From: a virus | Strand: one strand, 5' to 3' | Length of the DNA: 64,000 nucleotides | IMG/VR virus record: IMGVR_UViG_3300047558_000137 | Location: 246,859 to 310,858 of that record | Part shown: positions 1 to 64,000 of the stretch, one piece after another | Position numbering within the stretch: the stretch's first letter is position 1 | How the letters are laid out: each line of letters begins with the position of its first letter | The notes under the pieces: generated by a model | What the model was told of the DNA's origin: nothing | The model's database searches: none | The model's input: only the letters and a program-made list of their open reading frames with translations | Made by a program: the position numbers and the translations under genes

Positions 1-781
1 GAATACGCCCTGCTCCGATACCGATTCCGGCCTTTTGGCTAACGTACTTGACAATACTGCTGGCAGTAGCGTTAATGGAATCAAGACTATCATCAGACTC
101 AATAAGAACGCACGAGCTGAATTGTTTTTGCGGTGTTCGTACACCAGCCATGACAGGAGTAGGTAAAGAGATATCAAAGTTAGAGATAGCATCATAGTAG
201 TCCTTGGCCCATTGTAGGCGTGTTTCTTTTGGATAGGCCATAAACAATGTAGCCGCAATCATCATGTAGGCTACCTGTGGCGTTTCGTAGATTTCACTGG
301 TTACACGATTTTGTACAAGGTACTTGCCACGCCATTGTTCCATGGCAACATAGGTAAATGTCTCATCACGGTCATGTTTGATATAATTGCCTAGTGTGTT
401 AATTTCTTCTTCTGAATAATTTTCTAGTAGTTCTTTTGTATAGTAACCGATGTCAATATTACGTTTAACTAGATCTAACAATGGCCATGGTTTGTAACCA
501 CCGTAGACTTGTTTATAGATATGATATGTTAGCAAACGACCAGCAACGTATTGATAGTTCGGTGCGTCTTCGCTAATTAAATCTGCTGCACTTTTAATTA
601 GGGTTTCTTGAATGTCTGTGCTTTTAATGCCGTTGTAAAATTGTACATGGCTGTTGATTTCCACTTCGCTAGCACTAACTCCAGTAATTCCTTGTGTTGC
701 CCAAAACACAACCTTGTGTAATTTTTCTAGATTTAGCGGCTCTTTACGTCCGTCTCTTTTTGTGACTAATATTTGACTCAT
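1..781 (-). CDS. nrdA: Ribonucleotide reductase class Ia large subunit NrdA, N-terminal part (ATP cone onward); continues beyond window start
   Basis: Minus-strand translation from ATG at 781 gives MSQILVTKRDGRKEPLNLEKLHKVVFWATQGITGVSASEVEINSHVQFYNGIKSTDIQETLIKSAADLISEDAPNYQYVAGRLL...SLPTPVMAGVRTPQKQFSSCVLIESDDSLDSINATASSIVKYVSQKAGIGIGAGRI, near-colinear with E. coli/T4 NrdA. No stop codon before position 1. Confidence 0.9.
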   Translation of the reverse strand, partial: MSQILVTKRDGRKEPLNLEKLHKVVFWATQGITGVSASEVEINSHVQFYNGIKSTDIQETLIKSAADLISEDAPNYQYVAGRLLTYHIYKQVYGGYKPWPLLDLVKRNIDIGYYTKELLENYSEEEINTLGNYIKHDRDETFTYVAMEQWRGKYLVQNRVTSEIYETPQVAYMMIAATLFMAYPKETRLQWAKDYYDAISNFDISLPTPVMAGVRTPQKQFSSCVLIESDDSLDSINATASSIVKYVSQKAGIGIGAGRI

Positions 782-794
782 TGATTCCTCTTGC

Positions 795-1241
795 TTAATT
801 TTCTATTTGTAATTTGTCTGCGGATAACACTTGATTTAGCTTTAATGTTTTATCGAAGTGTTCTTTATTTACAACCTGACCATCAATCAAATTAAGAACA
901 TATTTCCCTTGATTAAACCAAGCTAAATTATACGCATACCTAGTTTTGGGGTCGGTATACGTTCTAAACTCTACTTCTAAATTGTTTCTATGCGTAGTTA
1001 ATGATATAGTATATATTATTCCTAGGCATTTTGCAATGTCGCAGTAGTAATTTTCTTCAATTAACTGCCAAGGGCTTGGCCAATTTTCAGGATCTTTTGG
1101 GTCTAGATAATAAGGGCTAAAGGGAGCCCGGGACCATAACTCAGCGGTTTGGTCCAAGGCTTGCTCTATAGGTAAAGAATCTAACGAAAGTCGAAAATCA
1201 CGCCAAGACCTCAATCGGTCTTCGGCTGGTAGTTTGAACAT
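795..1241 (-). CDS. hypothetical protein
   Basis: 148-aa ORF, no recognisable motif; tightly packed between nrdA and the beta-helix gene. Confidence 0.5.
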   Translation of the reverse strand: MFKLPAEDRLRSWRDFRLSLDSLPIEQALDQTAELWSRAPFSPYYLDPKDPENWPSPWQLIEENYYCDIAKCLGIIYTISLTTHRNNLEVEFRTYTDPKTRYAYNLAWFNQGKYVLNLIDGQVVNKEHFDKTLKLNQVLSADKLQIEN

Positions 1242-1244
1242 TTA

Positions 1245-2582
1245 TTATACGAATTGTTTAATACTGTATTTAAAGGTTTGGCTAGCAGTGGCAGCACAAA
1301 TTACGCTACCATTGCCATGTATCCATAAGTTAGCATTTAATGTTGTACCAGATTCGGTATACTCGTCATCAAACACTACTTCGGATCCAGTGTTGTTGAA
1401 TTTTAATACGCCATATCTGTAGTTGTTACTTGAATCATTGATCTGATAATCAATTGCGCCTGCACCTGTAGCTACAGATGTAATAGTATTGCTACCAGTA
1501 GATAGACTTGCTTGACGTCCTGTACCAACTTTTAAGGCACCACTATAGATACCTGTGCGGTCACCTGATCCAAATGTGTCGCCAAAACTATAAACATTGC
1601 CCGACATTGAAGACACTGGTGTTGCTACTGTGCTACTAAAATAGTTGTTTAGACTAACAAGGCCGGAAATAAACGTTCCCGGTTGTATACCATAAGAAGT
1701 TAAACTTGTAAATTCACAATTTACTACTCTAACAGTATCAGCATATCCTGTTGCACCAATGCCCACCAATCCACCGTCAAAAGTACAATTTCTAAAAGTA
1801 GTCGATTGTGCTGTATTCACTGAAGAAGAAAAACGTACAACTTGAAGTGTAGTTGCCGCACCACAAAACTGAACGTTTTCAAAAACAGAGTCATTGGTAC
1901 TATCAAGTACAACAACTGGACTTGTGCCACTAGTTACTTCAAACTTTATTCCAGACACAAATATATGTGTAGGCATAGCTGCACTATTTGTTCCAAAATA
2001 GGCACCAACTTGATATAAGCTATCAGTTGGCTGAATGATTGTTGTTGATGTACTTTGAATTATTGTATTTTCTTTACCATCGCCTACTAAAACACAATAT
2101 GGCGGAATTAACAGTTCGCTTGATACTATATAAGTTCCAGCTGGAAAATATATTGGTCTACGAACATTAGGATGTGTGGTTAGAACAGAAGAAACGTAGA
2201 TTTGTTGTATGGCACGATTAATCGCATCAGTATCATCTGTTGTGCCATCACCTGCGGCACCAAAATCTTTTACAGAAACGTGTTCATCTAATACGCTTTG
2301 AATACTGCGTGTAATTGGTGACAAACTTGTAGCACCTGTTTGGCTGGTATAGCCAGCATCTGTGCCTTTGAATGTGTAACTGAACAAGAAACCCAGAAAG
2401 TCACTGTACTCAGTTAAAATTTCTGTTACACCTTCTGTAGGTGCGCCTTCTGTTAGTGTGCCATTACCAATAAACAAACGGCGTTGGTCAACACTCCAGC
2501 CTAATTCAGCACTTGCCAATTGTGGCAAATCTTGCTGTAGACCGCGGCGGTGCTGAATTTTTGAGATTTGTACGATTGCCAC
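1245..2582 (-). CDS. right-handed beta-helix protein (pectate-lyase/tailspike-like; possible depolymerase)
   Basis: Motif VSVKDFGAAGDGTTDDTDAINRAIQQ is typical of the pectate lyase_3/GH28 tailspike superfamily; T/S/G/N-rich repetitive sequence fits parallel beta-helix. Confidence 0.6.
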   Translation of the reverse strand: MAIVQISKIQHRRGLQQDLPQLASAELGWSVDQRRLFIGNGTLTEGAPTEGVTEILTEYSDFLGFLFSYTFKGTDAGYTSQTGATSLSPITRSIQSVLDEHVSVKDFGAAGDGTTDDTDAINRAIQQIYVSSVLTTHPNVRRPIYFPAGTYIVSSELLIPPYCVLVGDGKENTIIQSTSTTIIQPTDSLYQVGAYFGTNSAAMPTHIFVSGIKFEVTSGTSPVVVLDSTNDSVFENVQFCGAATTLQVVRFSSSVNTAQSTTFRNCTFDGGLVGIGATGYADTVRVVNCEFTSLTSYGIQPGTFISGLVSLNNYFSSTVATPVSSMSGNVYSFGDTFGSGDRTGIYSGALKVGTGRQASLSTGSNTITSVATGAGAIDYQINDSSNNYRYGVLKFNNTGSEVVFDDEYTESGTTLNANLWIHGNGSVICAATASQTFKYSIKQFV

Positions 2583-2681
2583 TTTATTTCTCCAATTTGT
2601 TACTATATTTATCGATCCAAACCCGCTTGCCTTCCTCCATTACCCAGCTTTTACTTATATACTTATTTGAACTTTAGCCAT

Positions 2682-3392
2682 TTAGCTAGTCAGGTAGTAT
2701 AGCTCTACTCGCTTAGTCCACTCGTCTGTCCAGTGATCAAATTCGTCACCTGAGACTTCAAATTCCAGGTATTTTGGCGTCTCAAGGGTACCATCTTCTA
2801 GGGTTTTGGGCTGTACAGCCATCAAAATTACACCGTCACGTATATTGGTACCATAAGTGTGATTATGTGCCTGTGCATAGGCAGCTAATTGTAAAAAGTA
2901 ATCAGTGATATATTCACGCTTCTTAATCTTGTTACTTTGCTTGAAGTCTAGGATAGCAGGACGACCTTTCCATACACCAATACAGTCTGTGGTGCCAGCA
3001 TATAACCCACTATAATATAATGGTACTTCACTGCCCCAGAATTCTGTCACGTGACTTAGTCCATGTAGAATAACTTCTGCTGCCATAAACCAACTTGGAT
3101 GTGCATAGGGATTAGGTGGCAAGGGTTTCATATCCTCTTGCAGGATATAATGCTCAAGGTAGGCGTGCATCCGTGTTCCACGGTTAGCTGCCTCTGTAGT
3201 AATCTGTTGTGCCTGTTGCTCGCCTACACGCTTTTTCCAATTGGCCAGGGCCTGCTTTGACTCTTCACTTTTAGTTCGATCTAAGATAGTTGTAACGCTG
3301 GGAACCTTGCTACCGTCAGGAGTCATGTAATGGCGCTTGCCATCTACTGTGGTTCTGTTTAAGGGGGTGTAATCGTATGGGCTTTTAATCAT
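2682..3392 (-). CDS. PD-(D/E)XK nuclease family protein
   Basis: TTDCIG...ILDFKQSNK looks like the D...(D/E)xK catalytic core; overall similar to RecB/YqaJ-like phage exonucleases. Confidence 0.45.
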   Translation of the reverse strand: MIKSPYDYTPLNRTTVDGKRHYMTPDGSKVPSVTTILDRTKSEESKQALANWKKRVGEQQAQQITTEAANRGTRMHAYLEHYILQEDMKPLPPNPYAHPSWFMAAEVILHGLSHVTEFWGSEVPLYYSGLYAGTTDCIGVWKGRPAILDFKQSNKIKKREYITDYFLQLAAYAQAHNHTYGTNIRDGVILMAVQPKTLEDGTLETPKYLEFEVSGDEFDHWTDEWTKRVELYYLTS

Positions 3393-4378
3393 GTTTCTCT
3401 TTGTGTGCTTGAGTATTCTTTAAATATTTCTACGTTCTGTGCTGCTATCTTGTACATACGGTCAATGATAGCATCTCTATCTTTATGCCTGTGTAACTCC
3501 ATTAAACTGGACAATGCGTTATATATTCGGCCAGTGGGCGACTTGGAGTAATCATATCGTTCATCAATAACATCATGGAATGTATGAAATCCACGTAGTC
3601 TAAGTTTTTCTAAACTGTGTTGCCCGGCTATTAATATAAAAGGTTTTCCTATTGCTAGGCAGCGCCCAGTCTTTTCAGTTAACCAATAATTACTAAACGC
3701 ATCGGTTTCGGATATAATTTCAATTTTGTAATTATTACATACATCAGCATAAGTTGCAACTGATTCCTGCCAGCTCATTGCACCAGATGGGCTACGACTG
3801 TGTATATCTTGATCAAACTGTTTTGTCTCTAGCCAGTCTAGTTCTTTTTTATATAATTCTTTAACCAATGCGTATTCAGAACGAATTTGTTCGAGCTGTG
3901 GCTGGAACACTGTATAGTTGTCATCGGGAAATGCTCGATCTAATTCGTATGCTAGTCTTAGTCGTGTGGGGTTTGATCTTCCTAACAGTGTACCAACAAA
4001 TTTCCCGTTGTTGCAGTTGTGACCTTTAAAATTTAAATGTTGACCTATGCCAAGAAATATTCCAGGCAACATGACTCTACTAGGGAAAGCTGTTATATCA
4101 GGATCGTGACTTTCAATTAACACCCGATCGTGTGGTATACTAAAGCATTGACAGATATATTCTACAAACTTTATAAAGCCAGTAAACTCTACATTCTCAC
4201 CATCCCAGAAGCTGACACGCAAACTTTGCCCTTTGTAGTTTTTTGCAATGGCATCAATTATTAACTCTTTACCTACTAAAGAGAAATCCTTACGAGCAAA
4301 CAAATGCCCTTGTATGTAAATTTCTTCGTCTGTTATTTCTATGGCTTTCATATTTGCCCCAGTAAATAATCTGCCCAC
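3389..4378 (-). CDS. hypothetical protein
   Basis: 329-aa ORF overlapping neighbours by 4 and 31 nt, operon-like packing. Confidence 0.5.
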   Translation of the reverse strand: MGRLFTGANMKAIEITDEEIYIQGHLFARKDFSLVGKELIIDAIAKNYKGQSLRVSFWDGENVEFTGFIKFVEYICQCFSIPHDRVLIESHDPDITAFPSRVMLPGIFLGIGQHLNFKGHNCNNGKFVGTLLGRSNPTRLRLAYELDRAFPDDNYTVFQPQLEQIRSEYALVKELYKKELDWLETKQFDQDIHSRSPSGAMSWQESVATYADVCNNYKIEIISETDAFSNYWLTEKTGRCLAIGKPFILIAGQHSLEKLRLRGFHTFHDVIDERYDYSKSPTGRIYNALSSLMELHRHKDRDAIIDRMYKIAAQNVEIFKEYSSTQRET

Positions 4379-5115
4379 ATTCGATGCCCTTGTTCGTTGG
4401 GGTGACGACTATCTTCTTTGTAGCAGTAGTCACAAGAGTCTAATAGATCCATACGTGTTTCTGCTCGAGACATAACGTCTAACACATCAGGAAAACGTGC
4501 ATCGTAATTCATCTGTTCTATGTGTTCGCTGATAACAATGTGTGTGCCATTCTGTATCCGTTCGCCTAGCATTACTTCTAACCAGCTCTGATTGCAGGGC
4601 ATAGTGCTAACACTGTCTGTAAAATTATGACCAATGATAAACTTAACTTCAGGATGCTTTAACATCAGCATGGTTATGCGACCGTATATCTCTGCTGTTA
4701 TTTTTTCTAATACCTGTTGTTGTGTACCTAGACTGCGATCAATAAGTCTCATGTCTTCATGACGACCTGATTCAGTGAGTGTAATAACACATCTCATTGG
4801 ATCTTTCATTTCACGATAATAATCTTGTAATGTCATAGTATCTAACAGCATTTCTACCCAAGATACAATTAACGAATTAGATCCACCGGGCATGGCTAGA
4901 TTAATCCAGTTTGCCTTTAGCTCTTGGGCCATTAGATTACCGTATACATGATCTAGTCTATATACTTTATCGTCTCTGCCCAGTCTTACTTTAGTATTGC
5001 CAAGACTATCGCCGTAGGTCCAACTGTCTCCTGCTGTAACCAGCAAAGACTCGCCATCATTCCAAACAAATTCGTAAGGGTTGTCTATCATTGACCACCC
5101 GGGCACTTTAAACAT
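4348..5115 (-). CDS. SGNH/GDSL-like hydrolase (putative esterase)
   Basis: N-terminal block VTAGDSWTYGDSLG resembles the GDSx block I of SGNH hydrolases. Confidence 0.4.
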   Translation of the reverse strand: MFKVPGWSMIDNPYEFVWNDGESLLVTAGDSWTYGDSLGNTKVRLGRDDKVYRLDHVYGNLMAQELKANWINLAMPGGSNSLIVSWVEMLLDTMTLQDYYREMKDPMRCVITLTESGRHEDMRLIDRSLGTQQQVLEKITAEIYGRITMLMLKHPEVKFIIGHNFTDSVSTMPCNQSWLEVMLGERIQNGTHIVISEHIEQMNYDARFPDVLDVMSRAETRMDLLDSCDYCYKEDSRHPNEQGHRMWADYLLGQI

Positions 5116-6124
5116 AATTGCGTAGATCTAAATTGTATAGACGTTGCCACTGATTGTAAACATACGTTCTAAACTGTGCTTTGTTTGCTTGGCAGCGCCC
5201 AAAGTACTTTTGATATTCTCTGTGTGGATTGTCTATGCGGTTAATTGCATCTATTGCAATCTGTGCATATTGCAGTTGTCTGCCGTGATCGCCTAGACTA
5301 GTATCTATTCGACTATAGTCAAAGACGTCCTCAAATATGTCAAAGCCATTATCCTTAAGATGTTGTCTTAATAAAGGCTGTCCATATACAAAGAATGGAC
5401 GCATACCTATAATAGGCTTAAATGTTTTTTCGCTAGTAAAAAAATTAGATTGATTAGGGTTGTCAAATTCTGTTTCAGTTACCAGGCACAACAAACTATT
5501 ACGCCAGATATCTAAATTGCCGACACTAAAAATGTCATTGAGAATTTTCCTACTAACAAAGGTTTCGTCTACACCTAGATTACCGTACTCATCCCGAATA
5601 CCTTGCTCGTCTGCAAATTCTTCTTCTAGTGTAATGGGATTACCAGGAAGCCCAAGACTAATATAACCTTGTTCGCGATAAGGTAGTAGCTGTTCTACTA
5701 GGGCACGTCTGTGCGGATGTGGTTTACGATTCAGACAGATAAACTTACGTGCGGTATCACGTAGTTCTACATCATGTTCTTCATAATTTTGAAAGTATAG
5801 ATCGCAGACCATAGCCCAAAAGTCTAATCTATACTGTCCGGCATTGCCTAAGATAAGGTATGGTACACCGGAGGTTTCAATTGCCTCAAATATCTTTGGT
5901 ACAGCCGGATCCACAAAGTTATGGCAGATGATAAAGTCTGGGTGTTTTTCTTGTATGTCTTTTTGAATGTCATTTTCATGTAACCATGTGGGGTTAATAA
6001 TCATAACCCTGTTGACATTAAGTTGTTCTCTTGCTTTGTTTTCTAATATTGAACGTATAAGTTGTTCAACCCGACCTGCCTTCCAAGCATAAGGAAAGCC
6101 GTTGGTATGTTTGATTATTTCCAT
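5108..6124 (-). CDS. hypothetical protein
   Basis: 338-aa ORF, no clear motif. Confidence 0.5.
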   Translation of the reverse strand: MEIIKHTNGFPYAWKAGRVEQLIRSILENKAREQLNVNRVMIINPTWLHENDIQKDIQEKHPDFIICHNFVDPAVPKIFEAIETSGVPYLILGNAGQYRLDFWAMVCDLYFQNYEEHDVELRDTARKFICLNRKPHPHRRALVEQLLPYREQGYISLGLPGNPITLEEEFADEQGIRDEYGNLGVDETFVSRKILNDIFSVGNLDIWRNSLLCLVTETEFDNPNQSNFFTSEKTFKPIIGMRPFFVYGQPLLRQHLKDNGFDIFEDVFDYSRIDTSLGDHGRQLQYAQIAIDAINRIDNPHREYQKYFGRCQANKAQFRTYVYNQWQRLYNLDLRNYV

Positions 6125-6492
6125 TAAACTCTAAAACTTTCTCCGCAACCACAACGGTCACGTTCATTGGGATTGCGAAATTCAAAACCTTCATTAAGAC
6201 CTTGTCTAACATAATCTATAGTCAGACCTTGTATATATGGACAGCTTTTTGGATCTACAAATATTTTACAGTCCATACAGTCTATTGCTTGATCTTCAGG
6301 GTGAGGTTTATCTACATATTCTAGCACATAAGCTAATCCTGAGCAACCTGTAGTTTTAACTCCCACCCTTATTCCAACGCCAGTGCCACGGCGTTCTAGA
6401 GTTTGTTTAATTTTTTTATTTGCTTGTTCAGTTAGAGAGATCATGTTTTTTGCGGTAGTCTTCAACTGCTGCCTTGATAGCATCTTCGGCAA
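6124..6492 (-). CDS. iscA: IscA/HesB-family iron-sulfur cluster insertion protein
   Basis: C-terminal CGCGESF motif plus TTGCSGLAY...FVDPKS...GFEF.NPN pattern are canonical HesB/IscA; true start may be the internal Met MISLTEQ. Confidence 0.85.
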   Translation of the reverse strand: MPKMLSRQQLKTTAKNMISLTEQANKKIKQTLERRGTGVGIRVGVKTTGCSGLAYVLEYVDKPHPEDQAIDCMDCKIFVDPKSCPYIQGLTIDYVRQGLNEGFEFRNPNERDRCGCGESFRV

Positions 6493-6814
6493 GAATACTG
6501 CAATGAATCTTAACTGGGGGAAGTGCTAGCTCTTCGGCTATTGCACTGTTTTTAATTGATTCGGCTTCTTGCAGAGTTTTACCTTTAACCCATTCAGTAA
6601 CCAAGCTACTACTCGCAATAGCAGACCCGCAACCATAAGTCTTAAAACGTGCGTCGGTGATAATCCCATTGTCTACCTTTATTTGTAGTTTCATAACGTC
6701 ACCACAGGCTGGTGCGCCTACCATACCTGTACCAACATCGGCGTCCTCTTTCGCAAAGGAACCCACATTACGTGGGTTCTCATAATGATCAACTACCTTG
6801 TCGCTGTATGCCAT
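6428..6814 (-). CDS. iscU: IscU/NifU-like Fe-S cluster assembly scaffold
   Basis: HYENPRNVGS, GAPACGD, TYGCGSAIASSS, LPPVKIHCSILAEDAIKAA: the three conserved Cys and LPPVK motif of IscU. Confidence 0.9.
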   Translation of the reverse strand: MAYSDKVVDHYENPRNVGSFAKEDADVGTGMVGAPACGDVMKLQIKVDNGIITDARFKTYGCGSAIASSSLVTEWVKGKTLQEAESIKNSAIAEELALPPVKIHCSILAEDAIKAAVEDYRKKHDLSN

Positions 6815-6844
6815 ATATACCCCTTAAAGGACACTATAGCAGAA

Positions 6845-7297
6845 TTAGTCACGCTTTGCAAGAGCCCTATTGGCCATTTGTGATACAGTCTTCATTGAAG
6901 CTTCTGGATCACCACCAGCATCACCGCCGGCGGCCATTGGATCAGCATCGACTACACTTGCTTCAGATGGTGTTAGGTATACATACTTCTCACCAGTCTT
7001 TTCATCGTCCTTGATGCTTTTAATCATTGCCTTGACTTTTTCATTGTCTTTAAAGGCTGCATCAAGTAGTGCATAGTTAAATGCTTCGTTACCGGGAATG
7101 GCCTGCACTCTGCTTACAACAGTACTGGCTCTTACACGAGGTGTAACTGCACTGCTAGATTCGGCTTCTTGACGTAATAATTCTAATGCTGTAATTAAAG
7201 ATGCATCGCCACGAGTGTGGGCTTCATCTTCGATGTCAGAACTAGGAAGGTCCATTCCTGGACCCAAGTTCTCGAGAATGATCTCGTTAATACGCAT
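6845..7297 (-). CDS. hypothetical acidic protein
   Basis: 150-aa ORF, acidic with Ala/Gly-rich tail. Confidence 0.45.
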   Translation of the reverse strand: MRINEIILENLGPGMDLPSSDIEDEAHTRGDASLITALELLRQEAESSSAVTPRVRASTVVSRVQAIPGNEAFNYALLDAAFKDNEKVKAMIKSIKDDEKTGEKYVYLTPSEASVVDADPMAAGGDAGGDPEASMKTVSQMANRALAKRD

Positions 7298-7298
7298 A

Positions 7299-7988
7299 TT
7301 AACGGCGCTCTCTTCCTAATTCTTCTTCACCGCCAACAGCAGCATCAGTTGCATCAAAGCCGTCTGTGTCAAAATCGCTCATTGGCTCTTCGCCTGGCAT
7401 GCCACCTAGTGCTGGATCCATACCTGCGTCAGGTGCGCCCATACCCATGTCCATTGCCATACCAACATCTTCACCTGCTAGTGCGCGAACTGCTGTGTCG
7501 CTAGATTCACGTGCTGTGCTTAGTGCTGTGTATAGTTCTGTTAGCATTGGGCTAATAGAGCCTTTAAATTGTTCTGCTTGCTCGCTACCAATTTGATCAC
7601 GGATAGTGTCAATTAGGGCAGGAACTTGTTCGTTTTGGATCTTAGAGATTTTTTCTAGCATGTCTTGAACGCTGTCAACAATGTCCTTGGCAGCTAGAAC
7701 AGCTTCGCTACGACCCATTTCGCTTTCAAATAGACCTTGCTCGCTAGTCATCCAACGGTCTAGACCTTCTTTAACTAGCATAAGTTCCATGTACTTGGCA
7801 TTCTTTTCAACGGTGTGAGCGCCAAAAGACTTTTTAATAGCAGCCATGTTTTCTGTTAATGCTTTGCTCAGGCGTTCTGCTTTAGCATAGCTTAGATTGT
7901 CATAGTCAATAGAAAAACCGAAACGGCTTTCCATTACTTTGTTAATCTTTTGCGGTGTTACCGCTGTGTGCATTTCTGATAATCTCAT
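7299..7988 (-). CDS. hypothetical protein with acidic low-complexity C-terminus (possible scaffold-like)
   Basis: 229-aa ORF; C-terminal GMDMGMGAPDAGMDPALGGMPGEEP low-complexity region. Confidence 0.45.
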   Translation of the reverse strand: MRLSEMHTAVTPQKINKVMESRFGFSIDYDNLSYAKAERLSKALTENMAAIKKSFGAHTVEKNAKYMELMLVKEGLDRWMTSEQGLFESEMGRSEAVLAAKDIVDSVQDMLEKISKIQNEQVPALIDTIRDQIGSEQAEQFKGSISPMLTELYTALSTARESSDTAVRALAGEDVGMAMDMGMGAPDAGMDPALGGMPGEEPMSDFDTDGFDATDAAVGGEEELGRERR

Positions 7989-8024
7989 AGTGGTTTATTC
8001 CCAAACTTTATGTTGTATTTAGCC

Positions 8025-8555
8025 TCATTCCCAAACTTTGGAATACTTAGCATGTTTGTGTATTTTTGATATTTTGTCCCGAGCAAACTCTAGCTTAGAT
8101 TGGGCTATTTCTAGTCTTGCACGCCTAATATCTACAATATCATAGTCCTTTTCGCGCTGAGCTTGCTCTAAACTTCTACGCAAACTTAACATGTCTGTAT
8201 AATTTTTATTTATTTCCCGATCCCATTGCAGTATTTCATCTGCCTGCATGTATCGTTGTTTGATAGTGTAAATGGTGTATAGTATGGCGCTAACTTTGCT
8301 TTCAAAGCGGTGTAGCATTTCCCGATTAAAGTTATAAACTTCGCAGGATTTATTTGGGTGTACCTGTAAACGGTACAATCCGATTCTATACCCATTCTTT
8401 ACTGGGACACAAACGGGGTTACTATTTTCTGTGCGTAAACGTTCTAGTTCGCGGTCAGTCCACCACTTAATGTAATCAGCTGCTAGGTTGATTACCTGCG
8501 TAACTTCTGTTGGAACGTCTTTAGCGGATTTTTTTCTTGTAGATGATTTGGCCAT
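8025..8555 (-). CDS. hypothetical protein
   Basis: 176-aa ORF. Confidence 0.45.
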   Translation of the reverse strand: MAKSSTRKKSAKDVPTEVTQVINLAADYIKWWTDRELERLRTENSNPVCVPVKNGYRIGLYRLQVHPNKSCEVYNFNREMLHRFESKVSAILYTIYTIKQRYMQADEILQWDREINKNYTDMLSLRRSLEQAQREKDYDIVDIRRARLEIAQSKLEFARDKISKIHKHAKYSKVWE

Positions 8556-8730
8556 TTTCTTTCAAACGCAAAAGTACATCTTGCGCTGTTAATTGATTTG
8601 CAATTACTTGCTCGCGTTCATTTAACGCATTTTTTGATATAACTGGCTCTTCAGTGAAGCGGCCCAACAAGTCAGCCTGCTCATTAGTAATGGACAGTTG
8701 TACTGTGTTGAGCAATTCGATTATTTTCAT
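8521..8730 (-). CDS. hypothetical small protein
   Basis: 69-aa ORF overlapping neighbours. Confidence 0.3.
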   Translation of the reverse strand: MKIIELLNTVQLSITNEQADLLGRFTEEPVISKNALNEREQVIANQLTAQDVLLRLKENGQIIYKKKIR

Positions 8731-8996
8731 TTGATATGTACTATAAGTGTAATTAGTGCGCCAATAAGTGCGCCGCCAATTGTAGTTCCAATGGTTAACA
8801 TCATTTTATATGGGCCCGTGGAATCTTCTGTAGGTTTGGTTGTAGAAATTGCTCCTTTGATTTCTACAATCAAACGCTCAATGGAATCCATACGTTCGTC
8901 TAAACTTCTTAGTCGTTCGTCCAAGTTCTTATACCTTTCAGCGCAAAGTTCTACGTGCGCCTCTAGGCTTTTCTTTTCAATATCGCTGGAAGCCAT
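8727..8996 (-). CDS. small coiled-coil protein with C-terminal transmembrane helix
   Basis: MMLTIGTTIGGALIGALITLIVHIK hydrophobic C-terminus. Confidence 0.45.
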   Translation of the reverse strand: MASSDIEKKSLEAHVELCAERYKNLDERLRSLDERMDSIERLIVEIKGAISTTKPTEDSTGPYKMMLTIGTTIGGALIGALITLIVHIK

Positions 8997-9090
8997 TGCT
9001 TCAATCTCCGTTGTAGTTGTCTAATGCTGTTTGTTGTGCCAGTGTATTGCCTATGTTGTGCCTAAGTGTGCCGTAGCATCGAGTTAGTAT

Positions 9091-9543
9091 TTATTCCAAA
9101 ATATGCTGCTTAAAGTATATGTTTTTAATTGCACCATGTGGATAAAAGATGGGCAACATAAAACGTGCAGTTTCTTCTAGTCCGCAAACAATAGGAACCT
9201 GCTCAAAGTCTGTAACTAGACCAATTAGCTTTTTATCGCCTATATCATAAACATCACTTTGATCAACAGTCCAGGACCATGTCCATACTCGATGCTTTCC
9301 GCTGTATAGGTCACCAAACTGGAATCCACCAACATCCATATCTGTATATTGCGGAACAGTTATGTTTTGCGGCTGCGCCCTTAGTCCAATACATTGTAGT
9401 ACTGTTTCCCAGTTACGTTGTTGATTACGTTGTATGTCATCAACATTTTTACTACGTGTGACACCGGTAGCTGTTATATCTACTAAGGTAAAGCCTTGGA
9501 ATAATTTTAGTCCGGTGTTCATGTTAGTATTTAGCGGCCACAA
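9091..9543 (-). CDS. hypothetical protein
   Basis: 150-aa ORF. Confidence 0.45.
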   Translation of the reverse strand: MWPLNTNMNTGLKLFQGFTLVDITATGVTRSKNVDDIQRNQQRNWETVLQCIGLRAQPQNITVPQYTDMDVGGFQFGDLYSGKHRVWTWSWTVDQSDVYDIGDKKLIGLVTDFEQVPIVCGLEETARFMLPIFYPHGAIKNIYFKQHILE

Positions 9544-9566
9544 AAAAAGGCACTATAAAGTGCCTT
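9542..9566 (-). terminator. rho-independent terminator (GGCACT-loop-AGTGCC followed by T7 on minus strand)
   Basis: Perfect 6-bp GC-containing hairpin plus poly-T immediately downstream of the small structural gene 9589-10023. Confidence 0.7.
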
Positions 9567-9588
9567 CTTTGTTTAATCAATTGCTTGA

Positions 9589-10023
9589 TTAGCTTGTTGC
9601 TAGTTTCAAACCAACGTTTGTTACTGTAGCTGCGTTAGCCCAGATGTTAGAACCGCCAGCACCAACAGAAGCGTTACCCAAAGATTGGATACGTGTTTGT
9701 AGAGCTGTTGCAACGCCTGTTACTACACCACCGCTGCTTGTACCAGCACCAGTTGCTTCTAACAATACGCTCAATGAACCGCTGTTAACTTGATAAGCGA
9801 TAATTGTGCCATCGATTGCCAATTGGCGTAGGAAAGTTTCAACTACACCGCCAGTAGCTGAGTCAGCTGCTGCGAAAGTTTGAGACTTGCCCAATACGAT
9901 AGAAATTGCTGTTGGAGCCTTAGTAGCACCAGTAGCGATCAAAGTACCTAGTGTACCATCGTAAGCGCCGTCAAAGTTGTTAATACCATTTGCATCACCT
10001 GCATAACGTGTTTGGATTGCCAT
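9589..10023 (-). CDS. small Ala/Gly/Thr-rich protein, probably an abundant virion protein
   Basis: 144-aa ORF; own late-promoter-like TATAAATA box upstream and strong terminator downstream suggest high expression. Confidence 0.5.
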   Translation of the reverse strand: MAIQTRYAGDANGINNFDGAYDGTLGTLIATGATKAPTAISIVLGKSQTFAAADSATGGVVETFLRQLAIDGTIIAYQVNSGSLSVLLEATGAGTSSGGVVTGVATALQTRIQSLGNASVGAGGSNIWANAATVTNVGLKLATS

Positions 10024-10072
10024 TTTGTTTTTCCTTTAAAAATTAATGAGTTCTATACGAACTGCATGTAAT

Positions 10073-10080
10073 TATTTATA
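10073..10080 (-). promoter_or_regulatory. T4-late-promoter-like TATAAATA box
   Basis: Minus strand reads TATAAATA about 50 nt upstream of the ATG at 10023. Confidence 0.35.
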
Positions 10081-10094
10081 CAAATGACAAAAAA

Positions 10095-11192
10095 CTAGGT
10101 ATTATTGCGAGGTTTATTAAAGTGTGTGCCACCGAATCCAGTAGAATCACGGATAACCAGTTTAACTAGGCCTTGTGACCCTGGGAAAACAAAGCCTTCC
10201 CCGCCGGATTTTCCGTCTACAGTTTGTGTAAAGCCCTTAACTTGGGCGTTAAGTTGTTGTACAAGATTTACTTTTAGATTGTAAATTGCCACCCAAATAG
10301 CTTCTAATGCTTGATACCCCGTAGTGTTTTGAGGGATATATCCCGTTTGATCTTCACCAATTAACTTACGATGTTGTGCAGGGTAACCCACTAGATAGTC
10401 TTCTAGCGACTCGCTAATTTGTCCTGTAATCTTTTTGTTAAAATAGGTTTTGATTGTATCAACAGCGACCTTTGTACCAAGTCCTGCTCTAAACTCGTCT
10501 GCGGCTTCGCCGTATTGTGTAATGGCTTTTTTGGCAGTGTTTAATAATTTTGTGGGTTCGTTTAATACAAACTGATTTCCTGCTGTGGGACTAATAATAG
10601 CAACGTTTCCAGAGTTGGTTAACCCGCTAACTCCGTCCCATGGGCGATCATTGTATTTGTGTACAACAACAATGCCATCTTTGCCGGCAATAATCTTGCC
10701 CATTGGACTGTTAACTGGTACAGTATATGTTACTGTAGTTGGCTCAAAAACAAAATTACCATTAGCAGGTTTTAACTGACCTGTGTGCATTAAATCGCCC
10801 ATGAAGACACCTGGAGTATTGCCTACTGCGGCCTGCAGACCTGGCCAAATTAGCTGTAACTTAGCAGGTAAATCATCGCGCACTGCGCCACGTGTCTTTG
10901 TTTGATCATATTGCAGCCATTGTTCGGGACTAGTTGCATATATACCTTTTGGATACATGTACTTGTCTGACACAAAGAATTCACCATTGGGTGTATGTCC
11001 GAAATACAGTGCAATGCCACCGTCCCATTTAATAGTAATACGGCTAGGGTCAGCAATTACATTTGCTAGGTCCTTGACTGCACGTTCTGCTTCGGCACTG
11101 CCTGTAAAGATGCTATCTTCAGGGTGAGGAATCCTTGGGTTCTTAGAATCCAAAGTTGTTTCAAAAAGGGTATCAATAAAATCTAAACGCAT
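10095..11192 (-). CDS. hypothetical protein (possibly structural)
   Basis: 365-aa ORF. Confidence 0.5.
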   Translation of the reverse strand: MRLDFIDTLFETTLDSKNPRIPHPEDSIFTGSAEAERAVKDLANVIADPSRITIKWDGGIALYFGHTPNGEFFVSDKYMYPKGIYATSPEQWLQYDQTKTRGAVRDDLPAKLQLIWPGLQAAVGNTPGVFMGDLMHTGQLKPANGNFVFEPTTVTYTVPVNSPMGKIIAGKDGIVVVHKYNDRPWDGVSGLTNSGNVAIISPTAGNQFVLNEPTKLLNTAKKAITQYGEAADEFRAGLGTKVAVDTIKTYFNKKITGQISESLEDYLVGYPAQHRKLIGEDQTGYIPQNTTGYQALEAIWVAIYNLKVNLVQQLNAQVKGFTQTVDGKSGGEGFVFPGSQGLVKLVIRDSTGFGGTHFNKPRNNT

Positions 11193-11210
11193 GATGTATT
11201 ATAACACATC

Positions 11211-11945
11211 TTATCTTTTACCGGCTGTTGCGTTTAATTTTTGATATTCTGGGCTACCTGGCATGTAGATGCCGCCTTGTGGATTTGTCCAATAGTCCTT
11301 ACCAGCCGGTCTGGTGTAAGTTTGTCCTACTTTGTCAGTGATCTCGGTACCGCCGTCGCCTGTGGGCCTAACTCTTGCTTTGCCTGTTGAAGCGGTTGTT
11401 GCCGGAGCCGCAGGCTGTTGTGGTCTATTACTTTTCCAGACGGAAGCGCCAGCTTGTGGTGTCCAGTTGGCTGGCTTTGCTGCCTTAGGTGCAGATGGAC
11501 TCATAAGTGGCATTTGACTAACCGGAGCAGATGGAGGTGGTGGACTTACACGGTCCATTATCTGTGCAAAACGCTCTGGTGCTTCTTTACCTGTTCTAAA
11601 GTCAATCCATTTACCGTATTCATCACGTTGGAATGTATTAGTCTTGTATTGGATAGTAGGAGGATCGTTATCTACCAATTCAAACTGTTGTTGGAACTTG
11701 CTACCCGGGGCCACCATTGGTAAGTCACCCGTTTTGTGTGCTTGTCTAATAGCATCCGCCGCAGCCTGCGCCGTGTTTTGGGCTAAGTCTTTCTGGCTAC
11801 GATTGTGTTTCCAATTGCCCATGGCTGCATAATTATCAGCACCAACTAGATCGCTAGCCAGATGCCCTAACACACCTTTAGCACGGCCAGTTTTTGGGTC
11901 ATATCCCATGCCCCAGGCTTCATTGACTACTTCATTAATCTTCAC
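11211..11945 (-). CDS. hypothetical protein with Pro/Ala-rich linker
   Basis: 244-aa ORF; PPPPSAPVSQMPLMSPSAPKAAKPANWTPQ linker. Confidence 0.5.
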   Translation of the reverse strand: MKINEVVNEAWGMGYDPKTGRAKGVLGHLASDLVGADNYAAMGNWKHNRSQKDLAQNTAQAAADAIRQAHKTGDLPMVAPGSKFQQQFELVDNDPPTIQYKTNTFQRDEYGKWIDFRTGKEAPERFAQIMDRVSPPPPSAPVSQMPLMSPSAPKAAKPANWTPQAGASVWKSNRPQQPAAPATTASTGKARVRPTGDGGTEITDKVGQTYTRPAGKDYWTNPQGGIYMPGSPEYQKLNATAGKR

Positions 11946-12183
11946 TTTTCAATCTCCTAACACCTCTGCGGAATTTGTCAGGTTCTTGAGTACGGATGCT
12001 GTTAATCAATCTACGTTCAAGTTCGCCTGCTTGCTCAGCATCGTAGTTCTCACGTATATAATTGATTAGATTAATTGCCCCTTGTATAACATGGGCAGCA
12101 CGGCTTTCAACCAGACTCTCACGGTCTTTGTTGCTTAGTAACGTGTCTAATTCGTCTAAAATACTGCGAGCTCGCTTTTGCAA
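11935..12183 (-). CDS. hypothetical protein
   Basis: 82-aa ORF. Confidence 0.35.
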   Translation of the reverse strand: MQKRARSILDELDTLLSNKDRESLVESRAAHVIQGAINLINYIRENYDAEQAGELERRLINSIRTQEPDKFRRGVRRLKSED

Positions 12184-12217
12184 GATATCACTCCAAGTTA
12201 GTTATATTTAGCGAGAC

Positions 12218-13657
12218 TTAATCAGATTTTTTCAATCCGGCTAGCATCGATTTAAGTTTGGTACTTTGAGCTTCGCCTTGCACTTTAGGAGCTTGTTCCC
12301 ATGCGGGTGTACCGGTTGCACGTTCAAATTTCTTAGGATCGGATTCGTTGCCCTCGTCGGATGCGGCCTTATTCTTAATTTGATTCATGATGCTGGTAAC
12401 CTTAGGTGGGCCAAACCCAGAATCTTCGCTATCTAGTCCCGGGTCAGTAATACGCATGGTTTCAATGTTGTATTCTAGATCAATCTTTTGGCCCACACCT
12501 GTACTAGAGCGAGATTTCATACACTGAATTTGATAACGTCCACGCTCTTTCATAGCACGACTTGTAAAGATACCAAACACGTTATCCGCTGTGTTAATCT
12601 TACTAATACCGCCCGAGATATGACTATGGTCAAATTCCACTTCTTCAACAGCACTACGGTTCAATTGACTTGCTGTTACAAATAATACACCAAGCTCTTT
12701 GGCCAAGTTACGCAATTCTTCTGACACATACTTGTCCTTAACAAACAAGTCGTTGGGGCTAACCTTAGCACTAACTGGCATAATCAAGTCCAAGTAGTCA
12801 ACCATAACAAAGTCTACCTTGTTACCTGTTTGAATTTGATACTCTTTTAAGAATGCACGAATATCGTTAACGTTGCTTTGTGCAGGCAACCCTTTAACTC
12901 GATACTTGCCCGACTTCTTACCAGTTAAAGATACTTTTAAAGATGTAGTTTCAATATCTTTACGAATATCCTTAGTGCCCATACCAGTTAACATAGCATC
13001 TGTACGCAAACTACAAAGTTCTTCACTCAATTCAAGTGTAATGTAAACACCACTGAGTCCCATCTGTAACCAGCTTAGAGCAATGTTCATCATAACCAAT
13101 GACTTGCCTGAGCCCGATCCGCCAGCAAAGATGTTTAATTCTCCTCGGCTAAATCCACCATATAACAGTTTGTCTAGTTGCGGCCATCCAGTTGATACTT
13201 GACCACCTGAGCTGAAGTATTTGTTAATGCGAGACGCAGGATCAGCAAAGTAGTCCGTGCCCAGGTCTTTAGTAAGTGATATCTGTACTGCATCTTTGAT
13301 TAATTTTTCAACAGGAGTAAAGTCGCCTTTTTCCAAAAGGTCAGCAGACTTTAAAATTGCACGTTCTAGTTCTTGACGTTTAGTAAAGTTTTCGAATTCA
13401 GCAATAAACCATTCACTATGCTCATGCATTTCTACAGCAGGCTTTAGTTCTACACTGGTCGTAGCTTTAATCTGTTCGGGTGTAGGTAATGTTTTATACT
13501 TGTCGCTATATTCGCTGATAAACTTCGCTGTTTCACGTAGACTGCGATCAAAGTTTTCTGCGTTGTAAATGTTTTGGACACGCACAAAGTTCTGTGCATC
13601 CGATAACATCATTTCTAAGAATAGTCGTTGTATTTCTGCGTTATATTCTTTATTCAT
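12218..13657 (-). CDS. replicative DNA helicase, DnaB family (T4 gp41-like)
   Basis: Walker A FAGGSGSGKS, DYLDLI, and the SRAMKE...RSSTG arginine finger region typical of DnaB/gp41. Confidence 0.85.
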   Translation of the reverse strand: MNKEYNAEIQRLFLEMMLSDAQNFVRVQNIYNAENFDRSLRETAKFISEYSDKYKTLPTPEQIKATTSVELKPAVEMHEHSEWFIAEFENFTKRQELERAILKSADLLEKGDFTPVEKLIKDAVQISLTKDLGTDYFADPASRINKYFSSGGQVSTGWPQLDKLLYGGFSRGELNIFAGGSGSGKSLVMMNIALSWLQMGLSGVYITLELSEELCSLRTDAMLTGMGTKDIRKDIETTSLKVSLTGKKSGKYRVKGLPAQSNVNDIRAFLKEYQIQTGNKVDFVMVDYLDLIMPVSAKVSPNDLFVKDKYVSEELRNLAKELGVLFVTASQLNRSAVEEVEFDHSHISGGISKINTADNVFGIFTSRAMKERGRYQIQCMKSRSSTGVGQKIDLEYNIETMRITDPGLDSEDSGFGPPKVTSIMNQIKNKAASDEGNESDPKKFERATGTPAWEQAPKVQGEAQSTKLKSMLAGLKKSD

Positions 13658-13659
13658 TA

Positions 13660-14715
13660 TTAACTATGTATGCGTTTACGCATCAACTCGATCTTTAATC
13701 GGCTCGTTTGACGTCCTGCCAAAATTGCCTTTAGTGTAAATAGCTTTCCGTATTGTTCTACTGCTTCGGCTGTATCTTTAACTTCTTCGTTCCATACTGG
13801 AAAACTAACAGTCCAACCATATTCAATAGCCTGTTCTACTAGACGTTCTCCGGCCCAGACTTCTCGGCCTTTAACCGACTTCATATCAAAATCTGGAACG
13901 ACGATGACTTCACGTCCCAAACTATCGATAATATCTGCCTGCACCTCACTACACTCGTTACTAAGAACAGCAACGCCGTCCACTGCCATCGCATCAAAGG
14001 GACCTTCTGTGACAATAACAAACTTAGAGCCAGGAGCCTGATTGTCCATGTTGTATACATAGTTTGGCTCATAATCTGCGTAATACTTAGGTTTGATGTT
14101 GTCGTCCAACCGCCTGGAGGTAGACCCAATTAATTCCCCTTTCCAATAACATGGAATAGTGACACGTTTGTGCATGTTATGTTCAGTATCTTCTGTCCAA
14201 TAGAAGTCATACTTAGACATATCAACTCGTCTATCTTGGACATACTTTACTGCTTGATAAAAATCTTCAGGTGCCTGTTCAAAGTCTCCCAAGGCGTAAA
14301 ATGTTGCCAACTCAGTAAATGTTTTGGCACCCTCGGGCAATGGGCGTGGTGGGAACGAAACTTCTTCAGCTGGTTCAGTTTTTATTTCTTCTGGGTTGAC
14401 CAGCTCTTTAACACGGATAGCATCAATTACTAATCGCTTGATGGAGTTTTCATCCGCGCCAAGCCAACTCAGGAGTTTACGAAACTTATAGTTTAAGTGA
14501 CGACCTGGTGTGTAGTTGGCTTTGAAGTTACAGTTGAAACAAGCATAACTGATGCTACCGTTGGCGTTAGAAATAATCCCACCACGCCCCCGAGTATCAC
14601 GGCTTTCGCCGTTGTGCTCACAACAGACTGCGTTAAAACTGGTCCATCCGCTAGTAGATGATTTTCTCTTAGCGGGTAGATATTGTTTTACTGCATCCTG
14701 TATTGTTGTTAGCAT
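13660..14715 (-). CDS. DNA primase (T4 gp61-like: Zn ribbon plus TOPRIM)
   Basis: CCEHNGES...CFNCNF zinc ribbon, TOPRIM-like VIVTEGPFDAMAV...VVPDFD; adjacent to helicase as in T4 genes 41-61. Confidence 0.8.
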   Translation of the reverse strand: MLTTIQDAVKQYLPAKRKSSTSGWTSFNAVCCEHNGESRDTRGRGGIISNANGSISYACFNCNFKANYTPGRHLNYKFRKLLSWLGADENSIKRLVIDAIRVKELVNPEEIKTEPAEEVSFPPRPLPEGAKTFTELATFYALGDFEQAPEDFYQAVKYVQDRRVDMSKYDFYWTEDTEHNMHKRVTIPCYWKGELIGSTSRRLDDNIKPKYYADYEPNYVYNMDNQAPGSKFVIVTEGPFDAMAVDGVAVLSNECSEVQADIIDSLGREVIVVPDFDMKSVKGREVWAGERLVEQAIEYGWTVSFPVWNEEVKDTAEAVEQYGKLFTLKAILAGRQTSRLKIELMRKRIHS

Positions 14716-14736
14716 TGCACTATTATATAGTGTTTG

Positions 14737-15411
14737 CTAAGGTAGATCAAATAGTATTAGCTCAGATTCTGTGTTAACGGTAATGTTGATTTGTGATTCC
14801 TGTTCAAAGGCAAACCCGTCGCCTTCTGTAAAGTTGTGCCCATTTATAGTGCCAGTGCCAGTGACCACATAAGCATAATATTTGCGACTTTCATTAAGTG
14901 TGTAGTCAAATGGCCTAGTAAAGATACCAGCAAGTAATCTGGCATCGGCATTGATCGGCAGGCGTGCTGTTATGTTGCAGAATTGGTTTAACTTATCTGC
15001 TTTAGTAAACTGATACCAATCCCAACTTGGTGTGTAGTTTTTCTTTTCTGAACGTATCCATAGTTGTAGATAACGTATGGGTTGATCTGTAGCATTGCCT
15101 TCTGTGTGCTTTAGTCCAGATCCAGCACAGATGCGTTGTACTGCGCCAGCAGGTATATCAATTACACGACCCTGACCATCTGTGTGACGACATGCTCCGG
15201 ATACTACGTATCCAAATATTTCTCTATTGGTGTGAATATGCTGCGGAGTGTGAAAACCGGGCATAACCCGGTCATCATTTATTGTTTCAAGACTGCTGTA
15301 ATTCATGTAGCGCCAGTCACGGTATGTACCAAAGGTAAATGTACGGTAACTGGCTATACTATCAGGCAATTCAGCAAAGCCCCGTGTGTTAGCAGGGCGC
15401 TGCTGGATCAC
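14737..15411 (-). CDS. pirin-family cupin protein
   Basis: FHTPQHIHTNREIFGYVVSG...DGQG metal-binding cupin motif and bicupin length (224 aa) typical of pirins. Confidence 0.6.
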   Translation of the reverse strand: MIQQRPANTRGFAELPDSIASYRTFTFGTYRDWRYMNYSSLETINDDRVMPGFHTPQHIHTNREIFGYVVSGACRHTDGQGRVIDIPAGAVQRICAGSGLKHTEGNATDQPIRYLQLWIRSEKKNYTPSWDWYQFTKADKLNQFCNITARLPINADARLLAGIFTRPFDYTLNESRKYYAYVVTGTGTINGHNFTEGDGFAFEQESQINITVNTESELILFDLP

Positions 15412-15412
15412 T

Positions 15413-16966
15413 TTAACACCACCAATCGTAATCTTCTTCGCCGGTAATGTTGAATTCGAACTTGTACATGATACGAACTTTTAACTTGCGGCTCCACTGG
15501 CCATTCATTTGCCAGTCACTACGGTAAATCATGCCATCGTCGTCGCTGAAATAATAGAAAGGATTGTTAGTTGAATCGCCGTTCCAGATTGTATTATTTT
15601 TGTATGTGTCGTATGGATCATACGAGTTGTCGTTGTCGTTGCCGGCCCAGGCAAAATTCCACTGTGTGTACTCACTGTAGTCTTTTTCTTCAGTGTAGGT
15701 CTTGCACATAACTGTACCTTTGCCACCAGTGATACCATTGCTTCTTATAGCATTGTATTCAGGCATGTCTGTTTTGTAATCAAACCAGCGATAGCCATTG
15801 TTCCAGTTACTGTTAACGGTAGTAGGTTGATAAATGTCTAGTTCAATTCTACTGTCCCAACGATACCAGTGAACTTCGATTGTATCGCCGGTGTTCCAAG
15901 TTTGTGTTGATGCCAATTCAATTTGCCAATTCTTGTTGTCGCTGTTCTTGGCGTTCCAGAAAGTGAAATCTACAGGTTCACTGCCATTAATAGTTAAGTA
16001 ACCAGAGCGATTAGTGTCACCAGTATACTTGTTTGTACTTGTACTTTCCCAACCAAACTTAGCATAAAGTCCCCAATCAGGGATAGCACTATAAGGAATC
16101 TCTAAACTGCCTGTGCTGTTTTCGCCGCCGTTTTGAGCCTTAGTAGTAACAGTTTCTAAGTATAGGGTTTTGATTTCCAACGGAGTGCCATCAAAAGTAA
16201 TGGTGTACAGGTCGCCCTCGACTGCAACCGCAGTAATGTTACGGCTAAATGTTCTACTATAGTTCTTAAAAGTAATTGCATGTCTGCTGGTATTTGTTGT
16301 TAAGTTGGCTAAGTCAGATGACACACCATGTTCAGCGGCATCAATTGTAACTGTGTTTACTGTACCAGTTTCGCTTTGATCAGGGATTAACCAACCGTAA
16401 GTGTTAGTATACATGTCAACAGTACGAGTACCTTCGGACCAGTATTTAACTGTTAATTTTTCGCCATTATTAAAGTCGTAACCATCTATGCCAATTGTTA
16501 AAATACCATCAGCATAAGTGTTATACCCTGCGGCTATTTCGTTGCCGTATGTAGCACTTCCTTTGTAGATGGTGTAACCGTTTCCTTCGGAATCTGAGTT
16601 CCACCACATGTCAGCTACTTCGGGATAGTCCGCTACGTCCAACGCCAGTGATGTTACTCCAGTTTGACTGCTAGTATAAGTGTATTCAAACAGTTTATAA
16701 CCTTCTGTTTCAAAGTCAAATTGTTTGCTTCCAGAAACTGTAGCAATACGCCAAACGTTGTCGTTTATGCCGTCTGTCCAATCGCTAGCTACATCACTGC
16801 TGCCGCTACCGGAAATAGATTCAAGGCCAGCCCATGCAGTGACGCCATCACCAACTCGTAATTCGTTGTTGGTTGTGTCGTAACCGGGTTCGCCTAAGGC
16901 CAATACTGGATTTGCACTTGCCCAATTTGCGGCTGTATCTCTACGTAATTTAATTCTAGTTGTCAT
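15413..16966 (-). CDS. tail-fibre/baseplate-like structural protein with conserved phage N-terminal domain
   Basis: N-terminus KLRRDTAANWASANPVLALGEPGYDTTNNELRVGDGVTAWAGL matches a widespread phage tail-fibre N-terminal module; remainder rich in T/N/G/Y/W. Confidence 0.55.
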   Translation of the reverse strand: MTTRIKLRRDTAANWASANPVLALGEPGYDTTNNELRVGDGVTAWAGLESISGSGSSDVASDWTDGINDNVWRIATVSGSKQFDFETEGYKLFEYTYTSSQTGVTSLALDVADYPEVADMWWNSDSEGNGYTIYKGSATYGNEIAAGYNTYADGILTIGIDGYDFNNGEKLTVKYWSEGTRTVDMYTNTYGWLIPDQSETGTVNTVTIDAAEHGVSSDLANLTTNTSRHAITFKNYSRTFSRNITAVAVEGDLYTITFDGTPLEIKTLYLETVTTKAQNGGENSTGSLEIPYSAIPDWGLYAKFGWESTSTNKYTGDTNRSGYLTINGSEPVDFTFWNAKNSDNKNWQIELASTQTWNTGDTIEVHWYRWDSRIELDIYQPTTVNSNWNNGYRWFDYKTDMPEYNAIRSNGITGGKGTVMCKTYTEEKDYSEYTQWNFAWAGNDNDNSYDPYDTYKNNTIWNGDSTNNPFYYFSDDDGMIYRSDWQMNGQWSRKLKVRIMYKFEFNITGEEDYDWWC

Positions 16967-16975
16967 GTTGTTTCC

Positions 16976-17167
16976 TTAGGCTGTTCCGCCGTTATATTCA
17001 TCTAAAAATGTTGTTGTACTAGCACGGCCACCATCTTTGTAGTGTACCGCTGTACCGTTAGCTATTGCTGTTGCAGAACTCCAGCGATCGCCTAGCCATG
17101 TGTAAGTAACAGCGTTTTCTGCTACCCATTGTTGCCCTGTTGTGGGATTTTGTGGAAATTCTACCAT
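16976..17167 (-). CDS. small structural-like protein
   Basis: 63-aa ORF within the fibre gene block. Confidence 0.35.
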   Translation of the reverse strand: MVEFPQNPTTGQQWVAENAVTYTWLGDRWSSATAIANGTAVHYKDGGRASTTTFLDEYNGGTA

Positions 17168-17190
17168 TTTTCGTCCTTATGCTATATTTA

Positions 17191-18261
17191 TTAAACTCGT
17201 GTAATTGTTACGTATCCAGAACCATTGTTAAATGCCGCTAGATTTGAGATAGCAGAACCGTTAAATGTGCTGGATCCGTCATAGTTTCCGTCGCTAGTTG
17301 ATATACCACTTGCAGTAGATATAATGTAAGAGCCCCCGCCGCCACCTTGGCTCATATAGGCGTTAGAAGCTGGGCCGCTAACGCCACCGCCTGAATAACC
17401 GCCACCTGCACCGCCGTTGATAATGCCGTTGCCTCCGCCACCACCACCAAATCCACCATAAGTAGATGCGAAAGTAGACGGATTGCTCCACTGAGTTCCG
17501 TAAGTTCCACCAATAAATCCGCTAGCATACCCAAGTCCACCACCACCATATGTTGTGCCAGGAGCAGATGTTGCGGCTGTATTATCGCCGTTTTTGCCAT
17601 TGCCGGCCCAACCGCCGCCTGAGCCACCTTTATAGACGTGTGTTTGGGAAGTATATATTCCGCCGCCAGCGCCCGCTGTACCACCAACACCCGATGCCGC
17701 TACCGCCCCCGGGCCGCCTGAGGTTGCTGTACGTCCGTTTTCGCCTGCATATCCAGTGGGTGTACCACCAGATGCATAATAACTTCCTCCACCTGCGCCG
17801 CCAGCGGCAAGCAATAATGTAGATGTTGTGGCATTTTTAACAAACGATCCACCGCCGCCACCTAAACCATGATATCCGGCTGTGGTAATTGCGGTATCTA
17901 AGTATTGCCCGCAGATGATTTCAAGCACTTGGCCTCCTACCAAATAAACTGTGCCAGAAACAATAGCACCAAGACCTGAGGCATAAGTTTGTCCCGACGA
18001 CATTTTACCTGCACGAGCTCCTGCAGCACGAATGGTGTAGTTTCCGGAGGTAGGTACTGTCCACAATTGATATCCTTGCGTGGTCATAGTAAAATAACTA
18101 GACAACCAAACCTGACCGGCATAAGCCGTTTGACAGTTTGCAAGTGTTGGGCCATTCCTGCCAGTTATGTTAGCAGTAGTAAAAGTATAAGTAGAGAAAT
18201 CAAAGAGACTTGCTTGATCGCTAATTCTACCACCCGTAATTCTTGCGCCAGATATAATCAT
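17191..18261 (-). CDS. glycine-rich fibre-like structural protein
   Basis: Long GGGGG/GGAGGG runs (GGGGGSFV, AGGAGGGSYYASGG, GGFGGGGGGNG). Confidence 0.55.
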   Translation of the reverse strand: MIISGARITGGRISDQASLFDFSTYTFTTANITGRNGPTLANCQTAYAGQVWLSSYFTMTTQGYQLWTVPTSGNYTIRAAGARAGKMSSGQTYASGLGAIVSGTVYLVGGQVLEIICGQYLDTAITTAGYHGLGGGGGSFVKNATTSTLLLAAGGAGGGSYYASGGTPTGYAGENGRTATSGGPGAVAASGVGGTAGAGGGIYTSQTHVYKGGSGGGWAGNGKNGDNTAATSAPGTTYGGGGLGYASGFIGGTYGTQWSNPSTFASTYGGFGGGGGGNGIINGGAGGGYSGGGVSGPASNAYMSQGGGGGSYIISTASGISTSDGNYDGSSTFNGSAISNLAAFNNGSGYVTITRV

Positions 18262-18262
18262 A

Positions 18263-18796
18263 TTAGACTAAACGTTCCATAACAATAAAGTTGCCTTTAT
18301 ACCCATTGCCGATACTTAAGGTAATTCTATAGAAGCGACCGTTAGTCATATCTTGCAAGTTGTAAACTGCGTTGTCATTAGCCCATGGAAAGTCCCAACC
18401 AAATGGTTGTTGCCAGTTTGTGTTTAGTGTTTTACTTTGCCAGTAGTTGGAGCCTACGTTACCTGTTCCATTAGTAGTCCAGTAAATGATACCACTAATG
18501 TGTACGCTCATTGTTCCTGCGGTTACTCTAAACTGCAAACTTCTTGGGCTCGCTGTGTTTAGTCGTACTGCAATAGTATCTAATACAACTTCAACCCCAT
18601 CGTCTACACGGGCTGATTTAAAGCCCGGTAATTGAGGGGCACTTGCAGTGGCACCAATTTTAGTTTCTAATAGACCGGTTGGGTCAGGTAACAGAATACT
18701 GTTTGCGACATCGTCAAAGAATATTTCTGTGTATTCTTTAGCAATGTCTGCTCTGTTTTCTGTTACGTTGTTTGAGTGTATTTTTCGAATTGTCAT
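18263..18796 (-). CDS. hypothetical structural protein
   Basis: 177-aa ORF between fibre genes. Confidence 0.45.
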   Translation of the reverse strand: MTIRKIHSNNVTENRADIAKEYTEIFFDDVANSILLPDPTGLLETKIGATASAPQLPGFKSARVDDGVEVVLDTIAVRLNTASPRSLQFRVTAGTMSVHISGIIYWTTNGTGNVGSNYWQSKTLNTNWQQPFGWDFPWANDNAVYNLQDMTNGRFYRITLSIGNGYKGNFIVMERLV

Positions 18797-18799
18797 CGC

Positions 18800-21700
18800 T
18801 TATCCTATGTATGTGACACCCCAGCTGTCATTGCTGTCAAAGTTAACGTTGCCCGATAATACTTTCATTCTTAGCGTATCACCAGCAGACATTTGAGCAT
18901 ATCCAGTTAAACTAAAATGCACGGCCGTACCTGTGTTAGTATCTGTTTCCCAGAACGCAACAACGTTGGCACCTGAGGTGTTGTTATTTTTCACAATAGT
19001 CACTTGATTCAATCCATTGTTAGTAGCTACACGCACAGTACCGTAGGCATGATATAGCCCCGATGCTGGAGCTGTAAATATGCCTGTGCTGTTGTTATAG
19101 TAGTTACCCTGATTGTAATCAACAGCTTGAGTACTAATTGTGGTGTTTGCTGTGTATACAGTTGAAGTGTTGCCATATACACGGAACGCCGGTCTATTAG
19201 GTGCATAGAATGGAGCAATACCACTAGCAGTAACGTTACCCGCAACAGTAACGTTAGGCATAGTCACTGTGCCCACGTTATTAAATGTTGAAGTGTAACC
19301 ACCAGCAACGATGTCTACGTTTGGAGTTGTGCCAGTTACGTTACCAGTTAACGTTCCAGTTACATTACCTGTAACAGTCCCAACTAAGTTGCCAATAAAG
19401 TTAGCGGCTGTAATGTTAGCAGTATAAGTTGCAGTAGTACCAATAGTATTACCGTAGTGTGTGCCTGTCACGTTACCTGCTGTAATGTTACCTGTTGTGG
19501 TAAATGTAGCAGTAGTTAAGTATGCAGCCACATTAGTATTACTGTATGTACCAGTTTGCGGGTTAGCAACTAGATAGCTTGCCACGTTGCTATTGCTATA
19601 CGTACCTGCCTGTGGGTTAGCTACTAGATAACTTGCCACGTTAGCATTGCTATAGATACCAGCTTGTGGGTTAGCTACTAGATAACTTGCCACGTTGGCA
19701 TTGCTATATGTGCTACTTGCTGCAACTGTGCTTAAAATGCTCACGCCGTTAGCAAACTTAAAGTCTGTGCCAATTACTGTACCTAACTCTAGATCGTCTA
19801 GTACTGCATTTGTAAAGTCAACCGTGTTGCCTGGTTGAGTGGTTACATTGCTAAACAGTTTCCAATTGCCAGCACTAGTATCGCGAACCAGACCTGTATG
19901 TTGTAACACACTGCCAACTGTGCGATGTGCAACAAATCCCAAGTCTAACGTGTCAGCTGGGTTGTTAGCGGCAATTTGTATAACGTTGTCTTCTACAGAA
20001 TAGCTTGCTGTAGAGATAGTTGTAGTTGTGCCATTAACAAACAAGTTGCCAACTGTTAAGTTGCCTATGATACTTACTGGCTCATGTGTGGGAAATGTTG
20101 TACTACCATTTGCTCCAAAGATCCAAGTACTCGATCCGGCCTTTAATGTTAGATCAGTTGGTGTTGCTAGTGCATAGTCAGGACTTGTGAATACATAAGT
20201 TCTACCACCCGAGTTGGGCCAATTAACACTAGTGGTTTTAATGGCGCCACCAAATGGGTCGTTTACACTTAAAATTGTATCAGTAAATCCTTGATTGTCT
20301 GTAACTGTCCAACCAGCCGCAACATCATTAAACGCACCCACTGAGAAATCACCACCAATGAATACCGCTAGTGTACCACCGTATCCATAACTTGGTTCGC
20401 CAGCGGTTGCTGTTGAGCCTGCAGCAGGAATAGTTCTAGCTACAACACTACCGCTACCAATTGTTAAGTTGCCGTCGACCCAAGCTGCTGTTACGTTGCC
20501 GCTGTTTAGATAGGTTGCTACATTAGAATTTGTGTACTGCGGATTAGCTGTTAAGTATGCCGCAACTTGTGTGTTGCCGTAAGCTGAGCCCGTGTAAGCT
20601 GTAGTTTGAACGGTATTGTCTGGGAATGTTATACCTGCGTTAGCAAATGTATATTTGCGTACACCTTGGTTGTAAAACTTAATGCCGTCGCTACCTGCGC
20701 CAGTGTTAAACCATGTGTAACCACTTTCAATACCTATACCATAACTCCAGTCTCCAGGGATAGGATATAGGTTAATTCTATCTTTAGTTCCACCAATTGC
20801 AGGAGCACCAATATCGTTCTGATCAAATATTAACCCGTAACCCCCAGACACTTTAATGTTGCCACCAACTTCTAGTCTTTCAGTTGGAGTAGTAAGGTTA
20901 TCACCAATACCAACTTTGCCATCGGCAGCAATATAAACTTCCGTTGTAAGAGATCCAGCAGATGCTTGTGTAATATCTGTTTCAGCAGTACGACCGATAC
21001 GAATTGGCACTGCACTATTATGTGTTAGTGCTCCTTCGATACCGTAGTATTTCATGAAGCCAAAACGCTTTTCGTTGCCAGCATCAACAATTAGACCTTT
21101 GCCTTCACTGTTGATATAGATAGTTCCAGATGTTGTTAAGGTTCCACCTGCACCAAAAGTCCATTGATGTGCTGAACCGTCATAGGAACTAATTTCTATA
21201 CTACCATCAGTTACTGTCTTAACATATTGATAGTCATTACCAATATACAATTCGCCGCCTTCGCCCGCTGTAATGTGTACATGAGGATAATCAAATGCGT
21301 TTGTTGGATAAATGTTAACCCACTGACCGTTACTGTATAACGAATCATTGGGCACTAATTCAATTGAACCCGGGTCTATTATGCTTCCATCGCCAATAAT
21401 TTTTACGCCAGAGAATGTAATATCGCCGGTATTCGCAGATCCAGCTGTGATTCCTTGTAGAATACTTTGTCCGTTGGCCCAAGTTATGTAGCTGTCCTCA
21501 GGTAATACAATGTTGCCATCTGTAAATGTAACTGCATTTTCTGCAACTACTGCTGGGTTAGTGTCAACCCATACGTTGCCAATCTTGCTGTACAATCTAC
21601 CATCTTCGGTATTGTACCATATACCGGATAATGGTGCTGTAGTTCCAGGGTTTAAATTAAACGCTGTAGTTTGTTCTGTAGTGTCTAGGAATACTAAGTT

Positions 21701-23338
21701 GCCACGCAATTCGATTGAGTTGTCGCTTTCATACTCAACCATGTTTCCGGGAATCGTTTGCGGATTTGCGTCAGCCCATTGAGTGCCATCCGCAACGTAC
21801 AGTCTACCATCGTCGGTGTTATACCATAGCGATCCTGCATTAGGTGGTTGTCCGATGTTGTCCACTAATACAATTGGATCACCTTGTTCTGTATTATCGC
21901 CTGTGTACGCTGTGTTTTGTACAGTACCGTCACCAAATACAATGTTACCGCCAATGTGGCTTGCGGGGCTTGAAGTAAAGTCCACTATAGTCGGTAATAC
22001 TAAATTGCCATCGGCAGTGAATAGCCACTTGGTGCCATCCTCATCTGTATTAATAACTACGCAATTACCACCACTGAGTCTGAGTGCATCCCCATCAATA
22101 TCTTGGTCTTGATCGATATACCCATACTCAAGCCAAATCGCACCACCAGTAGGTAAAATTAAGCTACCGTTACTATCCAAAACTGCTTCGTATTCACCAT
22201 TGGTAATTCTATCAGTTTGTACACCCCCAGTTTGGTCTACCCATTCAGTGTGATAATCGTCCCCGTCAACTTTAGCTAACACTTGCCCGGCTGTGCCACC
22301 CGATGGGACACCAACACCGGCTTCGCCCTGAATACCCTGGTCGCCTTGTGGGCCAGGATCTCCCTGCGGCCCTTGTTCACCTTGTGGGCCAGGTTCACCC
22401 TGGGGGCCAGTCTCTCCCTGTATACCCTGTTCGCCCTGTGGTCCTTGGTTACCTTGTATACCTTGTTCGCCCTGAACTCCTTGTGGTCCAATATCGCCTT
22501 GGACACCTTGCTCTCCCTGTGGCCCTTGTGGTCCAGTTTCGCCCTGTACACCCGGTTCGCCTTGGATACCTTGCTCACCAGTATCGCCTTTGTCACCACG
22601 TGGGCCAACAATAGGACCAATGTCGGCCCAACTACTAATAGTAGTGTTCCAGAAAAACAAGTTGCCTGTACTAGTAACAATATATGCTTCGCCGGCGTTG
22701 CCGCCGAAATTTAAATCCTCAGGTAATGCTACGTTACCAACTAGTGTTACGCTGACGCCTTGGTCACCTCGATCGCCTTTGATACCCTGAATGCCCTGTA
22801 TGCCTTGTGCGCCAACATTACCTTGTATACCTTGTATCCCTTGTGCGCCTACATTTCCCTGAATACCTTGTGGGCCTACATTTCCCTGAATACCTTGTGC
22901 GCCTTGTGGTCCAATGTTTCCGCGGATACCCTGAATGCCCTGTATGCCTTGTGGGCCTACATTTCCCTGAATGCCTTGTATACCTTGTTCGCCACGTGGC
23001 CCGGCATTGCCTTGGATACCCTGAATGCCTTGGATACCCTGGATACCCTGATCTCCCTGCGGGCCTTGTGGCCCGATAACATAACCAGCATCAATAGTAC
23101 TGTTATCACCTAATGTAAGTACTAAATTACCGGTTGCAACGTTTGCACTAGTAATAGTGCTGTCGCCACCGTTTGTTTGAATAATGTAACCACCCGGTGT
23201 TGACCCGTCTTGAATACGGAGAGTTTGCAATCCTGTATCAATAATTACTTCGCCGAGTGGTCCAGTATAAGAAGAGGCTGCGGCGGTATTTCCGCGTTTT
23301 AATAGGATTTGTGAAATTCTTACGTTTGCTGTTGCCAT
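18800..23338 (-). CDS. giant collagen-like repeat fibre protein (1512 aa)
   Basis: Two long Gly-X-Y tracts ([16 protein letters not shown]..., about nt 22290-23070) and C-terminal tandem [17 protein letters not shown] repeats; N-terminal [30 protein letters not shown] resembles phage fibre N-termini. Confidence 0.85.
19500..19725. repeat. intragenic tandem repeat, about 57-bp unit x about 4 (encodes repeated 19-aa motif)
   Basis: gggttagc(a/t)actagata(g/a)cttgccacgtt..attgctata..tacc.gc.tgtgg recurs head-to-tail. Confidence 0.7.
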
Positions 23339-23832
23339 TATAATGTTCCGCCGTCTACTACAATATCATTTGTTAAAGGCGCTGGTGTTGTTGTTGCATA
23401 GTATGCCGGAAGGATTTCCAAATCCAACGGAACGCCATAATTGTCATCTACATACACAGGCTTTTCTGCATCTGTGTCTTGGTTAATTGTTCTAAAAGTT
23501 AATTTATAAAACCGTTGCTCAAGACTATTCACAGTAGTACTGTCAATTGTGAACTGCCCCTGTCCTAATTGTATGTTTGCCCAAGTTACTGCATAGCTAC
23601 TAATAGTAACTTGATTAGTAGGATCTTGTATGTCTGCTTGCATAGCATATCCTGTTAAGTTAACCTTTTTCTGATCTTGGTTCTTAACGACTACTTGGAT
23701 AGGGTTGTCAATACCCTGATAAACTTTAATTGGGCGGCTGTACACTTGTCTGTTCCTCACAGTGAATATGGATGTGTCCAAAATTTGGACCTCCACTTGT
23801 TGGTCATATAAATATGCTTTGATAGTCTGCAT
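23338..23832 (-). CDS. hypothetical structural protein
   Basis: 164-aa ORF; stop/start overlap with fibre gene. Confidence 0.45.
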   Translation of the reverse strand: MQTIKAYLYDQQVEVQILDTSIFTVRNRQVYSRPIKVYQGIDNPIQVVVKNQDQKKVNLTGYAMQADIQDPTNQVTISSYAVTWANIQLGQGQFTIDSTTVNSLEQRFYKLTFRTINQDTDAEKPVYVDDNYGVPLDLEILPAYYATTTPAPLTNDIVVDGGTL

Positions 23833-23865
23833 TTTGATTATCTTTTAACATATTTAGCGGAAACT

Positions 23866-24240
23866 GTGGAAGATCACTACAAGCAATTATTAGCAAAATA
23901 CCCCTTTATTAGCTACGTTACCTATGGCGGTAACGACTACATTGGTATAATACAGAACTCAGATGAGTTAATTACAACAATTTACGACTTTGGATTGTTG
24001 AAATCAGATGACGTCAAGAAAGTTTTTCTTGAGCTTGGCGAGATGTGGTGGTGGGAAAGTAACCGACTAATCCCGATTAATGTGTTTTTAAAACAGGATT
24101 GGGCAGTGTTCAAAGTGTGCTTACGCACAATGAACAGCAAGGATGTTGAAATAAAGATGGGGCCTTACGTTAGCCTCAAAGAAATGGCTACTAAACGTAG
24201 CAAACGTAAATCAATTACACTGGTACGTAAGATTAACTAA
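23866..24240 (+). CDS. hypothetical protein (plus strand)
   Basis: 124-aa ORF, divergent from the minus-strand block; basic C-terminus. Confidence 0.45.
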   Translation: MEDHYKQLLAKYPFISYVTYGGNDYIGIIQNSDELITTIYDFGLLKSDDVKKVFLELGEMWWWESNRLIPINVFLKQDWAVFKVCLRTMNSKDVEIKMGPYVSLKEMATKRSKRKSITLVRKIN

Positions 24241-24826
24241 ATCCATAACTAATCTGTTCGCAGATTAGATTCATGTGTACTGCAACAAGATGTGCGTAAC
24301 TAACGGCGTGCGCTTTCTTAAAGAAATAACTATCATCGGTGGGCTTTTCCCAAACAGTCTTGGCAACGTCTGCCCATTTAGAACCAATTAAGTGTCGTTT
24401 AGCTGGACGAATTACACTTAGAAACATGGCCATACGCGGAATGCTGTCTACAGGCTCGGGCATCTTAATCATAGTATCGTAGTGATTACCAATGTGTATT
24501 AGCTGTTGACAAAACTCGGGCTGTAATAGTAAATCCCACAATGGCTCCTGCGACATTAACTGTTTGAGATGTTCTTCATTCTTTATCTGGGTATATAATG
24601 AAACATTCAAAAAGTCCAGTTTAGCATAGCCACGTGCTTCTGCTGTGTTGTAGTCAATGCTAGCAATACCTGTAAATGGATCTTCGGGCACATCTGTTAC
24701 ATAAACACCTGTGTTGTGCTTAATTAACTTACCATCACGAATAATGCCCGCAGGTGTGTGTTTGATTAGCTGTAGTGCAGCATCTCTATTACCAAAGTCA
24801 ATATCAATATCACTGTTAAATTTCAT
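24233..24826 (-). CDS. hypothetical protein
   Basis: 197-aa ORF. Confidence 0.45.
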   Translation of the reverse strand: MKFNSDIDIDFGNRDAALQLIKHTPAGIIRDGKLIKHNTGVYVTDVPEDPFTGIASIDYNTAEARGYAKLDFLNVSLYTQIKNEEHLKQLMSQEPLWDLLLQPEFCQQLIHIGNHYDTMIKMPEPVDSIPRMAMFLSVIRPAKRHLIGSKWADVAKTVWEKPTDDSYFFKKAHAVSYAHLVAVHMNLICEQISYGFS

Positions 24827-25031
24827 GTCCTGCCCACTTTAATTGAAATAATGTTGCGTAACTTTCGCAATGGTCTTTGAAGTAAAATACTGTTACTTTT
24901 TGTTCTGGTACAAAATGCCACTGATAGTCAACGTTTTGATTAAGCCCTTGCTCATTACACCATTTACTAAGTTCCATTGAAAATGTTGCACCATTGCGCT
25001 GATCATTCCATGGAATTTCAACTCTAATCAC
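24816..25031 (-). CDS. hypothetical small protein
   Basis: 71-aa ORF. Confidence 0.35.
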   Translation of the reverse strand: MIRVEIPWNDQRNGATFSMELSKWCNEQGLNQNVDYQWHFVPEQKVTVFYFKDHCESYATLFQLKWAGHEI

Positions 25032-25714
25032 AAGCCTGCCTTATTAAGAATATCTTTAACCCATTCTGTGTCAGCAAGGTAATCTCGAAACTTACGTTGC
25101 CAATAGTCAGGTTCAATATAAGGCAGAATTATTGCAACTTGGTCTTCGGTAAGGTTCTCCAAGAACTCCACGCCTGTGCTGCAATTAAAAACAACCCAAG
25201 GACTAATCCTGCCACTGACAATATGGTGACAAATACGATTGCCATTGCCATACTTAAAATAGTCTCTAAAACCATTCTTAAGATCTGGATGATTATCTGC
25301 ATAATCTTGCATCTCCTTTAGAGCACGTTCCAGTGCATCTTGCACCGCTTCTTTTTGTAGGTAAGTGTGCATCCACTCTGTGTATAGTGTGTCTTTGCAC
25401 CAATAGTCTAGTTTCTTATTGTTTTTCAACAACCAATCAACAAAGTTAGCAAAGTTAATACAACGAATACCTACACAGTAACGACCAAACTTAACAAAGG
25501 CTGCATAGTAAGGACTCTTAGCAAAGTCCACATAAGTTTTTAATTTGGCGCTACCCTGGCTCATTTCATAGAAACGCAGATACGCTTGGAATCCAAGCTG
25601 TACTCCCTTTTCTGTTTCTTGTTGTGCCCTACGTTTTTGCTCACAGAGATGTGCAGTAAGTGTTGACTCCTTACTGAATCCTTTTTCACAATAACGACAC
25701 TTATATTCGCTCAA
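25028..25714 (-). CDS. hypothetical protein with N-terminal C2H2-like Cys pair
   Basis: MSEYKCRYCEKGFSKESTLTAHLCEQ. Confidence 0.45.
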   Translation of the reverse strand: MSEYKCRYCEKGFSKESTLTAHLCEQKRRAQQETEKGVQLGFQAYLRFYEMSQGSAKLKTYVDFAKSPYYAAFVKFGRYCVGIRCINFANFVDWLLKNNKKLDYWCKDTLYTEWMHTYLQKEAVQDALERALKEMQDYADNHPDLKNGFRDYFKYGNGNRICHHIVSGRISPWVVFNCSTGVEFLENLTEDQVAIILPYIEPDYWQRKFRDYLADTEWVKDILNKAGL

Positions 25715-26366
25715 TTAACTTGTGTTCCTTGATATAGTTGGCCAGATGCTTAACTAATATTATAACATCACTTGAATAATGATGTCTTGCGTTTGCGGGT
25801 AGATCGTCATCTAAGTAAAAATGCTCGCAACCCTGCGCTTCCATGTACTCATTTGCAACAAAATCAAATGGAACAATGCCTGCATCATCGTATAGATCCG
25901 TTGCCTTGTGATGGCGGTCGCAGGTATTAAAAATACAGTAACCAATGTCTCGATATTTTAAGTAAGCCGTAAACATTTTTAAGTCAAGATACAATGCATC
26001 TAAGTAATGCTCGTTAATATCGTATTTGTAACGATCAATGACATAGCGACTGAGCAGTTGGTATTCTGCCGGAGATTCATAATCGTTAACGTCAGAAAAA
26101 ACAGCCTGTATACCTTGACTGTTATAGCTAACCCATGGATCTGATTTGTTAACAAATGGACTTTCTTGACGATCATAAAAGGTAAGCCCAAGTAAAACGA
26201 AATCTACATTGTTCTTATCAATATAATCAACCGTGGTTCTAATTATACGTCTATTAGAGCTGCCAGCTCGTGCTATGTTAGTAACTTCTGCCGACATTAC
26301 ATCTTTAAAGGCCTGTATGTAATGGAAGTTATCCATGAAGCTGCAACCATTAATTAGTAATTTCAT
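25701..26366 (-). CDS. hypothetical protein (possibly SGNH-like hydrolase)
   Basis: 221-aa ORF; N-terminal LINGCSFMDNF is only loosely GDSL-like. Confidence 0.35.
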   Translation of the reverse strand: MKLLINGCSFMDNFHYIQAFKDVMSAEVTNIARAGSSNRRIIRTTVDYIDKNNVDFVLLGLTFYDRQESPFVNKSDPWVSYNSQGIQAVFSDVNDYESPAEYQLLSRYVIDRYKYDINEHYLDALYLDLKMFTAYLKYRDIGYCIFNTCDRHHKATDLYDDAGIVPFDFVANEYMEAQGCEHFYLDDDLPANARHHYSSDVIILVKHLANYIKEHKLIERI

Positions 26367-26851
26367 AGATACTCTTTAATTTTCCGATCTTCCCATCCGT
26401 GCTTACGTGCCAGTTCTTTGAGAGCCGCTTTATCGTTTATCTTGGCCAATAAAGCAATTTCATCTTCCTTAGCTGTGGGATATAATTCACGTAAGAAGTT
26501 TAAAATTTTATTTTGTGCTGGATCAGTTTTTTGTTTACCTAACCATTTGTAATACTGTTTGCCCATGCCTGGACTAACTGTAGTGGCCAGTAACCACTGT
26601 AGTTTTTTGTGATGTGTTGTACTAATATCAAAGAAGTTTTTGTTTAGTCGTTCGTTACAACTTAACAGTTGATATGCCTGTAGATCATAGCTACCTGTAG
26701 TACAAGCAGACCAACGTATCATCATAAAGGGACTTAGTTGTTTTGCTTCGTCTGCGTCTAGATTATCTAGAAAGTCTCTATCTTTATTATCCAACGCTGT
26801 TAGCACACGGCTAATTTCTAATCTCTTTTTTTCTGTCATACTGGATGCCAC
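26363..26851 (-). CDS. hypothetical protein
   Basis: 162-aa ORF. Confidence 0.45.
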   Translation of the reverse strand: MASSMTEKKRLEISRVLTALDNKDRDFLDNLDADEAKQLSPFMMIRWSACTTGSYDLQAYQLLSCNERLNKNFFDISTTHHKKLQWLLATTVSPGMGKQYYKWLGKQKTDPAQNKILNFLRELYPTAKEDEIALLAKINDKAALKELARKHGWEDRKIKEYL

Positions 26852-27111
26852 ATTACTTCATCTTTTGACTCTAATAGTCTATAGTAAACTATAACACGTT
26901 CTAGTTCTTCTGCCAAGCCTGTATGGGTTTCGGCCTTGCGGCGTATTTCTCCCCATAGCTTATCTTCTTTAATCTGATCTAATTTACTGCGGGCCTTACA
27001 TGTTTGCCCAATTAGTATGCGTTCGTTAGTGCCTGCTTCTCTAGCGTAGACTGATTCGCCGCCGTCTGGGCTTTCGTAAATGTATGTTGCACCAGGTTTA
27101 AGCTGTCCCAT
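26836..27111 (-). CDS. hypothetical protein
   Basis: 91-aa ORF. Confidence 0.4.
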   Translation of the reverse strand: MGQLKPGATYIYESPDGGESVYAREAGTNERILIGQTCKARSKLDQIKEDKLWGEIRRKAETHTGLAEELERVIVYYRLLESKDEVMWHPV

Positions 27112-27452
27112 TAGTGATTCCTTGCGCCTTGGAATATGCAGTTAAAGATCATATTCATTTCGCCATCGTTAATTACTTTGTGAAACGCACCATCGGGAAT
27201 CATAATAATATCACCAGGAGCAACATCAAACGGCTCATCTGTTTCTTCGCCAACAATCATTTTACCATAGCCCTGCACAACAATATATACTTCCTCTTGT
27301 CCTGCGTGTCTATGTCCGCGAGTTTCTTTGCCGCGGTACAACTTAGTTGAACTTAACACTAGGTTTTTTAATGTCTTGTTGTCTTTGATAACGTAGGTTT
27401 CGTTGTCTTTAATAATGTTTCCACCTACATCAAACTCAGTTACCTTATCCAT
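27111..27452 (-). CDS. cupin-domain protein
   Basis: GHRHAGQEEVYIVVQGYGKMIVG...PGDIIMIPDGAFHKVIN, the two-His plus Glu cupin_2 motif. Confidence 0.6.
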   Translation of the reverse strand: MDKVTEFDVGGNIIKDNETYVIKDNKTLKNLVLSSTKLYRGKETRGHRHAGQEEVYIVVQGYGKMIVGEETDEPFDVAPGDIIMIPDGAFHKVINDGEMNMIFNCIFQGARNH

Positions 27453-27480
27453 ATTACCACACCTTTTTATACCTTATAAA

Positions 27481-27984
27481 CTACCAAACTTTGGAGTAAT
27501 CTACGACCTCGCTTTGTCTACTAATATCTTTAACAAAATAAACACATAATGGTTTTGATGTACCTGACTCTAGCGGAACTGCTAACATCTGTCCGGGTTT
27601 AAGTTTTGGAAAATACCATTTAACGTCTTGATAGATATCTACAATCTCCACTGGCTTAAATTCGGGCTTAAAACTACTTAACGGATTAAAACAAAATACA
27701 TTAAAACCTCTGTCATTGATACTAGTTAACGGAACAACTTCAAGGTCTCCTAAATCTGGTTCACCAATTAGCAATTGCCAATCCACTGGCATCTTAATAA
27801 GATGTGTGCCTATCTTTAAGACTAATGCAGGTGCATTAAAACTTTCTAAGAAGATTAAGGGTATATAAAAGTAATCGGGATTTTTTGGATCGCTATTATC
27901 TAGTACTGCAAAACGCAAATCTTCAATTTCGTCGGGAATTTCATTAAGTTCGTATGCTGTGTTTTCTAATGTTAAAATTTTCAT
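27481..27984 (-). CDS. hypothetical protein
   Basis: 167-aa ORF. Confidence 0.45.
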   Translation of the reverse strand: MKILTLENTAYELNEIPDEIEDLRFAVLDNSDPKNPDYFYIPLIFLESFNAPALVLKIGTHLIKMPVDWQLLIGEPDLGDLEVVPLTSINDRGFNVFCFNPLSSFKPEFKPVEIVDIYQDVKWYFPKLKPGQMLAVPLESGTSKPLCVYFVKDISRQSEVVDYSKVW

Positions 27985-27987
27985 TTA

Positions 27988-29514
27988 TTATTGCCATTCT
28001 ACTTTCTCAACCGCGAAAGGATAGTTCGCCTCTTTGTAAAAGGCCTTACGCTTAGTGAGGTGTCGCTTCGCAAACTTGCATGTCGAAGTGACATCCCAGA
28101 TTTGTACGAAGTCTTTGTCTTCTGCTTTTCTAATGCCGCGCCCAATGCTTTGTATAACTCGGACAAAGCTCTTTCCGGGTTCCACAAGAACCAAATTAAA
28201 AATCCTAGGGATATTAATACCCACAGCGGCCACACCATAAGTCGCCACAATAATCTTGTTATTAGCAGTTGCAACGTCGTCATACTCTTCTTTCCGGTCT
28301 GTGGCTTTAGTTGATCCACTGACAAATGCCACATCGGGTTTATCACTTAATAGACTAAACAAGGTGCTTAATTCTGCCTGTAGCATTTTACCTGTTTCAA
28401 TGCGATCCACTAGAACCAGTGTATTGCCGCCGTCTTTGATCTTATCAATTAAACGTGCCATATAGGCAATGCGGGCTGCTGTGGTAGTTAGATATTTTAA
28501 TTCGCTTTGATAGTCTTTATACTCAACGTGGTCTTGTAATTGTACTATATTTACATGGCACTGTGCAAGGTGACCGGCTTCTTGAAGTTCGCTTGCACTT
28601 AGTTTGCCTACTACTGCACCTAAACTACAGTAGATACTAACGGCTGCATATTCTTCTTTTGGCACGGTACCAGTTAGACCCCAGCGAATAGGTACACGAG
28701 CAAACACGCTGGTTAGTAATGTCTTTAGTGCATCTGCTTTGGCCATGTGTACTTCGTCTACCATAACTAAGGCAACACCATCCACTAGATCTCCAATGAT
28801 GTAATCTGTAGGATCTTTAATTAATCTGAGACTAGCAGGCTCATCTTCGGTGTTGCGACCTTCGCTGTTCTTTAGCAAGATGTTTAGACTCTGCCAGGTG
28901 CAGATAGTATGTGTATGACCGACTTCTTTACGATCACCAAAGTAAACGCCTACGTCTAGTCCTAGGTTGCGATAGTCTGCTTCTGTTTGCTTTACTAGAT
29001 CTTTGTTAGGTACAATAACAACACTCTTACCATAGCGTTCTGCCATTAGACTCAGTGCCGCAGTCATAATAGTCTTGCCTGCGCCTGTGGCAATTTCCTG
29101 TACGCTTTGCGGATTCTGTAAAAAGTTGTTTATGATTTCAACTTGATAATCCCTGAACATAATAGGCTGTCCAGCAGAGGGATGCCCTGCGGGCCAGGTC
29201 TTATGTGCAAAGGTATCTTCTTTGAACTCGTCAAATACAATTTCTCTATTGTAAGTGCGTAGGTCTTCTAGTTCAATGTCGTAGCCTTCGCTGTCTATAA
29301 TAGCGAGTATATCGGGTAATAGATTAATATAACTACTTCCGCCAAGTTGAAAGTAGCTTACTTTACCATCCCAGCGACCTAATCTAACTGCGGGCAAATA
29401 ACGTGCGCCCGGTATTTCATACTTAAATCTATCTACTAGTTTTTTGCGAGTACTAACGTCTAGGCCTTCTATCTTAACGTTTACTTCGTCTTTAATTATT
29501 AGTTTTGCTTGCAA
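27988..29514 (-). CDS. superfamily II DExH-box helicase (UvsW-like)
   Basis: Walker A ATGAGKT, DEVH box (MVDEVHMAKA), TGT motif, C-terminal helicase domain ending QSIGRGIRK. Confidence 0.75.
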   Translation of the reverse strand: MQAKLIIKDEVNVKIEGLDVSTRKKLVDRFKYEIPGARYLPAVRLGRWDGKVSYFQLGGSSYINLLPDILAIIDSEGYDIELEDLRTYNREIVFDEFKEDTFAHKTWPAGHPSAGQPIMFRDYQVEIINNFLQNPQSVQEIATGAGKTIMTAALSLMAERYGKSVVIVPNKDLVKQTEADYRNLGLDVGVYFGDRKEVGHTHTICTWQSLNILLKNSEGRNTEDEPASLRLIKDPTDYIIGDLVDGVALVMVDEVHMAKADALKTLLTSVFARVPIRWGLTGTVPKEEYAAVSIYCSLGAVVGKLSASELQEAGHLAQCHVNIVQLQDHVEYKDYQSELKYLTTTAARIAYMARLIDKIKDGGNTLVLVDRIETGKMLQAELSTLFSLLSDKPDVAFVSGSTKATDRKEEYDDVATANNKIIVATYGVAAVGINIPRIFNLVLVEPGKSFVRVIQSIGRGIRKAEDKDFVQIWDVTSTCKFAKRHLTKRKAFYKEANYPFAVEKVEWQ

Positions 29515-30700
29515 GTTTAACTACCTTCCGGGTTTTATTTCCGGCCGATCCTCCTGTATTATATACTTCGGCTGCAACATAAACAATCTTCTCACTAGCC
29601 TGAGACATATACTGTTTGTCGCCGCCAAATATCATTCCAGCACTACTAATTAACATAGGAATACGCTCTAGACTACGTAAAGGCTTGTGCGTATGAATAA
29701 ACTTCTTGCTGGGATCGATCACTGGTTTTTTCATGTTACCTACTGTTAAGATATCTTCTGCAGGATATAATTTACGTAACTGTAACAGCAAACGTTCACT
29801 TAAATCTGGCTCATAAATTACAACAGGCAACCTATTTACCTGCACAGCATAGTCTAACACACTTGCTAGGTCATCGTCAACCGTTTGTGCATCTGGGTTT
29901 ACTCGTACTTCGGTATTGCTGGCCAGCTGAAGGAACCTACTTCCCCAGTTCTGGTTAATAACTGTACGAAGATCGTCTTCGATTGTAATACCCAATAGGC
30001 TACTTGAATCTACTAACCGCAATAAATTATCGTGTGCAAACCCACCTAAGTGTTCATTAACATAGTCGCGCAGGCTCGAAGGGCAATTGGTTATCTCTAA
30101 CTGCTCGGGCCCATATTGTAATTCGATACTGTAGGGTGTTTGTTCTGCTGTTAAGATTACAGAATTGAGATCATCAATTTCTTTGGAGATTTCAAACTCA
30201 TTTGCCGATGCCCATGTATGCAACCAATTAACATTATATTCACTTAATCCAATACGCCAGGCTTTTGCATCTCTATCAAATCTTGCACTACCCTGACAGG
30301 ACTGTCTAAATGACCTAATATCATCAATTAGCTTAGTGTTAAAAGGAAAGCGAAGAACAATCTTATCATTTTCAATTGATAATCTTCTTGTATAGTCCAT
30401 TTGTCTGGGACGCACTCGCCAGACAGGAGTTTCCACTGGACTAACATCAATTCCGTGTGCAGCAAACTGACGTTGATACTTTAGTAGTATCTTGCACAAT
30501 AATCCTGCTTGTTTTTCTGTTAGGGGCTTGTTGCCAATAACCGTTTCGGACATGCTAGTCAATACATTCACATCATATCTAGCCAAGCTGATGATAGGGT
30601 CAAAATTAAAAAACCAATTAGTATTAACTTTAGTGGTTACAGAGTCTCTGTAACCGGCTAACACTTCAAGATATTCTTCTACTGTGCTGTATTTTTTCAT
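29492..30700 (-). CDS. hypothetical protein, translationally coupled to the SF2 helicase
   Basis: 402-aa ORF overlapping helicase start by 23 nt. Confidence 0.5.
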   Translation of the reverse strand: MKKYSTVEEYLEVLAGYRDSVTTKVNTNWFFNFDPIISLARYDVNVLTSMSETVIGNKPLTEKQAGLLCKILLKYQRQFAAHGIDVSPVETPVWRVRPRQMDYTRRLSIENDKIVLRFPFNTKLIDDIRSFRQSCQGSARFDRDAKAWRIGLSEYNVNWLHTWASANEFEISKEIDDLNSVILTAEQTPYSIELQYGPEQLEITNCPSSLRDYVNEHLGGFAHDNLLRLVDSSSLLGITIEDDLRTVINQNWGSRFLQLASNTEVRVNPDAQTVDDDLASVLDYAVQVNRLPVVIYEPDLSERLLLQLRKLYPAEDILTVGNMKKPVIDPSKKFIHTHKPLRSLERIPMLISSAGMIFGGDKQYMSQASEKIVYVAAEVYNTGGSAGNKTRKVVKLASKTNN

Positions 30701-30743
30701 AATAGTATTTTAACAGAGTTGGCCGTTTAAGTCAAAGAAAAAG

Positions 30744-30770
30744 CCCCCAGTTACGGGGGCAAAAATTGCG
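30744..30770 (-). terminator. rho-independent terminator (GCCCCC-loop-GGGGGC followed by T-run on minus)
   Basis: 6-bp G/C stem with 6-nt loop followed by TTTTTCTTT on the minus strand. Confidence 0.6.
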
Positions 30771-30809
30771 GTATACAAGGAGCTAAATGAAAAATGCCCG
30801 CAATTAAAT

Positions 30810-31112
30810 TTATTCTTCGTCTACAATGGGCAGGCCGTTACTGTGACGATCACGTTGTTCTTCAACGTCTTGAAATAATCTATGTTCTTGTGCTGTTAAC
30901 TTGTCTTTGTGTGTTTTGCGTGGATTCCCACAGAGGTAACAATTGGGATTACCACAATCCATGGCATGATGTTTTGCTAGCCTATGTGGCTGCTTAATAT
31001 TTGCCCGATTGTATGTACCATGTGATTTTGCAATGCGTACTTGTCTAGCAATTGCTACGTCAGTTTTATGACGTCTACGTGAGTTTAAAAATTTTGCTGT
31101 ATCGTTACTCAT
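30810..31112 (-). CDS. basic Cys/His-containing small protein (putative zinc-binding)
   Basis: HAMDCGNPNCYLCGNPRKTH. Confidence 0.4.
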   Translation of the reverse strand: MSNDTAKFLNSRRRHKTDVAIARQVRIAKSHGTYNRANIKQPHRLAKHHAMDCGNPNCYLCGNPRKTHKDKLTAQEHRLFQDVEEQRDRHSNGLPIVDEE

Positions 31113-31120
31113 ACAAATAT

Positions 31121-31378
31121 TTAATGATTAGCAACACGCCCGTTTAATTTCTTAGAAATTTCAACACGCCGTTCTTTTTGTTTCTTTGCTCGAACATTAT
31201 CTGGATGGTCTTCGCAACTAAACGAGTCACACATCTCTTCAGGGTCTTTGTGTTCTTTGTGTTTCCTGCACCAGCCGTTATCTGTGTATACATTTTCTTT
31301 ATCTGGATTAAAGTCATAGTGTACACAGAAGTCACAGCAGACGTATGCAGGGTCTCCACAAGATTTACAAAGTTTCAT
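31121..31378 (-). CDS. cysteine-rich small protein (putative zinc finger)
   Basis: CKSCGDPAYVCCDFCVH...WCRKH...CDSFSCEDH. Confidence 0.4.
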   Translation of the reverse strand: MKLCKSCGDPAYVCCDFCVHYDFNPDKENVYTDNGWCRKHKEHKDPEEMCDSFSCEDHPDNVRAKKQKERRVEISKKLNGRVANH

Positions 31379-31575
31379 TCCCAGAGAACCCTCATATTAA
31401 AATAGTCAGCAACTGGTCGGACGAGTAGCGGTAACATCAGTACTAGAATCCACGCAATTTGAATGTATTCTGATTCAGTAAACTTATATACAAAGATGTT
31501 AAACATACCTGTAAAGAAGTAAACAAAGCCAGTCCAGAACAAATAGTAACCGCCAGTGCGTCCAAACAGTTTCAT
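31375..31575 (-). CDS. small integral membrane protein
   Basis: 66-aa ORF with two hydrophobic segments. Confidence 0.4.
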   Translation of the reverse strand: MKLFGRTGGYYLFWTGFVYFFTGMFNIFVYKFTESEYIQIAWILVLMLPLLVRPVADYFNMRVLWE

Positions 31576-31576
31576 T

Positions 31577-32419
31577 TTATTTTCCTACATTAATGAAAGG
31601 CATAGCACCTGACATAACATTGGGCAAGTTACCATCCCACTTTTCAATTGCCTTCAATTGCACGTAAGCCGCGCCACCTTGGTTCTGAATAGCACTGGCT
31701 TGAATAGCAATAGCTTTAGCTTCACCTTCGGCCTGTGCAATACGGCTTTGTGCTTCAACTTTGATACGCTCTAAGTCCTGTTCAGCTTTTTGCTTTTGCT
31801 GAGTAGCAATAACTTTAGCTTCAATGGCCTTTTGGTATTCTGCTGAGAATCCAAAGTTCACTAAACTAATACCTTGCACATCAATGTCAAACGGAGCAAC
31901 CTTTGCACGAACATGGTTAAGGATTTCTGCACTAACTTGATCACGCTTGGTAATCAGTTCTTCACTGTTATAGTGAGCAGTTACAGCCTTGAACGCTTCG
32001 TTAACACCGGGGCCCAGAATCTTGTCATCCACATTAAGACCAAACTGGCTGTAGATAGTAGGAACCTTTTCGGGGCTCATACGATACTGAATAACAATAT
32101 CGGTATGCACAGACTGCAAGTCTTTGGTACCTGCTTGTGCTTCTTTCAAGTCCGCACGTTTAACTCGAATTTCAACATTTCGCACACTTGAAATTGGGTT
32201 AACAAAATTAACACCGGGTTGTAATGCAACAGGATTAACTGTACCCATTGTAACTTGAACACCCACGTGTCCTGGAGGCACAATAGTGAAACATTCAAAT
32301 ACAAAGGCAACTGCAAATACTACAGCACCTACCACAATGCCTAGTGTTCGTTGTGCAAACAAAAAGCCCCCAACGACTGCAACAATGGCAAGAAAAATAC
32401 CAAGAAAAATTCCAAACAT
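31577..32419 (-). CDS. SPFH/Band-7 (prohibitin/HflK-C-like) domain membrane protein
   Basis: N-terminal transmembrane segment; SPFH core (VQVTMGTVNP...VRNVEIRVKR...VHTDIVIQYR) and C-terminal A/E/Q-rich coiled coil typical of band-7 proteins. Confidence 0.8.
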   Translation of the reverse strand: MFGIFLGIFLAIVAVVGGFLFAQRTLGIVVGAVVFAVAFVFECFTIVPPGHVGVQVTMGTVNPVALQPGVNFVNPISSVRNVEIRVKRADLKEAQAGTKDLQSVHTDIVIQYRMSPEKVPTIYSQFGLNVDDKILGPGVNEAFKAVTAHYNSEELITKRDQVSAEILNHVRAKVAPFDIDVQGISLVNFGFSAEYQKAIEAKVIATQQKQKAEQDLERIKVEAQSRIAQAEGEAKAIAIQASAIQNQGGAAYVQLKAIEKWDGNLPNVMSGAMPFINVGK

Positions 32420-32422
32420 TAT

Positions 32423-32578
32423 TTAACTCCACAGGCCATGTTGATTTTGTCTGCTTCGACGCCGGCCTTAATAGCTTCGATGCGACACTGGTATTTGCTG
32501 TATTCCATAATGCCAACGGGTGCAAACAATGCGCCTATAACACCAACACAACAAATTGCAATCCATTTATCCATTGTT
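32423..32578 (-). CDS. small membrane protein (51 aa; below the ORF-track cutoff)
   Basis: MDKWIAICCVGVIGALFAPVGIMEYSKYQCRIEAIKAGVEADKINMACGVK read directly from the minus strand; fills the gap after the SPFH gene. Confidence 0.3.
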
Positions 32579-32848
32579 TTCTCCTTTAAGAACTTCCATT
32601 AGATTGTTGTTTTCGTATGCTTGCATTGTAGCACGAACAATCTTATTCATGTATTCAGCATATTCTTCTGCACGTTGTTCTTGATCACGTCGAGGATACA
32701 AGATACTAACCGGAAATGACATCAACACCGGGCGTTCGTCTAGTTCGTCATTGTCGTGTGCATCTGTGATAAAGTATCCAGTAATGTCACCTTTACCCTG
32801 ATCTCCCTTGGTGTGGGCTACTTTATATTCACGTTTAATTGGTTTCAC
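32567..32848 (-). CDS. hypothetical protein (probably GTG-initiated; track ORF 32567-33073 is over-extended)
   Basis: AAGAGGA Shine-Dalgarno then GTG at 32848, immediately after the stop of the upstream gene at 32853; C-terminal part (KREYKVAHTKGDQGKGD...) looks genuine. Confidence 0.4.
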   Translation of the reverse strand: MKPIKREYKVAHTKGDQGKGDITGYFITDAHDNDELDERPVLMSFPVSILYPRRDQEQRAEEYAEYMNKIVRATMQAYENNNLMEVLKGENNG

Positions 32849-32852
32849 TTCA

Positions 32853-33116
32853 TTATTCCTCTTTAAGACGGTTAAAAGTACGGACCACGGCTTCTTCATA
32901 GCCTTTTGCACGTTCAACGCACCCGATAATGTAAAACGGCCCCATGCAGATTGCACCAAATGCCATGCCTCCAAAAAATCCAAATACTTTTCCGTTTTTA
33001 ATCCCAGCAAGACCACAACAAAGAATAAACACTGCCAAAAGTAGTGTCCCAGGATGATGCCCGTATCCTTCAAGATAGCCTGCCCCTTTTATTACACGTC
33101 GAAAAAATTTAAACAT
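32853..33116 (-). CDS. small membrane protein
   Basis: 87-aa ORF with two hydrophobic helices (LLLAVFILCCGLAGI; GFFGGMAFGAICMGPFYIIG). Confidence 0.45.
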   Translation of the reverse strand: MFKFFRRVIKGAGYLEGYGHHPGTLLLAVFILCCGLAGIKNGKVFGFFGGMAFGAICMGPFYIIGCVERAKGYEEAVVRTFNRLKEE

Positions 33117-33528
33117 GTTCTTTATTTTTTAGAAACGGATTGTGCATTTCCCAAATAACGTTTGCGGCATCGGGGCACTTTGTCAACATCCATTGGTATT
33201 TGCTTTGAAGGTTTGAATAAGCGACGCGGCCACGTTTCCAAACATTGTGATCGTCGCTGTACTCATAATACCAATCGTGTTCTCGGCACATCTGCTCAAA
33301 CATTTCCAAAGCAAATGTTTCTAGAGACCAACATGCGTCACTGTAGAACTTTTTGCGAACTTCACCTTTGTCATGTTTCCAAACAGAAATGTAGACCTGT
33401 GGGTTTGTATCACCTTTGGCCAACCCTTCAGCAAATGAGTTCATCTGGTTTGGGTATTTGATATCCAGTGTTGGCGGGACGTCAATGATAGTTCCGTCAA
33501 GAGTTTCAACATGCATATTGTAGTTCAT
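33109..33528 (-). CDS. hypothetical protein
   Basis: 139-aa ORF. Confidence 0.45.
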   Translation of the reverse strand: MNYNMHVETLDGTIIDVPPTLDIKYPNQMNSFAEGLAKGDTNPQVYISVWKHDKGEVRKKFYSDACWSLETFALEMFEQMCREHDWYYEYSDDHNVWKRGRVAYSNLQSKYQWMLTKCPDAANVIWEMHNPFLKNKEHV

Positions 33529-33878
33529 TAAGCCAACTCCTCAATCTTTTCATCCTTTAGTCGGCGCACCAAGTTTTCGTTGCGACGATCTTGTTCTCGA
33601 CGGGCACGTTTCTTTTCATCACTAACACGAGTAACCATGTCGTATGAACGGGCCCATTCAATACCAATGATCCAAGTTTCAAGTTGGTTAAGTGTGCCTG
33701 TAAACAGACATGCATCACGAGCATAAACAGGCAGTTCTTCATCACGTGGATATACAGACAGCATATCTTCTTGCTCTACACCATGCCAACCAGACTGATG
33801 CTGGCCCCAACGCATACCTAGTCGATGCAATGTGTCTTCAAGACGTTTGACTTTTAGTATCAAGTTGTAGCCACTCAT
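33528..33878 (-). CDS. hypothetical protein
   Basis: 116-aa ORF. Confidence 0.45.
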   Translation of the reverse strand: MSGYNLILKVKRLEDTLHRLGMRWGQHQSGWHGVEQEDMLSVYPRDEELPVYARDACLFTGTLNQLETWIIGIEWARSYDMVTRVSDEKKRARREQDRRNENLVRRLKDEKIEELA

Positions 33879-33880
33879 TG

Positions 33881-34357
33881 TTATCTCCGATTCATTCTAA
33901 CTTTAATGCCGCCGCCTAGATCGATGATTTCATCGTCGGAGTATTCAGCATCTGGATCATGCACGTTTAAATCAATTATATTTTCATCCTCATCTTCATT
34001 GAAGCTGATATCTTCAACTACTGCAGGTTTCTTAGAACGCTTTTTTGGTGCTATGCCCAATATCTCACGTTCTTCGCTAGATAGTTTAGCTAATGCTTCT
34101 GCTTTAACACGCTCTTTGCGTTCAATCTCAGCAACTCGTGCCTGCTCACGGGCATCATCTTCTTTGTGCTTTTTCCACCATGCACGGACTTCATCGTCTT
34201 TAAGTAGTAGCAGATCTTCTACGCCGTTTGCTTCAAGCTCAGTAAGTGCTTTGCAGGCAATACGTGCCAGCATGTCAGCTTCTTTTTTAAGTGCTTTGAG
34301 TTTTCTGGAGGAATCGTTTTCACGGGTCCAATCATCACCATAACTTTGGCAAGGCAT
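33881..34357 (-). CDS. Lys/Glu-rich coiled-coil protein
   Basis: KEADMLARIACKALTELEANG...AREQARVAEIERKERVKAEALAKLSSEEREILG. Confidence 0.45.
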   Translation of the reverse strand: MPCQSYGDDWTRENDSSRKLKALKKEADMLARIACKALTELEANGVEDLLLLKDDEVRAWWKKHKEDDAREQARVAEIERKERVKAEALAKLSSEEREILGIAPKKRSKKPAVVEDISFNEDEDENIIDLNVHDPDAEYSDDEIIDLGGGIKVRMNRR

Positions 34358-34623
34358 TACTGTACTCCTAAATCTTTCATGTAGTCTGCATCAAGTCTGA
34401 TGTGACCGTAGTTGTTTTCACGTAGTGTACTTGACACTGAGTTACTCGGGCATTTAGTTGAGAACACTGTTTGGTGTACACCCCACTTGGTTTCACGTCC
34501 AGTAATGCGAGTATTGTTTACATACACTGCACCCTGGTTTGTAACTTCAATTGTAACAGTTTTTTGTTTCATTTTGACACAGCTATTAAAAAAATAAACA
34601 ATGCAACAAAAGGATGCCCACAC
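34357..34623 (-). CDS. hypothetical small protein
   Basis: 88-aa ORF. Confidence 0.35.
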   Translation of the reverse strand: MWASFCCIVYFFNSCVKMKQKTVTIEVTNQGAVYVNNTRITGRETKWGVHQTVFSTKCPSNSVSSTLRENNYGHIRLDADYMKDLGVQ

Positions 34624-34662
34624 ATAAGTGCAAACATCGCTAGTATTGTACCAAAGAACTCT

Positions 34663-34908
34663 TTATCGGAGCCCATTATCGCACCTTACGCCTTTGCCAA
34701 ACTCATCTAGAATTTGACGGGTGCTGTCTTGTGTAATGATAAACTTGTATCCTTCGATACAACGGCTTTCGGTCATACCGTTAATGCCCCAGCTAACAGA
34801 AGAACCTACTGCCGCGCCCATTACAATGTTAACCACTGTAATGCCCACAATACCGATTATCACAATGACAACCATTAGTTCAATAAGTGTAAAGCCACGC
34901 TGTTTCAT
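34663..34908 (-). CDS. type IV pilin/pseudopilin-like protein (prepilin N-terminal methylation motif)
   Basis: MKQRGFTLIELMVVIVIIGIVGI is the class III signal: K/R-G-FTLIELM plus hydrophobic helix. Confidence 0.65.
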   Translation of the reverse strand: MKQRGFTLIELMVVIVIIGIVGITVVNIVMGAAVGSSVSWGINGMTESRCIEGYKFIITQDSTRQILDEFGKGVRCDNGLR

Positions 34909-35060
34909 TGTGCAACTCCTTCAATTTGATCAGCAATATTGGCAATCTGTTCGGCCATATCTTGCAGATCATCTGCATAGTTAGGATCGCACACTTGCAA
35001 AACTTGTTGAATCAACAAAGCGGCTTCTGCCAGCATTGTAATTTGTCCATACTTATCCAT
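34905..35060 (-). CDS. small hypothetical protein (51 aa; below track cutoff)
   Basis: MDKYGQITMLAEAALLIQQVLQVCDPNYADDLQDMAEQIANIADQIEGVAQ read from the minus strand; stop overlaps the pilin-like gene start. Confidence 0.25.
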   Translation of the reverse strand: MDKYGQITMLAEAALLIQQVLQVCDPNYADDLQDMAEQIANIADQIEGVAQ

Positions 35061-35229
35061 ACGTCACCGCCTTTACAGTAAAGCCTTCTTCAATGTACAT
35101 ATCAGCTTCGTCGCTGTTATCTACACTAAACATAAACAAATCACCGTCCCAAATTTGATACATAAGTTTCTCCAAAAAGTTGGGGACTTATTGACATTGC
35201 CCCATAACACCGCTCACCTACAAAAACTA

Positions 35230-36273
35230 TTAAGCCGGCTTCATACAAGTCTTAGCCATACGCATCCAAGTTTCAGGAAAGCTCTGACGCAACTGTGCAA
35301 CCTTAATTGCCATACGCAAGCTCATTTCACGCAACTTGTTTTGATTTGTTTCCATAAATGCAATGACTTCGTCTTGTGCAATCTGCTCAAGATCCATGTC
35401 AGCAAACAGTGCGCCATCCTTAGCGATCTGTTTAATACGCAGAATCTTGTCACGCATAGTGTCAAGAGTCAAGTCAAGATAGTGACAACGTGATTGCAAG
35501 GCTTCAAGGTGATCTTTGAGCTTTTGCGATTTCATGTGGTCGAACTTGATGTTACTGATAAAGATAACACTGCCACGGAACTCAAACTGTGTAGGGATGC
35601 CTTCGCGGCGCAACAGGCTACTGTCGCTCAACCAACTAATCTTACGCTTCTTACCCGAGTCCAACGCACCTTTGAGCAAGTTCAACGAAACATCGTCAAG
35701 CAAAATGCTGTCGCAGTCATCAAACACAACCACGCAGTTAGGGTCGCTGTATTTGTAAAGTGTTTGATACAGGCCAATGGGAGTGGCCGCACCTTTGATA
35801 ACTTCTGCACGAAGACGGCGCCCAGCGATTTGATCCAGCAGTGTGGCTTTTTCGATTTCTTGTTCAACACCGAAACTCTTACCCACACCAGGGGGGCCAC
35901 TAACAATCATAGCACGGATGTCGCCATTGACTGTGGCCTTGGTCATCTCATGCAGTATTTCAAAGTTATCACGAATACGATCCATTGCTTGTTCGTCTGT
36001 TTCTACAGGTGCAGAATTTGCAACTTGTGCATCTGCGATAAATCCAATTGCGTTACTCACGTGGTGTCCTTCATTACCAACAAAGTTGTAGCTGTCGATC
36101 CCATCGACTTTGACACGAATCTGCTCTGGGAAGCCAGGAAAGGCTCCGCCGTTTGCAACGGTTACGTATCCACCGCGAGCAGTTTGTTTGTACTGCTCTA
36201 CTAACTCAAACACTTTTCCCGAAACATCAAAAGTGCGGTATGCACCTTTAATAATCTGAATGTGTGCTGTCAT
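35230..36273 (-). CDS. AAA+ ATPase
   Basis: Walker A VSGPPGVGKS, Walker B VVVFDDCDS, sensor region; 347 aa. Confidence 0.7.
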   Translation of the reverse strand: MTAHIQIIKGAYRTFDVSGKVFELVEQYKQTARGGYVTVANGGAFPGFPEQIRVKVDGIDSYNFVGNEGHHVSNAIGFIADAQVANSAPVETDEQAMDRIRDNFEILHEMTKATVNGDIRAMIVSGPPGVGKSFGVEQEIEKATLLDQIAGRRLRAEVIKGAATPIGLYQTLYKYSDPNCVVVFDDCDSILLDDVSLNLLKGALDSGKKRKISWLSDSSLLRREGIPTQFEFRGSVIFISNIKFDHMKSQKLKDHLEALQSRCHYLDLTLDTMRDKILRIKQIAKDGALFADMDLEQIAQDEVIAFMETNQNKLREMSLRMAIKVAQLRQSFPETWMRMAKTCMKPA

Positions 36274-36342
36274 TTCTAGCTCCTGTGCTGTGTTAATAAG
36301 TCACTATTATAGCACAGAATCCATTTTGGGCCTGTTGCATTT

Positions 36343-36576
36343 TCACAACAAATTGTAATACTTTAGTATTAAACCCGCTATACCCGTTGCAGTCATTACG
36401 CTGTTTACTACAATTAAACTGGCTTCACGCCAGCGTATACTAACAACTAGCCAAAGCAGGCCGCCAACGGCCAAGATTATTGGACCAGCAGGGTAGTAGC
36501 CCAAACTGTTAACTGCTGTTCCTACGATAAGAATAGCTGTTGCAGTCCATTTTAAATACCAATTTAGATCTTTCAT
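36343..36576 (-). CDS. small membrane protein
   Basis: 77-aa ORF, two transmembrane helices. Confidence 0.4.
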   Translation of the reverse strand: MKDLNWYLKWTATAILIVGTAVNSLGYYPAGPIILAVGGLLWLVVSIRWREASLIVVNSVMTATGIAGLILKYYNLL

Positions 36577-36860
36577 GAGGCTGCTAACATAACAAGTAGT
36601 GCATCTTCTTTAGAACGAAGTCCGATGTAATGACGTCTGTTCCATTGTCGACTTCCATTTTCTACACTATCCCAATAGGCTTTGCCACTGTGGCTGTACC
36701 AATCAGCGCGGCCACCGGACCACATACCGTCGGGCCCACGATTAGCTTCTAACCATCGCCTTACACGATTGTATTCGTCGTTGTAACCTTCAAACCGCAG
36801 GGCCACACGATATCCATATTGGTGTAGCTTCATGCGGTCATGCACTGTTATTAATTTCAT
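36573..36860 (-). CDS. hypothetical protein, paralog A of a tandem pair
   Basis: Shares a G-Y-x-VA-x-RF...W-L-x-x-NRGP-D/E framework with the next gene. Confidence 0.45.
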   Translation of the reverse strand: MKLITVHDRMKLHQYGYRVALRFEGYNDEYNRVRRWLEANRGPDGMWSGGRADWYSHSGKAYWDSVENGSRQWNRRHYIGLRSKEDALLVMLAAS

Positions 36861-37153
36861 AATGATTCTGCCAATGTTAACAAAATTACTGTAACGTCTG
36901 TTTCTTCTTTAAGACCAATAAAATAGGTATTAGAATCTCTCCAGGTTTTTCCACGAGCCATATGGGTTGTCCACCGATAGTCTTCGTGCTCATCGTGGAA
37001 TGAAAAATGTGCTTCGGGGCCGCGATTATCTTTTAACCAATTGGTAATCATGCTGTATTGTTTTGGTAAAAGTCCCCGTGGCTTAAATCGAAAAGCAACA
37101 GGATATCCACGTCGGCCTAATACCCAATTTTTGTGTGTTTTTACAACTTTCAT
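36857..37153 (-). CDS. hypothetical protein, paralog B of a tandem pair
   Basis: Shares RGYPVAFRF...NWLKDNRGPE...YFIGLK framework with the previous gene; ATGA stop-start overlap. Confidence 0.45.
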   Translation of the reverse strand: MKVVKTHKNWVLGRRGYPVAFRFKPRGLLPKQYSMITNWLKDNRGPEAHFSFHDEHEDYRWTTHMARGKTWRDSNTYFIGLKEETDVTVILLTLAESL

Positions 37154-37192
37154 GCCATAATTGTAACACAGAAATCTTTTTCATAAAAAAAC

Positions 37193-37216
37193 CCGCCGAA
37201 GCGGGTTAGTTATGGT
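37193..37216 (-). terminator. rho-independent terminator (CCCGC-TTCG-GCGGG followed by T7 on minus)
   Basis: GC hairpin with tetraloop followed by TTTTTTTAT. Confidence 0.7.
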
Positions 37217-37225
37217 TTAACCAAT

Positions 37226-37480
37226 TTATAGTGTGTATGCCAAAATAGCGTTTACACCAACTGCCAACTGTGTGCAGGTGATGTCACCTGACATATCATC
37301 TTGTTTGTGACCAATGTCAAATAAAACTGGTAAATTATTTAGGTTATGTTGTGCCACTACAACTTTTGCATCTTCATTTAAATCTGCAAAATATAATGCC
37401 ACTTCTTTTTCCTGACTCCAACGCATCAATGCTTCAATGCCTTCTTGGTCTTGTGTACTGTTTACATATAAATTAATCAT
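37226..37480 (-). CDS. hypothetical protein
   Basis: 84-aa ORF between two copies of the same terminator hairpin. Confidence 0.4.
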   Translation of the reverse strand: MINLYVNSTQDQEGIEALMRWSQEKEVALYFADLNEDAKVVVAQHNLNNLPVLFDIGHKQDDMSGDITCTQLAVGVNAILAYTL

Positions 37481-37510
37481 GGGTTGCTCCGTTACTGTAT
37501 TTATGCACCC

Positions 37511-37536
37511 AAAAGAAAACCCGCCGAAGCGGGTTT
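37511..37536 (-). terminator. rho-independent terminator (AAACCCGC-TTCG-GCGGGTTT followed by T-run on minus), downstream of groEL
   Basis: Same hairpin core as the 37193 terminator. Confidence 0.65.
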
Positions 37537-37551
37537 AGGGGTGATGTGTTA

Positions 37552-39469
<1,918 letters not shown>

Positions 39470-39554
39470 CATAAACTCCTTTAAAATAAAAATGTGATTA
39501 TATAATAGAAAATGCGAGTCTGTCAACAACACAACCCGCAAAATTATTTATACT

Positions 39555-40325
39555 TTAGAAATACTGAACATTAGTTCTTGGAAAGAAACACTCGTTGTTT
39601 TGTAGAGGTTTCATTTTCATTGTTTCAAGTACAGTGTCTTTGCCTAGACCCATTGCTAGACTGTAAATGAAACTTTGATTGCATATTACCAGCTGGGCAC
39701 CGGCAATAACGTTAGCGAGTTCTAGGAACCCGTTAATAGGACACAAAGGTACATCAACACCAATGTCCCTAATAAACTCTTGACGCTCAGATTCAACACC
39801 AACAAATGTTCCATTGCTGGCTAGGTCAACGTCTTTAACAATATCTTTCCATGCAGCAATGCCTTCTGGATCATTGTATCTACTAGATCTATAAACTACA
39901 ATTGGCGCCACAGGATTGGGGTCTGCTTCTAACCAGGGCTCGTCATAGTCGGACATGTTAAAAGGAATATTGAATGCAAGATGATATCCCTGCACATAGT
40001 TTCCCTCAAAAGTTCTAAACTGTACGCTACGAAAGTGATCTAGATCTACATCAGGTTCGGCATCACCTTTGTGCCACATACTAGTTGTCTGTATGTAAGG
40101 CTGACGCTCTAGCAATGGCTTGAGTTTATAGTAGTCGCTTTCTTTAAAGCGGCCAACATGTGCAGGATCTACTCGTGCCCACTCGGGATTGCCACAGCTA
40201 TACTTGGCTACACATTCTTCAATGTTGTTAATAGCAACTTTATATTCGCCACCACCCATCTTTTTAACAATGGGAAGGCTGTAGATAAGATCGCCTAGTG
40301 TTCCAGAATGCTTAAACGTTTGCAT
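39555..40325 (-). CDS. putative glycosyltransferase (GT9-like C-terminal motif)
   Basis: VICNQSFIYSLAMGLGKDTV resembles the xNDSGxxHLAAALGxP motif of heptosyltransferase-family (GT9) enzymes. Confidence 0.4.
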   Translation of the reverse strand: MQTFKHSGTLGDLIYSLPIVKKMGGGEYKVAINNIEECVAKYSCGNPEWARVDPAHVGRFKESDYYKLKPLLERQPYIQTTSMWHKGDAEPDVDLDHFRSVQFRTFEGNYVQGYHLAFNIPFNMSDYDEPWLEADPNPVAPIVVYRSSRYNDPEGIAAWKDIVKDVDLASNGTFVGVESERQEFIRDIGVDVPLCPINGFLELANVIAGAQLVICNQSFIYSLAMGLGKDTVLETMKMKPLQNNECFFPRTNVQYF

Positions 40326-40692
40326 AGCTCTTTTCTTCTACGATAGTGCTGCCGCAGAGACTGTTAATTTCACGTTTGATACGGGCACGTTCGTCGTTCA
40401 TTTGATATACTTGTCTTGCGGCACGAATAAATTCACTGCTAAAATCCTGCTCTTGTTCGCAGCGGCGTTTGAAATCTTCAATCATCCAGAGATCAGCATT
40501 GACATAGCCCAAGTCTTTCTTTAACTGTGTAATGTCCGGAAGATCTAACTTAGACAAGATAGTTTTTAATTCATCTAATTCGCGTTCTACGTTTTTTAAT
40601 TTTGCAGAGTCACGAATATTAACCATTTTGATCTCTAAGATTGTAATCTTATCAATTAATTCGCCAATGCTGATTGGTGCTAGTACTATCAT
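40312..40692 (-). CDS. hypothetical coiled-coil protein
   Basis: 126-aa ORF. Confidence 0.4.
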   Translation of the reverse strand: MIVLAPISIGELIDKITILEIKMVNIRDSAKLKNVERELDELKTILSKLDLPDITQLKKDLGYVNADLWMIEDFKRRCEQEQDFSSEFIRAARQVYQMNDERARIKREINSLCGSTIVEEKSYANV

Positions 40693-41585
40693 AGTTGTTT
40701 TAATATAGCCGCTGCTATATCCTTTGAGTTAAAATTGCTTGAGCAAGGTGTGTTGCCCTTGCTACATACTAACTGTCTCACTGGACGAGCCTGTACGTCA
40801 TTGCACCCGCGACAATCTTCTAGTGTCTGTACCACTGTGGTATTGTATCCCAGCTGGTTGTTACGATAAGGCAAGATTACTTCGGGTCGCAGATGTGTTA
40901 GCAGTGCAACTATGTGCGTCGAACTGGCACTTGCAGCCCAATAAGGACCTGAATCAATGCCAACAAATGCTTTTGCACCGTCACATAGGACCTTTAACTG
41001 TTGATCATTGAACTTAGTACGTGCATCAACAAATAGTGGATGGTCTTCGATAAACAGGTCTGTTTCGCCGCCCACTGTTACAATCTTAAAGTCTGTGCGA
41101 GTTTCAAACAGTTGTGCAAAAACTTCAAACCAAATGTCGGCATTAATGTTTTTTGCAGTCCAATGCCAGTTACGCATATGAATAACAATATAACTATCTA
41201 GTTCATTCTGGTAAGCAAAGTTCAATACCTTAGTGGAATCTTCTTCTGTGGGGAATAATTCTGTTGATTGATCTAGACCTAGTTGCCCAAATGCACGATA
41301 GAAGTAGTTGTCTACATAGTGTTCTGTTGGATTAAGTTCATATGCATCGTCGAGATTAATATAAACATCATATCTATTGTTTACTGCTGGTATTTGGTCT
41401 ACAGGAAAGACGTTACGTATGTGCGGATTATTTCTATAAATGCCCGCAAAGTCTGTGGCAACGTCAATATTGGCATTGCTACCATAACGTGCCTTTAGTT
41501 CTCTAACTACCCCAGTGGTCATTACTACATCGCCAATTGCAGCACGGCGTTGTAATAGTATGTTAATTGACTTTTCTAATTTCAT
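40689..41585 (-). CDS. glycosyltransferase family 9-like (heptosyltransferase-like)
   Basis: FVGIDSGPYWAASASSTHIVALL matches GT9 GxDSGPxHLAAA motif; N-terminal ILLQRRAAIGDVVMTT matches the GT9 LxxxRxGDxVxxxP start. Confidence 0.6.
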   Translation of the reverse strand: MKLEKSINILLQRRAAIGDVVMTTGVVRELKARYGSNANIDVATDFAGIYRNNPHIRNVFPVDQIPAVNNRYDVYINLDDAYELNPTEHYVDNYFYRAFGQLGLDQSTELFPTEEDSTKVLNFAYQNELDSYIVIHMRNWHWTAKNINADIWFEVFAQLFETRTDFKIVTVGGETDLFIEDHPLFVDARTKFNDQQLKVLCDGAKAFVGIDSGPYWAASASSTHIVALLTHLRPEVILPYRNNQLGYNTTVVQTLEDCRGCNDVQARPVRQLVCSKGNTPCSSNFNSKDIAAAILKQL

Positions 41586-42790
41586 CGTTCTATTCTAATA
41601 TTAGGGAAGTAGGTCATGAAACGATCATTTAGATTATTTCTTGTTTTAAGTATCTTAGATTTAATTTCACGATAGAAATTCCATGCCAATGGTATAAACA
41701 ATACCTGTTCATCTTCTGCAAGACGTTCAAGATAGTTAATACTTACAACAGGAATGTCTGCGCCCGGGCATAAAGTTCCTTGTTTTAAAGGATTATCGTC
41801 TACAACTGCATCTAACTCAATACCACTTGCATTAATTACAGTCATGCCCTTAGCTGCCGCACCATATCCCACAATCTTATACCCTTGTGATCTATAGTCT
41901 GCTACCGTATCACGTAGATCCCCAATAAGAGTTGCAACATCCGATGCCCAACCTCTATAGGTATTGGGATCAGTTAATCCTGCAGCCGCTTCCATTGCTA
42001 GAATGTTTTCAACTCTTTGTGTATTCTTAGGCCGTCTAGCTAGAATAAAGATATAACTGGTGCCATGTATGGGTGTTTTAACTACATCAATTAAGTGTAG
42101 ACCTGCACGTTCTGCTAATGCCTGCATACTTGTGGCGTTGTAGAAACTAATGTGTTCGTGATAGATAGTATCAAACTCACTATTGACAACCATATCGGCT
42201 TGACTTGTGCTGATAAAAATCATTCCGGTATTGGTCATACGCTGTCTAGCGGCCAATAACCAATTTAAGGGATTTGGATTGTGTGCAAAACTGTTCTGTG
42301 CGGTAATAACATCAAACTGTGTATCAAAGCCTTGATCAGTTGGCCAGAAGTCGCATATAACTTGATGTCCTTTTGCTACTGTGTCTGCGTGTAGATTCTT
42401 TGCAGGATCCACACCATATGTTTTAAACCCTAAACGTTTAAATGCATCAAGTTGACTACCATCATTGCAGCCAATATCTAGTACTGTAGTGGGCCAATGA
42501 TCGAACTGTTCACGTACAAAACGTGCATACCAATCCATGTATTCAACATAAGTCCGACTTGTGCCACTAACATAGAGATAGTGGGTATAGATTAGTGCAG
42601 GATCTACTGCGTGTGTTAGCTGTAGATGATTGCAATCGTTGCAACGGTTAATGGCCAACGGATAACGTGGCTCAACTGCTGTGGTAGACCTGAAGTTATT
42701 GGCCAATGGCTGCTCACCTAGATCTAATGTAGGTGTTAAATCTGTGCTGCCACAGGCCACACAACTGGTAATAGGATCGCAATTATTCAT
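41582..42790 (-). CDS. SAM-dependent C-methyltransferase, TylCIII/NDP-hexose 3-C-methyltransferase-like, with N-terminal Zn ribbon
   Basis: N-terminal CVACGS...CNDCNH zinc-binding domain, class I SAM motif VLDIGCNDGSQL, length 402 aa as in sugar C-methyltransferases. Confidence 0.6.
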   Translation of the reverse strand: MNNCDPITSCVACGSTDLTPTLDLGEQPLANNFRSTTAVEPRYPLAINRCNDCNHLQLTHAVDPALIYTHYLYVSGTSRTYVEYMDWYARFVREQFDHWPTTVLDIGCNDGSQLDAFKRLGFKTYGVDPAKNLHADTVAKGHQVICDFWPTDQGFDTQFDVITAQNSFAHNPNPLNWLLAARQRMTNTGMIFISTSQADMVVNSEFDTIYHEHISFYNATSMQALAERAGLHLIDVVKTPIHGTSYIFILARRPKNTQRVENILAMEAAAGLTDPNTYRGWASDVATLIGDLRDTVADYRSQGYKIVGYGAAAKGMTVINASGIELDAVVDDNPLKQGTLCPGADIPVVSINYLERLAEDEQVLFIPLAWNFYREIKSKILKTRNNLNDRFMTYFPNIRIER

Positions 42791-43506
42791 TAGTTCTTAA
42801 TCTGTACGCCGTTTGGTGCAATATGTCCTTCGACCCCAAGCAAAGGTTCGTTGTGTACGTGTTCTTGTGGTAAGAATTTATACAATACATGTTCAATGTC
42901 TACATACCCGCCATTAGCAAGGCGTTCAGCAAAGAAGTTAAAGCTATCTAGGTAAACTTGTATAACTTCATCGGTCATTGTAGTAGGCCAAGACCATAGA
43001 CGTGCCATGTATTGCAACGGTACTTGTGTAACTTCAGGCGGGAATTGACTAGGTTGTGCAGGGCCAATAACAATCTTATCTTTAATATCATCACGTTCGT
43101 AAAGATCTAATTTAAAATCATCATTGAGCAGATATCTTCCTGATACTTTGTGTACACGGTCAAATCCATTTAACATGTTTTCTTGTTGTAAGATACCAAG
43201 TACGCGACTAAAGCACATGATCTCTGTACCGTTCTTAACTACGTCCCAGTTGTCATTGTCGTATAGAGCTTGTACATCTTCATCTGTACTGCAATCAATG
43301 AACACATGGCATACTTCTTTAAGTTGATTGGCTTGTAAATCCTTAATAGGTGTGCCGCAGACTTCCATAACAACAATCAACGCATCGGGCACACGTTGTT
43401 TAATTGTGGCGATAGTGTTTAGTGTTTGGTCTAAACGCTCACGTGGACTGTATACTCCAAATTTACTGTTAATTGCGCTGGTTACGATAAATGCATGTTT
43501 AGTCAT
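42790..43506 (-). CDS. hypothetical protein in sugar island
   Basis: 238-aa ORF coupled to flanking sugar genes. Confidence 0.45.
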   Translation of the reverse strand: MTKHAFIVTSAINSKFGVYSPRERLDQTLNTIATIKQRVPDALIVVMEVCGTPIKDLQANQLKEVCHVFIDCSTDEDVQALYDNDNWDVVKNGTEIMCFSRVLGILQQENMLNGFDRVHKVSGRYLLNDDFKLDLYERDDIKDKIVIGPAQPSQFPPEVTQVPLQYMARLWSWPTTMTDEVIQVYLDSFNFFAERLANGGYVDIEHVLYKFLPQEHVHNEPLLGVEGHIAPNGVQIKN

Positions 43507-43519
43507 AATATATTCTACT

Positions 43520-44704
43520 TTAATAATCTCTGTTAGTCAATTCAATTTTAACTCGTTTACGATACGTGGCCAATGCACTACCAATAACTTGGTGCATGTC
43601 GTAGTACATGTATTCGCCTAAGCGGCCGCCGAAGATCACGTTGGGCTCTTTTTCTGTTAAACTACGGTATTGTGCAAACATTTCCATATCCTCTGGTGTC
43701 TTAACAGGATAATAAGGAACGTCATCTTGTGTTGCAGTGCGGCTAAACTCTCTACCAATTACCGTTTTTCCATCAGCTACACGACGTTCAGGATGAAAGT
43801 GTCGATGTTCTACTTCACGTGTCCACTTTACATCCGTGTCGGGATAATTTAATACAGCGACACCCTGGTAGTCGTTGGTATTTTCTGTACGGTATTCAAA
43901 ATCTAGTGTGCGCCAATTTAGTTGGCCATAGCAATAATCATAGAAAGCATCAATTGGGCCAGTGTAGACCACCAACTTTTCACGTGCCAGATGTTTTACA
44001 TCTTCCCAACAAGTGTTTAAGTGTACTGTAACGTTGTCATGTGCCAACATCTTTTCAAATATTGGTGTGTAACCGTCAACTGGTATGCCTTGATATCTAT
44101 TGTTGTTAGGATAGTAGTCTGTTCGGTAGTCTGTATAAACAGGTAAACGTTTAGCAACACTAGCAGGTAGTTCTTTAGGATCAGTTTCCCACTGCTTTTG
44201 TGTGTATCCCTGCACAAACGCATGATACAATTTAGAACCTAGCAAACTTAGTGCTTGCTCTTCAAAGTTCTTAGGATCATCATAGTGTACTTTTTGTTCT
44301 TCTAACCAACGAGCTGCGTCTGCAGGGTTAAACTCATTACCAGTAAACTTGTTTATTGTATCCAAGTTAATAGGCATGGGGTAAACTACACCTTGATGAC
44401 TTGTTTTGCAGATATGTCGGTAGTTGTTAAACTCAGTAAATTGATTTACATAGTCCCAGATTTCTTTATTATCTGTATGAAATATATGAGAACCATAACG
44501 ATGTACATTTATACCAGTCTCCGGATCAAACTCAGTATAACAGTTGCCACCAATATGATTGCGACTATCAATCACAGCAACCTGAAAGCCATCTCGGCTA
44601 GCCTGTTCAGCAACTACGCTACCAAAGAAGCCGGCACCAACTACAACTAAATCAACGTTTTTAAACATTACTTGCTTAACCAGCGTGTGTTTTCTAGGGT
44701 CCAC
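43520..44704 (-). CDS. glf: UDP-galactopyranose mutase
   Basis: N-terminal FAD fold VVGAGFFGSVVAEQ, then NHIGGNCYTE...YGSHIFHTDNKEIWDYVN...QGYTQKQW...YQGIPVDGYT...IFGGRLGEYMYYDMHQVIGSAL, colinear with E. coli Glf. Confidence 0.9.
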   Translation of the reverse strand: MDPRKHTLVKQVMFKNVDLVVVGAGFFGSVVAEQASRDGFQVAVIDSRNHIGGNCYTEFDPETGINVHRYGSHIFHTDNKEIWDYVNQFTEFNNYRHICKTSHQGVVYPMPINLDTINKFTGNEFNPADAARWLEEQKVHYDDPKNFEEQALSLLGSKLYHAFVQGYTQKQWETDPKELPASVAKRLPVYTDYRTDYYPNNNRYQGIPVDGYTPIFEKMLAHDNVTVHLNTCWEDVKHLAREKLVVYTGPIDAFYDYCYGQLNWRTLDFEYRTENTNDYQGVAVLNYPDTDVKWTREVEHRHFHPERRVADGKTVIGREFSRTATQDDVPYYPVKTPEDMEMFAQYRSLTEKEPNVIFGGRLGEYMYYDMHQVIGSALATYRKRVKIELTNRDY

Positions 44705-45708
44705 TTAGTCATTTCAGCAATGCGTTCGCTAAGTTTAATACGTGGTTCCCAACCTAGATCTTTAAGTAGGCCACCGTCTAGTGCGTAACGCAGGTCATGT
44801 CCCGGACGACTACTATGAAAATCTACCATTTCGTAGTTTAACTCTCGACCTTGCGCTTCCGCAATCCACTTAGCAAGTGTTAGATTATCAACCTCTTCTG
44901 TGCCTACTAGGTTGAACTTAGGGCAGTGTGCGTGTCCGTAATCGCCTGTGTGTTTATAGTCCTTAGGCAAGTTTTGCAAAATAAACATTAGACCTTCAGC
45001 TACATCCCTTGCATGTATGTACATTCGTGTACCAGCTTCTGTTTTCTCTGGGTTAGAGTGAATAAAAACTTTCTCACCATCACGGGCACGTTGGATGCAC
45101 ATAGGAATAAACTTCTCGGGATGCTGACGTTCGCCAAACACGTTCATAGTGTGTGTAACTACAATAGGCATCTTATAAGTGTTTTCGTACGCCACACAAA
45201 ATTCTTCGGCTGCTGCCTTGCTCGCGCTATACGGGTTGGTGCTGTTGTACCGATCATACTCTTTATAAGATACCCCGGGTGGAGCAACCCCAAAAATTTC
45301 GTCTGTTGAAAAGTAAACGAAACGTTCGAGGTTAGGTAAATTTTTTCTAGCATAATCTAACATGTTAACAGTACCAACGGTATTGTCTAACACAAACTCC
45401 ATAGGGTAAGTAATTGAACGATCTACATGCGATGATGCAGCTAGATGCAAAACAATGTCTACTGGACCAATATCTTTAACGATCATTTCGTTTAGTTCTG
45501 CCTTGATATCATGGAATATGATACGCATACGCTTGGCTATTACTGCAGGGTCATGTTCCTTTAACATGTCGTGTAATCGATTTAGATTACCACTAATGTC
45601 AAGTCTATCAAGACTAACGATATTCCAGTCTGTACTAAGTAGGATTTTATCTATAACGTGGTGGGCAATAAAACCTGCGCCACCAGTTATCAAAACTGTT
45701 TTGCTCAT
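44668..45708 (-). CDS. NDP-sugar 4,6-dehydratase (RmlB-like) / NAD-dependent epimerase-dehydratase family
   Basis: Rossmann TGGAGFIAHHV, catalytic YSASKAAAE (YxxxK), PEKFIPMCIQRARDGEKVFI matches RmlB PEKLIP...GKPLPIYG block. Confidence 0.75.
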   Translation of the reverse strand: MSKTVLITGGAGFIAHHVIDKILLSTDWNIVSLDRLDISGNLNRLHDMLKEHDPAVIAKRMRIIFHDIKAELNEMIVKDIGPVDIVLHLAASSHVDRSITYPMEFVLDNTVGTVNMLDYARKNLPNLERFVYFSTDEIFGVAPPGVSYKEYDRYNSTNPYSASKAAAEEFCVAYENTYKMPIVVTHTMNVFGERQHPEKFIPMCIQRARDGEKVFIHSNPEKTEAGTRMYIHARDVAEGLMFILQNLPKDYKHTGDYGHAHCPKFNLVGTEEVDNLTLAKWIAEAQGRELNYEMVDFHSSRPGHDLRYALDGGLLKDLGWEPRIKLSERIAEMTKWTLENTRWLSK

Positions 45709-45734
45709 TGAAACTCCGAGATTATTGAATAATA

Positions 45735-46586
45735 CTATTTATTATACGGGTATGGCGGTAAGAAATCAATTATCTTCTCACCAGAATTGGCCAATATAAA
45801 GTCTGTGTACTGCCGACAGCTGGCAGGAAAGTAGTTGTCTAGGTCAACTATCTTATATGTAGCATCAGCTGAACGATTCCATTCTTTGCCTTCGGCAATA
45901 CTTTTATCTAAATCAATCTGTGCCAGGAACTCAGGTGTATTGACTTCTGTGTGACTAAAACTCTGTGCTTTATCACGTAGGTAGTCGTTGTCGCCCATGT
46001 AACCAAAATGCCATCCAGCATGTTCAATGACTTCGCAACCTTGGTTCTTGTGTTGATATTCGGCACCAAAGAAGTTAAAACGGAAATTACGCAATTGGTT
46101 AGGTGTTATTTCTTTAAACACACTGCCCCTGCCGGCCATTGCCCAAACATCATAACGTGCTGGCTCAAAGCGCATATAGTTAAATTTAAAGTTGCTTAAT
46201 GTCATACGCATGGCAAAGATTATTTGATCTGATTGGCGTATGTATTCAACTGCTGCCGGACGAGGTATTTCATCAACATCAGATACGATCATAATGTCAT
46301 CATCTTCTGCATCAGTTAGGCAATGCAATATTGCATTACGTTGTGCTTCTTCGTTTACCCATGGATTTGGGTCTCCGGGTAAGTTGACAGGCAAATACCT
46401 AATCTTATCTGCATAAGGTTTAAATCTATCATAATGTTGTGGAAATAACGGAGTGCGAGCACGATTGGTAAATGTACTAGTGCCTTCAACAATGACAAAC
46501 ACATCCACTGTGTTGTATAATTCTTTAAGGCGTATTTCTAATAGATCGAGTTCATTGTAAAATGTAAAGCAGTCAAATATACGCAT
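45735..46586 (-). CDS. glycosyltransferase family 17-like (beta-1,4-N-acetylglucosaminyltransferase-like)
   Basis: N-terminus MRIFDCFTFYNELDLLEIRLKELYNTVDVFVIVEG matches the conserved GT17 start IxDCFxFxNELDxLExRL. Confidence 0.55.
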   Translation of the reverse strand: MRIFDCFTFYNELDLLEIRLKELYNTVDVFVIVEGTSTFTNRARTPLFPQHYDRFKPYADKIRYLPVNLPGDPNPWVNEEAQRNAILHCLTDAEDDDIMIVSDVDEIPRPAAVEYIRQSDQIIFAMRMTLSNFKFNYMRFEPARYDVWAMAGRGSVFKEITPNQLRNFRFNFFGAEYQHKNQGCEVIEHAGWHFGYMGDNDYLRDKAQSFSHTEVNTPEFLAQIDLDKSIAEGKEWNRSADATYKIVDLDNYFPASCRQYTDFILANSGEKIIDFLPPYPYNK

Positions 46587-46593
46587 ATAAATA
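46586..46593 (+). promoter_or_regulatory. T4-late-promoter-like TATAAATA box
   Basis: Exact TATAAATA 30 nt upstream of the ATG of the plus-strand methyltransferase gene. Confidence 0.45.
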
Positions 46594-46623
46594 TTTATTA
46601 ATCAATATATTGTAACAAAAACA

Positions 46624-47208
46624 ATGCAACAATTCAATACTCTAGATGGTATCCAGGTTGATGAGGCACACGTGGCCTTAATCAATGGTATCGTCAAAAG
46701 CCAAAAACCTCAACGCATACTAGAATTAGGTTTAGGATCTGGTACTACTACTGATGCAATACTAGAAGCCCTACAGTTTAATCAGCAACCGTTTGAGTTT
46801 ACTCTAGTAGACTTATGGTTAGAACGTGCCTGGGGCGGTGACCCGGATACTATGCGATCGGGCACATGCCCTCCTGAAGCTGTAGAAAAGTACAGCCAAT
46901 ATATCAACATTGTTACCAGTGACGAACGCGAGTATGTATTCAATTGTGGCAAAACATTTGATTTTATCATGAGTGATGCTGATCACCATAATACACAAAA
47001 ATGGTTTGAATACGTCTACGCAGAAGTACTAGAAGCCGGCGGCACGTTAATCTATCATGACGTAACTGACCGTAGCTTTACAAACCTAAGAGAGATATAC
47101 GAAAAATGTAAACTGTTTAATTTACGCTTTACATTGTTCAACAAGAATAGCCGCAGTGACGAACGTTGTGACCGTGGCCTGTTAGTAATCTATAAACCCG
47201 AAGAATAA
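46624..47208 (+). CDS. class I SAM-dependent methyltransferase (O-methyltransferase-like)
   Basis: RILELGLGSGTTTD motif I; 194 aa. Confidence 0.6.
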   Translation: MQQFNTLDGIQVDEAHVALINGIVKSQKPQRILELGLGSGTTTDAILEALQFNQQPFEFTLVDLWLERAWGGDPDTMRSGTCPPEAVEKYSQYINIVTSDEREYVFNCGKTFDFIMSDADHHNTQKWFEYVYAEVLEAGGTLIYHDVTDRSFTNLREIYEKCKLFNLRFTLFNKNSRSDERCDRGLLVIYKPEE

Positions 47209-47217
47209 GGAATCAAT

Positions 47218-47913
47218 ATGTACGCTGTAGTAAGCATGAGCACCCATAGTATCGCCGACCTGGCAGATCAAACAGATGGACTAAAGAAGGAATACTGTGA
47301 CCATAATGGTTATGAATTCTTTGCTATCAAAGACGAAGACTTTAAAGTATTTACTAAACCATATAGTAGCTTTATGGACTGGAACAAGGCGTTCTACGTA
47401 AACGATTTGCTAAAGTCACGCCCAGACATCGAATGGGTATTGATTAGCGAAGCAGATGCTACTATCACTAACATGACTACACGCATGGAAGATAAAGTTG
47501 ATAACAATTATCACGTTATTATTCCAGTAGACGTAAACAACTTAAACGGCGGTAACTGGTTACTTCGTAATAGCGAAGAAGGTCGTGCTTACATTCAAAT
47601 GATGGTTGATGTTGTTGAGGACTACAGAGAAGATCAAAGTCCTGATGGTAAACTAAAAGACAAATGGGGACTACAACAGGTAATGATTGATACTATTGGT
47701 CAATACGAAGCGATTGTTAAGATTGTTCCACAAAAGCACATGAACAGCTACGAACCAGAAATCTATGACTACTTAGATGTTCGCACAGACATCCTAGGAA
47801 CATCTGGCGTATGGGAAAAGGGCGATTGGATTATTCACTGGCCCGGTATTAGGCACAATGTTCGACTTGATAGAGTTAAACGATTAGAAGACGAACAAAT
47901 GATTGTTCGATAG
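47218..47913 (+). CDS. hypothetical protein (possible nucleotide-sugar transferase)
   Basis: 231-aa ORF with good AAGGA Shine-Dalgarno; co-transcribed with methyltransferase. Confidence 0.45.
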   Translation: MYAVVSMSTHSIADLADQTDGLKKEYCDHNGYEFFAIKDEDFKVFTKPYSSFMDWNKAFYVNDLLKSRPDIEWVLISEADATITNMTTRMEDKVDNNYHVIIPVDVNNLNGGNWLLRNSEEGRAYIQMMVDVVEDYREDQSPDGKLKDKWGLQQVMIDTIGQYEAIVKIVPQKHMNSYEPEIYDYLDVRTDILGTSGVWEKGDWIIHWPGIRHNVRLDRVKRLEDEQMIVR

Positions 47914-47923
47914 TCACAAAAAA

Positions 47924-47947
47924 GCCCGCCTAAGCGGGCTATTTTTT
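47924..47947 (+). terminator. rho-independent terminator (GCCCGC-CTAA-GCGGGC followed by ATTTTTT)
   Basis: Closes the two-gene plus-strand cassette. Confidence 0.7.
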
Positions 47948-47948
47948 A

Positions 47949-48110
47949 ATCTTGATCTTCGTTAGTTACTTTTTCACCTAGATACTGTTTAACACTACGC
48001 ATAAGTTTGCGTTCAGTGTCGTAAACATATTCACGTGAGTCATCTTCAGTGTTAACGACTAAGATGTAGCCATTGGCTGCTTTTCTAATTTCTAAACTTT
48101 CAAACATAGT
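47949..48110 (-). CDS. small hypothetical protein (53 aa; below track cutoff)
   Basis: MFESLEIRKAANGYILVVNTEDDSREYVYDTERKLMRSVKQYLGEKVTNEDQD read from the minus strand. Confidence 0.25.
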
Positions 48111-48394
48111 GTTTCCTTGGTTGGTTGAATAATAGGTTTGAGCACATTACATTTGCTTTCCGACCGTGGACCACATTGATAAGAATAATGACTTCCTATC
48201 TAACCACCCCTGGGTGATATTTTTCATGGTCTCGAGACTCGTTCGCGGTTCTTAAATCAATTGTACCCTCGGAAGCATCCGATATAGTCTTTCCAGGACA
48301 ACGGGGCCGGTTTGCCTTGCGGCTACACGCTAATAGAACTACCACTGGTATCAAATAGTCGCCACACTATGTGCTCAAACTTATTACATGCTAA

Positions 48395-49018
48395 TTATAA
48401 CGCAGTTGTTGTTTGTAGGTCTAGTAGATATTTGTCCAATGATTCGTTTGGCCAAACATTTTTATAAAATATTAATTTTACCAATCTTTCAGACCTAGAG
48501 AAAAACAATAAACTAGGTATCCATAATACCAAATTTGGGTCTTCATTGATCAGATGGTAACCACGTTCTTTTACAAAACCTGGGTCTGCTTTTATTGCAT
48601 CCTTAATTGGATTATCAATCGACGAATCAGCAAAGTGTACTAGTTTGCCATTTTCAAACAGTGCTTGAAAGTTCCAATATGATGCTAAAAAATTAACATC
48701 ACGATTTGTGATATTTCTTAATTGCTTCAGGTGGGCTATAAATGTCTTGTCACTGTTATATAACAACGGTATTGTTATACCTTCTCTTGCATGGTACGAA
48801 TGTAGCAATGTTTTACCGGTGATACAGTTAATAAAGTAAACTTTATCAATGTGAAGATCGTTTACTTTACTATGTATGTATTGCACATACAGATCGGAAA
48901 TATTATCGTATGGGCGAGTTAGTGAACAAATCAATACTCGCCCATTTGCGGCTATATCCTGAAATTTTATTTGCTTAATATTACCATTGTCGAGATATAA
49001 AAATTCTATATCTTCCAT
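48395..49018 (-). CDS. hypothetical protein
   Basis: 207-aa ORF. Confidence 0.45.
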   Translation of the reverse strand: MEDIEFLYLDNGNIKQIKFQDIAANGRVLICSLTRPYDNISDLYVQYIHSKVNDLHIDKVYFINCITGKTLLHSYHAREGITIPLLYNSDKTFIAHLKQLRNITNRDVNFLASYWNFQALFENGKLVHFADSSIDNPIKDAIKADPGFVKERGYHLINEDPNLVLWIPSLLFFSRSERLVKLIFYKNVWPNESLDKYLLDLQTTTAL

Positions 49019-49028
49019 TGGATCCTAA

Positions 49029-49985
49029 TTATGCTTTTAAAATCCCATTAATTAAACCAGGGGAAAATACATCTTCGTACTTAGTGTACAAAGGCTCAAC
49101 TATATCTCTCATTTTTGCAATTTCGGAATCGCTAAATTTGTAATAGCTAACCCCCAACTCATCATGGCGAGCTTGGTTAACTGCGTAGTCCTCTGCTTCT
49201 GCAACACTTTCTTCGCGTTCACGAACCGCAGCAACACGGGCAGCTTGTCTTACAAATTCTTGATCTTCAGAATCTAAACTATTCCAGAAATCTTTAGAAA
49301 TTAAGATGCTTGTTAAGTACATGCTATGTTTAGTATCAACAATGTGCTTTTGAACAGCGGTATTAGCTTCGTATTCGTAACGTGGTAATGTAGTTTCTAC
49401 TGTGTAACCATTCTTTTGTAATACTTCGCTCTTGGCATCATAGTTACGTGCGCTGATAGCAAGTGGTTCGCATCCAAAAATCTTAGCTGTATCTACCATT
49501 ACTGGGTTTGGTGCAGTAACTAGTTTAATTCCCTTTAAGTCCTCAAAGGAATTAATCTTTTTATCTGACGCTAGGCATCTATACCCGCCACTATATGTAA
49601 ATGCTAGACCATGAACAGGAGTGTTTTTTTGTAGACTATCTAATAGTCCTCGACCAATTTCTCCGTCTAGAACACGAGTTGCATGATCGTGGTCTTTAAA
49701 CAAATATGGCATTTCTAATGCAAAAAAGTCCGGTGCATTCCATACACCAATAAGGTTAGTTTGCATCTGGCTCATTTCTACGTCATTATTTTGTATCAAT
49801 GACAATGGCTCGTGTTTTACGCCATTTTTAAATTTATCTGAATATTCTTCAAGTGTGTACACTTCCACATTGATTCTGTCTCCGGTTAAGCGGGCAATTT
49901 CTTGAGAAAATGCTTTAGCAGTACGGACAAACAAGTGGATAGGTTCGTGATATAATACCCAACGTATTGTGTGATTCTTTTTCAT
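49029..49985 (-). CDS. TRAP-transporter DctP-like solute-binding protein homolog (no signal peptide)
   Basis: VHGLAFTYSGGYRCLASDKKINSFEDLKGIKLVTAPNPVMVDTAKIFGCEPLAIS colinear with DctP GLAFWDNGFK...LKMRIQSS...ALGA.P region; N-terminus lacks secretion signal. Confidence 0.6.
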   Translation of the reverse strand: MKKNHTIRWVLYHEPIHLFVRTAKAFSQEIARLTGDRINVEVYTLEEYSDKFKNGVKHEPLSLIQNNDVEMSQMQTNLIGVWNAPDFFALEMPYLFKDHDHATRVLDGEIGRGLLDSLQKNTPVHGLAFTYSGGYRCLASDKKINSFEDLKGIKLVTAPNPVMVDTAKIFGCEPLAISARNYDAKSEVLQKNGYTVETTLPRYEYEANTAVQKHIVDTKHSMYLTSILISKDFWNSLDSEDQEFVRQAARVAAVREREESVAEAEDYAVNQARHDELGVSYYKFSDSEIAKMRDIVEPLYTKYEDVFSPGLINGILKA

Positions 49986-50025
49986 GTGTGATTTCCTCTG
50001 AATAAGAGCTAAGTCTATAGTGTAT

Positions 50026-50463
50026 TTATATTTTAATTAGATATTCGTAATTAACAGAAGACTCGTTTTCGCGCATAATTATTGCCCCATTTTTTAAATG
50101 GAATCTGCGGGCCATTTCAGTTTTGGGACTTAGAGTAACAAATCTAGTAATAGTTGGGTAGCGGTTGCGTATTTCGTTGACTGTTTCTCTGAGTAGCTCT
50201 ACCCCTGCGCCCGGGGCATAACTCCATATAGTGTAAAAGATTGCTGTAGTTGGTTGCTCAGCATCGCGAGAAAGATCATCAACATCTGCTGGTACAAAGT
50301 CATGCAGACTAACACAAACGATTGCTCTAGGTTTTTCATCGACTAACGCACTAATAAACCTTTTACCTTGTACACGAAACTCTGCAGGAATTTCAGGGCG
50401 AACGGGGTCGTCCTTTATGTAGGAAAGTATTGGGCTTTGTGGGTCAGTGATAATCGATAGCAT
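50026..50463 (-). CDS. hypothetical protein (possible GNAT-fold)
   Basis: 145-aa ORF; weak acetyltransferase-like YTIWSYAPGAGVELL. Confidence 0.3.
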   Translation of the reverse strand: MLSIITDPQSPILSYIKDDPVRPEIPAEFRVQGKRFISALVDEKPRAIVCVSLHDFVPADVDDLSRDAEQPTTAIFYTIWSYAPGAGVELLRETVNEIRNRYPTITRFVTLSPKTEMARRFHLKNGAIIMRENESSVNYEYLIKI

Positions 50464-50508
50464 ACAAACTTACTTATGATTTGATTTTCAAAAGCACCAT
50501 GTTTATGA

Positions 50509-51135
50509 TTATGTAAGGGTTGTTAATACATATGGCCAACATAAAGGGCCGGGTTTCGTAACAGGACCGGTCAATCGTTGATGTGCTGTATACCAACTTT
50601 TATGTATTAATTTTGCATCATCAAAGTTTATATTGAAGTTACCATAATGGCATATCTGAGAATAAAGTAATTCATCTAGATCTTCAGTGTATAAATCTGC
50701 TGTATCAAGTAAAAGTCCAGAGCAATTGCCTACATATAATTCTGCTTGTTGACGTTCATACCGCACTGTATTGAAGTATAAGTTTCGATCTACATGTGTG
50801 AATTTTTTATATAAGTCTAATGTCACCAGTGGATCTGTTGGATATAAGAAATAGTTAACATTGCTATCAAATTGCCCTGGTCTATTTTCCCACCCCGGGT
50901 CAAAATTGGTATGAGCAAATTTAATCTGTTCATTTAAGACCTGTCTATACTTAAACTCATAACTAAACCAATTTTTACAGTTACGCTCTGCAGGATAAAC
51001 ATTTGACAGTATATAGTCAACTTTATCCGCAACAGGGCCACGATCAAAAAGAAGAAAACCGGGGTCGAGTAGTAGCAACCACCTTAAATGATTACCACAC
51101 CCGCCCCGGCAACTATGCACAATAGCACGATGCAT
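50509..51135 (-). CDS. hypothetical protein
   Basis: 208-aa ORF, stop/start overlap with phosphoesterase. Confidence 0.45.
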   Translation of the reverse strand: MHRAIVHSCRGGCGNHLRWLLLLDPGFLLFDRGPVADKVDYILSNVYPAERNCKNWFSYEFKYRQVLNEQIKFAHTNFDPGWENRPGQFDSNVNYFLYPTDPLVTLDLYKKFTHVDRNLYFNTVRYERQQAELYVGNCSGLLLDTADLYTEDLDELLYSQICHYGNFNINFDDAKLIHKSWYTAHQRLTGPVTKPGPLCWPYVLTTLT

Positions 51136-51740
51136 TACATTGTAGGCCCATTGCCATTACGCATACCAACTGTACCACCTTCTGCTGTAATGCGCTTGAT
51201 GACATCTTCAAACAGGATGGGAGCGAAGTCCGGGGTCTGTTCTACACACACGCAGTGGTAGCGGACATCGTTCTCATTACTGTACAAGACTTCACCGGTT
51301 TTGACATTATATCCACGCATCTTCTTTACACGATTAGTATGCAAGTGTCCGTGAATGTTCGTGCCAAAGCGGCCCAACGAAGCTTCGTGTACCGGAATAT
51401 GACTAAGAATCATTCCGTTCATTACATGGTATGCACGTAGTTCACGAAAGTATTCACGATATTCTTCATCACGAAAGATATCATGGTTGCCACGGATCAA
51501 GACTTTATCACCGTTTAGGCGGGCAAGCGTTTTCAAAGCCCGTCTATTGATAACAACATCGCCTAGGTGATAGACTTTGTCGTTGGGCCTTACACGGTCA
51601 TTCCAGGCCTTGACCATGGCTTCATCCATTTCATCCGGATCTGTCCACGGACGTATTTTTGTAACACCGTCCGCTTCAGTAAAGCGACATACACCGGCAT
51701 GGCCAAAGTGCGTATCGCTAACTAAGAATACTGCTGGCAT
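51135..51740 (-). CDS. calcineurin-like metallophosphoesterase
   Basis: DTHFGH, GDVV, GNHD, ...GHLH motifs in canonical order. Confidence 0.8.
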   Translation of the reverse strand: MPAVFLVSDTHFGHAGVCRFTEADGVTKIRPWTDPDEMDEAMVKAWNDRVRPNDKVYHLGDVVINRRALKTLARLNGDKVLIRGNHDIFRDEEYREYFRELRAYHVMNGMILSHIPVHEASLGRFGTNIHGHLHTNRVKKMRGYNVKTGEVLYSNENDVRYHCVCVEQTPDFAPILFEDVIKRITAEGGTVGMRNGNGPTM

Positions 51741-51822
51741 ATTCGCCTCCTTTCTGTTGCAATGACTTATTATAGCACAATTTTAAGTCAAAAAAAAGTA
51801 GTACTTAGGTACTACTTGTGTT

Positions 51823-51896
51823 TGGAGCGGGATAGCGGAATCGAACCGCTGACTTGAACTTGGAAGGATCTCGTTTTACCATTAAACTAATCCCGC
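51823..51896 (-). tRNA. tRNA, probably Gly(TCC); anticodon stem imperfect
   Basis: Cloverleaf with T-arm AGCGG-TTCGATT-CCGCT, acceptor GCGGGAT/ATCCCGC, encoded CCA; loop CTTCCAA but only 3/5 stem pairs. Confidence 0.6.
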
Positions 51897-51903
51897 ATAA
51901 ACT

Positions 51904-51978
51904 TGGTACCTTGTGACAGTTTCGAACTGCCGACCCTCTCGGTGTAAACGAGACGCTCTACCCCTGAGCTAACAAGGC
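51904..51978 (-). tRNA. tRNA-Val(TAC)
   Basis: GCCTTGT-TA-GCTCAGGGGTAGAGC-G-TCTCG-TTTACAC-CGAGA...TTCGAAA; CCA encoded. Confidence 0.8.
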
Positions 51979-52081
51979 AACTATTTTTTGTACTCTTGCA
52001 AGTACTGATTTCTTTTTGAAATCTTTTTATATCTACTTCCTTTGCCTTTACTACCAAAGTTTTCTGTTTGACTATGGCAAA

Positions 52082-52157
<76 letters not shown>

Positions 52158-52161
52158 CATA

Positions 52162-52238
52162 TTGGTTGCAGAGGCTGGATTCGAACCAGCGGCCTCCAGG
52201 TTATGAGCCTAGCGGGATGACCAACTTCCCTACCCTGC
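52162..52238 (-). tRNA. tRNA-Met(CAT), initiator-like (C1 opposite A72)
   Basis: CGCAGGG...CTAGG-CTCATAA-CCTGG...GCTGGTTCGAATCCAGC-CTCTGCA-A-CCA; unpaired 1:72 is the bacterial initiator hallmark. Confidence 0.75.
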
Positions 52239-52246
52239 GTCAATAT

Positions 52247-52882
52247 TTATACCAGCTGCTCTGCTACTAACAGAGAAACTGTATCAGCATCCAATTCGAT
52301 TTCGGTGCGAACATTAAGTTCCAACACCCGATCATTGATGCTTTGTTTTTCTTTTTTCAGGCTACGCATTTCTGCCTTGTAACCTTCAATTTGTTCTGCT
52401 GTCAACACGCCAGTGTCAACTGTGTCGCTGTACCCATACATACGGGTCTTTGAATCGCTGTCGCGAAGTTTCCGCAACTTGCCAGACAACACTTTTTCCG
52501 ATTCAACAACTTTGCCTTCGGTTAGGCTTTTTAGTTGGCCAATACGCTTATCAACGTAAGCGGCTTCTGTGAGCAAGTCTGCTACACCACTTGCGGCATT
52601 AGCACGACCAACTTGGGCACGAATTGCGTACAAGGCCTTTGTCAGCTTGTTACGGCGTGCATCGTTAGCAACAACGCCTTCACGAGCACAAGCCAACTCT
52701 TTAGCTGGATCCTGGAACTCGTTTAGTGAAAACGATGTAGTCACTTCAATGGTTTTTGTGTGTTCCTGGATTGTGTTTTGTAATGCGTTTGCTTTGCGAA
52801 GTGTAATCTTCATAATCGAGTCCCTTTCTGATTGAATTATAGCAGTGAGCGTATGGCAAGTCAATTGCCGGACAATGTGCAA
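52247..52882 (-). CDS. hypothetical coiled-coil protein (start possibly at internal MKITLRK)
   Basis: 211-aa ORF directly downstream of tRNA-Met. Confidence 0.45.
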   Translation of the reverse strand: MHIVRQLTCHTLTAIIQSERDSIMKITLRKANALQNTIQEHTKTIEVTTSFSLNEFQDPAKELACAREGVVANDARRNKLTKALYAIRAQVGRANAASGVADLLTEAAYVDKRIGQLKSLTEGKVVESEKVLSGKLRKLRDSDSKTRMYGYSDTVDTGVLTAEQIEGYKAEMRSLKKEKQSINDRVLELNVRTEIELDADTVSLLVAEQLV

Positions 52883-53108
52883 AATACATTAGCGGTTAGA
52901 CATTTTTAGGCGCCTAAATTACTAAAGCAAAATACAAGAGACAGAGGATACCAATATTCGTGAGTGTCAACAAACAAGGCAATTACGCCGGGGTCTCACA
53001 TCACTGGATCACGATTGTTAATGCAATATTTCCGTTCAAGGGAATATTACGGTGCAATCTCTCATCTCCATACACATCACCGTCCTGTTTTAATAAACAG
53101 GCAAAATC

Positions 53109-53291
53109 TTAACAATGTTCTTTAAACAACGCCTTGCGCTTTTCTTGGCCCAATGTGTTATCTAAAACATCTTTGCATCTATTCATCATACCAAAACATA
53201 AAATCAATAACTCATTCTGGTCATCGCACATCATAATCTGCTGTTCGATGGGTTGCATAAGTTCTTTTAATTTTTGATCAATAGGATGCAT
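53109..53291 (-). CDS. small hypothetical protein (track ORF 53109-53366 runs into tRNA-Cys; shortened to internal Met)
   Basis: MHPIDQKLKELMQPIEQQIMMCDDQNELLILCFGMMNRCKDVLDNTLGQEKRKALFKEHC. Confidence 0.3.
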   Translation of the reverse strand: MHPIDQKLKELMQPIEQQIMMCDDQNELLILCFGMMNRCKDVLDNTLGQEKRKALFKEHC

Positions 53292-53296
53292 AAACT

Positions 53297-53372
53297 TGGA
53301 GCACGGTGTAGGAGTTGAACCTACCTCATACCGGGTTTGCAATCCAGCGCATAACCGCTCTGCCAACCGTGC
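53297..53372 (-). tRNA. tRNA-Cys(GCA)
   Basis: GCACGGT...D-loop AGCGGTTA identical to E. coli tRNA-Cys, loop TTGCAAA, T-arm GTAGG-TTCAACT-CCTAC, CCA encoded. Confidence 0.75.
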
Positions 53373-53504
53373 ATAATTCTTTGTTTAGTGGGCTACCCCT
53401 CATGTTCTCTTACTCTTGGGTAACGTGACCAGATCGCATAGCACCGAAGAACAATCCGTACTATACTAGGCTCCCTCGCTAAAGGCATCACTAAACAAAA
53501 ACTT

Positions 53505-53596
53505 ATATGTAAACACACTACCACGGCGTTATACTGCTGTATCGCAAGCAATACTACCATGTCTACCCATTGTGCATGTAATGTGTTTGCATATAA
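53505..53596 (-). repeat. copy A of about 90-nt conserved hairpin element (arms ATGTAAACACACT / AATGTGTTTGCATAT)
   Basis: Second copy at 56129-56207 abuts the 3' end of tRNA-Lys; arms are inverted repeats of each other, inner region partly conserved (AATACTACC / AGTATTGCTACC). Confidence 0.55.
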
Positions 53597-53597
53597 G

Positions 53598-53670
53598 TGG
53601 AGGACTGAGATTACATCTCTCCCAATAGCACCTCGAGCATTATACTGCACCTTGCGAGCACAGCTTCTCT
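53598..53670 (-). pseudogene. degenerate tRNA-like remnant (3' end CTCAGTCCTCCA resembles tRNA-Lys 3' end) attached to repeat copy A
   Basis: No canonical T-loop; same junction with the hairpin element as the intact tRNA-Lys copy. Confidence 0.25.
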
Positions 53671-53928
53671 CGACATCCACGGTAACCCTTGCGGTATTAC
53701 TGTCTGCTATCAGCATCGCCGTTTTTAACGTCAGGCAGTAGACGTGTCGCTATCAGCTACTCTGTACCTTATTTCCCGTTGACCTTTAGAGCCATTCACA
53801 GTCGCTAAACTGTTACGAAACTTCTAGTACAAACCAATTTCACCTTGCGAGTTACGTTGGACTTGATTCACTTGCGTGTCAAGCATTAGATGCTTTTCAC
53901 TGATAACCGTGTCAGACTTTGCGTTTTT

Positions 53929-54000
53929 CGATGTTAGCTGGGATCGAACCAGCAGTCTATTTCTTAGAAGGAAATCGGCCTACCATTAGCCTATAACAAC
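53929..54000 (-). tRNA. tRNA-Arg(TCT), no encoded CCA, one acceptor mismatch
   Basis: GTTGTTA-TA-GGCTAATGGTAGGCC-G-ATTTC-CTTCTAA-GAAAT...GCTGGTTCGATCCCAGC-TAACATC. Confidence 0.6.
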
Positions 54001-54735
54001 CTACTATGATGAGCTGACACAGTTGATCCATACACTTTTGGTATACAGAATACAACTCACCACGTACCTTTCCTCTCGCGGAGTAATCAGTCGTTTTTTG
54101 CGATCAATGTCTACGCTAACACGTAACCACCAACCACTCAAACTGCACTACAACCCTTAGGAGCGACCCCTCGGATCATAACGCTACCCTTTCTCATACT
54201 AACTGACAAGTTGGTTTTGCTGTGAAGTCGGCACCACCCGTTACTTTCCACACACCCGAGTTCCCTTTGATGCGATCTCTGGCTCGACGATATGCGTTCT
54301 TCCCACAGCACTTGCTTCATTGTTACATCCACCGGTCTTATCAGTGAACGCTACCTCACGGTAGTGAGCAGGCTTGCTTAAATGAACTATTGCTAGCGGA
54401 GTTGCGTAGGCTTACCTCCTTTGGCTGTGTCACCACAGTTATTCTTTGTCTAGCCGGGCGAACCGACTCTACAGGACATTAAGCTGCCCTTAAATTCTTA
54501 TACAACTGCACACTCACAGGAATTGAACCTGTCTACCTGGCGACCATTTGTTCATCCAGGCTGCAATCCGCTACATCTGCGTGGCCTACGCATTTGTGTG
54601 CATGTGTATAAGAACTTCTTATACTTTAACTTTTTAAAGAACATTTTCGTCAGTTATTGCTAACTGTCTAAGTATCTATTGTTACATAAAAAACATTTAT
54701 TGTCAACTGTTTTTTAGATAAAAATAAAAATATTT

Positions 54736-54810
54736 TGGTCCGGCGTGCAGGAATCGAACCCACATTCGCGAGGTAGAAGCTCGCTGTATTATCCATTATA
54801 CTAACGCCAG
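54736..54810 (-). tRNA. tRNA-Arg(TCT), second copy; paralogous to tRNA-Arg(ACG) at 58222
   Basis: CTGGCGT-TA-GTATAATGGATAATAC-A-GCGAG-CTTCTAC-CTCGC...GTGGGTTCGATTCCTGC-ACGCCGG-A-CCA. Confidence 0.75.
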
Positions 54811-54830
54811 TTAGATATAAGTATTATACT

Positions 54831-55385
54831 ATGAGTCACCTTTATAGCCAAGAATTAAAAACATGGAACGAGCATCTTTTTCAAAGTGACTACGGCTGGG
54901 GCAACAATCAAACGTACCTCTTTCCACTTAATGCCGATACCATACTAAAAGATAACGACATTATAAAGCTAATTAAACCAAAATCAATATTAGATTATGG
55001 TTGCGGTAATGGTTTAGTATTACAAAATATTTGTCAAACTTTCCCTCATATACACGCTGTTGGCTATGACCCTTTTGTAGGAAAATACGCAGAATTTCCA
55101 CAAGGTGAGTTTGATCTAGTGTTGTCCTACCATGCAATTAACAACGTTGAGTATGACTACTGGGACGAGACCATCTCTAAGTTACAACAACTCTGCAAGT
55201 CTAATGCATTTTTTAAAGTAGTCCTAACTGGCCGATATCCAGAAAGAACCTTTAGCTGGTACAATGACGAATTTAGCAAATATTTTAAGATACGGCGTAG
55301 TTTCCATGACACTATTCCAACTACACGAAGCTCGGTGTTTGAAAACAAGACGGTGTTCTTTGGAACATTTTGGCTTACTAGATAG
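54831..55385 (+). CDS. class I SAM-dependent methyltransferase
   Basis: ILDYGCGNGLVLQNI motif I, acidic motif II GYDPF; only plus-strand gene inside the tRNA island. Confidence 0.65.
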   Translation: MSHLYSQELKTWNEHLFQSDYGWGNNQTYLFPLNADTILKDNDIIKLIKPKSILDYGCGNGLVLQNICQTFPHIHAVGYDPFVGKYAEFPQGEFDLVLSYHAINNVEYDYWDETISKLQQLCKSNAFFKVVLTGRYPERTFSWYNDEFSKYFKIRRSFHDTIPTTRSSVFENKTVFFGTFWLTR

Positions 55386-55468
55386 TGGTACCCCCGGTCA
55401 GATTCGAACTGACATATTATACTCCTCTGTTTGAGAGAGGCGACTTTACCAAATTTGTCCACAGGGGC
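55386..55468 (-). tRNA. tRNA-Leu(CAA), class II long variable arm
   Basis: GCCCCTG...CCTCT-CTCAAAC-AGAGG plus 12-nt variable arm, GTCAGTTCGAATCTGAC, CCA encoded. Confidence 0.75.
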
Positions 55469-55474
55469 ATTTAT

Positions 55475-55550
55475 TGGTGGCAAGGACTGGGGTCGAACCA
55501 GTGACACACGGATTTTCAATCCGCTGCTCTACCAACTGAGCTACATTGCC
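55475..55550 (-). tRNA. tRNA-Phe(GAA)
   Basis: GGCAATG-TA-GCTCAGTTGGTAGAGC-A-GCGGA-TTGAAAA-TCCGT...ACTGGTTCGACCCCAGT; CCA encoded. Confidence 0.8.
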
Positions 55551-55752
55551 ATATAGAAGCACTCTCAAATGCAGGCCTAGGAGGAGTCAAGCTCTGAAAC
55601 CGTTGCGTATGCATCCACTTGGGTCTCATCTCCCGCTTTGTCTTACGCCAAGAATACTTCTATATGAGCTCCACCGTTAACTGACGCTTGTCCTAGCTTT
55701 ATTTTGTGTCGGTTAATGCACGGTGGACACACATGCCGACAGATTTTTATGC

Positions 55753-55833
55753 GAACTCATTGTAGGCAGGACTCGAACCTGCAAGCGGCGACGGCTAGTC
55801 CCCGATGTCTACCAATTTCATCACTACGAGTTC
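55753..55833 (-). pseudogene. tRNA-like sequence with canonical T-arm (GCAGGTTCGAGTCCTGC) but non-canonical acceptor/anticodon geometry
   Basis: Could be a degenerate or interrupted tRNA; not foldable by hand into a standard cloverleaf. Confidence 0.3.
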
Positions 55834-56128
55834 CTGGAGTTAATTACTCCCCAGTATGGATGTTACCTGCAGATAACATTAACCATATAAAAGACAACTA
55901 CGAATATTGTGTTGCTAGCCCGGCGTTGGTCGCGAAAACCCTTTCCTTGCTACTTGGCACAATAGACTTCCAAACTACTTAGGCGCCGGCCGACGTTTTA
56001 TTTCGTAAGTTAATTGTCTTTTATATGGCGGTACATGAGTTAACCTAAAGCTAGTCTAATATCGTGGCCACAATATTTCGTCTATGTCTTAGGATATACA
56101 CGTTGGTACCTTGCGTACCTCACGCACC

Positions 56129-56207
56129 ATATGTAAACACACTGACTCTCCAGTATTGCTACCTTCACCGAGTTTGACGTCTTAGGTCGTGCAATGTGTT
56201 TGCATAT
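56129..56207 (-). repeat. copy B of the about 90-nt hairpin element, immediately 3' of tRNA-Lys(TTT)
   Basis: ATGTAAACACACT ... AATGTGTTTGCATAT, same arms as copy A. Confidence 0.55.
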
Positions 56208-56282
56208 GGTAGGACTGCCCGGACTCGAACCGGGAATTGACGGATTAAAAGTCCGCTGTGATAACCATTTCACTACAATCCC
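56207..56282 (-). tRNA. tRNA-Lys(TTT)
   Basis: GGGATTG-TA-GTGAAATGGTTATCAC-A-GCGGA-CTTTTAA-TCCGT...CCCGGTTCGAGTCCGGG; CCA encoded. Confidence 0.8.
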
Positions 56283-56286
56283 ATAT

Positions 56287-56361
56287 TGGTCCCTAACGAA
56301 GGATTCGAACCTTCAACTCGAGGATTAAGAGTCCTGTACGTTACCATTACGCCAGTTAGGG
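56287..56361 (-). tRNA. tRNA-Lys(CTT) (tentative anticodon)
   Basis: CCCTAAC-TG-GCGTAATGGTAACGT-A-CAGGA-CTCTTAA-TCCTC...GAAGGTTCGAATCCTTC-GTTAGGG-A-CCA. Confidence 0.65.
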
Positions 56362-56454
56362 TTAGTGTATTACGTTTTGTTTAACGTGCTAACCCAGACC
56401 AATACGGGATCTGAGTCAACACTAACGTTTACCACGTTTCATGTTGTTCTCCTG

Positions 56455-57078
56455 TTACATGTTTTTAAATTGAATTGTTCGCCAAGACTCAGGGTCTGGC
56501 TGCTCGTTTTCATCGTATGTCCAACCTAGTGCTTTCATCATCTTGTGCTTAACACGCAAGTTAGGAATACGAGTCTTTTCAGTGTCCTGAAAGCCCATCA
56601 TAATCCCAACTTCCGCTACTGCACCACTACGACACAAGCCAGCCATACAGTGTACTACAACACCCATTTTATTGTCAAGTGCATGTTGCAAGAGTCGCAC
56701 AATTTCTTGTGCTTGCTCATCGCTAATTTTACACTCTTCTGGGAAGTTATCCCGATCCTCAACATCCAGAAACTCAAACCTATGTGTTTCTTTAAATTTG
56801 TGTACTGGTGTGGGCCACCAGCTGGTAGCTGTATCCATGATTTGGATAAGCATACTATTCTCCCCGCAGTCATGATGAAAGCGAGCGGGAATATCGGCAG
56901 CAGCCACATTTTCGATAAAAGGCATCATACATCCTTCATTACTTGATAGAGAACAAACATTATAACACATACCAGAATTAGTACACTCATTGATGTTCTC
57001 CTTTTTGTTGGTGCCCCAGGTCGGACTCGAACCGACACGCCTCACAGCAATGGTTTCTAAGACCATCGTGGCTACCAT
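56455..57078 (-). CDS. dual-specificity (Cys-based) protein/RNA phosphatase
   Basis: Active-site VVHCMAGLCRSGAV (HCx5R P-loop) with upstream Asp; 207 aa. Confidence 0.75.
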   Translation of the reverse strand: MVATMVLETIAVRRVGSSPTWGTNKKENINECTNSGMCYNVCSLSSNEGCMMPFIENVAAADIPARFHHDCGENSMLIQIMDTATSWWPTPVHKFKETHRFEFLDVEDRDNFPEECKISDEQAQEIVRLLQHALDNKMGVVVHCMAGLCRSGAVAEVGIMMGFQDTEKTRIPNLRVKHKMMKALGWTYDENEQPDPESWRTIQFKNM

Positions 57079-57092
57079 TACACCACCGGGGC
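57009..57092 (-). tRNA. tRNA-Leu(TAG), class II
   Basis: GCCCCGG...ATGGT-CTTAGAA-ACCAT plus long variable arm, GTCGGTTCGAGTCCGAC, CCA encoded. Confidence 0.75.
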
Positions 57093-57106
57093 AGATAAAT
57101 ACTTAC

Positions 57107-57661
57107 ATGAAATTCTCTGAAATTATACAAGAAGCCCGTAACCCAGAATGGGAATACGAAGACTTTGAAAACAAAGTGATCCTACGTTTAGAAGGGTACG
57201 ATAGTCAATTTGTGACTAAACTTGCTAAATCTTTCCAAGACGTTGCTGAAGCAAAAGAAAAACTAGCTGCTCTTGAAGAAATTCATAAGCAACAGATACG
57301 TGATCTACACGAATTGTTTGATGCTGCTGATGCGCTTAAAACTCGAGAAATTGAAACAAAGAGTCTTGTTGTACAAATTAGTAAAGACCCAGCTCCTACT
57401 AAAACTCCAAAGTATAAAGAAATCTTAACTCAAATCATGACACACATGAATCCTGAGTTATTAGCAATGACTAAAAGTTTAATTGAAACTATTGTAACTG
57501 TTGTACAAAAGCCCGCGGGCGTAAAAGTTAAACCACTCGATGAGAGTACAATGAATGCCCTACTTGCATTTGCACATCAAGTAAAAGCCAAAGTACTTAA
57601 CTGGGCTAATAGTTACGATCAGAAGTTGTTAATGTTAAAAAACGCGATAGCGCGAGCTTAA
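57107..57661 (+). CDS. hypothetical coiled-coil protein (track ORF 56990-57661 trimmed to Met after the tRNA)
   Basis: MKFSEIIQEARNPEWEYEDFENKVILRLEGYD... Confidence 0.4.
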   Translation: MKFSEIIQEARNPEWEYEDFENKVILRLEGYDSQFVTKLAKSFQDVAEAKEKLAALEEIHKQQIRDLHELFDAADALKTREIETKSLVVQISKDPAPTKTPKYKEILTQIMTHMNPELLAMTKSLIETIVTVVQKPAGVKVKPLDESTMNALLAFAHQVKAKVLNWANSYDQKLLMLKNAIARA

Positions 57662-58129
57662 ATTACTTTTGTCTTTAACCATGCGGTCAAATTGGCCGCT
57701 GCGTCCATCCATATAAAACCCACTAGGATCTAAAATACGTCCACGTATTTCTACCCAACTGTGTGGTATCCAACGAAACTCATCTTCTAAGTTGTTGTTC
57801 TTTATATAGGCAACACGATCCGACTTTTTACGTGGATCTAGCTGTTGCTCACGCATGGCTAATACGTCTTTCTTTTCAAGTGCATCATATGATGTATCTG
57901 CTACATCAACATAGATCCACCCGCCGGATTTGCGTCCGTTGTGTACACGCCCAATTGGAACTATTTCTGCATTACCGTATCCTTGATTACTTAGAAAGTC
58001 TTCAAAGTCTTGGCTTGCCCCAAAGCAGTTATCTTGTACAAAATAATACTGCATCTGCTCAGGACTTGCCTGACGCCAGAAGTCTACTAGCAATGGGTCA
58101 AAAGATTGTGTAAATTCAAAAAGGCGCAT
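57635..58129 (-). CDS. hypothetical protein
   Basis: 164-aa ORF. Confidence 0.45.
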   Translation of the reverse strand: MRLFEFTQSFDPLLVDFWRQASPEQMQYYFVQDNCFGASQDFEDFLSNQGYGNAEIVPIGRVHNGRKSGGWIYVDVADTSYDALEKKDVLAMREQQLDPRKKSDRVAYIKNNNLEDEFRWIPHSWVEIRGRILDPSGFYMDGRSGQFDRMVKDKSNLSSRYRVF

Positions 58130-58139
58130 AGTATATTTA

Positions 58140-58214
58140 TGGGTTGACGTATGAGAATCGAACTCATGATAGCGGAATCACAACCCGCGGTTTTGCCATT
58201 AAACTAACGCCAAC
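58140..58214 (-). tRNA. tRNA-His(GTG) with genomically encoded G-1
   Basis: G-TTGGCGT...GCGGG-TTGTGAT-TCCGC...ATGAGTTCGATTCTCAT-ACGTCAA-C-CCA; G(-1) opposite C73. Confidence 0.8.
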
Positions 58215-58221
58215 ATAAAAC

Positions 58222-58296
58222 TGGAGCCGCTGTATGGAATCGAACCACAATTCCCACGTTCGTAGCGTAGTGTATTATCCATTATACTACAGCGAC
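58222..58296 (-). tRNA. tRNA-Arg(ACG)
   Basis: GTCGCTG-TA-GTATAATGGATAATAC-A-CTACG-CTACGAA-CGTGG...TGTGGTTCGATTCCATA; CCA encoded. Confidence 0.8.
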
Positions 58297-58302
58297 ATTA
58301 TT

Positions 58303-58378
58303 TGGTGCTCCTAGATGGAGTCGAACCATCGACTTCTCCTTACCATGGAGATGTTTTACCGTTTCAAACTATGGGAGC
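58303..58378 (-). tRNA. tRNA-Thr(GGT)
   Basis: GCTCCCA-TA-GTTTGAAACGGTAAAAC-A-TCTCC-ATGGTAA-GGAGA...GATGGTTCGACTCCATC; CCA encoded. Confidence 0.75.
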
Positions 58379-58479
58379 ATGATGCTCTGTGGGCTGTCCA
58401 CTCAAGTCCGAGCAAGACATACGTTAGTATGTTATATTTCGTCTAACGTACATTCCGGTTACGCCGGTTCGTTGAAAAC

Positions 58480-58556
58480 TGGTCGGCCCTAGAGGATTCG
58501 AACCTCTAACCAACGATTTCGAAGACCGCTACTCTATCCAGTTGAGCCAAGGGCCG
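58480..58556 (-). tRNA. tRNA-Arg(TCG) (tentative)
   Basis: CGGCCCT-TG-GCTCAACTGGATAGAGT-A-GCGGT-CTTCGAA-ATCGT...AGAGGTTCGAATCCTCT-AGGGCCG-A-CCA. Confidence 0.65.
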
Positions 58557-59706
58557 AGAATGTTACATCCAATGTGTGCTTCTTCATAATAGCCTGAAAG
58601 TCTTCAAACTTATCAGCTTTTGGCGCACAGTATCCGCACAAACACGATGATTTCTTACATTGTATAACTGGCTTAATTTCATTAGAAAGCAAATTTAATT
58701 GATCATCTAATATAGCCTGATAGTTTGACAAATTACCAATGGGTTTTGTGGTGCCATTGAAGTTCATACGACAGTCTTTGTTGTAATATACATTACCGTT
58801 AACTTGTTTGATATACAAAAAATACCAATTAACACTACAGTACCAATCAAAGAATCCTGCTTCGGGCATAAATGCCACAGGATGTTTTAAATCTTGATTG
58901 CCACATAACTTGCGGCCACCACAACAACTACGACCAACATTGCCCATCCCAACTGTTTCAGACTCAACTGCATCCATTACATCGCCAATAATGTATCTAC
59001 TGCGAGCAACAGTATTAGATTGATAATACTCTTTAAAGAATACAAATTGTTCTTTAGTATATTGCCATCCTGGTCCCGGGTAATCGTTAGCTTTGATTAC
59101 ATACTTAATATTTTGTTGTTTACAAAACTCTACTGCCGATTGACTAATATCCCATTTATCAGGATCATTATGCATAACAAAAACAATCTTTTGTCTACGA
59201 TCAATTGATTTATTGTACAAAATATTATCAAATATCTGCCGACGCTGTTTAGGTAATGCTGTACTATGAAAACTAATTGTAAATTCATCAATTAAATTTG
59301 CGACTTGTTTCCATAACACTGGGCCTGCTACTGCATTGGTTGTGCATGTCACTGTCAGTGGCCAACGATCTGCATACTTCTTGTGCCTAACACGAACTTG
59401 TTCTAATATTTCAACAATGTTGGGATGAAAAATGCTTTCGCCGCCATAGACATTTAAGATAACCATACGTTGCCACGCAGGCTTTAGTTGCATGTATCGA
59501 TCAGCATACTCATACATAAAGTCGATTGTACGCAAACAATCTTCTAACGGTGGGTGCTGAGTGCTGTTATCATGTCCACCTGTTTCAATATCATTTAAAC
59601 AATAGTCGCAATCTAAATTGCACTTCATTGTTAATTCCCAATCTAATAGAAAGGTGGGTCTATTAGACGGGTCAATGGCCGGTTCAATTGAAATGATTTT
59701 TTTCAT
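58534..59706 (-). CDS. radical SAM domain protein (with additional C-terminal Cys clusters)
   Basis: CNLDCDYC (CxxxCxxC) near N-terminus; further CCGGRKLC and CKKSSCLCGYC clusters at C-terminus suggest auxiliary Fe-S (SPASM-like) sites. Confidence 0.7.
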   Translation of the reverse strand: MKKIISIEPAIDPSNRPTFLLDWELTMKCNLDCDYCLNDIETGGHDNSTQHPPLEDCLRTIDFMYEYADRYMQLKPAWQRMVILNVYGGESIFHPNIVEILEQVRVRHKKYADRWPLTVTCTTNAVAGPVLWKQVANLIDEFTISFHSTALPKQRRQIFDNILYNKSIDRRQKIVFVMHNDPDKWDISQSAVEFCKQQNIKYVIKANDYPGPGWQYTKEQFVFFKEYYQSNTVARSRYIIGDVMDAVESETVGMGNVGRSCCGGRKLCGNQDLKHPVAFMPEAGFFDWYCSVNWYFLYIKQVNGNVYYNKDCRMNFNGTTKPIGNLSNYQAILDDQLNLLSNEIKPVIQCKKSSCLCGYCAPKADKFEDFQAIMKKHTLDVTFSALGSTG

Positions 59707-59711
59707 ATAAA

Positions 59712-59789
59712 TGGTCGGAGTTGAGGGATTCGAACCCCCGACCCTCTGGTCCCAAACCAGATGCGCTAGCCAGACTGCGCTAAACTCCG
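59712..59789 (-). tRNA. tRNA-Pro(TGG)
   Basis: CGGAGTT-TA-GCGCAGTCTGGCTAGCGC-A-TCTGG-TTTGGGA-CCAGA...GGGGGTTCGAATCCCTC; CCA encoded. Confidence 0.8.
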
Positions 59790-59793
59790 AAAC

Positions 59794-59884
59794 TGGTGGA
59801 AAGCGTGGGAATCGAACCCACTGACCTGCTCATCACAAGTCTACACCTTAGCAGGGTGCTGCATTACCGGCCTGCCCGCTTTCC
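59794..59884 (-). tRNA. tRNA-Ser(GCT), class II with 6-bp variable stem
   Basis: GGAAAGC...GCACC-CTGCTAA-GGTGT, variable arm GACTTG-TGATGAG-CAGGTC, GTGGGTTCGATTCCCAC; CCA encoded. Confidence 0.75.
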
Positions 59885-59900
59885 TAATTTTGGTGGAGAG

Positions 59901-60287
59901 TTAACGTTTTAACCCTCTGGCTGTTCTTCCTTTGCCTTTATTTTTAGCAACAAACGTATCTGTTTGACTATGACAATTAGGACATAACAGTCTTAAATTC
60001 TTTGGCTTATCATTTCCTGCATTACCATCTATGTGATCTAATTGTAACACAAGAGGTCTATTTTTGTGAGTCCCAGTGTTGCCACACTCAATGCATTTAT
60101 ACCCATGAAGATGTGTTAAACATCTTATAAGAGTTCTTCTAGTAGAAATTTCTCCCTTTAAAAACTTTGGTAATGTTTCTGTTTTAAACTGAAATTGTTG
60201 TTGGCAAGTATTATTGCAAAACTTATTTGTGTGATTTCGTTTTACTATATTCTCTTTGCCGCAGCATAAACAATTGAAATTATTCAT
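59901..60287 (-). CDS. HNH endonuclease (homing-endonuclease-like), paralog 1
   Basis: N-terminal Cys-rich zinc finger (CLCCGKE...CNNTCQ), C-terminal LQLDHIDGNAGNDKPKNLRLLCPNCHSQT HNH motif. Confidence 0.75.
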   Translation of the reverse strand: MNNFNCLCCGKENIVKRNHTNKFCNNTCQQQFQFKTETLPKFLKGEISTRRTLIRCLTHLHGYKCIECGNTGTHKNRPLVLQLDHIDGNAGNDKPKNLRLLCPNCHSQTDTFVAKNKGKGRTARGLKR

Positions 60288-60304
60288 AATGTAGTCCTCT
60301 ACAT

Positions 60305-60312
60305 TATTTATA
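60305..60312 (-). promoter_or_regulatory. TATAAATA late-promoter-like box upstream of HNH gene
   Basis: Minus strand reads TATAAATA 18 nt upstream of the ATG at 60287; spacing short, so tentative. Confidence 0.25.
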
Positions 60313-60336
60313 CAGAACTCTACATTTTTAAGTAGT

Positions 60337-60411
60337 TGGTGGAGGATAGCGGGGTCGAACCGCTGACTGAAGCTTGCAAAGCTACCGTGTTCCCAACTAT
60401 ACCAATCCCCC
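60337..60411 (-). tRNA. tRNA-Ala(TGC) with G3:U70
   Basis: GGGGGAT...GTAGC-TTTGCAA-GCTTC...AGCGGTTCGACCCCGCT-ATCCTCC-A-CCA; G3-T70 wobble is the Ala identity element. Confidence 0.75.
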
Positions 60412-60464
60412 GAATTCGTGACAGACTACTTATCTCATTATACTCCGCCTGTCAGGGAGAGTTT

Positions 60465-60540
60465 TGGTGCCCCTTGTCCGACTCGAACAGACCACCTACT
60501 GATTACAAATCAGTTGCTCTACCAGATGAGCTAAAGGGGC
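60465..60540 (-). tRNA. tRNA-Thr(TGT)
   Basis: GCCCCTT-TA-GCTCATCTGGTAGAGC-A-ACTGA-TTTGTAA-TCAGT...; CCA encoded. Confidence 0.8.
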
Positions 60541-60626
60541 GAAATACTTCCAACTGTTAGCTTACGCTCTCTCCGTTGGCGATTGAGCAGCCGACATTCT
60601 TAAAGTCTTCTCGGAACTGACTTGTT

Positions 60627-60702
60627 TGGCTCCCCAGCGTGGGATCGAACCACGGACACCTTGATTAACAGTCAAGTGCAACTACCGCTGTGCTACTGGG
60701 GA
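60627..60702 (-). tRNA. tRNA-Asn(GTT)
   Basis: TCCCCAG...CTTGA-CTGTTAA-TCAAG...CGTGGTTCGATCCCACG-CTGGGGA-G-CCA. Confidence 0.8.
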
Positions 60703-60747
60703 ATAATACAATTATATATGACAAATTATTGTTGTCAATATAAATTT

Positions 60748-60822
60748 TGGTGTCCAGGGAGAATTTCGAAATCTCGACCTATGCGTTATCAACACATTGC
60801 TCTTCCTCTGAGCTACCCGGAC
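60748..60822 (-). tRNA. tRNA-Ile(GAT)
   Basis: GTCCGGG-TA-GCTCAGAGGAAGAGC-A-ATGTG-TTGATAA-CGCAT...; CCA encoded. Confidence 0.8.
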
Positions 60823-60827
60823 ATATT

Positions 60828-61214
60828 CTAATACCACGGAAGTCCTCTGCTGCCTCTTCCGTTACCTTTATTTTTTGCTTTATGTGTTGGAGTTTTAGCA
60901 TGACAATTAGGACACAATAGCCGCAAATTTTTGGGCCGGTTATCTCCTGCATTGCCATCAATGTGATCTAACTCAAGTGGTATAGGCTCACCTAGCCACT
61001 CAGTGTTATCACAACACATGCATTTCCATCCATGGATATCAACCATATGGGCTTTCATCCATCCACGGTTTACCATCTTACCATCTAAGAAATTTTGTCG
61101 CCTATCTTTCTTTTGCCCTTCTTTAGAACAAGATACACTACAATATGTCCCAGTGGAACTTCCTATTTTAAACTTAAATTCGGTATTACAATTTTTACAA
61201 GTTGCTATTGCCAT
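60828..61214 (-). CDS. HNH endonuclease, paralog 2
   Basis: ATCKNCNTEFKF...CSVSC zinc finger plus LELDHIDGNAGDNRPKNLRLLCPNCHAKT; about 45 percent identical to paralog 1 in the HNH core. Confidence 0.75.
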   Translation of the reverse strand: MAIATCKNCNTEFKFKIGSSTGTYCSVSCSKEGQKKDRRQNFLDGKMVNRGWMKAHMVDIHGWKCMCCDNTEWLGEPIPLELDHIDGNAGDNRPKNLRLLCPNCHAKTPTHKAKNKGNGRGSRGLPWY

Positions 61215-61423
61215 GGTACGATCTCCGTCTACTTGTATTTATGCTCGTACCGCATTTTTAATTGCCAATAAATACTGTATGGAAAAGATTATCAACGAAA
61301 TGCGACAACTCTACGAATATGCCAAAGGCGAATATCGCCGAGGTCCCACGCACGTTTGTACAAATGAATATACTAATACATTTCCAAAAAAACTACCGCC
61401 TGCAATTGATCTAGACAAAACAC

Positions 61424-61663
61424 TTGTTAAGTCTGAGTTTATTACAGATGGATTACCACCGCAATACCATGGCAAACAAACGCACACTAGAGTTGATCGA
61501 AACATATATAGACCAACTCGCTAAACAGCGAACGTTTAACACACGCAGTGAATACCTAGCGTGGCGTAGTGGTGTCCTTGCAGGTTTAATTGCAACGATT
61601 GCAGATCAAGATTCCCTAATACGATCTGCACTAATATCAATAGTACGACGATCTATTAAGTAA
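61424..61663 (+). CDS. small hypothetical protein(s) on plus strand (alternative overlapping frame 61282-61524 also open)
   Basis: Two mutually overlapping plus-strand ORFs between HNH gene and tRNA-Gln; which one is real cannot be decided from sequence alone. Confidence 0.25.
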   Translation: MLSLSLLQMDYHRNTMANKRTLELIETYIDQLAKQRTFNTRSEYLAWRSGVLAGLIATIADQDSLIRSALISIVRRSIK

Positions 61664-61737
61664 TGGCACGGGAACTAGGGATCGAACCTAGGACGACAGA
61701 GTCAAAGTCTGTTGTGTTACCTCTACACCATTCCCGA
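61664..61737 (-). tRNA. tRNA-Gln(TTG)
   Basis: TCGGGAA-TG-GTGTAGAGGTAACAC-A-ACAGA-CTTTGAC-TCTGT...CTAGGTTCGATCCCTAG-TTCCCGT-G-CCA; weak 1:72 pair as in bacterial tRNA-Gln. Confidence 0.7.
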
Positions 61738-61906
61738 ACAAATTTGGCTGAGCGTATGGAGTTGTACCCCAGGCATTAATCGGCTTTTATAGCCCCCACT
61801 CAAGTAGGACCACCGTACCTCTGTTCTTTCTGCAGAAACTCTCGAGCAGTGTACACTACTGCCCTCCACTCCTAGACTAGTGTGTACATGTCTACGAATA
61901 GTACCT

Positions 61907-61982
61907 TGGCGCCCCGTAGGGGTTTCGATCCCCTTGCCTCGACAGTGACAGTGTCGCGCTCTCCCAATTGAGCTAACGGAGC
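61907..61982 (-). tRNA. tRNA-Asp(GTC)
   Basis: GCTCCGT-TA-GCTCAATTGGGAGAGC-G-CGACA-CTGTCAC-TGTCG...AGGGGATCGAAACCCCT; CCA encoded. Confidence 0.8.
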
Positions 61983-62623
61983 AATTTTAATTCTTTGCAA
62001 ATATAATCATAGATAACTCTATGACCTTTTCTATTTGGATGATAACCATCGGGAAAGAAATATTCTTTGTTATCACCTAACGATAACTGATGGTCTTTCA
62101 TTACTATGATACGATCTAATTCATTTAGATCAAATTGCCGATCAATTTTATTCATCCAGTCACTGACCCAAATTGGAGGATGCTGGAACTCGGGCCATAT
62201 TAATCTAGTAACACTAGGTATAATGGGCACAAGATTTTTAAAATCTTTAATTAAGTCTAGATTAATTTCACTACACCCGCCAATACAGTGTATAACAACA
62301 CCCATGCTGTTTAATCTAGTATAGGCATCAATTAAACATTCACGACTTTTTTCTAGTAACTTATCTATAGTATTGTATTGTTCAAACTTATGATAAGGTC
62401 TTAAATCGCGAAGTGGGTCTGATTGAAACCAAAAGATGTAATCAAATTTGTATGTAGGAATCAGCGATGAAGATATTTTATTGCTAAATCCCACACGAGA
62501 TACATTTTTTACATCTGCACCTGCTTCTGCAAAATACTGGGCAAGTCCTTGGTGTTCAACTGCACCATTAGGTGCGCCTAGCTCACCAACTCCCCAACTG
62601 TCTCCTGCTATACAAATTTTCAT
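61973..62623 (-). CDS. SGNH/GDSL-family hydrolase
   Basis: N-terminal MKICIAGDSWGVGELG block I; C-terminal DGYHPNRKGH matches block V DxxH. Confidence 0.6.
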   Translation of the reverse strand: MKICIAGDSWGVGELGAPNGAVEHQGLAQYFAEAGADVKNVSRVGFSNKISSSLIPTYKFDYIFWFQSDPLRDLRPYHKFEQYNTIDKLLEKSRECLIDAYTRLNSMGVVIHCIGGCSEINLDLIKDFKNLVPIIPSVTRLIWPEFQHPPIWVSDWMNKIDRQFDLNELDRIIVMKDHQLSLGDNKEYFFPDGYHPNRKGHRVIYDYICKELKLLR

Positions 62624-62634
62624 ACTATGTTAAA

Positions 62635-62719
62635 TGGTGGATGCGGCTGGAGTCGAACCAGCAGTGCCAGGGGCGGCGGATTTACAGTCCACTGGGGTTA
62701 CCAATTTTCCTACACATCC
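62635..62719 (-). tRNA. tRNA-Tyr(GTA), class II long variable arm
   Basis: GGATGTG...GTGGA-CTGTAAA-TCCGC plus 13-nt variable region, GCTGGTTCGACTCCAGC-CGCATCC-A-CCA. Confidence 0.7.
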
Positions 62720-62724
62720 AAATT

Positions 62725-63111
62725 TTATCTAACTGCTTTTGCTCTAGCTGTGACCATATCATCGATGTTGCCTTTAATAACAACATTGGTGTAAGTATCG
62801 ACTAGACCGCTAGCATGATCAGTAACCCTATTGTCAGGTTCGTGATACGTTCTAATACGTTCCTCGCCTGCTTGATAGCGTTCTGTATCTTTATGGAAAT
62901 GCGCTTGTACCCTACTAAGGCATGTTATATACGCATTTCGTTTATTGTCTTCACGACTCCTACTGCTAGTACCATTGGCTTTTATTCCAGTGGGTACGTG
63001 AATGCAACGACAACAGTTTTGATGTTTGTTACGGTGCTGACCTCCTTTACCGGTGCCAGAATACCATTCATATATAAATTGTTCTTCCGTAACTTTCATA
63101 ACTGCTTCCAT
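62725..63111 (-). CDS. peptidyl-tRNA hydrolase domain protein (RF-1 family GGQ; ArfB/PrfH-like ribosome rescue or release factor fragment)
   Basis: [26 protein letters not shown] = GGQ loop as in [42 protein letters not shown] = release-factor IRTYNFPQGRVTDHRI block; 128 aa, no codon-recognition domains. Confidence 0.8.
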   Translation of the reverse strand: [128 protein letters not shown]

Positions 63112-63116
63112 AAAAT

Positions 63117-63192
63117 GGTACTCGGTACGGGAATCGAACCCGTCTTACTAACGTGAAAGGCTAGTGTCCTAAACCGATAGACGAACCGAGCA
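63117..63192 (-). tRNA. tRNA-Glu(TTC)
   Basis: GCTCGGT-TC-GTCTATCGGTTTAGGAC-A-CTAGC-CTTTCAC-GTTAG...ACGGGTTCGATTCCCGT-ACCGAGT-A-CCA. Confidence 0.75.
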
Positions 63193-63994
63193 TGTTTTCT
63201 AAATCAAGTCTTTGATAAGGTCTTGTTTTAAACAGTTCCTTATTGTACTCGATAATTCTTTTATTGTCAATCCACCATTGACGCCATTGATCTATATTGG
63301 TGTTTAACAATCTTTTAACTTCATTACTGTATGCGGCCCAACGTTGGTCATTGTCAGTTATATCATCATAACTGTAATCAATGAACTCCGGGAAAGCAAA
63401 CCCATAATATGTTTTTAATCTATTAATAAACTTTGCAGTACTAAAAGGCAAAATAAAATGTCCCATAATCAATGGAGAAAAAGTCTTCTCGGTCACCGAT
63501 ATGGTATTGCCATACTCAATTGATTCTCCGTATATAGAAACAAATGTATTCCTATAGTATTCTCTATGTGGTGGTGCGTATACAATTGGTCTGTGACGAC
63601 TTATACCACGCTCTAATTCTGCAACATCTCTGCACATAGGTCTTTCTGACTGCGGAAATAGTGCTCTTGGAGGGTTGCTGTCAACGCTTCCTATATAGCC
63701 ACGATCATTAAACGATTGCAAAAGATCAACTAACATAGTCCTGTATTTTCTAGGACGATCTGTATTACGATATGTTGTGTTAGTTGAAACAAAAATTTTG
63801 TTTTTCTGCATTGCATCAGGATGATCAACTGATTCATAATCACTTGGATGACTATAGTGCAATACATGTGAACTATCACTATATTTGTAATGTTCATAAT
63901 ATGATTTGGTCATATTATATAGATAATCCAAGTAGATGATCTTAGGATGTTCTACATTTGGATCATAGGCACTAGTAAATGTTAAATCATGCAC
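63161..63994 (-). CDS. hypothetical protein (C-terminus overlaps tRNA-Glu by about 30 nt; start near window edge)
   Basis: 277-aa ORF, Tyr/Asn-rich. Confidence 0.4.
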   Translation of the reverse strand: MHDLTFTSAYDPNVEHPKIIYLDYLYNMTKSYYEHYKYSDSSHVLHYSHPSDYESVDHPDAMQKNKIFVSTNTTYRNTDRPRKYRTMLVDLLQSFNDRGYIGSVDSNPPRALFPQSERPMCRDVAELERGISRHRPIVYAPPHREYYRNTFVSIYGESIEYGNTISVTEKTFSPLIMGHFILPFSTAKFINRLKTYYGFAFPEFIDYSYDDITDNDQRWAAYSNEVKRLLNTNIDQWRQWWIDNKRIIEYNKELFKTRPYQRLDLENMLGSSIGLGH

Positions 63995-64000
63995 TGACCC

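Follow-up and report, generated by a model that had tools for sequence, protein, structure and literature searches.

The closest described bacterial counterpart of the locus analyzed here is the iscRSUA-hscBA-fdx operon of E. coli, Acinetobacter and Burkholderiales. IscU is the scaffold of the ISC pathway of iron-sulfur (Fe-S) cluster assembly, and delivery of [4Fe-4S] clusters is the task of A-type carriers. Proteins with Fe-S clusters are expensive and easily damaged, and a phage rich in radical-SAM or other Fe-S enzymes must have them matured in a dying cell. Environmental genomes of T4-like marine viruses have been described as carrying genes for IscU and A-type carriers (Nishimura et al. 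2017, PMC5332604), and a supply-demand hypothesis was proposed for them; iscU/erpA genes have been reported in HMO-2011-type phage genomes (PMC9038755). Phage IscU and A-type carriers, together with the same hypothesis, are already published, and the iscU-iscA pair that we describe in this study is a well-supported, ordinary example that represents no new kind of biology. The locus adds a large, probably freshwater, jumbo phage lineage to the viruses that bring their own scaffold and carrier, and it places the published hypothesis on firmer footing through a fixed overlapping module, extreme purifying selection, and repeated radical-SAM insertion.

The pair is located in a 64-kb window, by which we mean the whole stretch of DNA that was analyzed (64,000 nucleotides), and this window is part of a 374,314-bp contig of a jumbo phage. 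A preliminary description of the window had assigned it to a phage, in agreement with the structural and replication genes found there (tail fibre, tail spike, primase, DnaB, and UvsW), the 27 tRNAs of the phage, and the kinship of its DnaB, which is 49% identical to DnaB of jumbo phage PA5oct. Based on DnaB, the nearest cultured relatives are PA5oct, Atu_ph07, and XaC1. A megablast search with window positions 5500-7500 against GenBank phages returned zero matches, and this phage has no close sequenced relative. We infer that the lineage probably lives in freshwater and infects Burkholderiales.

Both genes of the pair are encoded on the minus strand, at precisely the positions that the preliminary description had given (6124-6814). 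The iscU gene (6428..6814) specifies an Fe-S cluster assembly scaffold of 128 aa, and an AAGGGG Shine-Dalgarno-like motif lies about 7 nt 5' of its ATG. The protein scored 222.4 bits against the TIGR01999 iscU model (cut-off 192.4) and 180.8 bits against PF01592 (NifU_N; E 1.4e-53, cut-off 22), scores that bear out the earlier naming of the scaffold as IscU. The preliminary description had further claimed that all ligand cysteines are retained, a claim that a loss of conserved cysteines on careful alignment would have overturned. Using the solved E. coli proteins as the reference, we found that C37, D39, C62, H104, and C105 of phage IscU align with C37, D39, C63, H105, and C106 of E. coli IscU, where numbering runs one higher after a one-residue deletion. 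All cysteine ligands are thus in place, and no such loss was found. In a consensus of 81 viral sequences, conservation at the ligand positions is 90% or higher, and the HscA recognition motif LPPVK is present both in the phage protein (residues 98-102) and in this viral consensus. Phage IscU is predicted to assemble [2Fe-2S]/[4Fe-4S] clusters with IscS. Its identity to E. coli IscU is 81.6%, and this similarity (82%) should make complementation and reconstitution in vitro easy to perform.

The iscA gene (6124..6444) starts with ATG and encodes a 106-aa A-type Fe-S carrier of the IscA/SufA type. It matched PF01521 (E 1.3e-19; 70.8 bits, cut-off 26.3) and TIGR00049 (116.7 bits, cut-off 58.8), so that its earlier description as an IscA-type carrier stands at the level of the A-type family. 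The IscA equivalog TIGR02011 was the best-scoring model, yet at 140.6 bits it remained 10 bits short of its cut-off of 150.6. Scores for IscA (140.6 bits), SufA (114.4 bits), and ErpA (69.6 bits) favor type II (IscA/SufA) over type I (ErpA). Identity to E. coli IscA is 51.4%, and the ligand cysteines C34, C98, and C100 correspond to C35, C99, and C101 of the E. coli triad, again as first described. This Cys-X(n)-Cys-Gly-Cys triad is invariant in 71 of 71 viral homologues. Three further cysteines, C56, C59, and C68, were considered as a conserved second site and rejected, as they were found in only 6-11 of the 71 relatives. A 122-aa open reading frame with a TTG start was also rejected as iscA; it is a mere upstream extension, and on two further contigs independent gene prediction yields a protein of 106 aa.

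As in the bacterial operon, iscU is followed by iscA, and the ligands and LPPVK are kept. The two phage genes overlap by 17 nt (6428-6444), with the iscA ATG placed within the final iscU codons, whereas the bacterial genes are separated. Unlike its bacterial counterpart, the phage pair has an AT-rich codon composition, lacks iscR, iscS, hscB, hscA, and fdx in the window, and cannot use the IscR-controlled promoter of that operon. The nearest bacterial homologues belong to Burkholderiales (83-88% identity for IscU and up to 64% for IscA), and their loci carry a near-full isc operon wherever the contig allows: among the 80 nearest, iscS and iscA were present in 79, hscA in 75, and iscR, hscB, and fdx in 66-73. 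In the 64-kb phage window (contig of about 374 kb), searches for iscS, hscA, hscB, fdx, and iscR gave no match, and the neighbors of the pair are phage genes. The cysteine desulfurase that the preliminary description had proposed to look for was therefore not found in this window. With an IscS from a related phage as query, clusters of at least 87% identity contained no member on a 374,314-bp contig, which is weak evidence of absence. Since the window carries no iscS, hscBA, fdx, or iscR, the pair would have to rely on enzymes of the host. A scan for promoters and terminators around the pair gave hits at chance level only.

IscU relatives were found on at least 598 IMG/VR contigs, and the best 80 were used for locus comparison. 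IscA was also present in 71 of these 80 loci, while IscU occurred without IscA in the other 9, some of them on incomplete contigs. Most of the best 80 loci share a common gene order (DUF6267 ... 229-aa ... iscU-iscA-PDDEXK). The two genes overlap in 60 of 71 viral loci versus 2 of 79 bacterial loci, and the overlap is exactly 17 nt in 37 of the 71. No hscBA, fdx, or iscR was found beside the pair among the best 80 loci, and the sole desulfurase-like match in this set was a weak, SufS-like one (25%) in L076, an unrelated viral contig in which iscU is directly preceded by SufD- and SufS-like genes. An IscS-type desulfurase does occur in a few related phages, either adjoining iscU-iscA (L172) or near the syntenic exonuclease (L167, L168, and L170).

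Sequence divergence within this set points to long residence in viruses. Median amino acid identity of IscU among viral relatives is 87%, with third codon positions only 42% identical; dN/dS against these relatives is about 0.04 for IscU, the module's most conserved gene, and about 0.2 for IscA, and synonymous sites are saturated. GC3 is 0.36 for iscU and 0.18 for iscA; the phage mean is 0.34, and the nearest bacterial iscU has a value of 0.76. Viral IscA proteins fall into one neighbor-joining clade in 70 of 71 cases; the strong conservation of IscU leaves its own tree with little resolution. The pair is no recent capture and is under purifying selection in viruses. These results also bear on whether the locus could be an assembly error that joined host DNA to phage sequence, or a recent, functionless passenger. 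The 83-88% identity to Burkholderiales IscU would fit such an origin, as would the several GenBank "phage" records with iscU-iscA that are bacterial assemblies. However, the pair was found in the same arrangement and with identical proteins on three independent contigs, dozens of IMG/VR contigs show it in phage synteny, its composition is phage-like and not host-like, the protein is preserved over saturated synonymous sites, and the phage-specific gene overlap is conserved. An artefact or passenger is effectively refuted. We instead favor, with a probability of roughly 0.7, an auxiliary metabolic module long resident in an uncultivated jumbo phage lineage and supplying an Fe-S scaffold and carrier.

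Like the viruses described in PMC5332604 and PMC9038755, the present phage carries, within its 64-kb window, a scaffold and/or carrier only, of proteobacterial-type sequence and with no chaperones. In the published viruses, radical-SAM and other Fe-S client genes share the genome, and here a candidate radical-SAM gene does. The differences are that this is a jumbo phage of about 374 kb, that its nearest bacterial homologues are in Burkholderiales whereas those of the published viruses are in SAR86/Gammaproteobacteria, that the genes form a fixed overlapping two-gene module on many contigs where the published ones are scattered single genes, and that some relatives have radical-SAM genes inside the module. 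Among ordinary phage records in GenBank, a close IscU was found solely in that of phage C48C1 (Kyanoviridae, OQ984149.1), whose NifU-like gene product shows 74.6% identity. The C48C1 gene also lies in a replication-gene neighborhood; unlike the present phage, C48C1 belongs to another family, has a 156-kb genome, lacks IscA, and shares no common synteny. Matches to iscU-iscA of "Acinetobacter phage MD-2021a" were rejected as phage carriage, these being bacterial assemblies with a full isc operon, and most Staphylococcus, Listeria, and Salmonella "phage" matches were rejected as SufU-type or tiny unannotated fragments.

The preliminary description had connected the pair with a radical-SAM gene of the same window as supply and demand. 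The gene in question (58534..59706, minus strand) lies inside a tRNA array and encodes a candidate radical-SAM enzyme of 390 aa with a Cys-rich, SPASM/twitch-like C-terminus, 15 cysteines, and a CNLDCDYC motif at residues 29-36. It matched phrog_13987 (radical SAM; E 3.8e-9), and it scored below the gathering score of PF04055 (24.1 bits against 29.5; E 4.4e-5) and far under the cut-off of NF033640 (twitch rSAM; E 1.7e-7). The gene is about 52 kb away from the pair and its family differs from the pair-linked ones in relatives, and its product is a putative client. Co-occurrence in the window is weak when taken alone; the supply-and-demand idea is better supported by the relatives, where a radical-SAM gene was found beside or within iscU/iscA in 10 of the best 80 of at least 598 related viral loci, a raw count from loci that are not phylogenetically independent. 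In these cases, the gene is located between iscU and iscA (L018, L027, L033, L078, and L074), directly upstream of the pair (L023, L039, L047, and L061), or just downstream (L081), and three or four radical-SAM families are represented.

In the other 70 of the 80 related loci there is no adjacent phage radical-SAM gene, as one would expect if the pair served host Fe-S enzymes (respiratory complexes, aconitase, IspG/H, and others) and not those of the phage, sustaining energy and precursor supply after host transcription shut-off, when iron is limiting, or during oxidative stress. Such a role would follow the usual logic of auxiliary metabolic genes. Moreover, phage IscU is nearly indistinguishable from Burkholderiales IscU, with E53T as the single discriminating position, and should therefore be able to work with the partners and clients of the host. 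That radical-SAM genes have entered the module repeatedly speaks for the importance of phage clients, and host maintenance is compatible with the module as we read it, not exclusive of it. As a separate explanation, we consider it rather unlikely.

Our preferred reading, an Fe-S supply module, would operate as follows. From the overlapping genes, the phage would translate an IscU scaffold and an IscA-type carrier of its own. Phage IscU would obtain sulfur from IscS, the cysteine desulfurase of the host, and electrons from the host's ferredoxin, and on C37/C62/C105 it would build first [2Fe-2S] and later [4Fe-4S] clusters. Host HscA/HscB could aid cluster hand-over through the retained LPPVK motif, and phage IscA would carry [4Fe-4S] clusters to apo-proteins. 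The predicted outcome is extra scaffold and carrier capacity outside host IscR control, by which [4Fe-4S] enzymes of the phage, above all radical-SAM enzymes, could be matured and host Fe-S enzymes kept working during infection. A boosted Fe-S supply in infected cells, and a benefit to the phage, are likewise predictions from the gene content.

A different use of the host desulfurase has a precedent in E. coli, where IscU and TusA compete for IscS, which alters thiolation of tRNA-Lys(UUU), programmed frameshifting, and lambda replication (PMC3296357). By analogy, phage IscU might mainly regulate how sulfur is partitioned at the IscS hub, occupying host IscS and out-competing TusA/ThiI, with cluster supply secondary; lower s2U34 thiolation of Lys, Glu, and Gln tRNAs would then change decoding or frameshifting in the infected cell and retune decoding for phage genes. 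The phage's own tRNAs include tRNA-Lys(UUU), tRNA-Glu(UUC), and tRNA-Gln(UUG), which are s2U34 substrates, and the drop in thiolation may include the phage copies or contrast with them, while IscA may be a sink that keeps IscU cycling. That IscU is the best conserved member of the module, and lacks IscA in 9 of 80 loci (incomplete contigs among them), would also suit a role at IscS. Pure competition, however, needs neither D39/C62/H104 nor the HscA motif, and it would not call for a co-conserved IscA whose ligands are invariant and whose translation is coupled to that of IscU. In the lambda study, raised IscU levels protected the host and did not help the phage (PMC3296357), and the radical-SAM linkage points to cluster delivery. 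We therefore regard a switch in sulfur flux as improbable. In a milder variant, iscU-iscA may be a dedicated maturation cassette for the radical-SAM enzyme that is inserted in some relatives.

Ribonucleotide reductase, which had been described as adjoining the pair, does not: the N-terminal part of NrdA (1..781, minus strand, from its translation) runs off the window and is six genes, or about 5.3 kb, downstream. On contig L083, NrdA has 767 aa with ATP-cone, Ribonuc_red_lgN, and Ribonuc_red_lgC domains and is followed by NrdB (PF00268). The enzyme is a class I NrdA/NrdB reductase with a di-iron cofactor, and is neither an Fe-S client nor part of the Fe-S module. A PD-(D/E)XK exonuclease (2682..3392, minus strand; PDDEXK_1, E 3.9e-4) serves as a synteny marker and is not an Fe-S protein. 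It was considered as a Cas4-like Fe-S nuclease, and thus a direct client, and rejected, since a single cysteine leaves no Cas4-type 4Fe-4S site. Between iscA and this exonuclease, three genes are inserted (3389..6124, minus strand), encoding proteins of 338 aa, 255 aa (GDSL-like), and 320/329 aa. None has an Fe-S signature or reached a curated family cut-off in Pfam, NCBIfam, or PHROGs; the 255-aa protein had weak, sub-cut-off matches to GDSL-lipase Pfam models only, and the 338-aa and 329-aa proteins had no match in any of the three collections. Among the best 80 of at least 598 viral loci, most have the exonuclease directly after iscA, without the three inserted genes, and an exonuclease homologue adjoins iscA in 39. 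The 338-aa protein is a weak paralogue of the 329-aa one.

Two minus-strand genes, iscU upstream (6428-6814) and iscA downstream (6124-6444), fill positions 6124-6814 of the window. For the 128-aa product of iscU, Pfam gave NifU_N (E 1.4e-53), and the NCBIfam model TIGR01999 ('Fe-S cluster assembly scaffold IscU') scored 222.4 bits, where the curated cut-off is 192.4. The iscA gene encodes 106 aa from an ATG at 6444, within the last iscU codons; a 122-aa ORF with a TTG start was rejected as an upstream extension, identical proteins on two other contigs having been independently called at 106 aa. IscA matched Pfam Fe-S_biosyn (E 1.3e-19) and, at 116.7 bits (cut-off, 58.8), TIGR00049, the subfamily of A-type carriers. 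Its best specific model was TIGR02011 IscA (140.6 bits, ten bits under the equivalog cut-off), with the SufA model scoring lower and the ErpA model far below both. These matches bear out the Fe-S assembly pair proposed in the preliminary description. Likewise, alignment to the solved E. coli structures revealed no loss of the ligand cysteines, which had been described as fully retained in both proteins: C37/D39/C62/H104/C105 of phage IscU correspond to E. coli C37/D39/C63/H105/C106, the offset in numbering being due to a one-residue deletion, and C34/C98/C100 of phage IscA correspond to C35/C99/C101. Amino-acid identity to the E. coli proteins was 81.6% for IscU and 51.4% for IscA. Phage IscU also contains LPPVK, the IscU motif bound by HscA. 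Three additional cysteines in the window's IscA (56, 59, and 68; CMDC ... SC) are missing from E. coli IscA and are common to just 6-11 of 71 viral relatives, such as viral locus L018 ('CVDCNGC...KSC'); they may form a second site, for metal binding or redox chemistry, that is specific to a subgroup.

Relatives of this IscU were found on at least 598 IMG/VR viral contigs, of which the best 80 were compared. These shared 82-90% identity with the window's IscU, and 71 of the 80 encoded IscA beside it. Many had in common the order DUF6267 protein ... 229-aa protein ... iscU-iscA-PD-(D/E)XK exonuclease. None of the best 80 viral loci carried hscBA, fdx, or iscR, and their sole desulfurase-like match, a weak one (25%) in locus L076, was later identified as SufS-like. 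The 80 nearest bacterial loci, with IscU at 81-88% identity, were almost all from Burkholderiales (Malikia, Limnohabitans, Polaromonas, Rhodoferax, Polynucleobacter, and other genera). In contrast to the viral loci, 79 of these 80 had iscS and iscA, 75 had hscA, and 66-73 had iscR, hscB, and fdx; within the limits of their contigs, these loci thus have nearly the whole iscRSUA-hscBA-fdx operon.

Neighbour-joining placed 70 of 71 viral IscA proteins in one clade, and viral IscU, which is too conserved for good resolution, mainly in two clades of 39 and 24. Between the window and its viral relatives, iscU was 42% identical at third codon positions and 87% identical as protein, and dN/dS was ~0.04 for iscU where computable and ~0.2 for iscA. 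GC3 was 0.36 for iscU and 0.18 for iscA, compared with a phage mean of 0.34 and a value of 0.76 for the nearest bacterial iscU. The two genes overlapped in 60/71 viral loci but in only 2/79 bacterial loci; the overlap was exactly 17 nt, the window's type, in 37/71 viral loci and 29 nt in 13/71. Together, the IscA clade, codon divergence, GC3, and overlap rule out both an artefact from host DNA and a recently acquired passenger, and these results show that the pair has long resided in phages under selection. They also mark iscU-iscA as a compact module, probably coupled in translation.

A search for a cysteine desulfurase, suggested in the preliminary description, found none in the window. The Pfam scan, covering all ORFs of at least 300 aa and nearly all smaller ones, yielded no class-V aminotransferase, Hsp70/J-protein, or ferredoxin, and tblastn with Acinetobacter IscR, IscS, HscB, HscA, and Fdx gave no match. 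With Limnohabitans IscS as query, only 10 viral loci were recovered, a number that depends on the peptide patterns used and cannot be set strictly against that for IscU. Several of these (L172, L167, L168, and L170) were phage-like, with low GC and the syntenic exonuclease or iscU-iscA nearby; the IscS-type desulfurase region lies at 2724-6197 in L172 and at about 5000-6200 in the other three. Desulfurases of this type were 82-84% identical to Polynucleobacter IscS and 65-66% identical to Acinetobacter IscS, a resemblance that hints at Polynucleobacter-like hosts for these relatives of the window's group. Locus L076 (IMGVR_UViG_3300008108_003817) carries SufD-like (SUFBD_core, E 6.5e-27) and SufS-like (class-V aminotransferase, E 9.2e-76) genes at 4053-5997, directly upstream of iscU-iscA, a mixed SUF/ISC set without synteny to the window's phage group. 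Fuller phage-borne sets therefore exist, given IscS near the module and the Suf genes of L076. The IscS cluster of the related phages was not found at 87% identity or above on a 374,314-bp JGI contig that carries the window's proteins, which is weak evidence that the window's phage lacks this IscS type.

What IscU and A-type carriers do in Fe-S assembly is established, and we infer that the phage uses both as extra Fe-S capacity. Most likely, the phage would provide an additional IscU scaffold and IscA-type carrier that work with host IscS, ferredoxin, and HscBA, so that the cell could assemble and deliver more clusters, particularly [4Fe-4S] ones, outside IscR control; the radical-SAM enzymes of the phage and the Fe-S enzymes of the host would benefit. 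Near-identity to Burkholderiales IscU would suit docking with host partners: residue 53 is the sole position that discriminates viral from bacterial proteins (E53T; Thr in 72/81 viral, Glu in 77/81 bacterial, 'GIIEDARF' in E. coli). Phage IscU could instead be a sulfur-flux switch at host IscS, since competition between E. coli IscU and TusA for IscS alters tRNA thiolation, frameshifting, and lambda growth (PMC3296357); however, the retention of the ligands and of LPPVK, together with the coupled IscA, counts against such a switch as the main role.

The best evidence that the extra scaffold and carrier supply the phage's own Fe-S proteins, as the preliminary description proposed, comes from radical-SAM linkage in relatives, not in the window. 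In several relatives, the module is split by an inserted gene. A radical-SAM enzyme lies between iscU and iscA in five loci (L018, L027, L033, L078, and L074), one of these enzymes bearing a B12-binding domain; radical-SAM genes also lie directly upstream of iscU (L023, L039, L047, and L061) and just past the exonuclease (L081). These genes, which share one strand, occupy three positions and fall into three or four distinct families, a pattern that points to repeated, independent association with the module; none of their products matched a named NCBIfam enzyme. The radical-SAM gene reported for the window is a candidate (58534-59706, minus strand), with a CNLDCDYC motif, a Cys-rich C-terminus, and a PHROG radical-SAM match, but its NCBIfam and Pfam scores were all sub-threshold, it lies 52 kb from the pair within a tRNA array, and it differs in family from the module-linked enzymes. 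The ribonucleotide reductase said to adjoin the pair is in fact six genes, ~5.3 kb, downstream of iscA (NrdA N-terminus, 1-781, minus strand). It is of the class I NrdA/NrdB type, which uses a di-iron-tyrosyl cofactor, and is therefore no Fe-S client. The initial observation is confirmed and its interpretation partly supported. The exonuclease that usually comes after iscA was ruled out as a Cas4-type Fe-S nuclease, having a single Cys. Other insertions include a peptide deformylase and an APS-kinase-like/cytidylyltransferase-like protein at the iscU-iscA junction of L029 (6377-7671) and a GNAT acetyltransferase between the two genes in L018 (6371-6943) and L012 (1404-1979); insertions seem to concentrate at this junction.

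Genes for IscU and A-type carriers are known from marine viromes and complete T4-like environmental viral genomes, and their link to radical-SAM, Cas4, Grx, and PaaD genes has already been drawn (PMC5332604); the supply-and-demand interpretation is in essence already published. HMO-2011-type genomes also carry such genes (PMC9038755), and in Lake Baikal viruses an Fe-S assembly gene was tied to viral ferredoxin (PMC7678222). Phage C48C1 is the only GenBank phage record with a close IscU, and the iscU-iscA pair occurs in no GenBank phage record and in many IMG/VR contigs; it is therefore common in uncultivated phages and absent from cultured ones. Two records of 'Acinetobacter phage MD-2021a' (CAKLQH020000011.1 and CAKLQF020000009.1) were rejected: they carry an ordinary bacterial iscRSUA-hscBA-fdx operon with ppiD, hupB, and mfd as its flanking genes, and look like bacterial assemblies deposited under a phage label.

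The genome is that of a phage. Almost all window genes lie on a single strand, and they encode a 1512-aa collagen-like tail fibre, tail-spike-like proteins, DNA primase, a UvsW-like helicase, and a DnaB-type helicase whose identity is 49% with the protein of Pseudomonas jumbo phage PA5oct and 46% with its counterpart in Agrobacterium phage Atu_ph07; no close nucleotide relative was found among GenBank phages. In the tRNA array (51823-63191), 27 genes are densely packed, all on the minus strand; they cover most amino acids, with two copies of tRNA-Arg(TCT) and with tRNAs for Lys(UUU), Glu(UUC), and Gln(UUG) among them. Three of the small ORFs between the tRNAs are exactly 128 aa long (59901-60287, 60828-61214, and 62725-63111), the first an HNH endonuclease with 10 Cys. 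GroEL (37552-39171; Cpn60, E 1.6e-76) lies directly downstream of GroES (39182-39472; Cpn10, E 2.8e-34). A sugar-modification cluster (40689-47913) comprises a GT9 heptosyltransferase-like protein, a C-methyltransferase (Methyltransf_13/14), an NAD-dependent epimerase/dehydratase, a GT17-like glycosyltransferase, UDP-galactopyranose mutase (E 1.5e-74), and, on the strand opposite to the others, a GT34-like glycosyltransferase. The DctP-type TRAP-transporter solute-binding protein (49029-49985; PF03480, E 1.6e-40) is an unusual auxiliary gene for a phage. Other unusual cargo consists of a pirin-like bicupin (14737-15411), an SPFH/Band 7 protein (31577-32419), a fragment-sized malonyl-CoA decarboxylase-like protein (50026-50463), and a dual-specificity phosphatase-like protein (56455-57078), and an RF-1 domain protein was detected among the small ORFs. 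Paralogues of ~280-340 aa without a family match (5108-6124, 3389-4378, and 63161-63994) have in common a C-terminal '(S/T)EK(T) ... GF..F..(V/F)(I/F)D..YD' region that looks, by eye only, glycosyltransferase-like; a homologue lies between iscU and iscA in L039 (6371-7399). A second, GDSL-like paralogue pair (4348-5115 and 61973-62623) shares 21% identity.

Follow-up and report, generated by a model that had tools for sequence, protein, structure and literature searches.

What does a large phage do with a gene whose product begins like a type IV pilin? The question is raised by a small reading frame in a 64,000-nucleotide stretch of viral DNA (the window), which is part of a 374-kb jumbo myovirus contig. 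In the first-pass annotation its product, here called mini-pilin (MKQRGFTLIELMVVIVIIGIVGITVVNIVMGAAVGSSVSWGINGMTESRCIEGYKFIITQDSTRQILDEFGKGVRCDNGLR, ATG start), was taken for a phage-encoded pilin mimic that could cap or poison type IV pili (T4P) or the pseudopili of the type II secretion system (T2SS). That the gene belongs to a phage is confirmed by the window, which has 27 tRNA genes and encodes a UvsW-like helicase, a DnaB-like helicase, GroEL, an SPFH protein, and three Mtd_N-type fibre proteins, one of them with collagen repeats and a C1q domain, as well as by its jumbo myovirus relatives. In a megablast search with the 4-kb neighbourhood against 50,697 phage genomes no match was found; the window phage is distant from all cultured phages. 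At the protein level the closest cultured relatives are Sinorhizobium phage Phosso (53% identity), Agrobacterium phage Atu_ph07 (49%), the Pseudomonas PA5oct group (48-49%), and Rak2-like phages, all of which are jumbo myoviruses. The identity of the AAA ATPase to that of the PA5oct group is 40%. The features of the locus are listed in Table 1.

Table 1. Position of mini-pilin, its parts, and its neighbours in the window
Feature	Position	Strand	Basis or remark
Mini-pilin coding sequence, 81 aa + stop	34663..34908	-	ORF list; sequence; identical protein P0001; N_methyl and TIGR02532 above cut-off
Shine-Dalgarno AAGGAG, 7 nt 5' of the mini-pilin ATG	34916..34921	-	from sequence
Leader MKQRG (aa 1-5), ending in Gly-1; predicted prepilin peptidase cut after G5	34894..34908	-	family leader length; G5 invariant in alignments A1/A2; cleavage predicted
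Alpha1-N-like hydrophobic helix, membrane anchor, aa 6-31 (F+1, T+2, E+5 = aa 10, G+14 = aa 19)	34816..34893	-	AF2; hydropathy; family profile
Short Gly/Ala/Ser-rich linker, aa 32-38, in place of the alpha1-C of true pilins	34795..34815	-	low pLDDT (57-68); part of the region where the family varies most (aa 21-38, pN 0.54)
Conserved C-domain, aa 39-76, SWGINGMTESRC-IEGYKF...RQILDEFGKGVR-C, four short beta strands, invariant Cys50 and Cys76	34681..34794	-	alignments A1-A5; Cys spacing; AF2
Upstream 51-aa ORF; its stop overlaps the mini-pilin ATG (ATGA)	34905..35060	-	weak phrog_9167 match; homologues in only 2 related loci
AAA ATPase phrog_1250, upstream, same strand as mini-pilin	35230..36273	-	E=6.5e-81; recurrent neighbour
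SPFH/Band_7 (HflK/C-like) membrane protein, 2.2 kb downstream of mini-pilin	31577..32419	-	PF01145, E=9e-31; recurrent neighbour

The N-terminus of mini-pilin is a genuine prepilin signal. It is of class III (MKQRG/FTLIELMVVIVIIGIVGITVV), with a basic leader of five residues followed by about 25 hydrophobic residues, and Gly-1, Phe+1, and Glu+5 are present as G5, F6, and E10. In type IV pilins, Gly-1 is needed for cleavage by prepilin peptidase, Phe+1 is N-methylated, and Glu+5 is needed for assembly. Mini-pilin scores above the cut-off with both Pfam N_methyl (PF07963; 37.4 bits against a cut-off of 21.2, E=1.5e-9) and TIGR02532 (IV_pilin_GFxxxE; 34.2 bits against 16.3). The first-pass reading of this N-terminus, which hung on an N_methyl match and the three residues, is thus borne out, all of them being found. 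Other NCBIfam models of pilins and pseudopilins match residues 1-32 alone and far under their cut-offs. In a six-frame motif scan of the whole 64 kb, mini-pilin is the sole prepilin-type ORF; a second, loose match was rejected, as it lies inside a spurious frame and has neither leader nor hydrophobic helix. None of the window ORFs that were scanned could be recognised as a prepilin peptidase gene. Among 38 homologues at 60-85% identity, G5, T7, L8, and E10 are invariant and F6 is kept in at least 90%. This (near-)invariance of the signal residues in the close family argues for processing of mini-pilin by a host prepilin peptidase. A protein identical to mini-pilin (P0001) is on record from a 374-kb metagenomic contig, where the JGI label is 'prepilin-type N-terminal cleavage/methylation domain-containing protein'. 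With this record, hundreds of full-length homologues, a strong Shine-Dalgarno site, and a start that overlaps the preceding stop, mini-pilin looks like a real gene.

The rest of the protein does not follow the pilin plan. In the AF2 model built from a diverse alignment (mean pLDDT 84), a helix spans residues 8-31 (to 33 at most) and is followed by a low-confidence Gly/Ser linker and a head with strands at residues 37-41, 44-51, 54-58, and 63-65. Block means of pLDDT are 84-93 over residues 41-70 and 83 for residues 71-80, and an earlier AF2 model has the same topology. Type IVa pilins and short pilins (Geobacter PilA-N, PilA/PilE, Thermus PilA4/PilA5), PpdD, and GspG share with the mini-pilin family the leader length, Gly-1, Phe+1, Glu+5, Gly+14, and often Pro+22. 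The type IVa fold itself is absent from mini-pilin: it lacks a continuous alpha1 (about 50 residues) with an amphipathic C-half (alpha1-C) packed on a sheet of 4-5 strands, it lacks the alpha-beta loop, and its head has 38 residues instead of at least 90; nor is it encoded together with pilB/C/D/M-Q. The two cysteines near the C-terminus, 25-26 residues apart, bracket the whole 38-residue head and not a D-region, and they may form a disulfide.

When the family profile was compared with solved structures, the matches were confined to the first ~35 positions; the best was Geobacter PilA-N (1.4e-10), followed by PilA/PilE/MshA, Thermus PilA4/5, PpdD, and GspG, and type IVb pilins matched weakly. 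PHROGs 13280, 10597, 11263, 27437, 11596, and 3433 (all 'pilin') match mini-pilin over residues 1-39 only, and none of these profiles covers the C-domain. For the C-domain no match was found in Pfam, NCBIfam, PHROG, PDB, or BFVD, and searches of PHROG with the C-domain alone or with family members that lack the prepilin signal gave none either. Foldseek searches with the mini-pilin model were uninformative both against PDB (best E about 3) and against BFVD, where the top match was an 80-aa protein of a Delftia phage at E 0.05. The idea of a mimic, in the sense of a look-alike of a host pilin, is not supported: amphipathic alpha1-C and alpha-beta head are missing, and the head has no relative in the cellular pilins examined or in the PDB.

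The C-domain identifies a large family. It is defined by G-x-N-G-x-x-E-x-R-C-[IV]-x-G-[YF]-K-F ... Q-[IV]-[LM]-D-x-x-G-x-G-[VI]-x-C near the C-terminus, a Cys spacing of 25-26 residues, a length of ~65-100 aa, and an N-terminal membrane anchor. The window protein has all of these features and is the first sequence of alignments A1-A5. A first homology search returned 751 matches, the best 120 of which are 78-120 aa long, with 94-100% query coverage and 63-100% identity. In a profile search of 1.84 billion representatives (50% clusters), about 170 clusters were found at E<=1e-10, nearly all of them full-length matches to proteins of 65-100 aa. Longer matches (214-517 aa), with mini-pilin at the C-terminus, were set aside as 'fusions' since most look like read-through from upstream ORFs.

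In the close family (A1, A2), the leader with the start of the helix and the last ~38 residues are almost invariant, and residues 21-38 vary freely. Among 64 representatives at 36-64% identity, Glu+5 (E10), Cys50, and Gln65 are still invariant, and Gly-1, Thr+2 (T7), Gly53, Gly71, Gly73, and Cys76 are conserved in at least 90%. The Cys-Cys spacing of 25-26 residues is found in 184 of 188 members, Phe at +1 in 173, the five-residue leader in 133, and Pro near +22 in 80. For 65 distinct coding sequences of the family, pS is 0.69-0.79 (saturated), while pN is 0.21 in the signal and helix start, 0.54 in the variable stretch (aa 21-38), and 0.27 in the C-domain. With pS saturated and pN low, the residues of the signal are actively kept, and the C-domain, too, is under purifying selection. 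The family is old and was not acquired recently.

In this analysis the family C-domain came up on viral or phage-like contigs and nowhere else. In IMG/VR, 167 relatives were identified (about 75 full-length), and the viral contigs that carry them reach 331 kb. Wherever an exact look-up gave the gene context, it was phage-like, with small genes densely packed in one orientation and with T4 rIIB, DNA ligase, radical-SAM, and Band_7 genes. In 185,579 bacterial and archaeal species genomes (one per species), the best 80 of at least 600 candidates match over residues ~1-40 only, and inspection showed these 80 to be PilA/GspG-type proteins of the usual kind and of full size. Of the viral loci, 74 of 88 contain the C-terminal motif, as against none of these 80 cellular pilin loci (best 80 of at least 600 candidates), and absence of the C-domain from cellular genomes is strongly suggested.

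Three members come from cultured phages. Synechococcus phage BUCT-ZZ01 (UTS52068, 49% identity) and Xanthomonas phage BUDD (diverged, with an SPFH gene 2.3 kb away) have the N_methyl domain, and Acidovorax phage ACP17 gp002 lacks it. Type IV pili are known from each of the hosts of these phages, Synechococcus elongatus, Xanthomonas, and Acidovorax. Strong conservation of the head spans phages of cyanobacteria and of proteobacteria. Genes labelled 'pilin' in GenBank in the cyanophages S-CAM7 and ACG-2014f (T4-like, Kyanoviridae) share only the prepilin signal with mini-pilin. They were rejected as family members, as they encode proteins of 100-127 aa with a different head and without the second Cys and Q-x-L-D...G-x-G-V-x-C.

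If the head is kept so strictly, is the pilin helix kept with it? The anchors were counted in 169 complete members of low redundancy, using representatives read directly together with a profile search with the C-domain only. The latter gave 95 candidates among short proteins only, so that proportions drawn from it are rough. The strict prepilin motif is found in 125 of the 169 (74%). In another 13 (8%), 'FTLIE' with Glu+5 is kept and Gly-1 is replaced by A, S, N, D, K, or R. Some other hydrophobic anchor or signal peptide is found in 28 (17%), several of which resemble prepilin helices that have decayed further, and 3 (2%) have a lipobox-like signal, the clearest being that of P0306 (...ALTG/C); P0182, too, has a lipoprotein-type signal. 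Pfam finds no N_methyl domain in P0226, P0264, P0182, P0159, P0209, P0158, or ACP17 gp002, and the last 37 residues of ACP17 gp002 are identified by hhalign as the family C-domain (97% probability, E=5.7e-11). Because the head stays constant while the anchors vary, the working part is best read as a membrane-tethered periplasmic mini-domain, namely the head, and the prepilin helix as its predominant anchor. The prepilin helix is apparently also the ancestral anchor of the family. Since about 26% of complete members lack Gly-1 or have an unrelated transmembrane (TM) or lipoprotein anchor, prepilin processing would be dispensable in some lineages.

Gene neighbourhoods were compared in 68 non-identical viral loci. 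In 28 of them an SPFH/Band_7 gene, with a 58-aa membrane peptide ahead of it, is found at a distance of up to about 1-2.5 kb from mini-pilin. The phrog_1250 AAA ATPase is directly upstream in 21, which is the arrangement in the window, and a UvsW-like helicase is downstream in 18. The remaining recurrent neighbours are small genes without annotation. No T4P or T2SS (pil/gsp) genes recur near mini-pilin in the 68 loci, and searches of PHROGs and NCBIfam with the other neighbours gave no functional clue beyond the HflK/C-like SPFH protein. Beside the AAA homologue of PA5oct there is no prepilin-type ORF. In the window, mini-pilin is on the same strand as the AAA ATPase, the UvsW-like and DnaB-like helicases, and GroEL, with tight translational coupling. 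A perfect sigma-70 consensus promoter is found upstream of GroEL, and two strong terminators are found between GroEL and the mini-pilin block. As the counts of promoter and terminator motifs in the region are not above those of shuffled sequence, the operon boundaries are only suggestive.

Mini-pilin does not always diverge in step with its neighbours. In loci sharing the AAA/UvsW module, median identities are 57% for mini-pilin, 52% for the AAA ATPase, and 67% for UvsW. These medians contradict the notion that mini-pilin is far better conserved than its surroundings, which is true only in loci with rearranged flanks. Divergence is incongruent in locus L155 (pilin 37%, AAA ATPase 67%), in locus L119 (pilin 61%, Band_7 89%), and in that of P0004 (pilin 87%, flanks unrelated). 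Such incongruence hints at allele exchange or at uneven rates at the mini-pilin locus.

Other phage-encoded pilins offer a functional precedent. P-FimU, encoded by a prophage, enters the T4P of P. aeruginosa and blocks phages that bind the pilus tip (Sztanko et al., Cell Rep 2026, PMC12952977). The same study describes PilA-like genes, including truncated forms of ~60 aa, in virulent phages and proposes exclusion as their role. Like mini-pilin, P-FimU and P-PilA are encoded by phages and have a prepilin signal; they depend on the host pilus machinery, and exclusion has been shown or proposed for them. They are recognisable as relatives of one particular host pilin, and this holds for their heads as well; their sequences are diverse, whereas the head of mini-pilin is strongly conserved, has no relative among the cellular pilins examined, and is not preceded by an alpha1-C. 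P-FimU and P-PilA are also found in temperate siphoviruses, and mini-pilin in large T4-like phages (a jumbo myovirus in the case of the window). Other short phage proteins, namely truncated PilA-like ones (~60 aa) from lytic Pseudomonas phages and those behind the PHROG 'pilin' profiles, also have an N_methyl-type N-terminus in common with mini-pilin.

Mini-pilin probably interferes with the pili or the envelope of the infected host cell. The explanation tentatively preferred here is that mini-pilin is a periplasmic effector which is processed by prepilin peptidase, joins the pilin pool, and disturbs the type IV filaments of the host, causing exclusion. Mini-pilin would be produced in an infected Gram-negative host as a small protein of the inner membrane and, by analogy with type IV pilins, would be inserted with its N-terminus in and its C-terminus out. 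The host prepilin peptidase would cut off MKQRG and N-methylate Phe+1, and the mature protein of 76 residues would then reside in the pilin pool of the inner membrane, its disulfide-bonded head exposed to the periplasm. There the head may bind a conserved periplasmic partner. The pilin-type helix would concentrate the head at the machinery of the type IV pilus or of the type II secretion pseudopilus, or load it into that machinery, and a subunit without alpha1-C and a normal head could perturb or end filament assembly. The pay-off would be the loss or alteration of a surface receptor, so that superinfecting or competing pilus-dependent phages are excluded and progeny are spared adsorption to doomed cells.

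This explanation is supported by the retention of Gly-1, Phe+1, and Glu+5 in about three quarters of deeply diverged lineages, and by the precedent of P-FimU together with the PilA-like genes of virulent phages (PMC12952977). It also agrees with a helix start that is closest to type IVa pilins, with a head of fixed Cys spacing and confident beta model, and with the expression context of mini-pilin, namely tight translational coupling and a strand shared with the AAA ATPase, the helicases, and GroEL. For PA5oct, a cultured relative of the window phage, T4P appear to be required as a second receptor (PMC6950013); this is circumstantial, and so is the fact that the hosts of the three cultured phages are known to make type IV pili. 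Several observations speak against the explanation. The invariant module is the head and not the pilin helix, and about 26% of complete members lack the strict prepilin signal. The head is unlike any pilin head and alpha1-C is missing, so that polymerisation is only putative. The head is conserved across host groups, in direct contrast to the heads of receptor pilins and P-FimU, which are hypervariable. And T4P or T2SS genes do not accompany mini-pilin in the 68 loci. Capping or poisoning of T4P or T2SS filaments with superinfection exclusion, as first suggested for this gene, is plausible for mini-pilin, and a pilus-independent role in the periplasm is almost as likely as the pilus-directed functions.

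What would a pilus-independent role look like? In T4, Spackle (Sp), Imm, and RI are small early proteins, exported or in the membrane, that act in superinfection exclusion and lysis inhibition. They resemble mini-pilin in being small, in having an N-terminal export or anchor signal and a periplasmic working domain, in belonging to a T4-like phage, and in having a non-structural gene neighbourhood. There is no detectable similarity between them and mini-pilin in sequence or fold, and we know of no prepilin-type signal in Sp, Imm, or RI. In Pfam, PHROG, and NCBIfam, no match of the Spackle, Imm, or RI type was found for mini-pilin, and profile and fold searches against the PDB returned pilin N-termini or noise.

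The main rival, an exclusion factor of the Spackle/Imm kind that acts independently of pili, is possible, if rather unlikely. Its tethered head would bind a component conserved in related incoming phages (e.g., a tail-tip lysozyme or an ejection protein) or a conserved structure of the envelope, and the prepilin signal would be an ancestral, convenient anchor. Such a factor would account for a C-domain that stays the same behind plain TM anchors, decayed prepilin helices, lipoprotein signals (P0306, P0182), and the N-terminus of ACP17 gp002. A target that is encoded by phages or is universal would also fit a head conserved over hosts as different as those of BUCT-ZZ01 (49%) and BUDD. In the searches made here the family came up only on viral or phage-like contigs, mostly large ones; several neighbourhoods contain T4-like genes (rIIB, UvsW, DNA ligase), and there are neighbourhoods similar to T4 early regions, with rIIB, DNA ligase, and RnlB close by. 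Its small size, export signal, and disulfide are similar in kind to those of T4 Sp. If any anchor served, however, there would be little reason for Gly-1, Phe+1, and the membrane-buried Glu+5 to stay fixed in about 74% of deeply diverged lineages. Glu+5 persists even in the 13 members that have lost Gly-1, and neither Sp, Imm, nor any solved protein is similar in sequence or fold.

A regulator of lysis timing is improbable. Mini-pilin would then be a membrane-tethered, releasable periplasmic domain, similar to the T4 antiholin RI or a holin partner, that senses superinfection and delays lysis. An RI-like architecture is indeed present, consisting of an N-terminal helix that is extractable or weakly hydrophobic and rich in Gly and Ala, followed by a small periplasmic domain. 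In some loci mini-pilin lies just after rIIA/rIIB-like genes (PF26926) or near DNA ligase, and in T4 the regions of rIIA/rIIB and DNA ligase border rII/rIII. This explanation leaves the conserved prepilin residues unexplained, no homology to RI, T, or any holin family was found in Pfam or PHROGs, and no endolysin, holin, or spanin genes recurrently adjoin mini-pilin.

Weaker still, and very improbable, is a structural pilin that builds a thin filament by itself or jointly with host pilins, or else forms a coat on the host pilus, and so changes adhesion, aggregation, or DNA uptake to the advantage of the phage; the intact alpha1-N with Glu+5, Gly+14, and often Pro+22 would allow it, and very short pilins can form filaments (Geobacter PilA-N being the best PDB match), but the head is conserved also on non-pilin anchors that cannot polymerise, there is no alpha1-C for packing the head against the helix, no partner pilin or assembly genes are nearby, and the phage looks lytic and T4-like, so that long-term remodelling of the surface would be less useful. 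Virus-encoded pilins assembled by host machinery are documented in haloarchaea, where the type IV pilins of the SNJ2 provirus hijack the host assembly machinery (PMC12426801). The SNJ2 pilins are archaeal, come from a temperate virus, are full-size, and form the dominant surface filaments, and they have no sequence relation to mini-pilin.

Prepilin signals have been noted in phage genes before. Such genes are labelled in JGI, GenBank, and PHROGs, and the 2026 study of P-FimU is a functional precedent. What appears to be undescribed is the family seen here, a conserved and putatively disulfide-bonded viral mini-domain that is carried mostly on a type IVa prepilin helix, is widespread in uncultured large phages, and has natural anchor variants. 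A broader but doubtful reading is that the head is a new periplasmic effector module, so far seen in viruses only, which has long been kept in large T4-like and jumbo phages, from cyanophages to those of proteobacteria, and is mostly delivered through the hijacked prepilin pathway, either into the pilin pool or pushed surfaceward on a pilus or pseudopilus.

That phage-encoded pilins act as anti-phage devices has been shown experimentally only recently, in temperate Pseudomonas phages. The mini-pilin family extends this theme to a large and old set of proteins in many large, lytic-looking phages that are almost absent from culture collections. Its logic is different, with a conserved novel head on a pilin anchor rather than a copy of a host pilin, and with the same head also on other anchors. 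The natural anchor variants are a ready anchor-swap series for telling action at the pilus machinery from action anywhere in the periplasm. With members in three cultured phages, BUDD, ACP17, and BUCT-ZZ01, the last of which grows on the genetically tractable S. elongatus PCC 7942, the question can be put to a direct test. From the outcome it might be learnt in what way giant phages manipulate the surface organelles of their hosts or exclude competitors. If the head is a viral effector that travels on the prepilin pathway, it would represent a new class of phage proteins acting on the envelope or in superinfection exclusion, and the type IV filament pathway would be newly seen in use as a secretion route for viral proteins.

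The divergence of the mini-pilin gene is out of step with that of neighbouring core genes, as found when three family loci (L155, L119, and L002) are compared with the window. Between L155 and the window, the upstream phrog_1250 AAA ATPase matches at 67% and the pilin at only 37%. In L002 the flanks are unrelated to those of the window, yet the pilin matches at 87%. This incongruence suggests either that pilin alleles are exchanged between phages or that rates of change are strongly uneven.

A small number of database proteins, 214-517 aa long (P0140, P0144, P0170, P0200, P0221, and P0249), end in the entire mini-pilin and have an internal 'GFTLIE'. Most of these are probably gene-caller read-through of upstream ORFs. 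P0144 and P0200/P0221 might be real fusions because an internal start is not obvious in them.

At its 3' end, the pilin gene overlaps by 14 nt an ORF encoding a hydrophobic peptide of 35 aa. An ORF of the same length with 45% identity is found in the family loci L004-L006, where it lies downstream of the pilin, about 650 bp away.

Coordinates of features in the window and in family loci (L numbers)
Feature	Location	Strand	Remark
35-aa hydrophobic ORF	window 34569-34676	(-)	
Hairpin	window 34638-34613		weak T-tail; within 35-aa ORF
SPFH/Band_7 and small membrane peptide	window 31577-32574	(-)	
SPFH/Band_7	L002 6617-7411		
SPFH/Band_7	L004 6506-7303		
SPFH/Band_7	L007 6578-7381		
SPFH/Band_7	L171 5544-6246		
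'Swarming motility' small gene	L170 2015-2212		Acidovorax phage ACP17
Phage GroEL	window 37552-39171	(-)	539 aa
Promoter upstream of GroEL	window 39526-39497		perfect sigma-70 consensus, TTGACA-18-TATAAT
Terminators downstream of GroEL	window 37536-37517, 37207-37190		two strong GC-rich hairpins
Sugar-modification cluster	window 41582-44704	(-)	
Mtd_N proteins	window 18800-23338, 15413-16966, 1245-2582	(-), all	
tRNA block	window 51823-63191	(-)	27 genes
Radical-SAM protein	window 58534-59706		inside tRNA block

Elsewhere in the window, both terminators following GroEL have an identical stem sequence. The tRNA genes cover most amino acids, and small ORFs as well as the radical-SAM protein are scattered among them. 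The major tropism determinant N-terminal domain (Mtd_N) occurs in three proteins, which presumably serve as tail fibres or in receptor binding. One of them, 1512 aa long, combines collagen triple-helix repeats with a C1q domain at its C-terminus; a pectate-lyase-like domain is present in one of the three. In the sugar-modification cluster, the gene for a C-methyltransferase (Methyltransf_13/14) is joined by one for UDP-galactopyranose mutase (GLF, E=1.5e-74); as auxiliary genes, these are unusual in a phage.

In Acidovorax phage ACP17, a small gene annotated as 'swarming motility' and situated between RnlB and DNA ligase is found 1.4 kb from gp002, the homologue of the pilin C-domain.

An SPFH/Band_7 (HflK/C-like) gene lies about 1-2.5 kb from the mini-pilin in 28 of the 68 non-identical viral loci, and both the window and Xanthomonas phage BUDD show the same pairing. 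A small membrane peptide is encoded ahead of this recurrent protein, and one locus additionally has a ClpP/NfeD-like gene. The SPFH/Band_7 neighbour could represent a membrane-remodelling module tied to the pilin, or merely conserved synteny.

Follow-up and report, generated by a model that had tools for sequence, protein, structure and literature searches.

Why a lytic-looking jumbo phage should maintain a dense set of sugar genes, and on what acceptor their product would be placed, are the questions raised by the locus at 39555-47913 of the 64-kb stretch of phage DNA analysed here (the window; genome size approximately 360-375 kb). The GroEL of this freshwater jumbo phage is gammaproteobacterium-like, and Atu_ph07, Phosso and PA5oct are distant relatives of its clade. 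The initial annotation proposed that the phage is able to build a decorated oligosaccharide, and this proposal is supported by family thresholds, catalytic motifs, two structure models and clade-wide conservation. It named the virion, phage DNA and host LPS or capsule as possible acceptors; the evidence ranks these candidate acceptors, without deciding between them, in the order virion, envelope and DNA.

Gene content and organization of the locus

The locus comprises ten genes (coordinates include the stop codon), which overlap or lie no more than 26 nt apart according to their ORF coordinates, in agreement with the clustering and compactness noted earlier. Eight genes constitute an operon on the minus strand, and the other two are paired on the plus strand, divergent from it; all ORFs are intact and translationally coupled. 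They encode five soluble glycosyltransferases, an RmlB-type 4,6-dehydratase, a TylC3/TcaB9-type sugar 3-C-methyltransferase, a UDP-galactopyranose mutase, a class-I methyltransferase and a DUF6165 protein. A hydrophobicity scan detected no transmembrane segments in any of the ten proteins, and family profile searches found no flippase, polymerase, ABC or other transporter, ligase or priming transferase within the island. The locus is adjoined by groES/groEL, a DctP-type binding protein and tRNA genes, and not by capsid or tail-tube genes. The phage also encodes a tailspike with a pectate-lyase fold, pointing to a polysaccharide as receptor, and ribonucleotide reductase genes are located directly past the left edge of the window.

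All of the nucleotide-sugar enzymes that had been named (Glf, an RmlB-like dehydratase and a TylCIII-like C-methyltransferase) were recovered by profile and structure matches. UDP-galactopyranose mutase (Glf, g07; 43520-44668, minus strand) exceeds the TIGR00031 cut-off (344.3 versus 303.75 bits), matches PF03275 (E = 1.5e-74) and contains the FAD motif GAGFFG; its start is likely the ATG at 44668, whose overlap with the stop codon of g08 reads TAATG, while the GTG at 44704, as listed for this gene, is an upstream extension. The 346-aa NDP-hexose 4,6-dehydratase, an RmlB-like SDR (g08; 44668-45708, minus strand), matches PF16363 (167 bits) and PF01370 (160 bits), and its best ten PDB matches are all dTDP-glucose 4,6-dehydratases, although its TIGR01181 score (225 bits) is below the equivalog cut-off of 365; it carries the motifs STDE (residues 134-137) and YSASK (160-164). 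The 402-aa product of g05 (41582-42790, minus strand) combines Methyltransf_13 (62.6 bits), Methyltransf_23 (72.2) and Methyltransf_14 (107.2) domains with a CxxC...CxxC arrangement at residues 10, 13, 50 and 53. Its top PDB match is the D-mycarose 3-C-methyltransferase 4rv9 (E = 1e-62), followed by TcaB9 (6e-53) and 5t6b, deposited as 'Sugar 3-C-methyl transferase' (1e-49), and on these grounds it is predicted to be a SAM-dependent NDP-4-keto-6-deoxyhexose 3-C-methyltransferase of the TylC3/TcaB9 type.

At least three glycosyltransferases had been expected, and five were counted, including the previously unannotated g06. The GT17-like assignment was firmly upheld for the 283-aa product of g09 (45735-46586, minus strand), the first gene of the minus-strand operon, which matches positions 74-300 of PF04724 (114.7 bits versus a family cut-off of 26). 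Residues D103, D105 and E106 are invariant across 14 sequences, distant ones among them, and no hydrophobic segment was found in this protein, the membrane anchor of eukaryotic GT17 enzymes being missing. A GT17 domain in Azospirillum sp. TSH100 is accompanied by an FkbM methyltransferase, glycosyltransferases that contain TPRs and a giant Ig-like protein. Of the two GT9 genes initially annotated, the 298-aa g04 (40689-41585, minus strand) passes the PF01075 cut-off narrowly (23.9 versus 22 bits), with fragmentary matches to heptosyltransferases I and III and RfaQ that are all far under their cut-offs. Its family profile matches WaaF (E = 2.5e-4) and 3tov over a region that takes in both the DSG motif and the GD motif of the N-terminus. 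An extra Cys4 insertion near the C-terminus (C258, C261, C274 and C281, all invariant) is missing from the four E. coli proteins compared (WaaC, WaaF, WaaQ and WaaU). The second, the 256-aa GT-B protein g02 (39555-40325, minus strand), is GT9-like (heptosyltransferase) by predicted fold only; it keeps the N-terminal G-D motif, but the donor motif D[ST]G is replaced, and it could be non-catalytic. Profile searches returned no family match for either g02 or the 238-aa g06 (42790-43506, minus strand), whose GT-A fold is unrecognisable from sequence and is also seen in glycosyltransferases of giant viruses and cyanophages. The two structure models are confident and clearly transferase-like. All glycosyltransferases of the locus are acidic, with net charges of -8 to -15.

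The plus-strand pair, previously described as an O-methyltransferase cassette with two further methyltransferases, contains only one, the 194-aa class-I SAM methyltransferase g10 (46624-47208; Methyltransf_24, PF13578, 35.6 bits versus a cut-off of 26.3), which also has a weak O-methyltransferase match and is probably a sugar O-methyltransferase. The other gene, g11 (47218-47913, 231 aa), encodes a GT34-like (GMA12/MNN10, DUF273) GT-A glycosyltransferase (PF05637, 57.6 bits versus 23) with an invariant D80 inside an (E/G)-x-D motif. The pair does have its own promoter-like box, TATAAATA (46586-46593, plus strand), 31 nt upstream of g10. All seven copies of this box in the window are correctly oriented and precede the start of a listed ORF or tRNA array by no more than 70 nt (P ~4e-10); for the copy preceding GroES, the probable ATG start is a little farther downstream, at ~76 nt. 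A bidirectional intrinsic terminator (AGCCCGCCTAAGCGGGCT, 47923-47940, with T-runs on each strand) ends the pair and stops minus-strand read-through entering the operon. The remaining gene, g03 (40312-40692, minus strand), encodes a 126-aa DUF6165 protein (PF19662, 58.2 bits versus 27).

Conservation among related phages

The locus is a conserved core with variable accessory genes rather than a recently acquired island; in each of at least 16 related viral contigs it adjoins groES-groEL. Neither is it self-contained, since it encodes no nucleotidyltransferase and no 4-ketoreductase. The order GT34, GT17, 4,6-dehydratase, GT-A, C-methyltransferase, GT9, GT9-fold, groES and groEL is found in 16 viral contigs, and hundreds of metagenomic homologues of the locus ORFs were detected. 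The GT34-like gene is part of the core (found in L001-L024) and mostly divergent from the GT17 gene, with the two on the same strand in L009 and L016. The dehydratase is the most conserved gene of the locus (82-89 % identity in most relatives, 68-71 % in two); transferases share only 45-69 % identity between relatives, whereas the values for the dehydratase and GroEL are mostly 82-95 %. Glf is accessory, being present in only two of the 16 relatives (L001 and L014), as is g10, which has homologues only in L004, L006 and L007, while L010 contains a paralogous Methyltransf_24 gene that also matches TylF. Other variable tailoring genes encode FkbM, TylF-like and Methyltransf_24 methyltransferases, extra SDRs, a RuBisCO-like protein, a radical SAM protein and a split pair resembling transketolase. 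The DUF6165 gene, with more than 6000 metagenomic homologues, is found in some relatives, flanked by the C-methyltransferase and GT9 genes (L001, L002, L005, L011 and L013).

A proposed pathway and its possible acceptors

The reading tentatively favoured here is that a branched and methylated deoxy-sugar oligosaccharide is assembled in the cytoplasm on a virion protein, with every chemical step deduced from family membership. The host would contribute NDP-glucose, UDP-galactopyranose, SAM and probably ADP-heptose. The dehydratase would convert NDP-glucose, by oxidation and dehydration, to NDP-4-keto-6-deoxyglucose, whose C3 would be methylated via the 4-keto group by g05, giving a branched 3-C-methyl-6-deoxyhexose precursor. 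A 4-ketoreductase would then be required; since the island encodes none, and RmlD-like SDRs are present in relatives, it would be supplied from elsewhere in the phage genome or by the host, and the end sugar is therefore uncertain. Glf would produce UDP-galactofuranose, the transferases g04 (GT9), g02 (GT9-fold), g06 (GT-A), g09 (GT17) and g11 (GT34-like) would join the sugars into a short hetero-oligosaccharide, and g10 would add an O-methyl group. In the least certain step, the acceptor may be a structural protein of the phage that receives its glycan in the cytoplasm, either ahead of assembly or while assembly proceeds, by analogy with chloroviruses, mimiviruses and mycobacteriophages. If so, swaps of tailoring genes between close relatives would diversify the exposed virion glycan.

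A cytoplasmic acceptor that is neither lipid nor DNA is favoured by the lack of transmembrane segments and of a flippase, polymerase, ABC transporter or priming transferase, by the acidity of the transferases and by the finding of no base-modifying enzyme among the ~60 scanned ORFs of the window and the three genes past its left edge. Leads toward a protein acceptor are the GT17 context in Azospirillum sp. TSH100, the recurrence of the g06 fold in giant-virus and cyanophage glycosyltransferases, and the invariant Cys4 insertion of g04, which occupies the place of the iron finger of TibC, a protein-heptosylating enzyme (PMC4358343). On the other hand, sequence similarity between this insertion and TibC is undetectable, the island is away from capsid and tail-tube genes, unlike in mycobacteriophages, the acceptor and glycoprotein are hypothetical, g02 could be non-catalytic and the end sugar is uncertain.

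Host-envelope remodelling is a less probable explanation. Here the soluble transferases would use lipid A-core or an undecaprenyl-linked primer as substrate on the cytoplasmic side of the inner membrane, and the product would be exported via host MsbA/Lpt or an ABC transporter; a surface changed in this way would keep out superinfecting phages or prevent progeny from being adsorbed onto debris. O-antigens are typified by Glf, 6-deoxyhexoses and methyl caps; the hypervariable gene content resembles that of O-antigen loci, and the receptor suggested by the tailspike is a polysaccharide. Such remodelling is also the classical reading for comparable cyanophage and jumbo-phage clusters (PMC7824862, section 3.4.10; PMC12801897). 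The two GT9-type proteins resemble WaaC and WaaF, and as GT9 enzymes are classically LPS inner-core enzymes yet soluble, the absence of membrane proteins is compatible with a lipid-linked acceptor. The missing membrane and export components (priming transferase, flippase, polymerase, ligase and transporter) nevertheless speak against a pathway for LPS, O-antigen or capsule that is complete in itself, although host export machinery could serve one lacking its own exporter. Moreover, heptosyltransferases of the phage would do what host enzymes already do, the 64-kb window shows neither an integrase nor any other sign of lysogeny, and in a lytic infection new LPS would presumably be too slow in replacing the receptors already present; in the literature examined, the function lacks experimental demonstration for any lytic phage cluster.

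DNA hypermodification, in which the transferases would place a complex glycan on a hydroxylated pyrimidine (5hmC, 5hmU or 5hoC) and thereby evade restriction, appears improbable. Known systems, including the T4 alpha/beta-GT, the arabinosyl-5hoC of RB69 and DLP3 and the proposed RL38J1 Glf pathway (PMC13326640; 10.1101/2023.12.21.572611), likewise combine phage transferases with nucleotide-sugar enzymes, and Glf belongs to the galactofuranosyl-5hoC pathway proposed for the Glf-encoding Rhizobium T4-like phage RL38J1 and relatives (PMC13326640). A tblastn search detected Glf in ~90 phage records, among them phages of Rhizobium, Agrobacterium and Aeromonas; the glycans that phage DNA can carry extend to di- and tri-saccharides and to bulky sugars (heptose, Kdo) (10.1101/2023.12.21.572611), and the nearby ribonucleotide reductase genes would suit such a pathway. 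However, Glf is dispensable in the clade whereas the transferases are core, and no base-modifying enzyme (ThyS-like enzyme, 5mYOX or C5-methyltransferase) turned up in the ~60 scanned ORFs of the window, which covers 64 kb of the genome, or in the three genes seen past its left edge, nor did a base hydroxylase or hydroxymethylase near the island. Pathways of this kind usually cluster (10.1101/2023.12.21.572611). Known DNA glycosyltransferases have positively charged DNA grooves (10.1101/2023.12.21.572611), whereas the GT9, GT17 and GT34-like enzymes differ from the families reported on DNA and are all acidic; the lack of base-modifying enzymes in the scanned ORFs together with five acidic transferases weakens this explanation, and five transferases with C- and O-methylation surpass the DNA glycans described in the literature examined. 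A lack of coherent sugar function, with the genes being decaying acquisitions or encoding generic folds (SDR, methyltransferase, Rossmann), is highly improbable. The weak sequence calls (g04 as GT9 by 2 bits, g02 and g06 unmatched, the SDR under the RmlB equivalog cut-off) and the missing ketoreductase and nucleotidyltransferase would fit it, but Glf is above its equivalog cut-off, the TDE/YxxxK, Zn-Cys4, DxD and GD/DSG motifs are conserved, both structure models are transferase-like, and the intact, coupled ORFs, the order kept across contigs and the abundant metagenomic homologues already contradict it.

Comparison with known glycosylation systems

The virion-protein reading has parallels in viruses of eukaryotes. 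In chlorovirus PBCV-1 (A064R and partners) and in mimivirus clusters, methylated 6-deoxy-sugar glycans are built on virion proteins in the cytoplasm. Giant viruses possess autonomous capsid and fibril glycosylation machinery (PMC4691112). As in the phage clade, their clade-specific clusters encode their own soluble transferases, nucleotide-sugar 4,6-dehydratases and FkbM-type methyltransferases; their hosts, however, are eukaryotic, orthology is no deeper than fold and the glycoprotein is hypothetical here. We know of no report of a C-methyl branched sugar or GT9-type enzyme in giant-virus glycosylation. Mycobacteriophages use their own cytoplasmic transferases, sometimes with a methyltransferase, to glycosylate subunits of the capsid and the tail tube (Freeman et al. 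2023, as relayed in PMC12619734 and PMC12801897); as far as these accounts describe them, the genes are few (2-4), lie beside structural genes and come without nucleotide-sugar tailoring enzymes, whereas the present island is far from recognised capsid genes and carries its own deoxysugar branch. The BAHT protein heptosyltransferases (TibC, AAH; PMC4358343) resemble g04 in the position of the C-lobe Cys4 insertion, but g04 lacks their N-terminal beta-barrel.

Bacterial branched-chain deoxysugar pathways (RmlB, then TylC3, TcaB9 or KijD1) share the succession of a 4,6-dehydratase and a SAM-dependent 3-C-methyltransferase, the latter with three domains and a Zn-Cys4 site. They also include 2,3-dehydratases, aminotransferases and ketoreductases and feed antibiotic aglycones, whereas the phage locus has neither an aglycone pathway nor a reductase. 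Among cultured phages, cyanophages are the sole source of homologues of the GT17 and C-methyltransferase proteins (~25 % identity). The 'LPS / capsular polysaccharide' clusters of T4-like cyanophages and other jumbo phages, such as P-SSM2, S-SKS1 and S-SCSM2R (PMC7824862, PMC12801897), likewise combine 1-4 NAD-dependent epimerase/dehydratases with several glycosyltransferases and methyltransferases in large lytic phages, are polymorphic among related phages and have a putative acceptor. The present island differs from them in the lack of a sugar kinase or nucleotidyltransferase and in host lineage, and is distinguished by its two GT9-type proteins, GT17, GT34-like transferase, TylC3-type C-methyltransferase and Glf, and by its fixed place beside groES-groEL.

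Gene content and organization of the glycan locus

Positions 39555-47913 of the window are occupied by ten ORFs and little besides. They encode five transferases (g02, g04, g06, g09 and g11), three nucleotide-sugar enzymes (g05, g07 and g08), one probable O-methyltransferase (g10, a Methyltransf_24 protein in Pfam) and one protein of no assigned role (g03, DUF6165 in Pfam). The gene list of the initial annotation holds in all entries except one, as the second plus-strand gene (g11) encodes a transferase and not a methyltransferase. The GC content of the island (0.39-0.41) is close to that of the remainder of the window. The minus-strand arm comprises eight ORFs, running from 46586 down to 39555, with junctions that are translationally coupled or short: g08/g07 reads TAATG, four others overlap by 1-14 nt, and two are spaced by 13 and 26 nt. 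The plus-strand pair (46624-47208 and 47218-47913) is separated from this arm by a 37-bp spacer holding the promoter-like box TATAAATA at 46586-46593, and is followed by a GC-rich hairpin with T-runs on both strands (47923-47940), which terminates the pair and shields the minus-strand operon from upstream transcription. Thus, the pair does possess its own box and terminator, as had been proposed.

Further copies of TATAAATA are found at 23807-23814 on the plus strand and at 10073-10080, 39545-39552, 50023-50030, 52244-52251 and 60305-60312 on the minus strand. Its frequency in the window is not above chance (7 copies versus 5.8 expected), but every copy, in the correct orientation, has the start of a listed ORF or of the tRNA array within 70 nt downstream (P ~4e-10); among the starts marked in this way are those of groES, the tRNA array and the DctP gene. 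We regard the box as a likely promoter element specific to the phage, with the same sequence as the T4 late -10 box. Its use as a 'late' mark for the whole island was rejected, since it precedes only g10-g11 and groES and gives no clue to when the main operon is expressed. Beyond the hairpin, about 285 nt (48110-48394) between a small minus-strand ORF and the gene at 48395-49018 contain no ORF of at least 60 aa; an Rfam search of the ORF-poor region 47800-48500 returned no match other than sub-threshold, terminator-like ones.

The proposed presence of one GT17 and two GT9 transferases was compared with the Pfam family thresholds. The GT17 assignment of g09 is clear (PF04724, 114.7 bits versus a threshold of 26), while GT9 (PF01075, LPS heptosyltransferases) is passed narrowly by g04 (23.9 bits versus a gathering threshold of 22) and not matched by g02. 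The NCBIfam equivalogs for heptosyltransferase I, heptosyltransferase III and RfaQ score well under their cut-offs (e.g. 39 bits versus 170). GT9 enzymes classically transfer heptose from ADP-heptose to the Kdo or heptose of the LPS core, and are marked by an N-terminal G-D motif supplying the catalytic Asp and a donor-binding D-[ST]-G...H motif in the C-lobe. Both motifs are present in g04 (GD at residues 18-19 and IDSGP at 210-214, aligned to WaaF and 3tov), whose family profile matches WaaF and 3tov across the N-terminal GD and the DSG...H donor motif. The g02 protein (256 aa) keeps the GD motif, with D12 invariant, and has NQSF where DSG would be; hhalign detected no link between g04 and g02. 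For two ORFs without a family match, models built on aligned metagenomic homologues reached pLDDT >91, and that of g02 adopts a GT9-type GT-B fold matching WaaC (13.9), then 3tov, WaaF and TibC. In the test of GT9 family membership, a GT-B fold nearest WaaC and WaaF was thus found.

The DxD-type metal site of g09 (D103, D105 and E106) is invariant across 14 phage sequences. This protein lacks the membrane anchor of the eukaryotic enzymes, as the match begins at profile position 74 and no hydrophobic segment is present. Matches of g11 to PF05637 (GT34, GMA12/MNN10; 57.6 bits versus 23, in two stretches) and, more weakly, to DUF273, together with an invariant D80 within an (E/G)-x-D motif, support GT34 membership at the level of a 'GT34-like GT-A' enzyme. 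PDB sequence searches with g04, g09, g10 and g11 yielded no match.

The question of whether the sugar enzymes are specific or belong to generic folds was largely settled in favour of the former. The g07 protein passes the UDP-galactopyranose mutase (Glf) equivalog TIGR00031 (344.3 bits, cut-off 303.75) and carries the FAD-binding GxGxxG motif as GAGFFG at residues 23-28, numbered from the GTG start. The g05 protein matches PF08421, PF13489 and PF08484, each above threshold, and thereby shares the architecture of the NDP-hexose 3-C-methyltransferases TylC3, TcaB9 and KijD1, namely a Zn-binding N-domain, a class-I SAM domain and a C-methyltransferase C-domain. Its zinc site CxxC...CxxC is kept (Cys10, 13, 50 and 53), and its PDB matches include the D-mycarose 3-C-methyltransferase 4rv9 (1e-62), TcaB9 (6e-53) and the 'Sugar 3-C-methyl transferase' 5t6b (1e-49). 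The g08 protein is an extended SDR that falls below the cut-off of the RmlB equivalog TIGR01181 (225.3 versus 365.1 bits) and is therefore named an RmlB-like NDP-hexose 4,6-dehydratase, without assigned nucleotide specificity. Its best-matching family in Pfam and NCBIfam is dTDP-glucose 4,6-dehydratase, and its top ten PDB matches are all 4,6-dehydratases, including one from a giant virus (6vlo). The catalytic Thr-Asp-Glu and Tyr-x3-Lys motifs, which distinguish dehydratases from epimerases, are kept as STDE (134-137) and YSASK (160-164).

From these observed family identities, we infer the chemistry of the following steps. NDP-glucose would be converted by g08 to NDP-4-keto-6-deoxyglucose, which g05 would methylate, presumably at C3. 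A 4-ketoreductase would be needed next, and its absence from the island of this genome is a gap in the model. UDP-galactofuranose would be supplied by g07, while the five soluble transferases would build an oligosaccharide that g10 may then methylate.

Conservation and variability among related phages

An IMG/VR scan with the GT17 protein returned 29 loci, 16 of which belong to the same clade and share one gene order: GT34-like / GT17 - 4,6-dehydratase - GT-A - C-methyltransferase - (DUF6165) - GT9 - (methyltransferase) - GT9-fold - groES - groEL. Identity among these relatives is 82-89 % for the dehydratase in most (68-71 % in two), 82-95 % for GroEL and 45-69 % for the transferases. Glf occurs in only two relatives, each time with an RmlD-like SDR, and Methyltransf_24 in three. 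The GT34 arm is lengthened in most relatives by FkbM methyltransferases, additional SDRs and a split transketolase-like pair. In two relatives, GT17 is separated from the dehydratase by inserted genes for a nucleotidyltransferase, a cupin, a TylF-like methyltransferase and a RuBisCO-like protein; two others have a radical SAM/SPASM gene. More distant contigs retain GT17, the GT34-like gene and an SDR, with a g02-like gene also present in some. Homologues of g02, g03 and g06 are found on hundreds of metagenomic contigs, some of ~360-375 kb. A g03 identical to that of the window occurs on a 374-kb contig; the other exact copies of window proteins in the records searched were on contigs of 2-16 kb. 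With the island as query, megablast gave no match among 50,697 phage records, and no cultured phage is close.

The split transketolase-like pair consists of a TPP-binding protein of 206 aa and a Transket_pyr protein of 160 aa (5879-6975 of the related locus L002), with equivalents in L003-L008, L012, L013, L015 and L020, and possibly in L017, L018 and L024, where only ORFs of similar size are present. The pair is absent from the window; it lies in the arm divergent from GT17, with FkbM methyltransferases and SDRs alongside, and points to a TPP-dependent, two-carbon step of branched-sugar synthesis in most of the relatives. The RuBisCO large-chain-like protein (409 aa; PF00016, 127.8 bits) is encoded within the glycan island at 11832-13058 of locus L010, with an equivalent in L011; the adjoining nucleotidyltransferase, cupin and TylF-like methyltransferase genes are an unusual context for such a protein.

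In an unrelated 642-kb uncultured phage (LR756502.1), an 867-aa protein encoded at 13639-16242 fuses an RmlD-like SDR to a sugar C-methyltransferase, and its gene adjoins those for GT17, GT11, a DegT aminotransferase and UDP-glucose dehydrogenase. The same pairing of GT17 with a C-methyltransferase here underlies an independent glycan cluster in a huge phage. Bacterial GT17 homologues show at most 41 % identity, the best being in Azospirillum, and a cellular source locus was rejected, as none of 80 bacterial and archaeal GT17 loci reproduces the module and the Pantoea homologue is an isolated gene. On plasmid p1 of Azospirillum sp. TSH100 (NZ_CP039640.1, 292243-294162), a 639-aa protein ends in the GT17 domain. 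Around it are encoded GT4 and GT2 enzymes, TPR-containing glycosyltransferases, an FkbM methyltransferase and a giant Ig-like protein, a neighbourhood that looks like one for protein glycosylation.

The conserved order, the variable accessory genes and the lack of a bacterial source module indicate that the locus is an old, conserved core with O-antigen-like accessory variability, and the view of it as a recently acquired 'island' was abandoned. Such variation of accessory genes among relatives, known also from O-antigen loci, suggests diversifying selection on the product.

Ever since the first cyanophage genomes, large phages have been known to carry glycan gene clusters, none of which, to our knowledge, has an experimentally assigned acceptor. 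As such clusters occur in cyanophages, jumbo phages and giant viruses, the kind of locus is not new. Not described in the open literature searchable here are the family composition of the locus (two GT9-type transferases, GT17, a GT34-like transferase, a TylC3-type C-methyltransferase and optional Glf), its fixed site beside groES-groEL and its spread in an abundant clade of uncultured freshwater jumbo phages. Neither the 'Moraphages' paper (PMC12619734) nor the boreal jumbophage survey (PMC13573597) describes the locus, and the searched literature yielded no paper on a phage- or virus-encoded sugar pathway with a C-methyltransferase.

Predicted acceptor of the oligosaccharide

None of the ten island proteins has a membrane segment (highest 19-residue hydropathy ≤1.68), and all are acidic. 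As no priming phosphoglycosyltransferase, flippase, polymerase or ABC transporter was found among the ten genes or in the flanks, this is not a self-contained O-antigen or capsule locus of the Wzx/Wzy or ABC-transporter type. It also differs from the serotype-converting modules of temperate phages (GtrA/GtrB/GtrX, O-acetylases), which rely on a membrane flippase, a bactoprenol glucosyltransferase and a polytopic type-specific transferase: the island encodes neither Gtr-type nor membrane proteins, and no integrase was found among the scanned window ORFs. Modification of the host envelope is nonetheless conceivable, as the classical target of GT9 enzymes, themselves soluble, is the LPS core, and similar phage clusters have been read as surface remodelling for superinfection exclusion (PMC7824862); we consider it rather unlikely. 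DNA is an improbable acceptor. Glf, which belongs to a proposed phage DNA pathway (PMC13326640), is the sole gene tying the island to that pathway, and the clade does not depend on it. Transferases of DNA hypermodification tend to lie in clusters with base-modifying enzymes and present basic DNA grooves (10.1101/2023.12.21.572611). A scan of the island, of ~60 window ORFs and of three genes past the left edge, covering 64 kb plus ~4 kb of a ~360-375 kb genome, found neither a thymidylate-synthase-like enzyme nor a 5mYOX or C5-methyltransferase.

The lack of membrane, export and Gtr-type genes in the island and of base-modifying genes in the DNA scanned, the acidic proteins and the dispensability of Glf favour a cytoplasmic protein acceptor. 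Virion glycosylation in chloroviruses, mimiviruses and mycobacteriophages is carried out by soluble virus-encoded transferases without lipid carriers, a feature, necessary but not sufficient, shared by the island with its five predicted soluble transferases and no carrier or export genes. By this analogy, a virion protein may be the acceptor, at somewhat less than an even chance, although the island does not lie beside capsid genes; the small remaining probability falls on acceptors of other kinds. A further lead toward a protein acceptor is an invariant Cys-x2-Cys-x12-Cys-x6-Cys insertion in the C-lobe of g04 (residues 258-281), absent from E. coli WaaC, WaaF, WaaQ and WaaU and positioned like the iron finger that the protein heptosyltransferase TibC requires for substrate recognition (PMC4358343). 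The likeness is positional, as a search with the C-terminal Cys4 region did not retrieve TibC and no sequence similarity supports homology.

A fuller proposal is put forward tentatively, with doubt outweighing belief: the freshwater clade may autonomously coat its virions with a heavily methylated oligosaccharide of branched deoxysugar and galactofuranose, diversified between close relatives by swaps of tailoring genes, the chain being started on protein by a GT9-type enzyme bearing a putative metal finger. If true, bacteriophages would have an equivalent of the giant-virus glycan machinery, and viruses their first pathway to a branched-chain (3-C-methyl) sugar. Should the virions be glycosylated, Gram-negative jumbo phages would join giant viruses and actinophages in autonomous viral glycosylation, with a bearing on particle stability, adsorption and recognition in lakes. 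The system is solid and well delimited and offers a clear experimental handle. The locus is a good test case, being compact and conserved across a widespread freshwater jumbo-phage clade, and its distinctive proposed chemistry (a C-methyl branched 6-deoxyhexose, galactofuranose and O-methyl groups) would give mass signatures easily sought on virion proteins, DNA or LPS.

Phage context and neighbouring genes

The window is phage DNA. Besides 27 tRNA genes it contains genes for GroEL and GroES, for a primase, for a DnaB-type and a UvsW-like helicase, and for two tail proteins, a collagen-like fibre and a tailspike with a pectate-lyase fold. Compared with its counterparts in the jumbo phages Phosso, Atu_ph07 and PA5oct, the helicase shows 48-53 % identity. 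The groES-groEL pair (37552-39541) directly follows the glycan operon in all related contigs long enough to show it, and the phage GroEL has ~70 % identity to GroEL of gammaproteobacteria. The TTG listed as the groES start probably lies too far upstream, because the products called on other contigs have 96-116 aa.

The tail fibre (18800-23338, 1512 aa) contains long GIQ/GPQ collagen-like repeats, an Asn-x-Thr-rich tract near residues 1290-1350 and a C-terminal domain that, by eye only, looks C1q/TNF-like. It was rejected as a target of BclA-type O-glycosylation, as the repeats are GIQ and GPQ and not G-x-T. The tailspike (1245-2582) combines the pectate-lyase fold with an Mtd_N domain. Other genes encode NifU-like and Fe-S assembly proteins (6124-6814), a pirin (14737-15411), an SPFH/Band 7 protein (31577-32419), a DctP-type TRAP solute-binding protein (49029-49985) and a malonyl-CoA-decarboxylase-like fragment (50026-50463). 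Just past the left edge of the window, the contig L116 encodes at 10461-14681 the large and small subunits of ribonucleotide reductase, with a 268-aa ORF without a recorded Pfam match between them. The 27 tRNA genes (51823-63191) are all on the minus strand with small ORFs in between, and the region also holds a 128-aa RF-1-domain ORF with ORFs of similar size nearby, HNH-like ORFs, a dual-specificity phosphatase gene (56455-57078) and a radical SAM gene (58534-59706).
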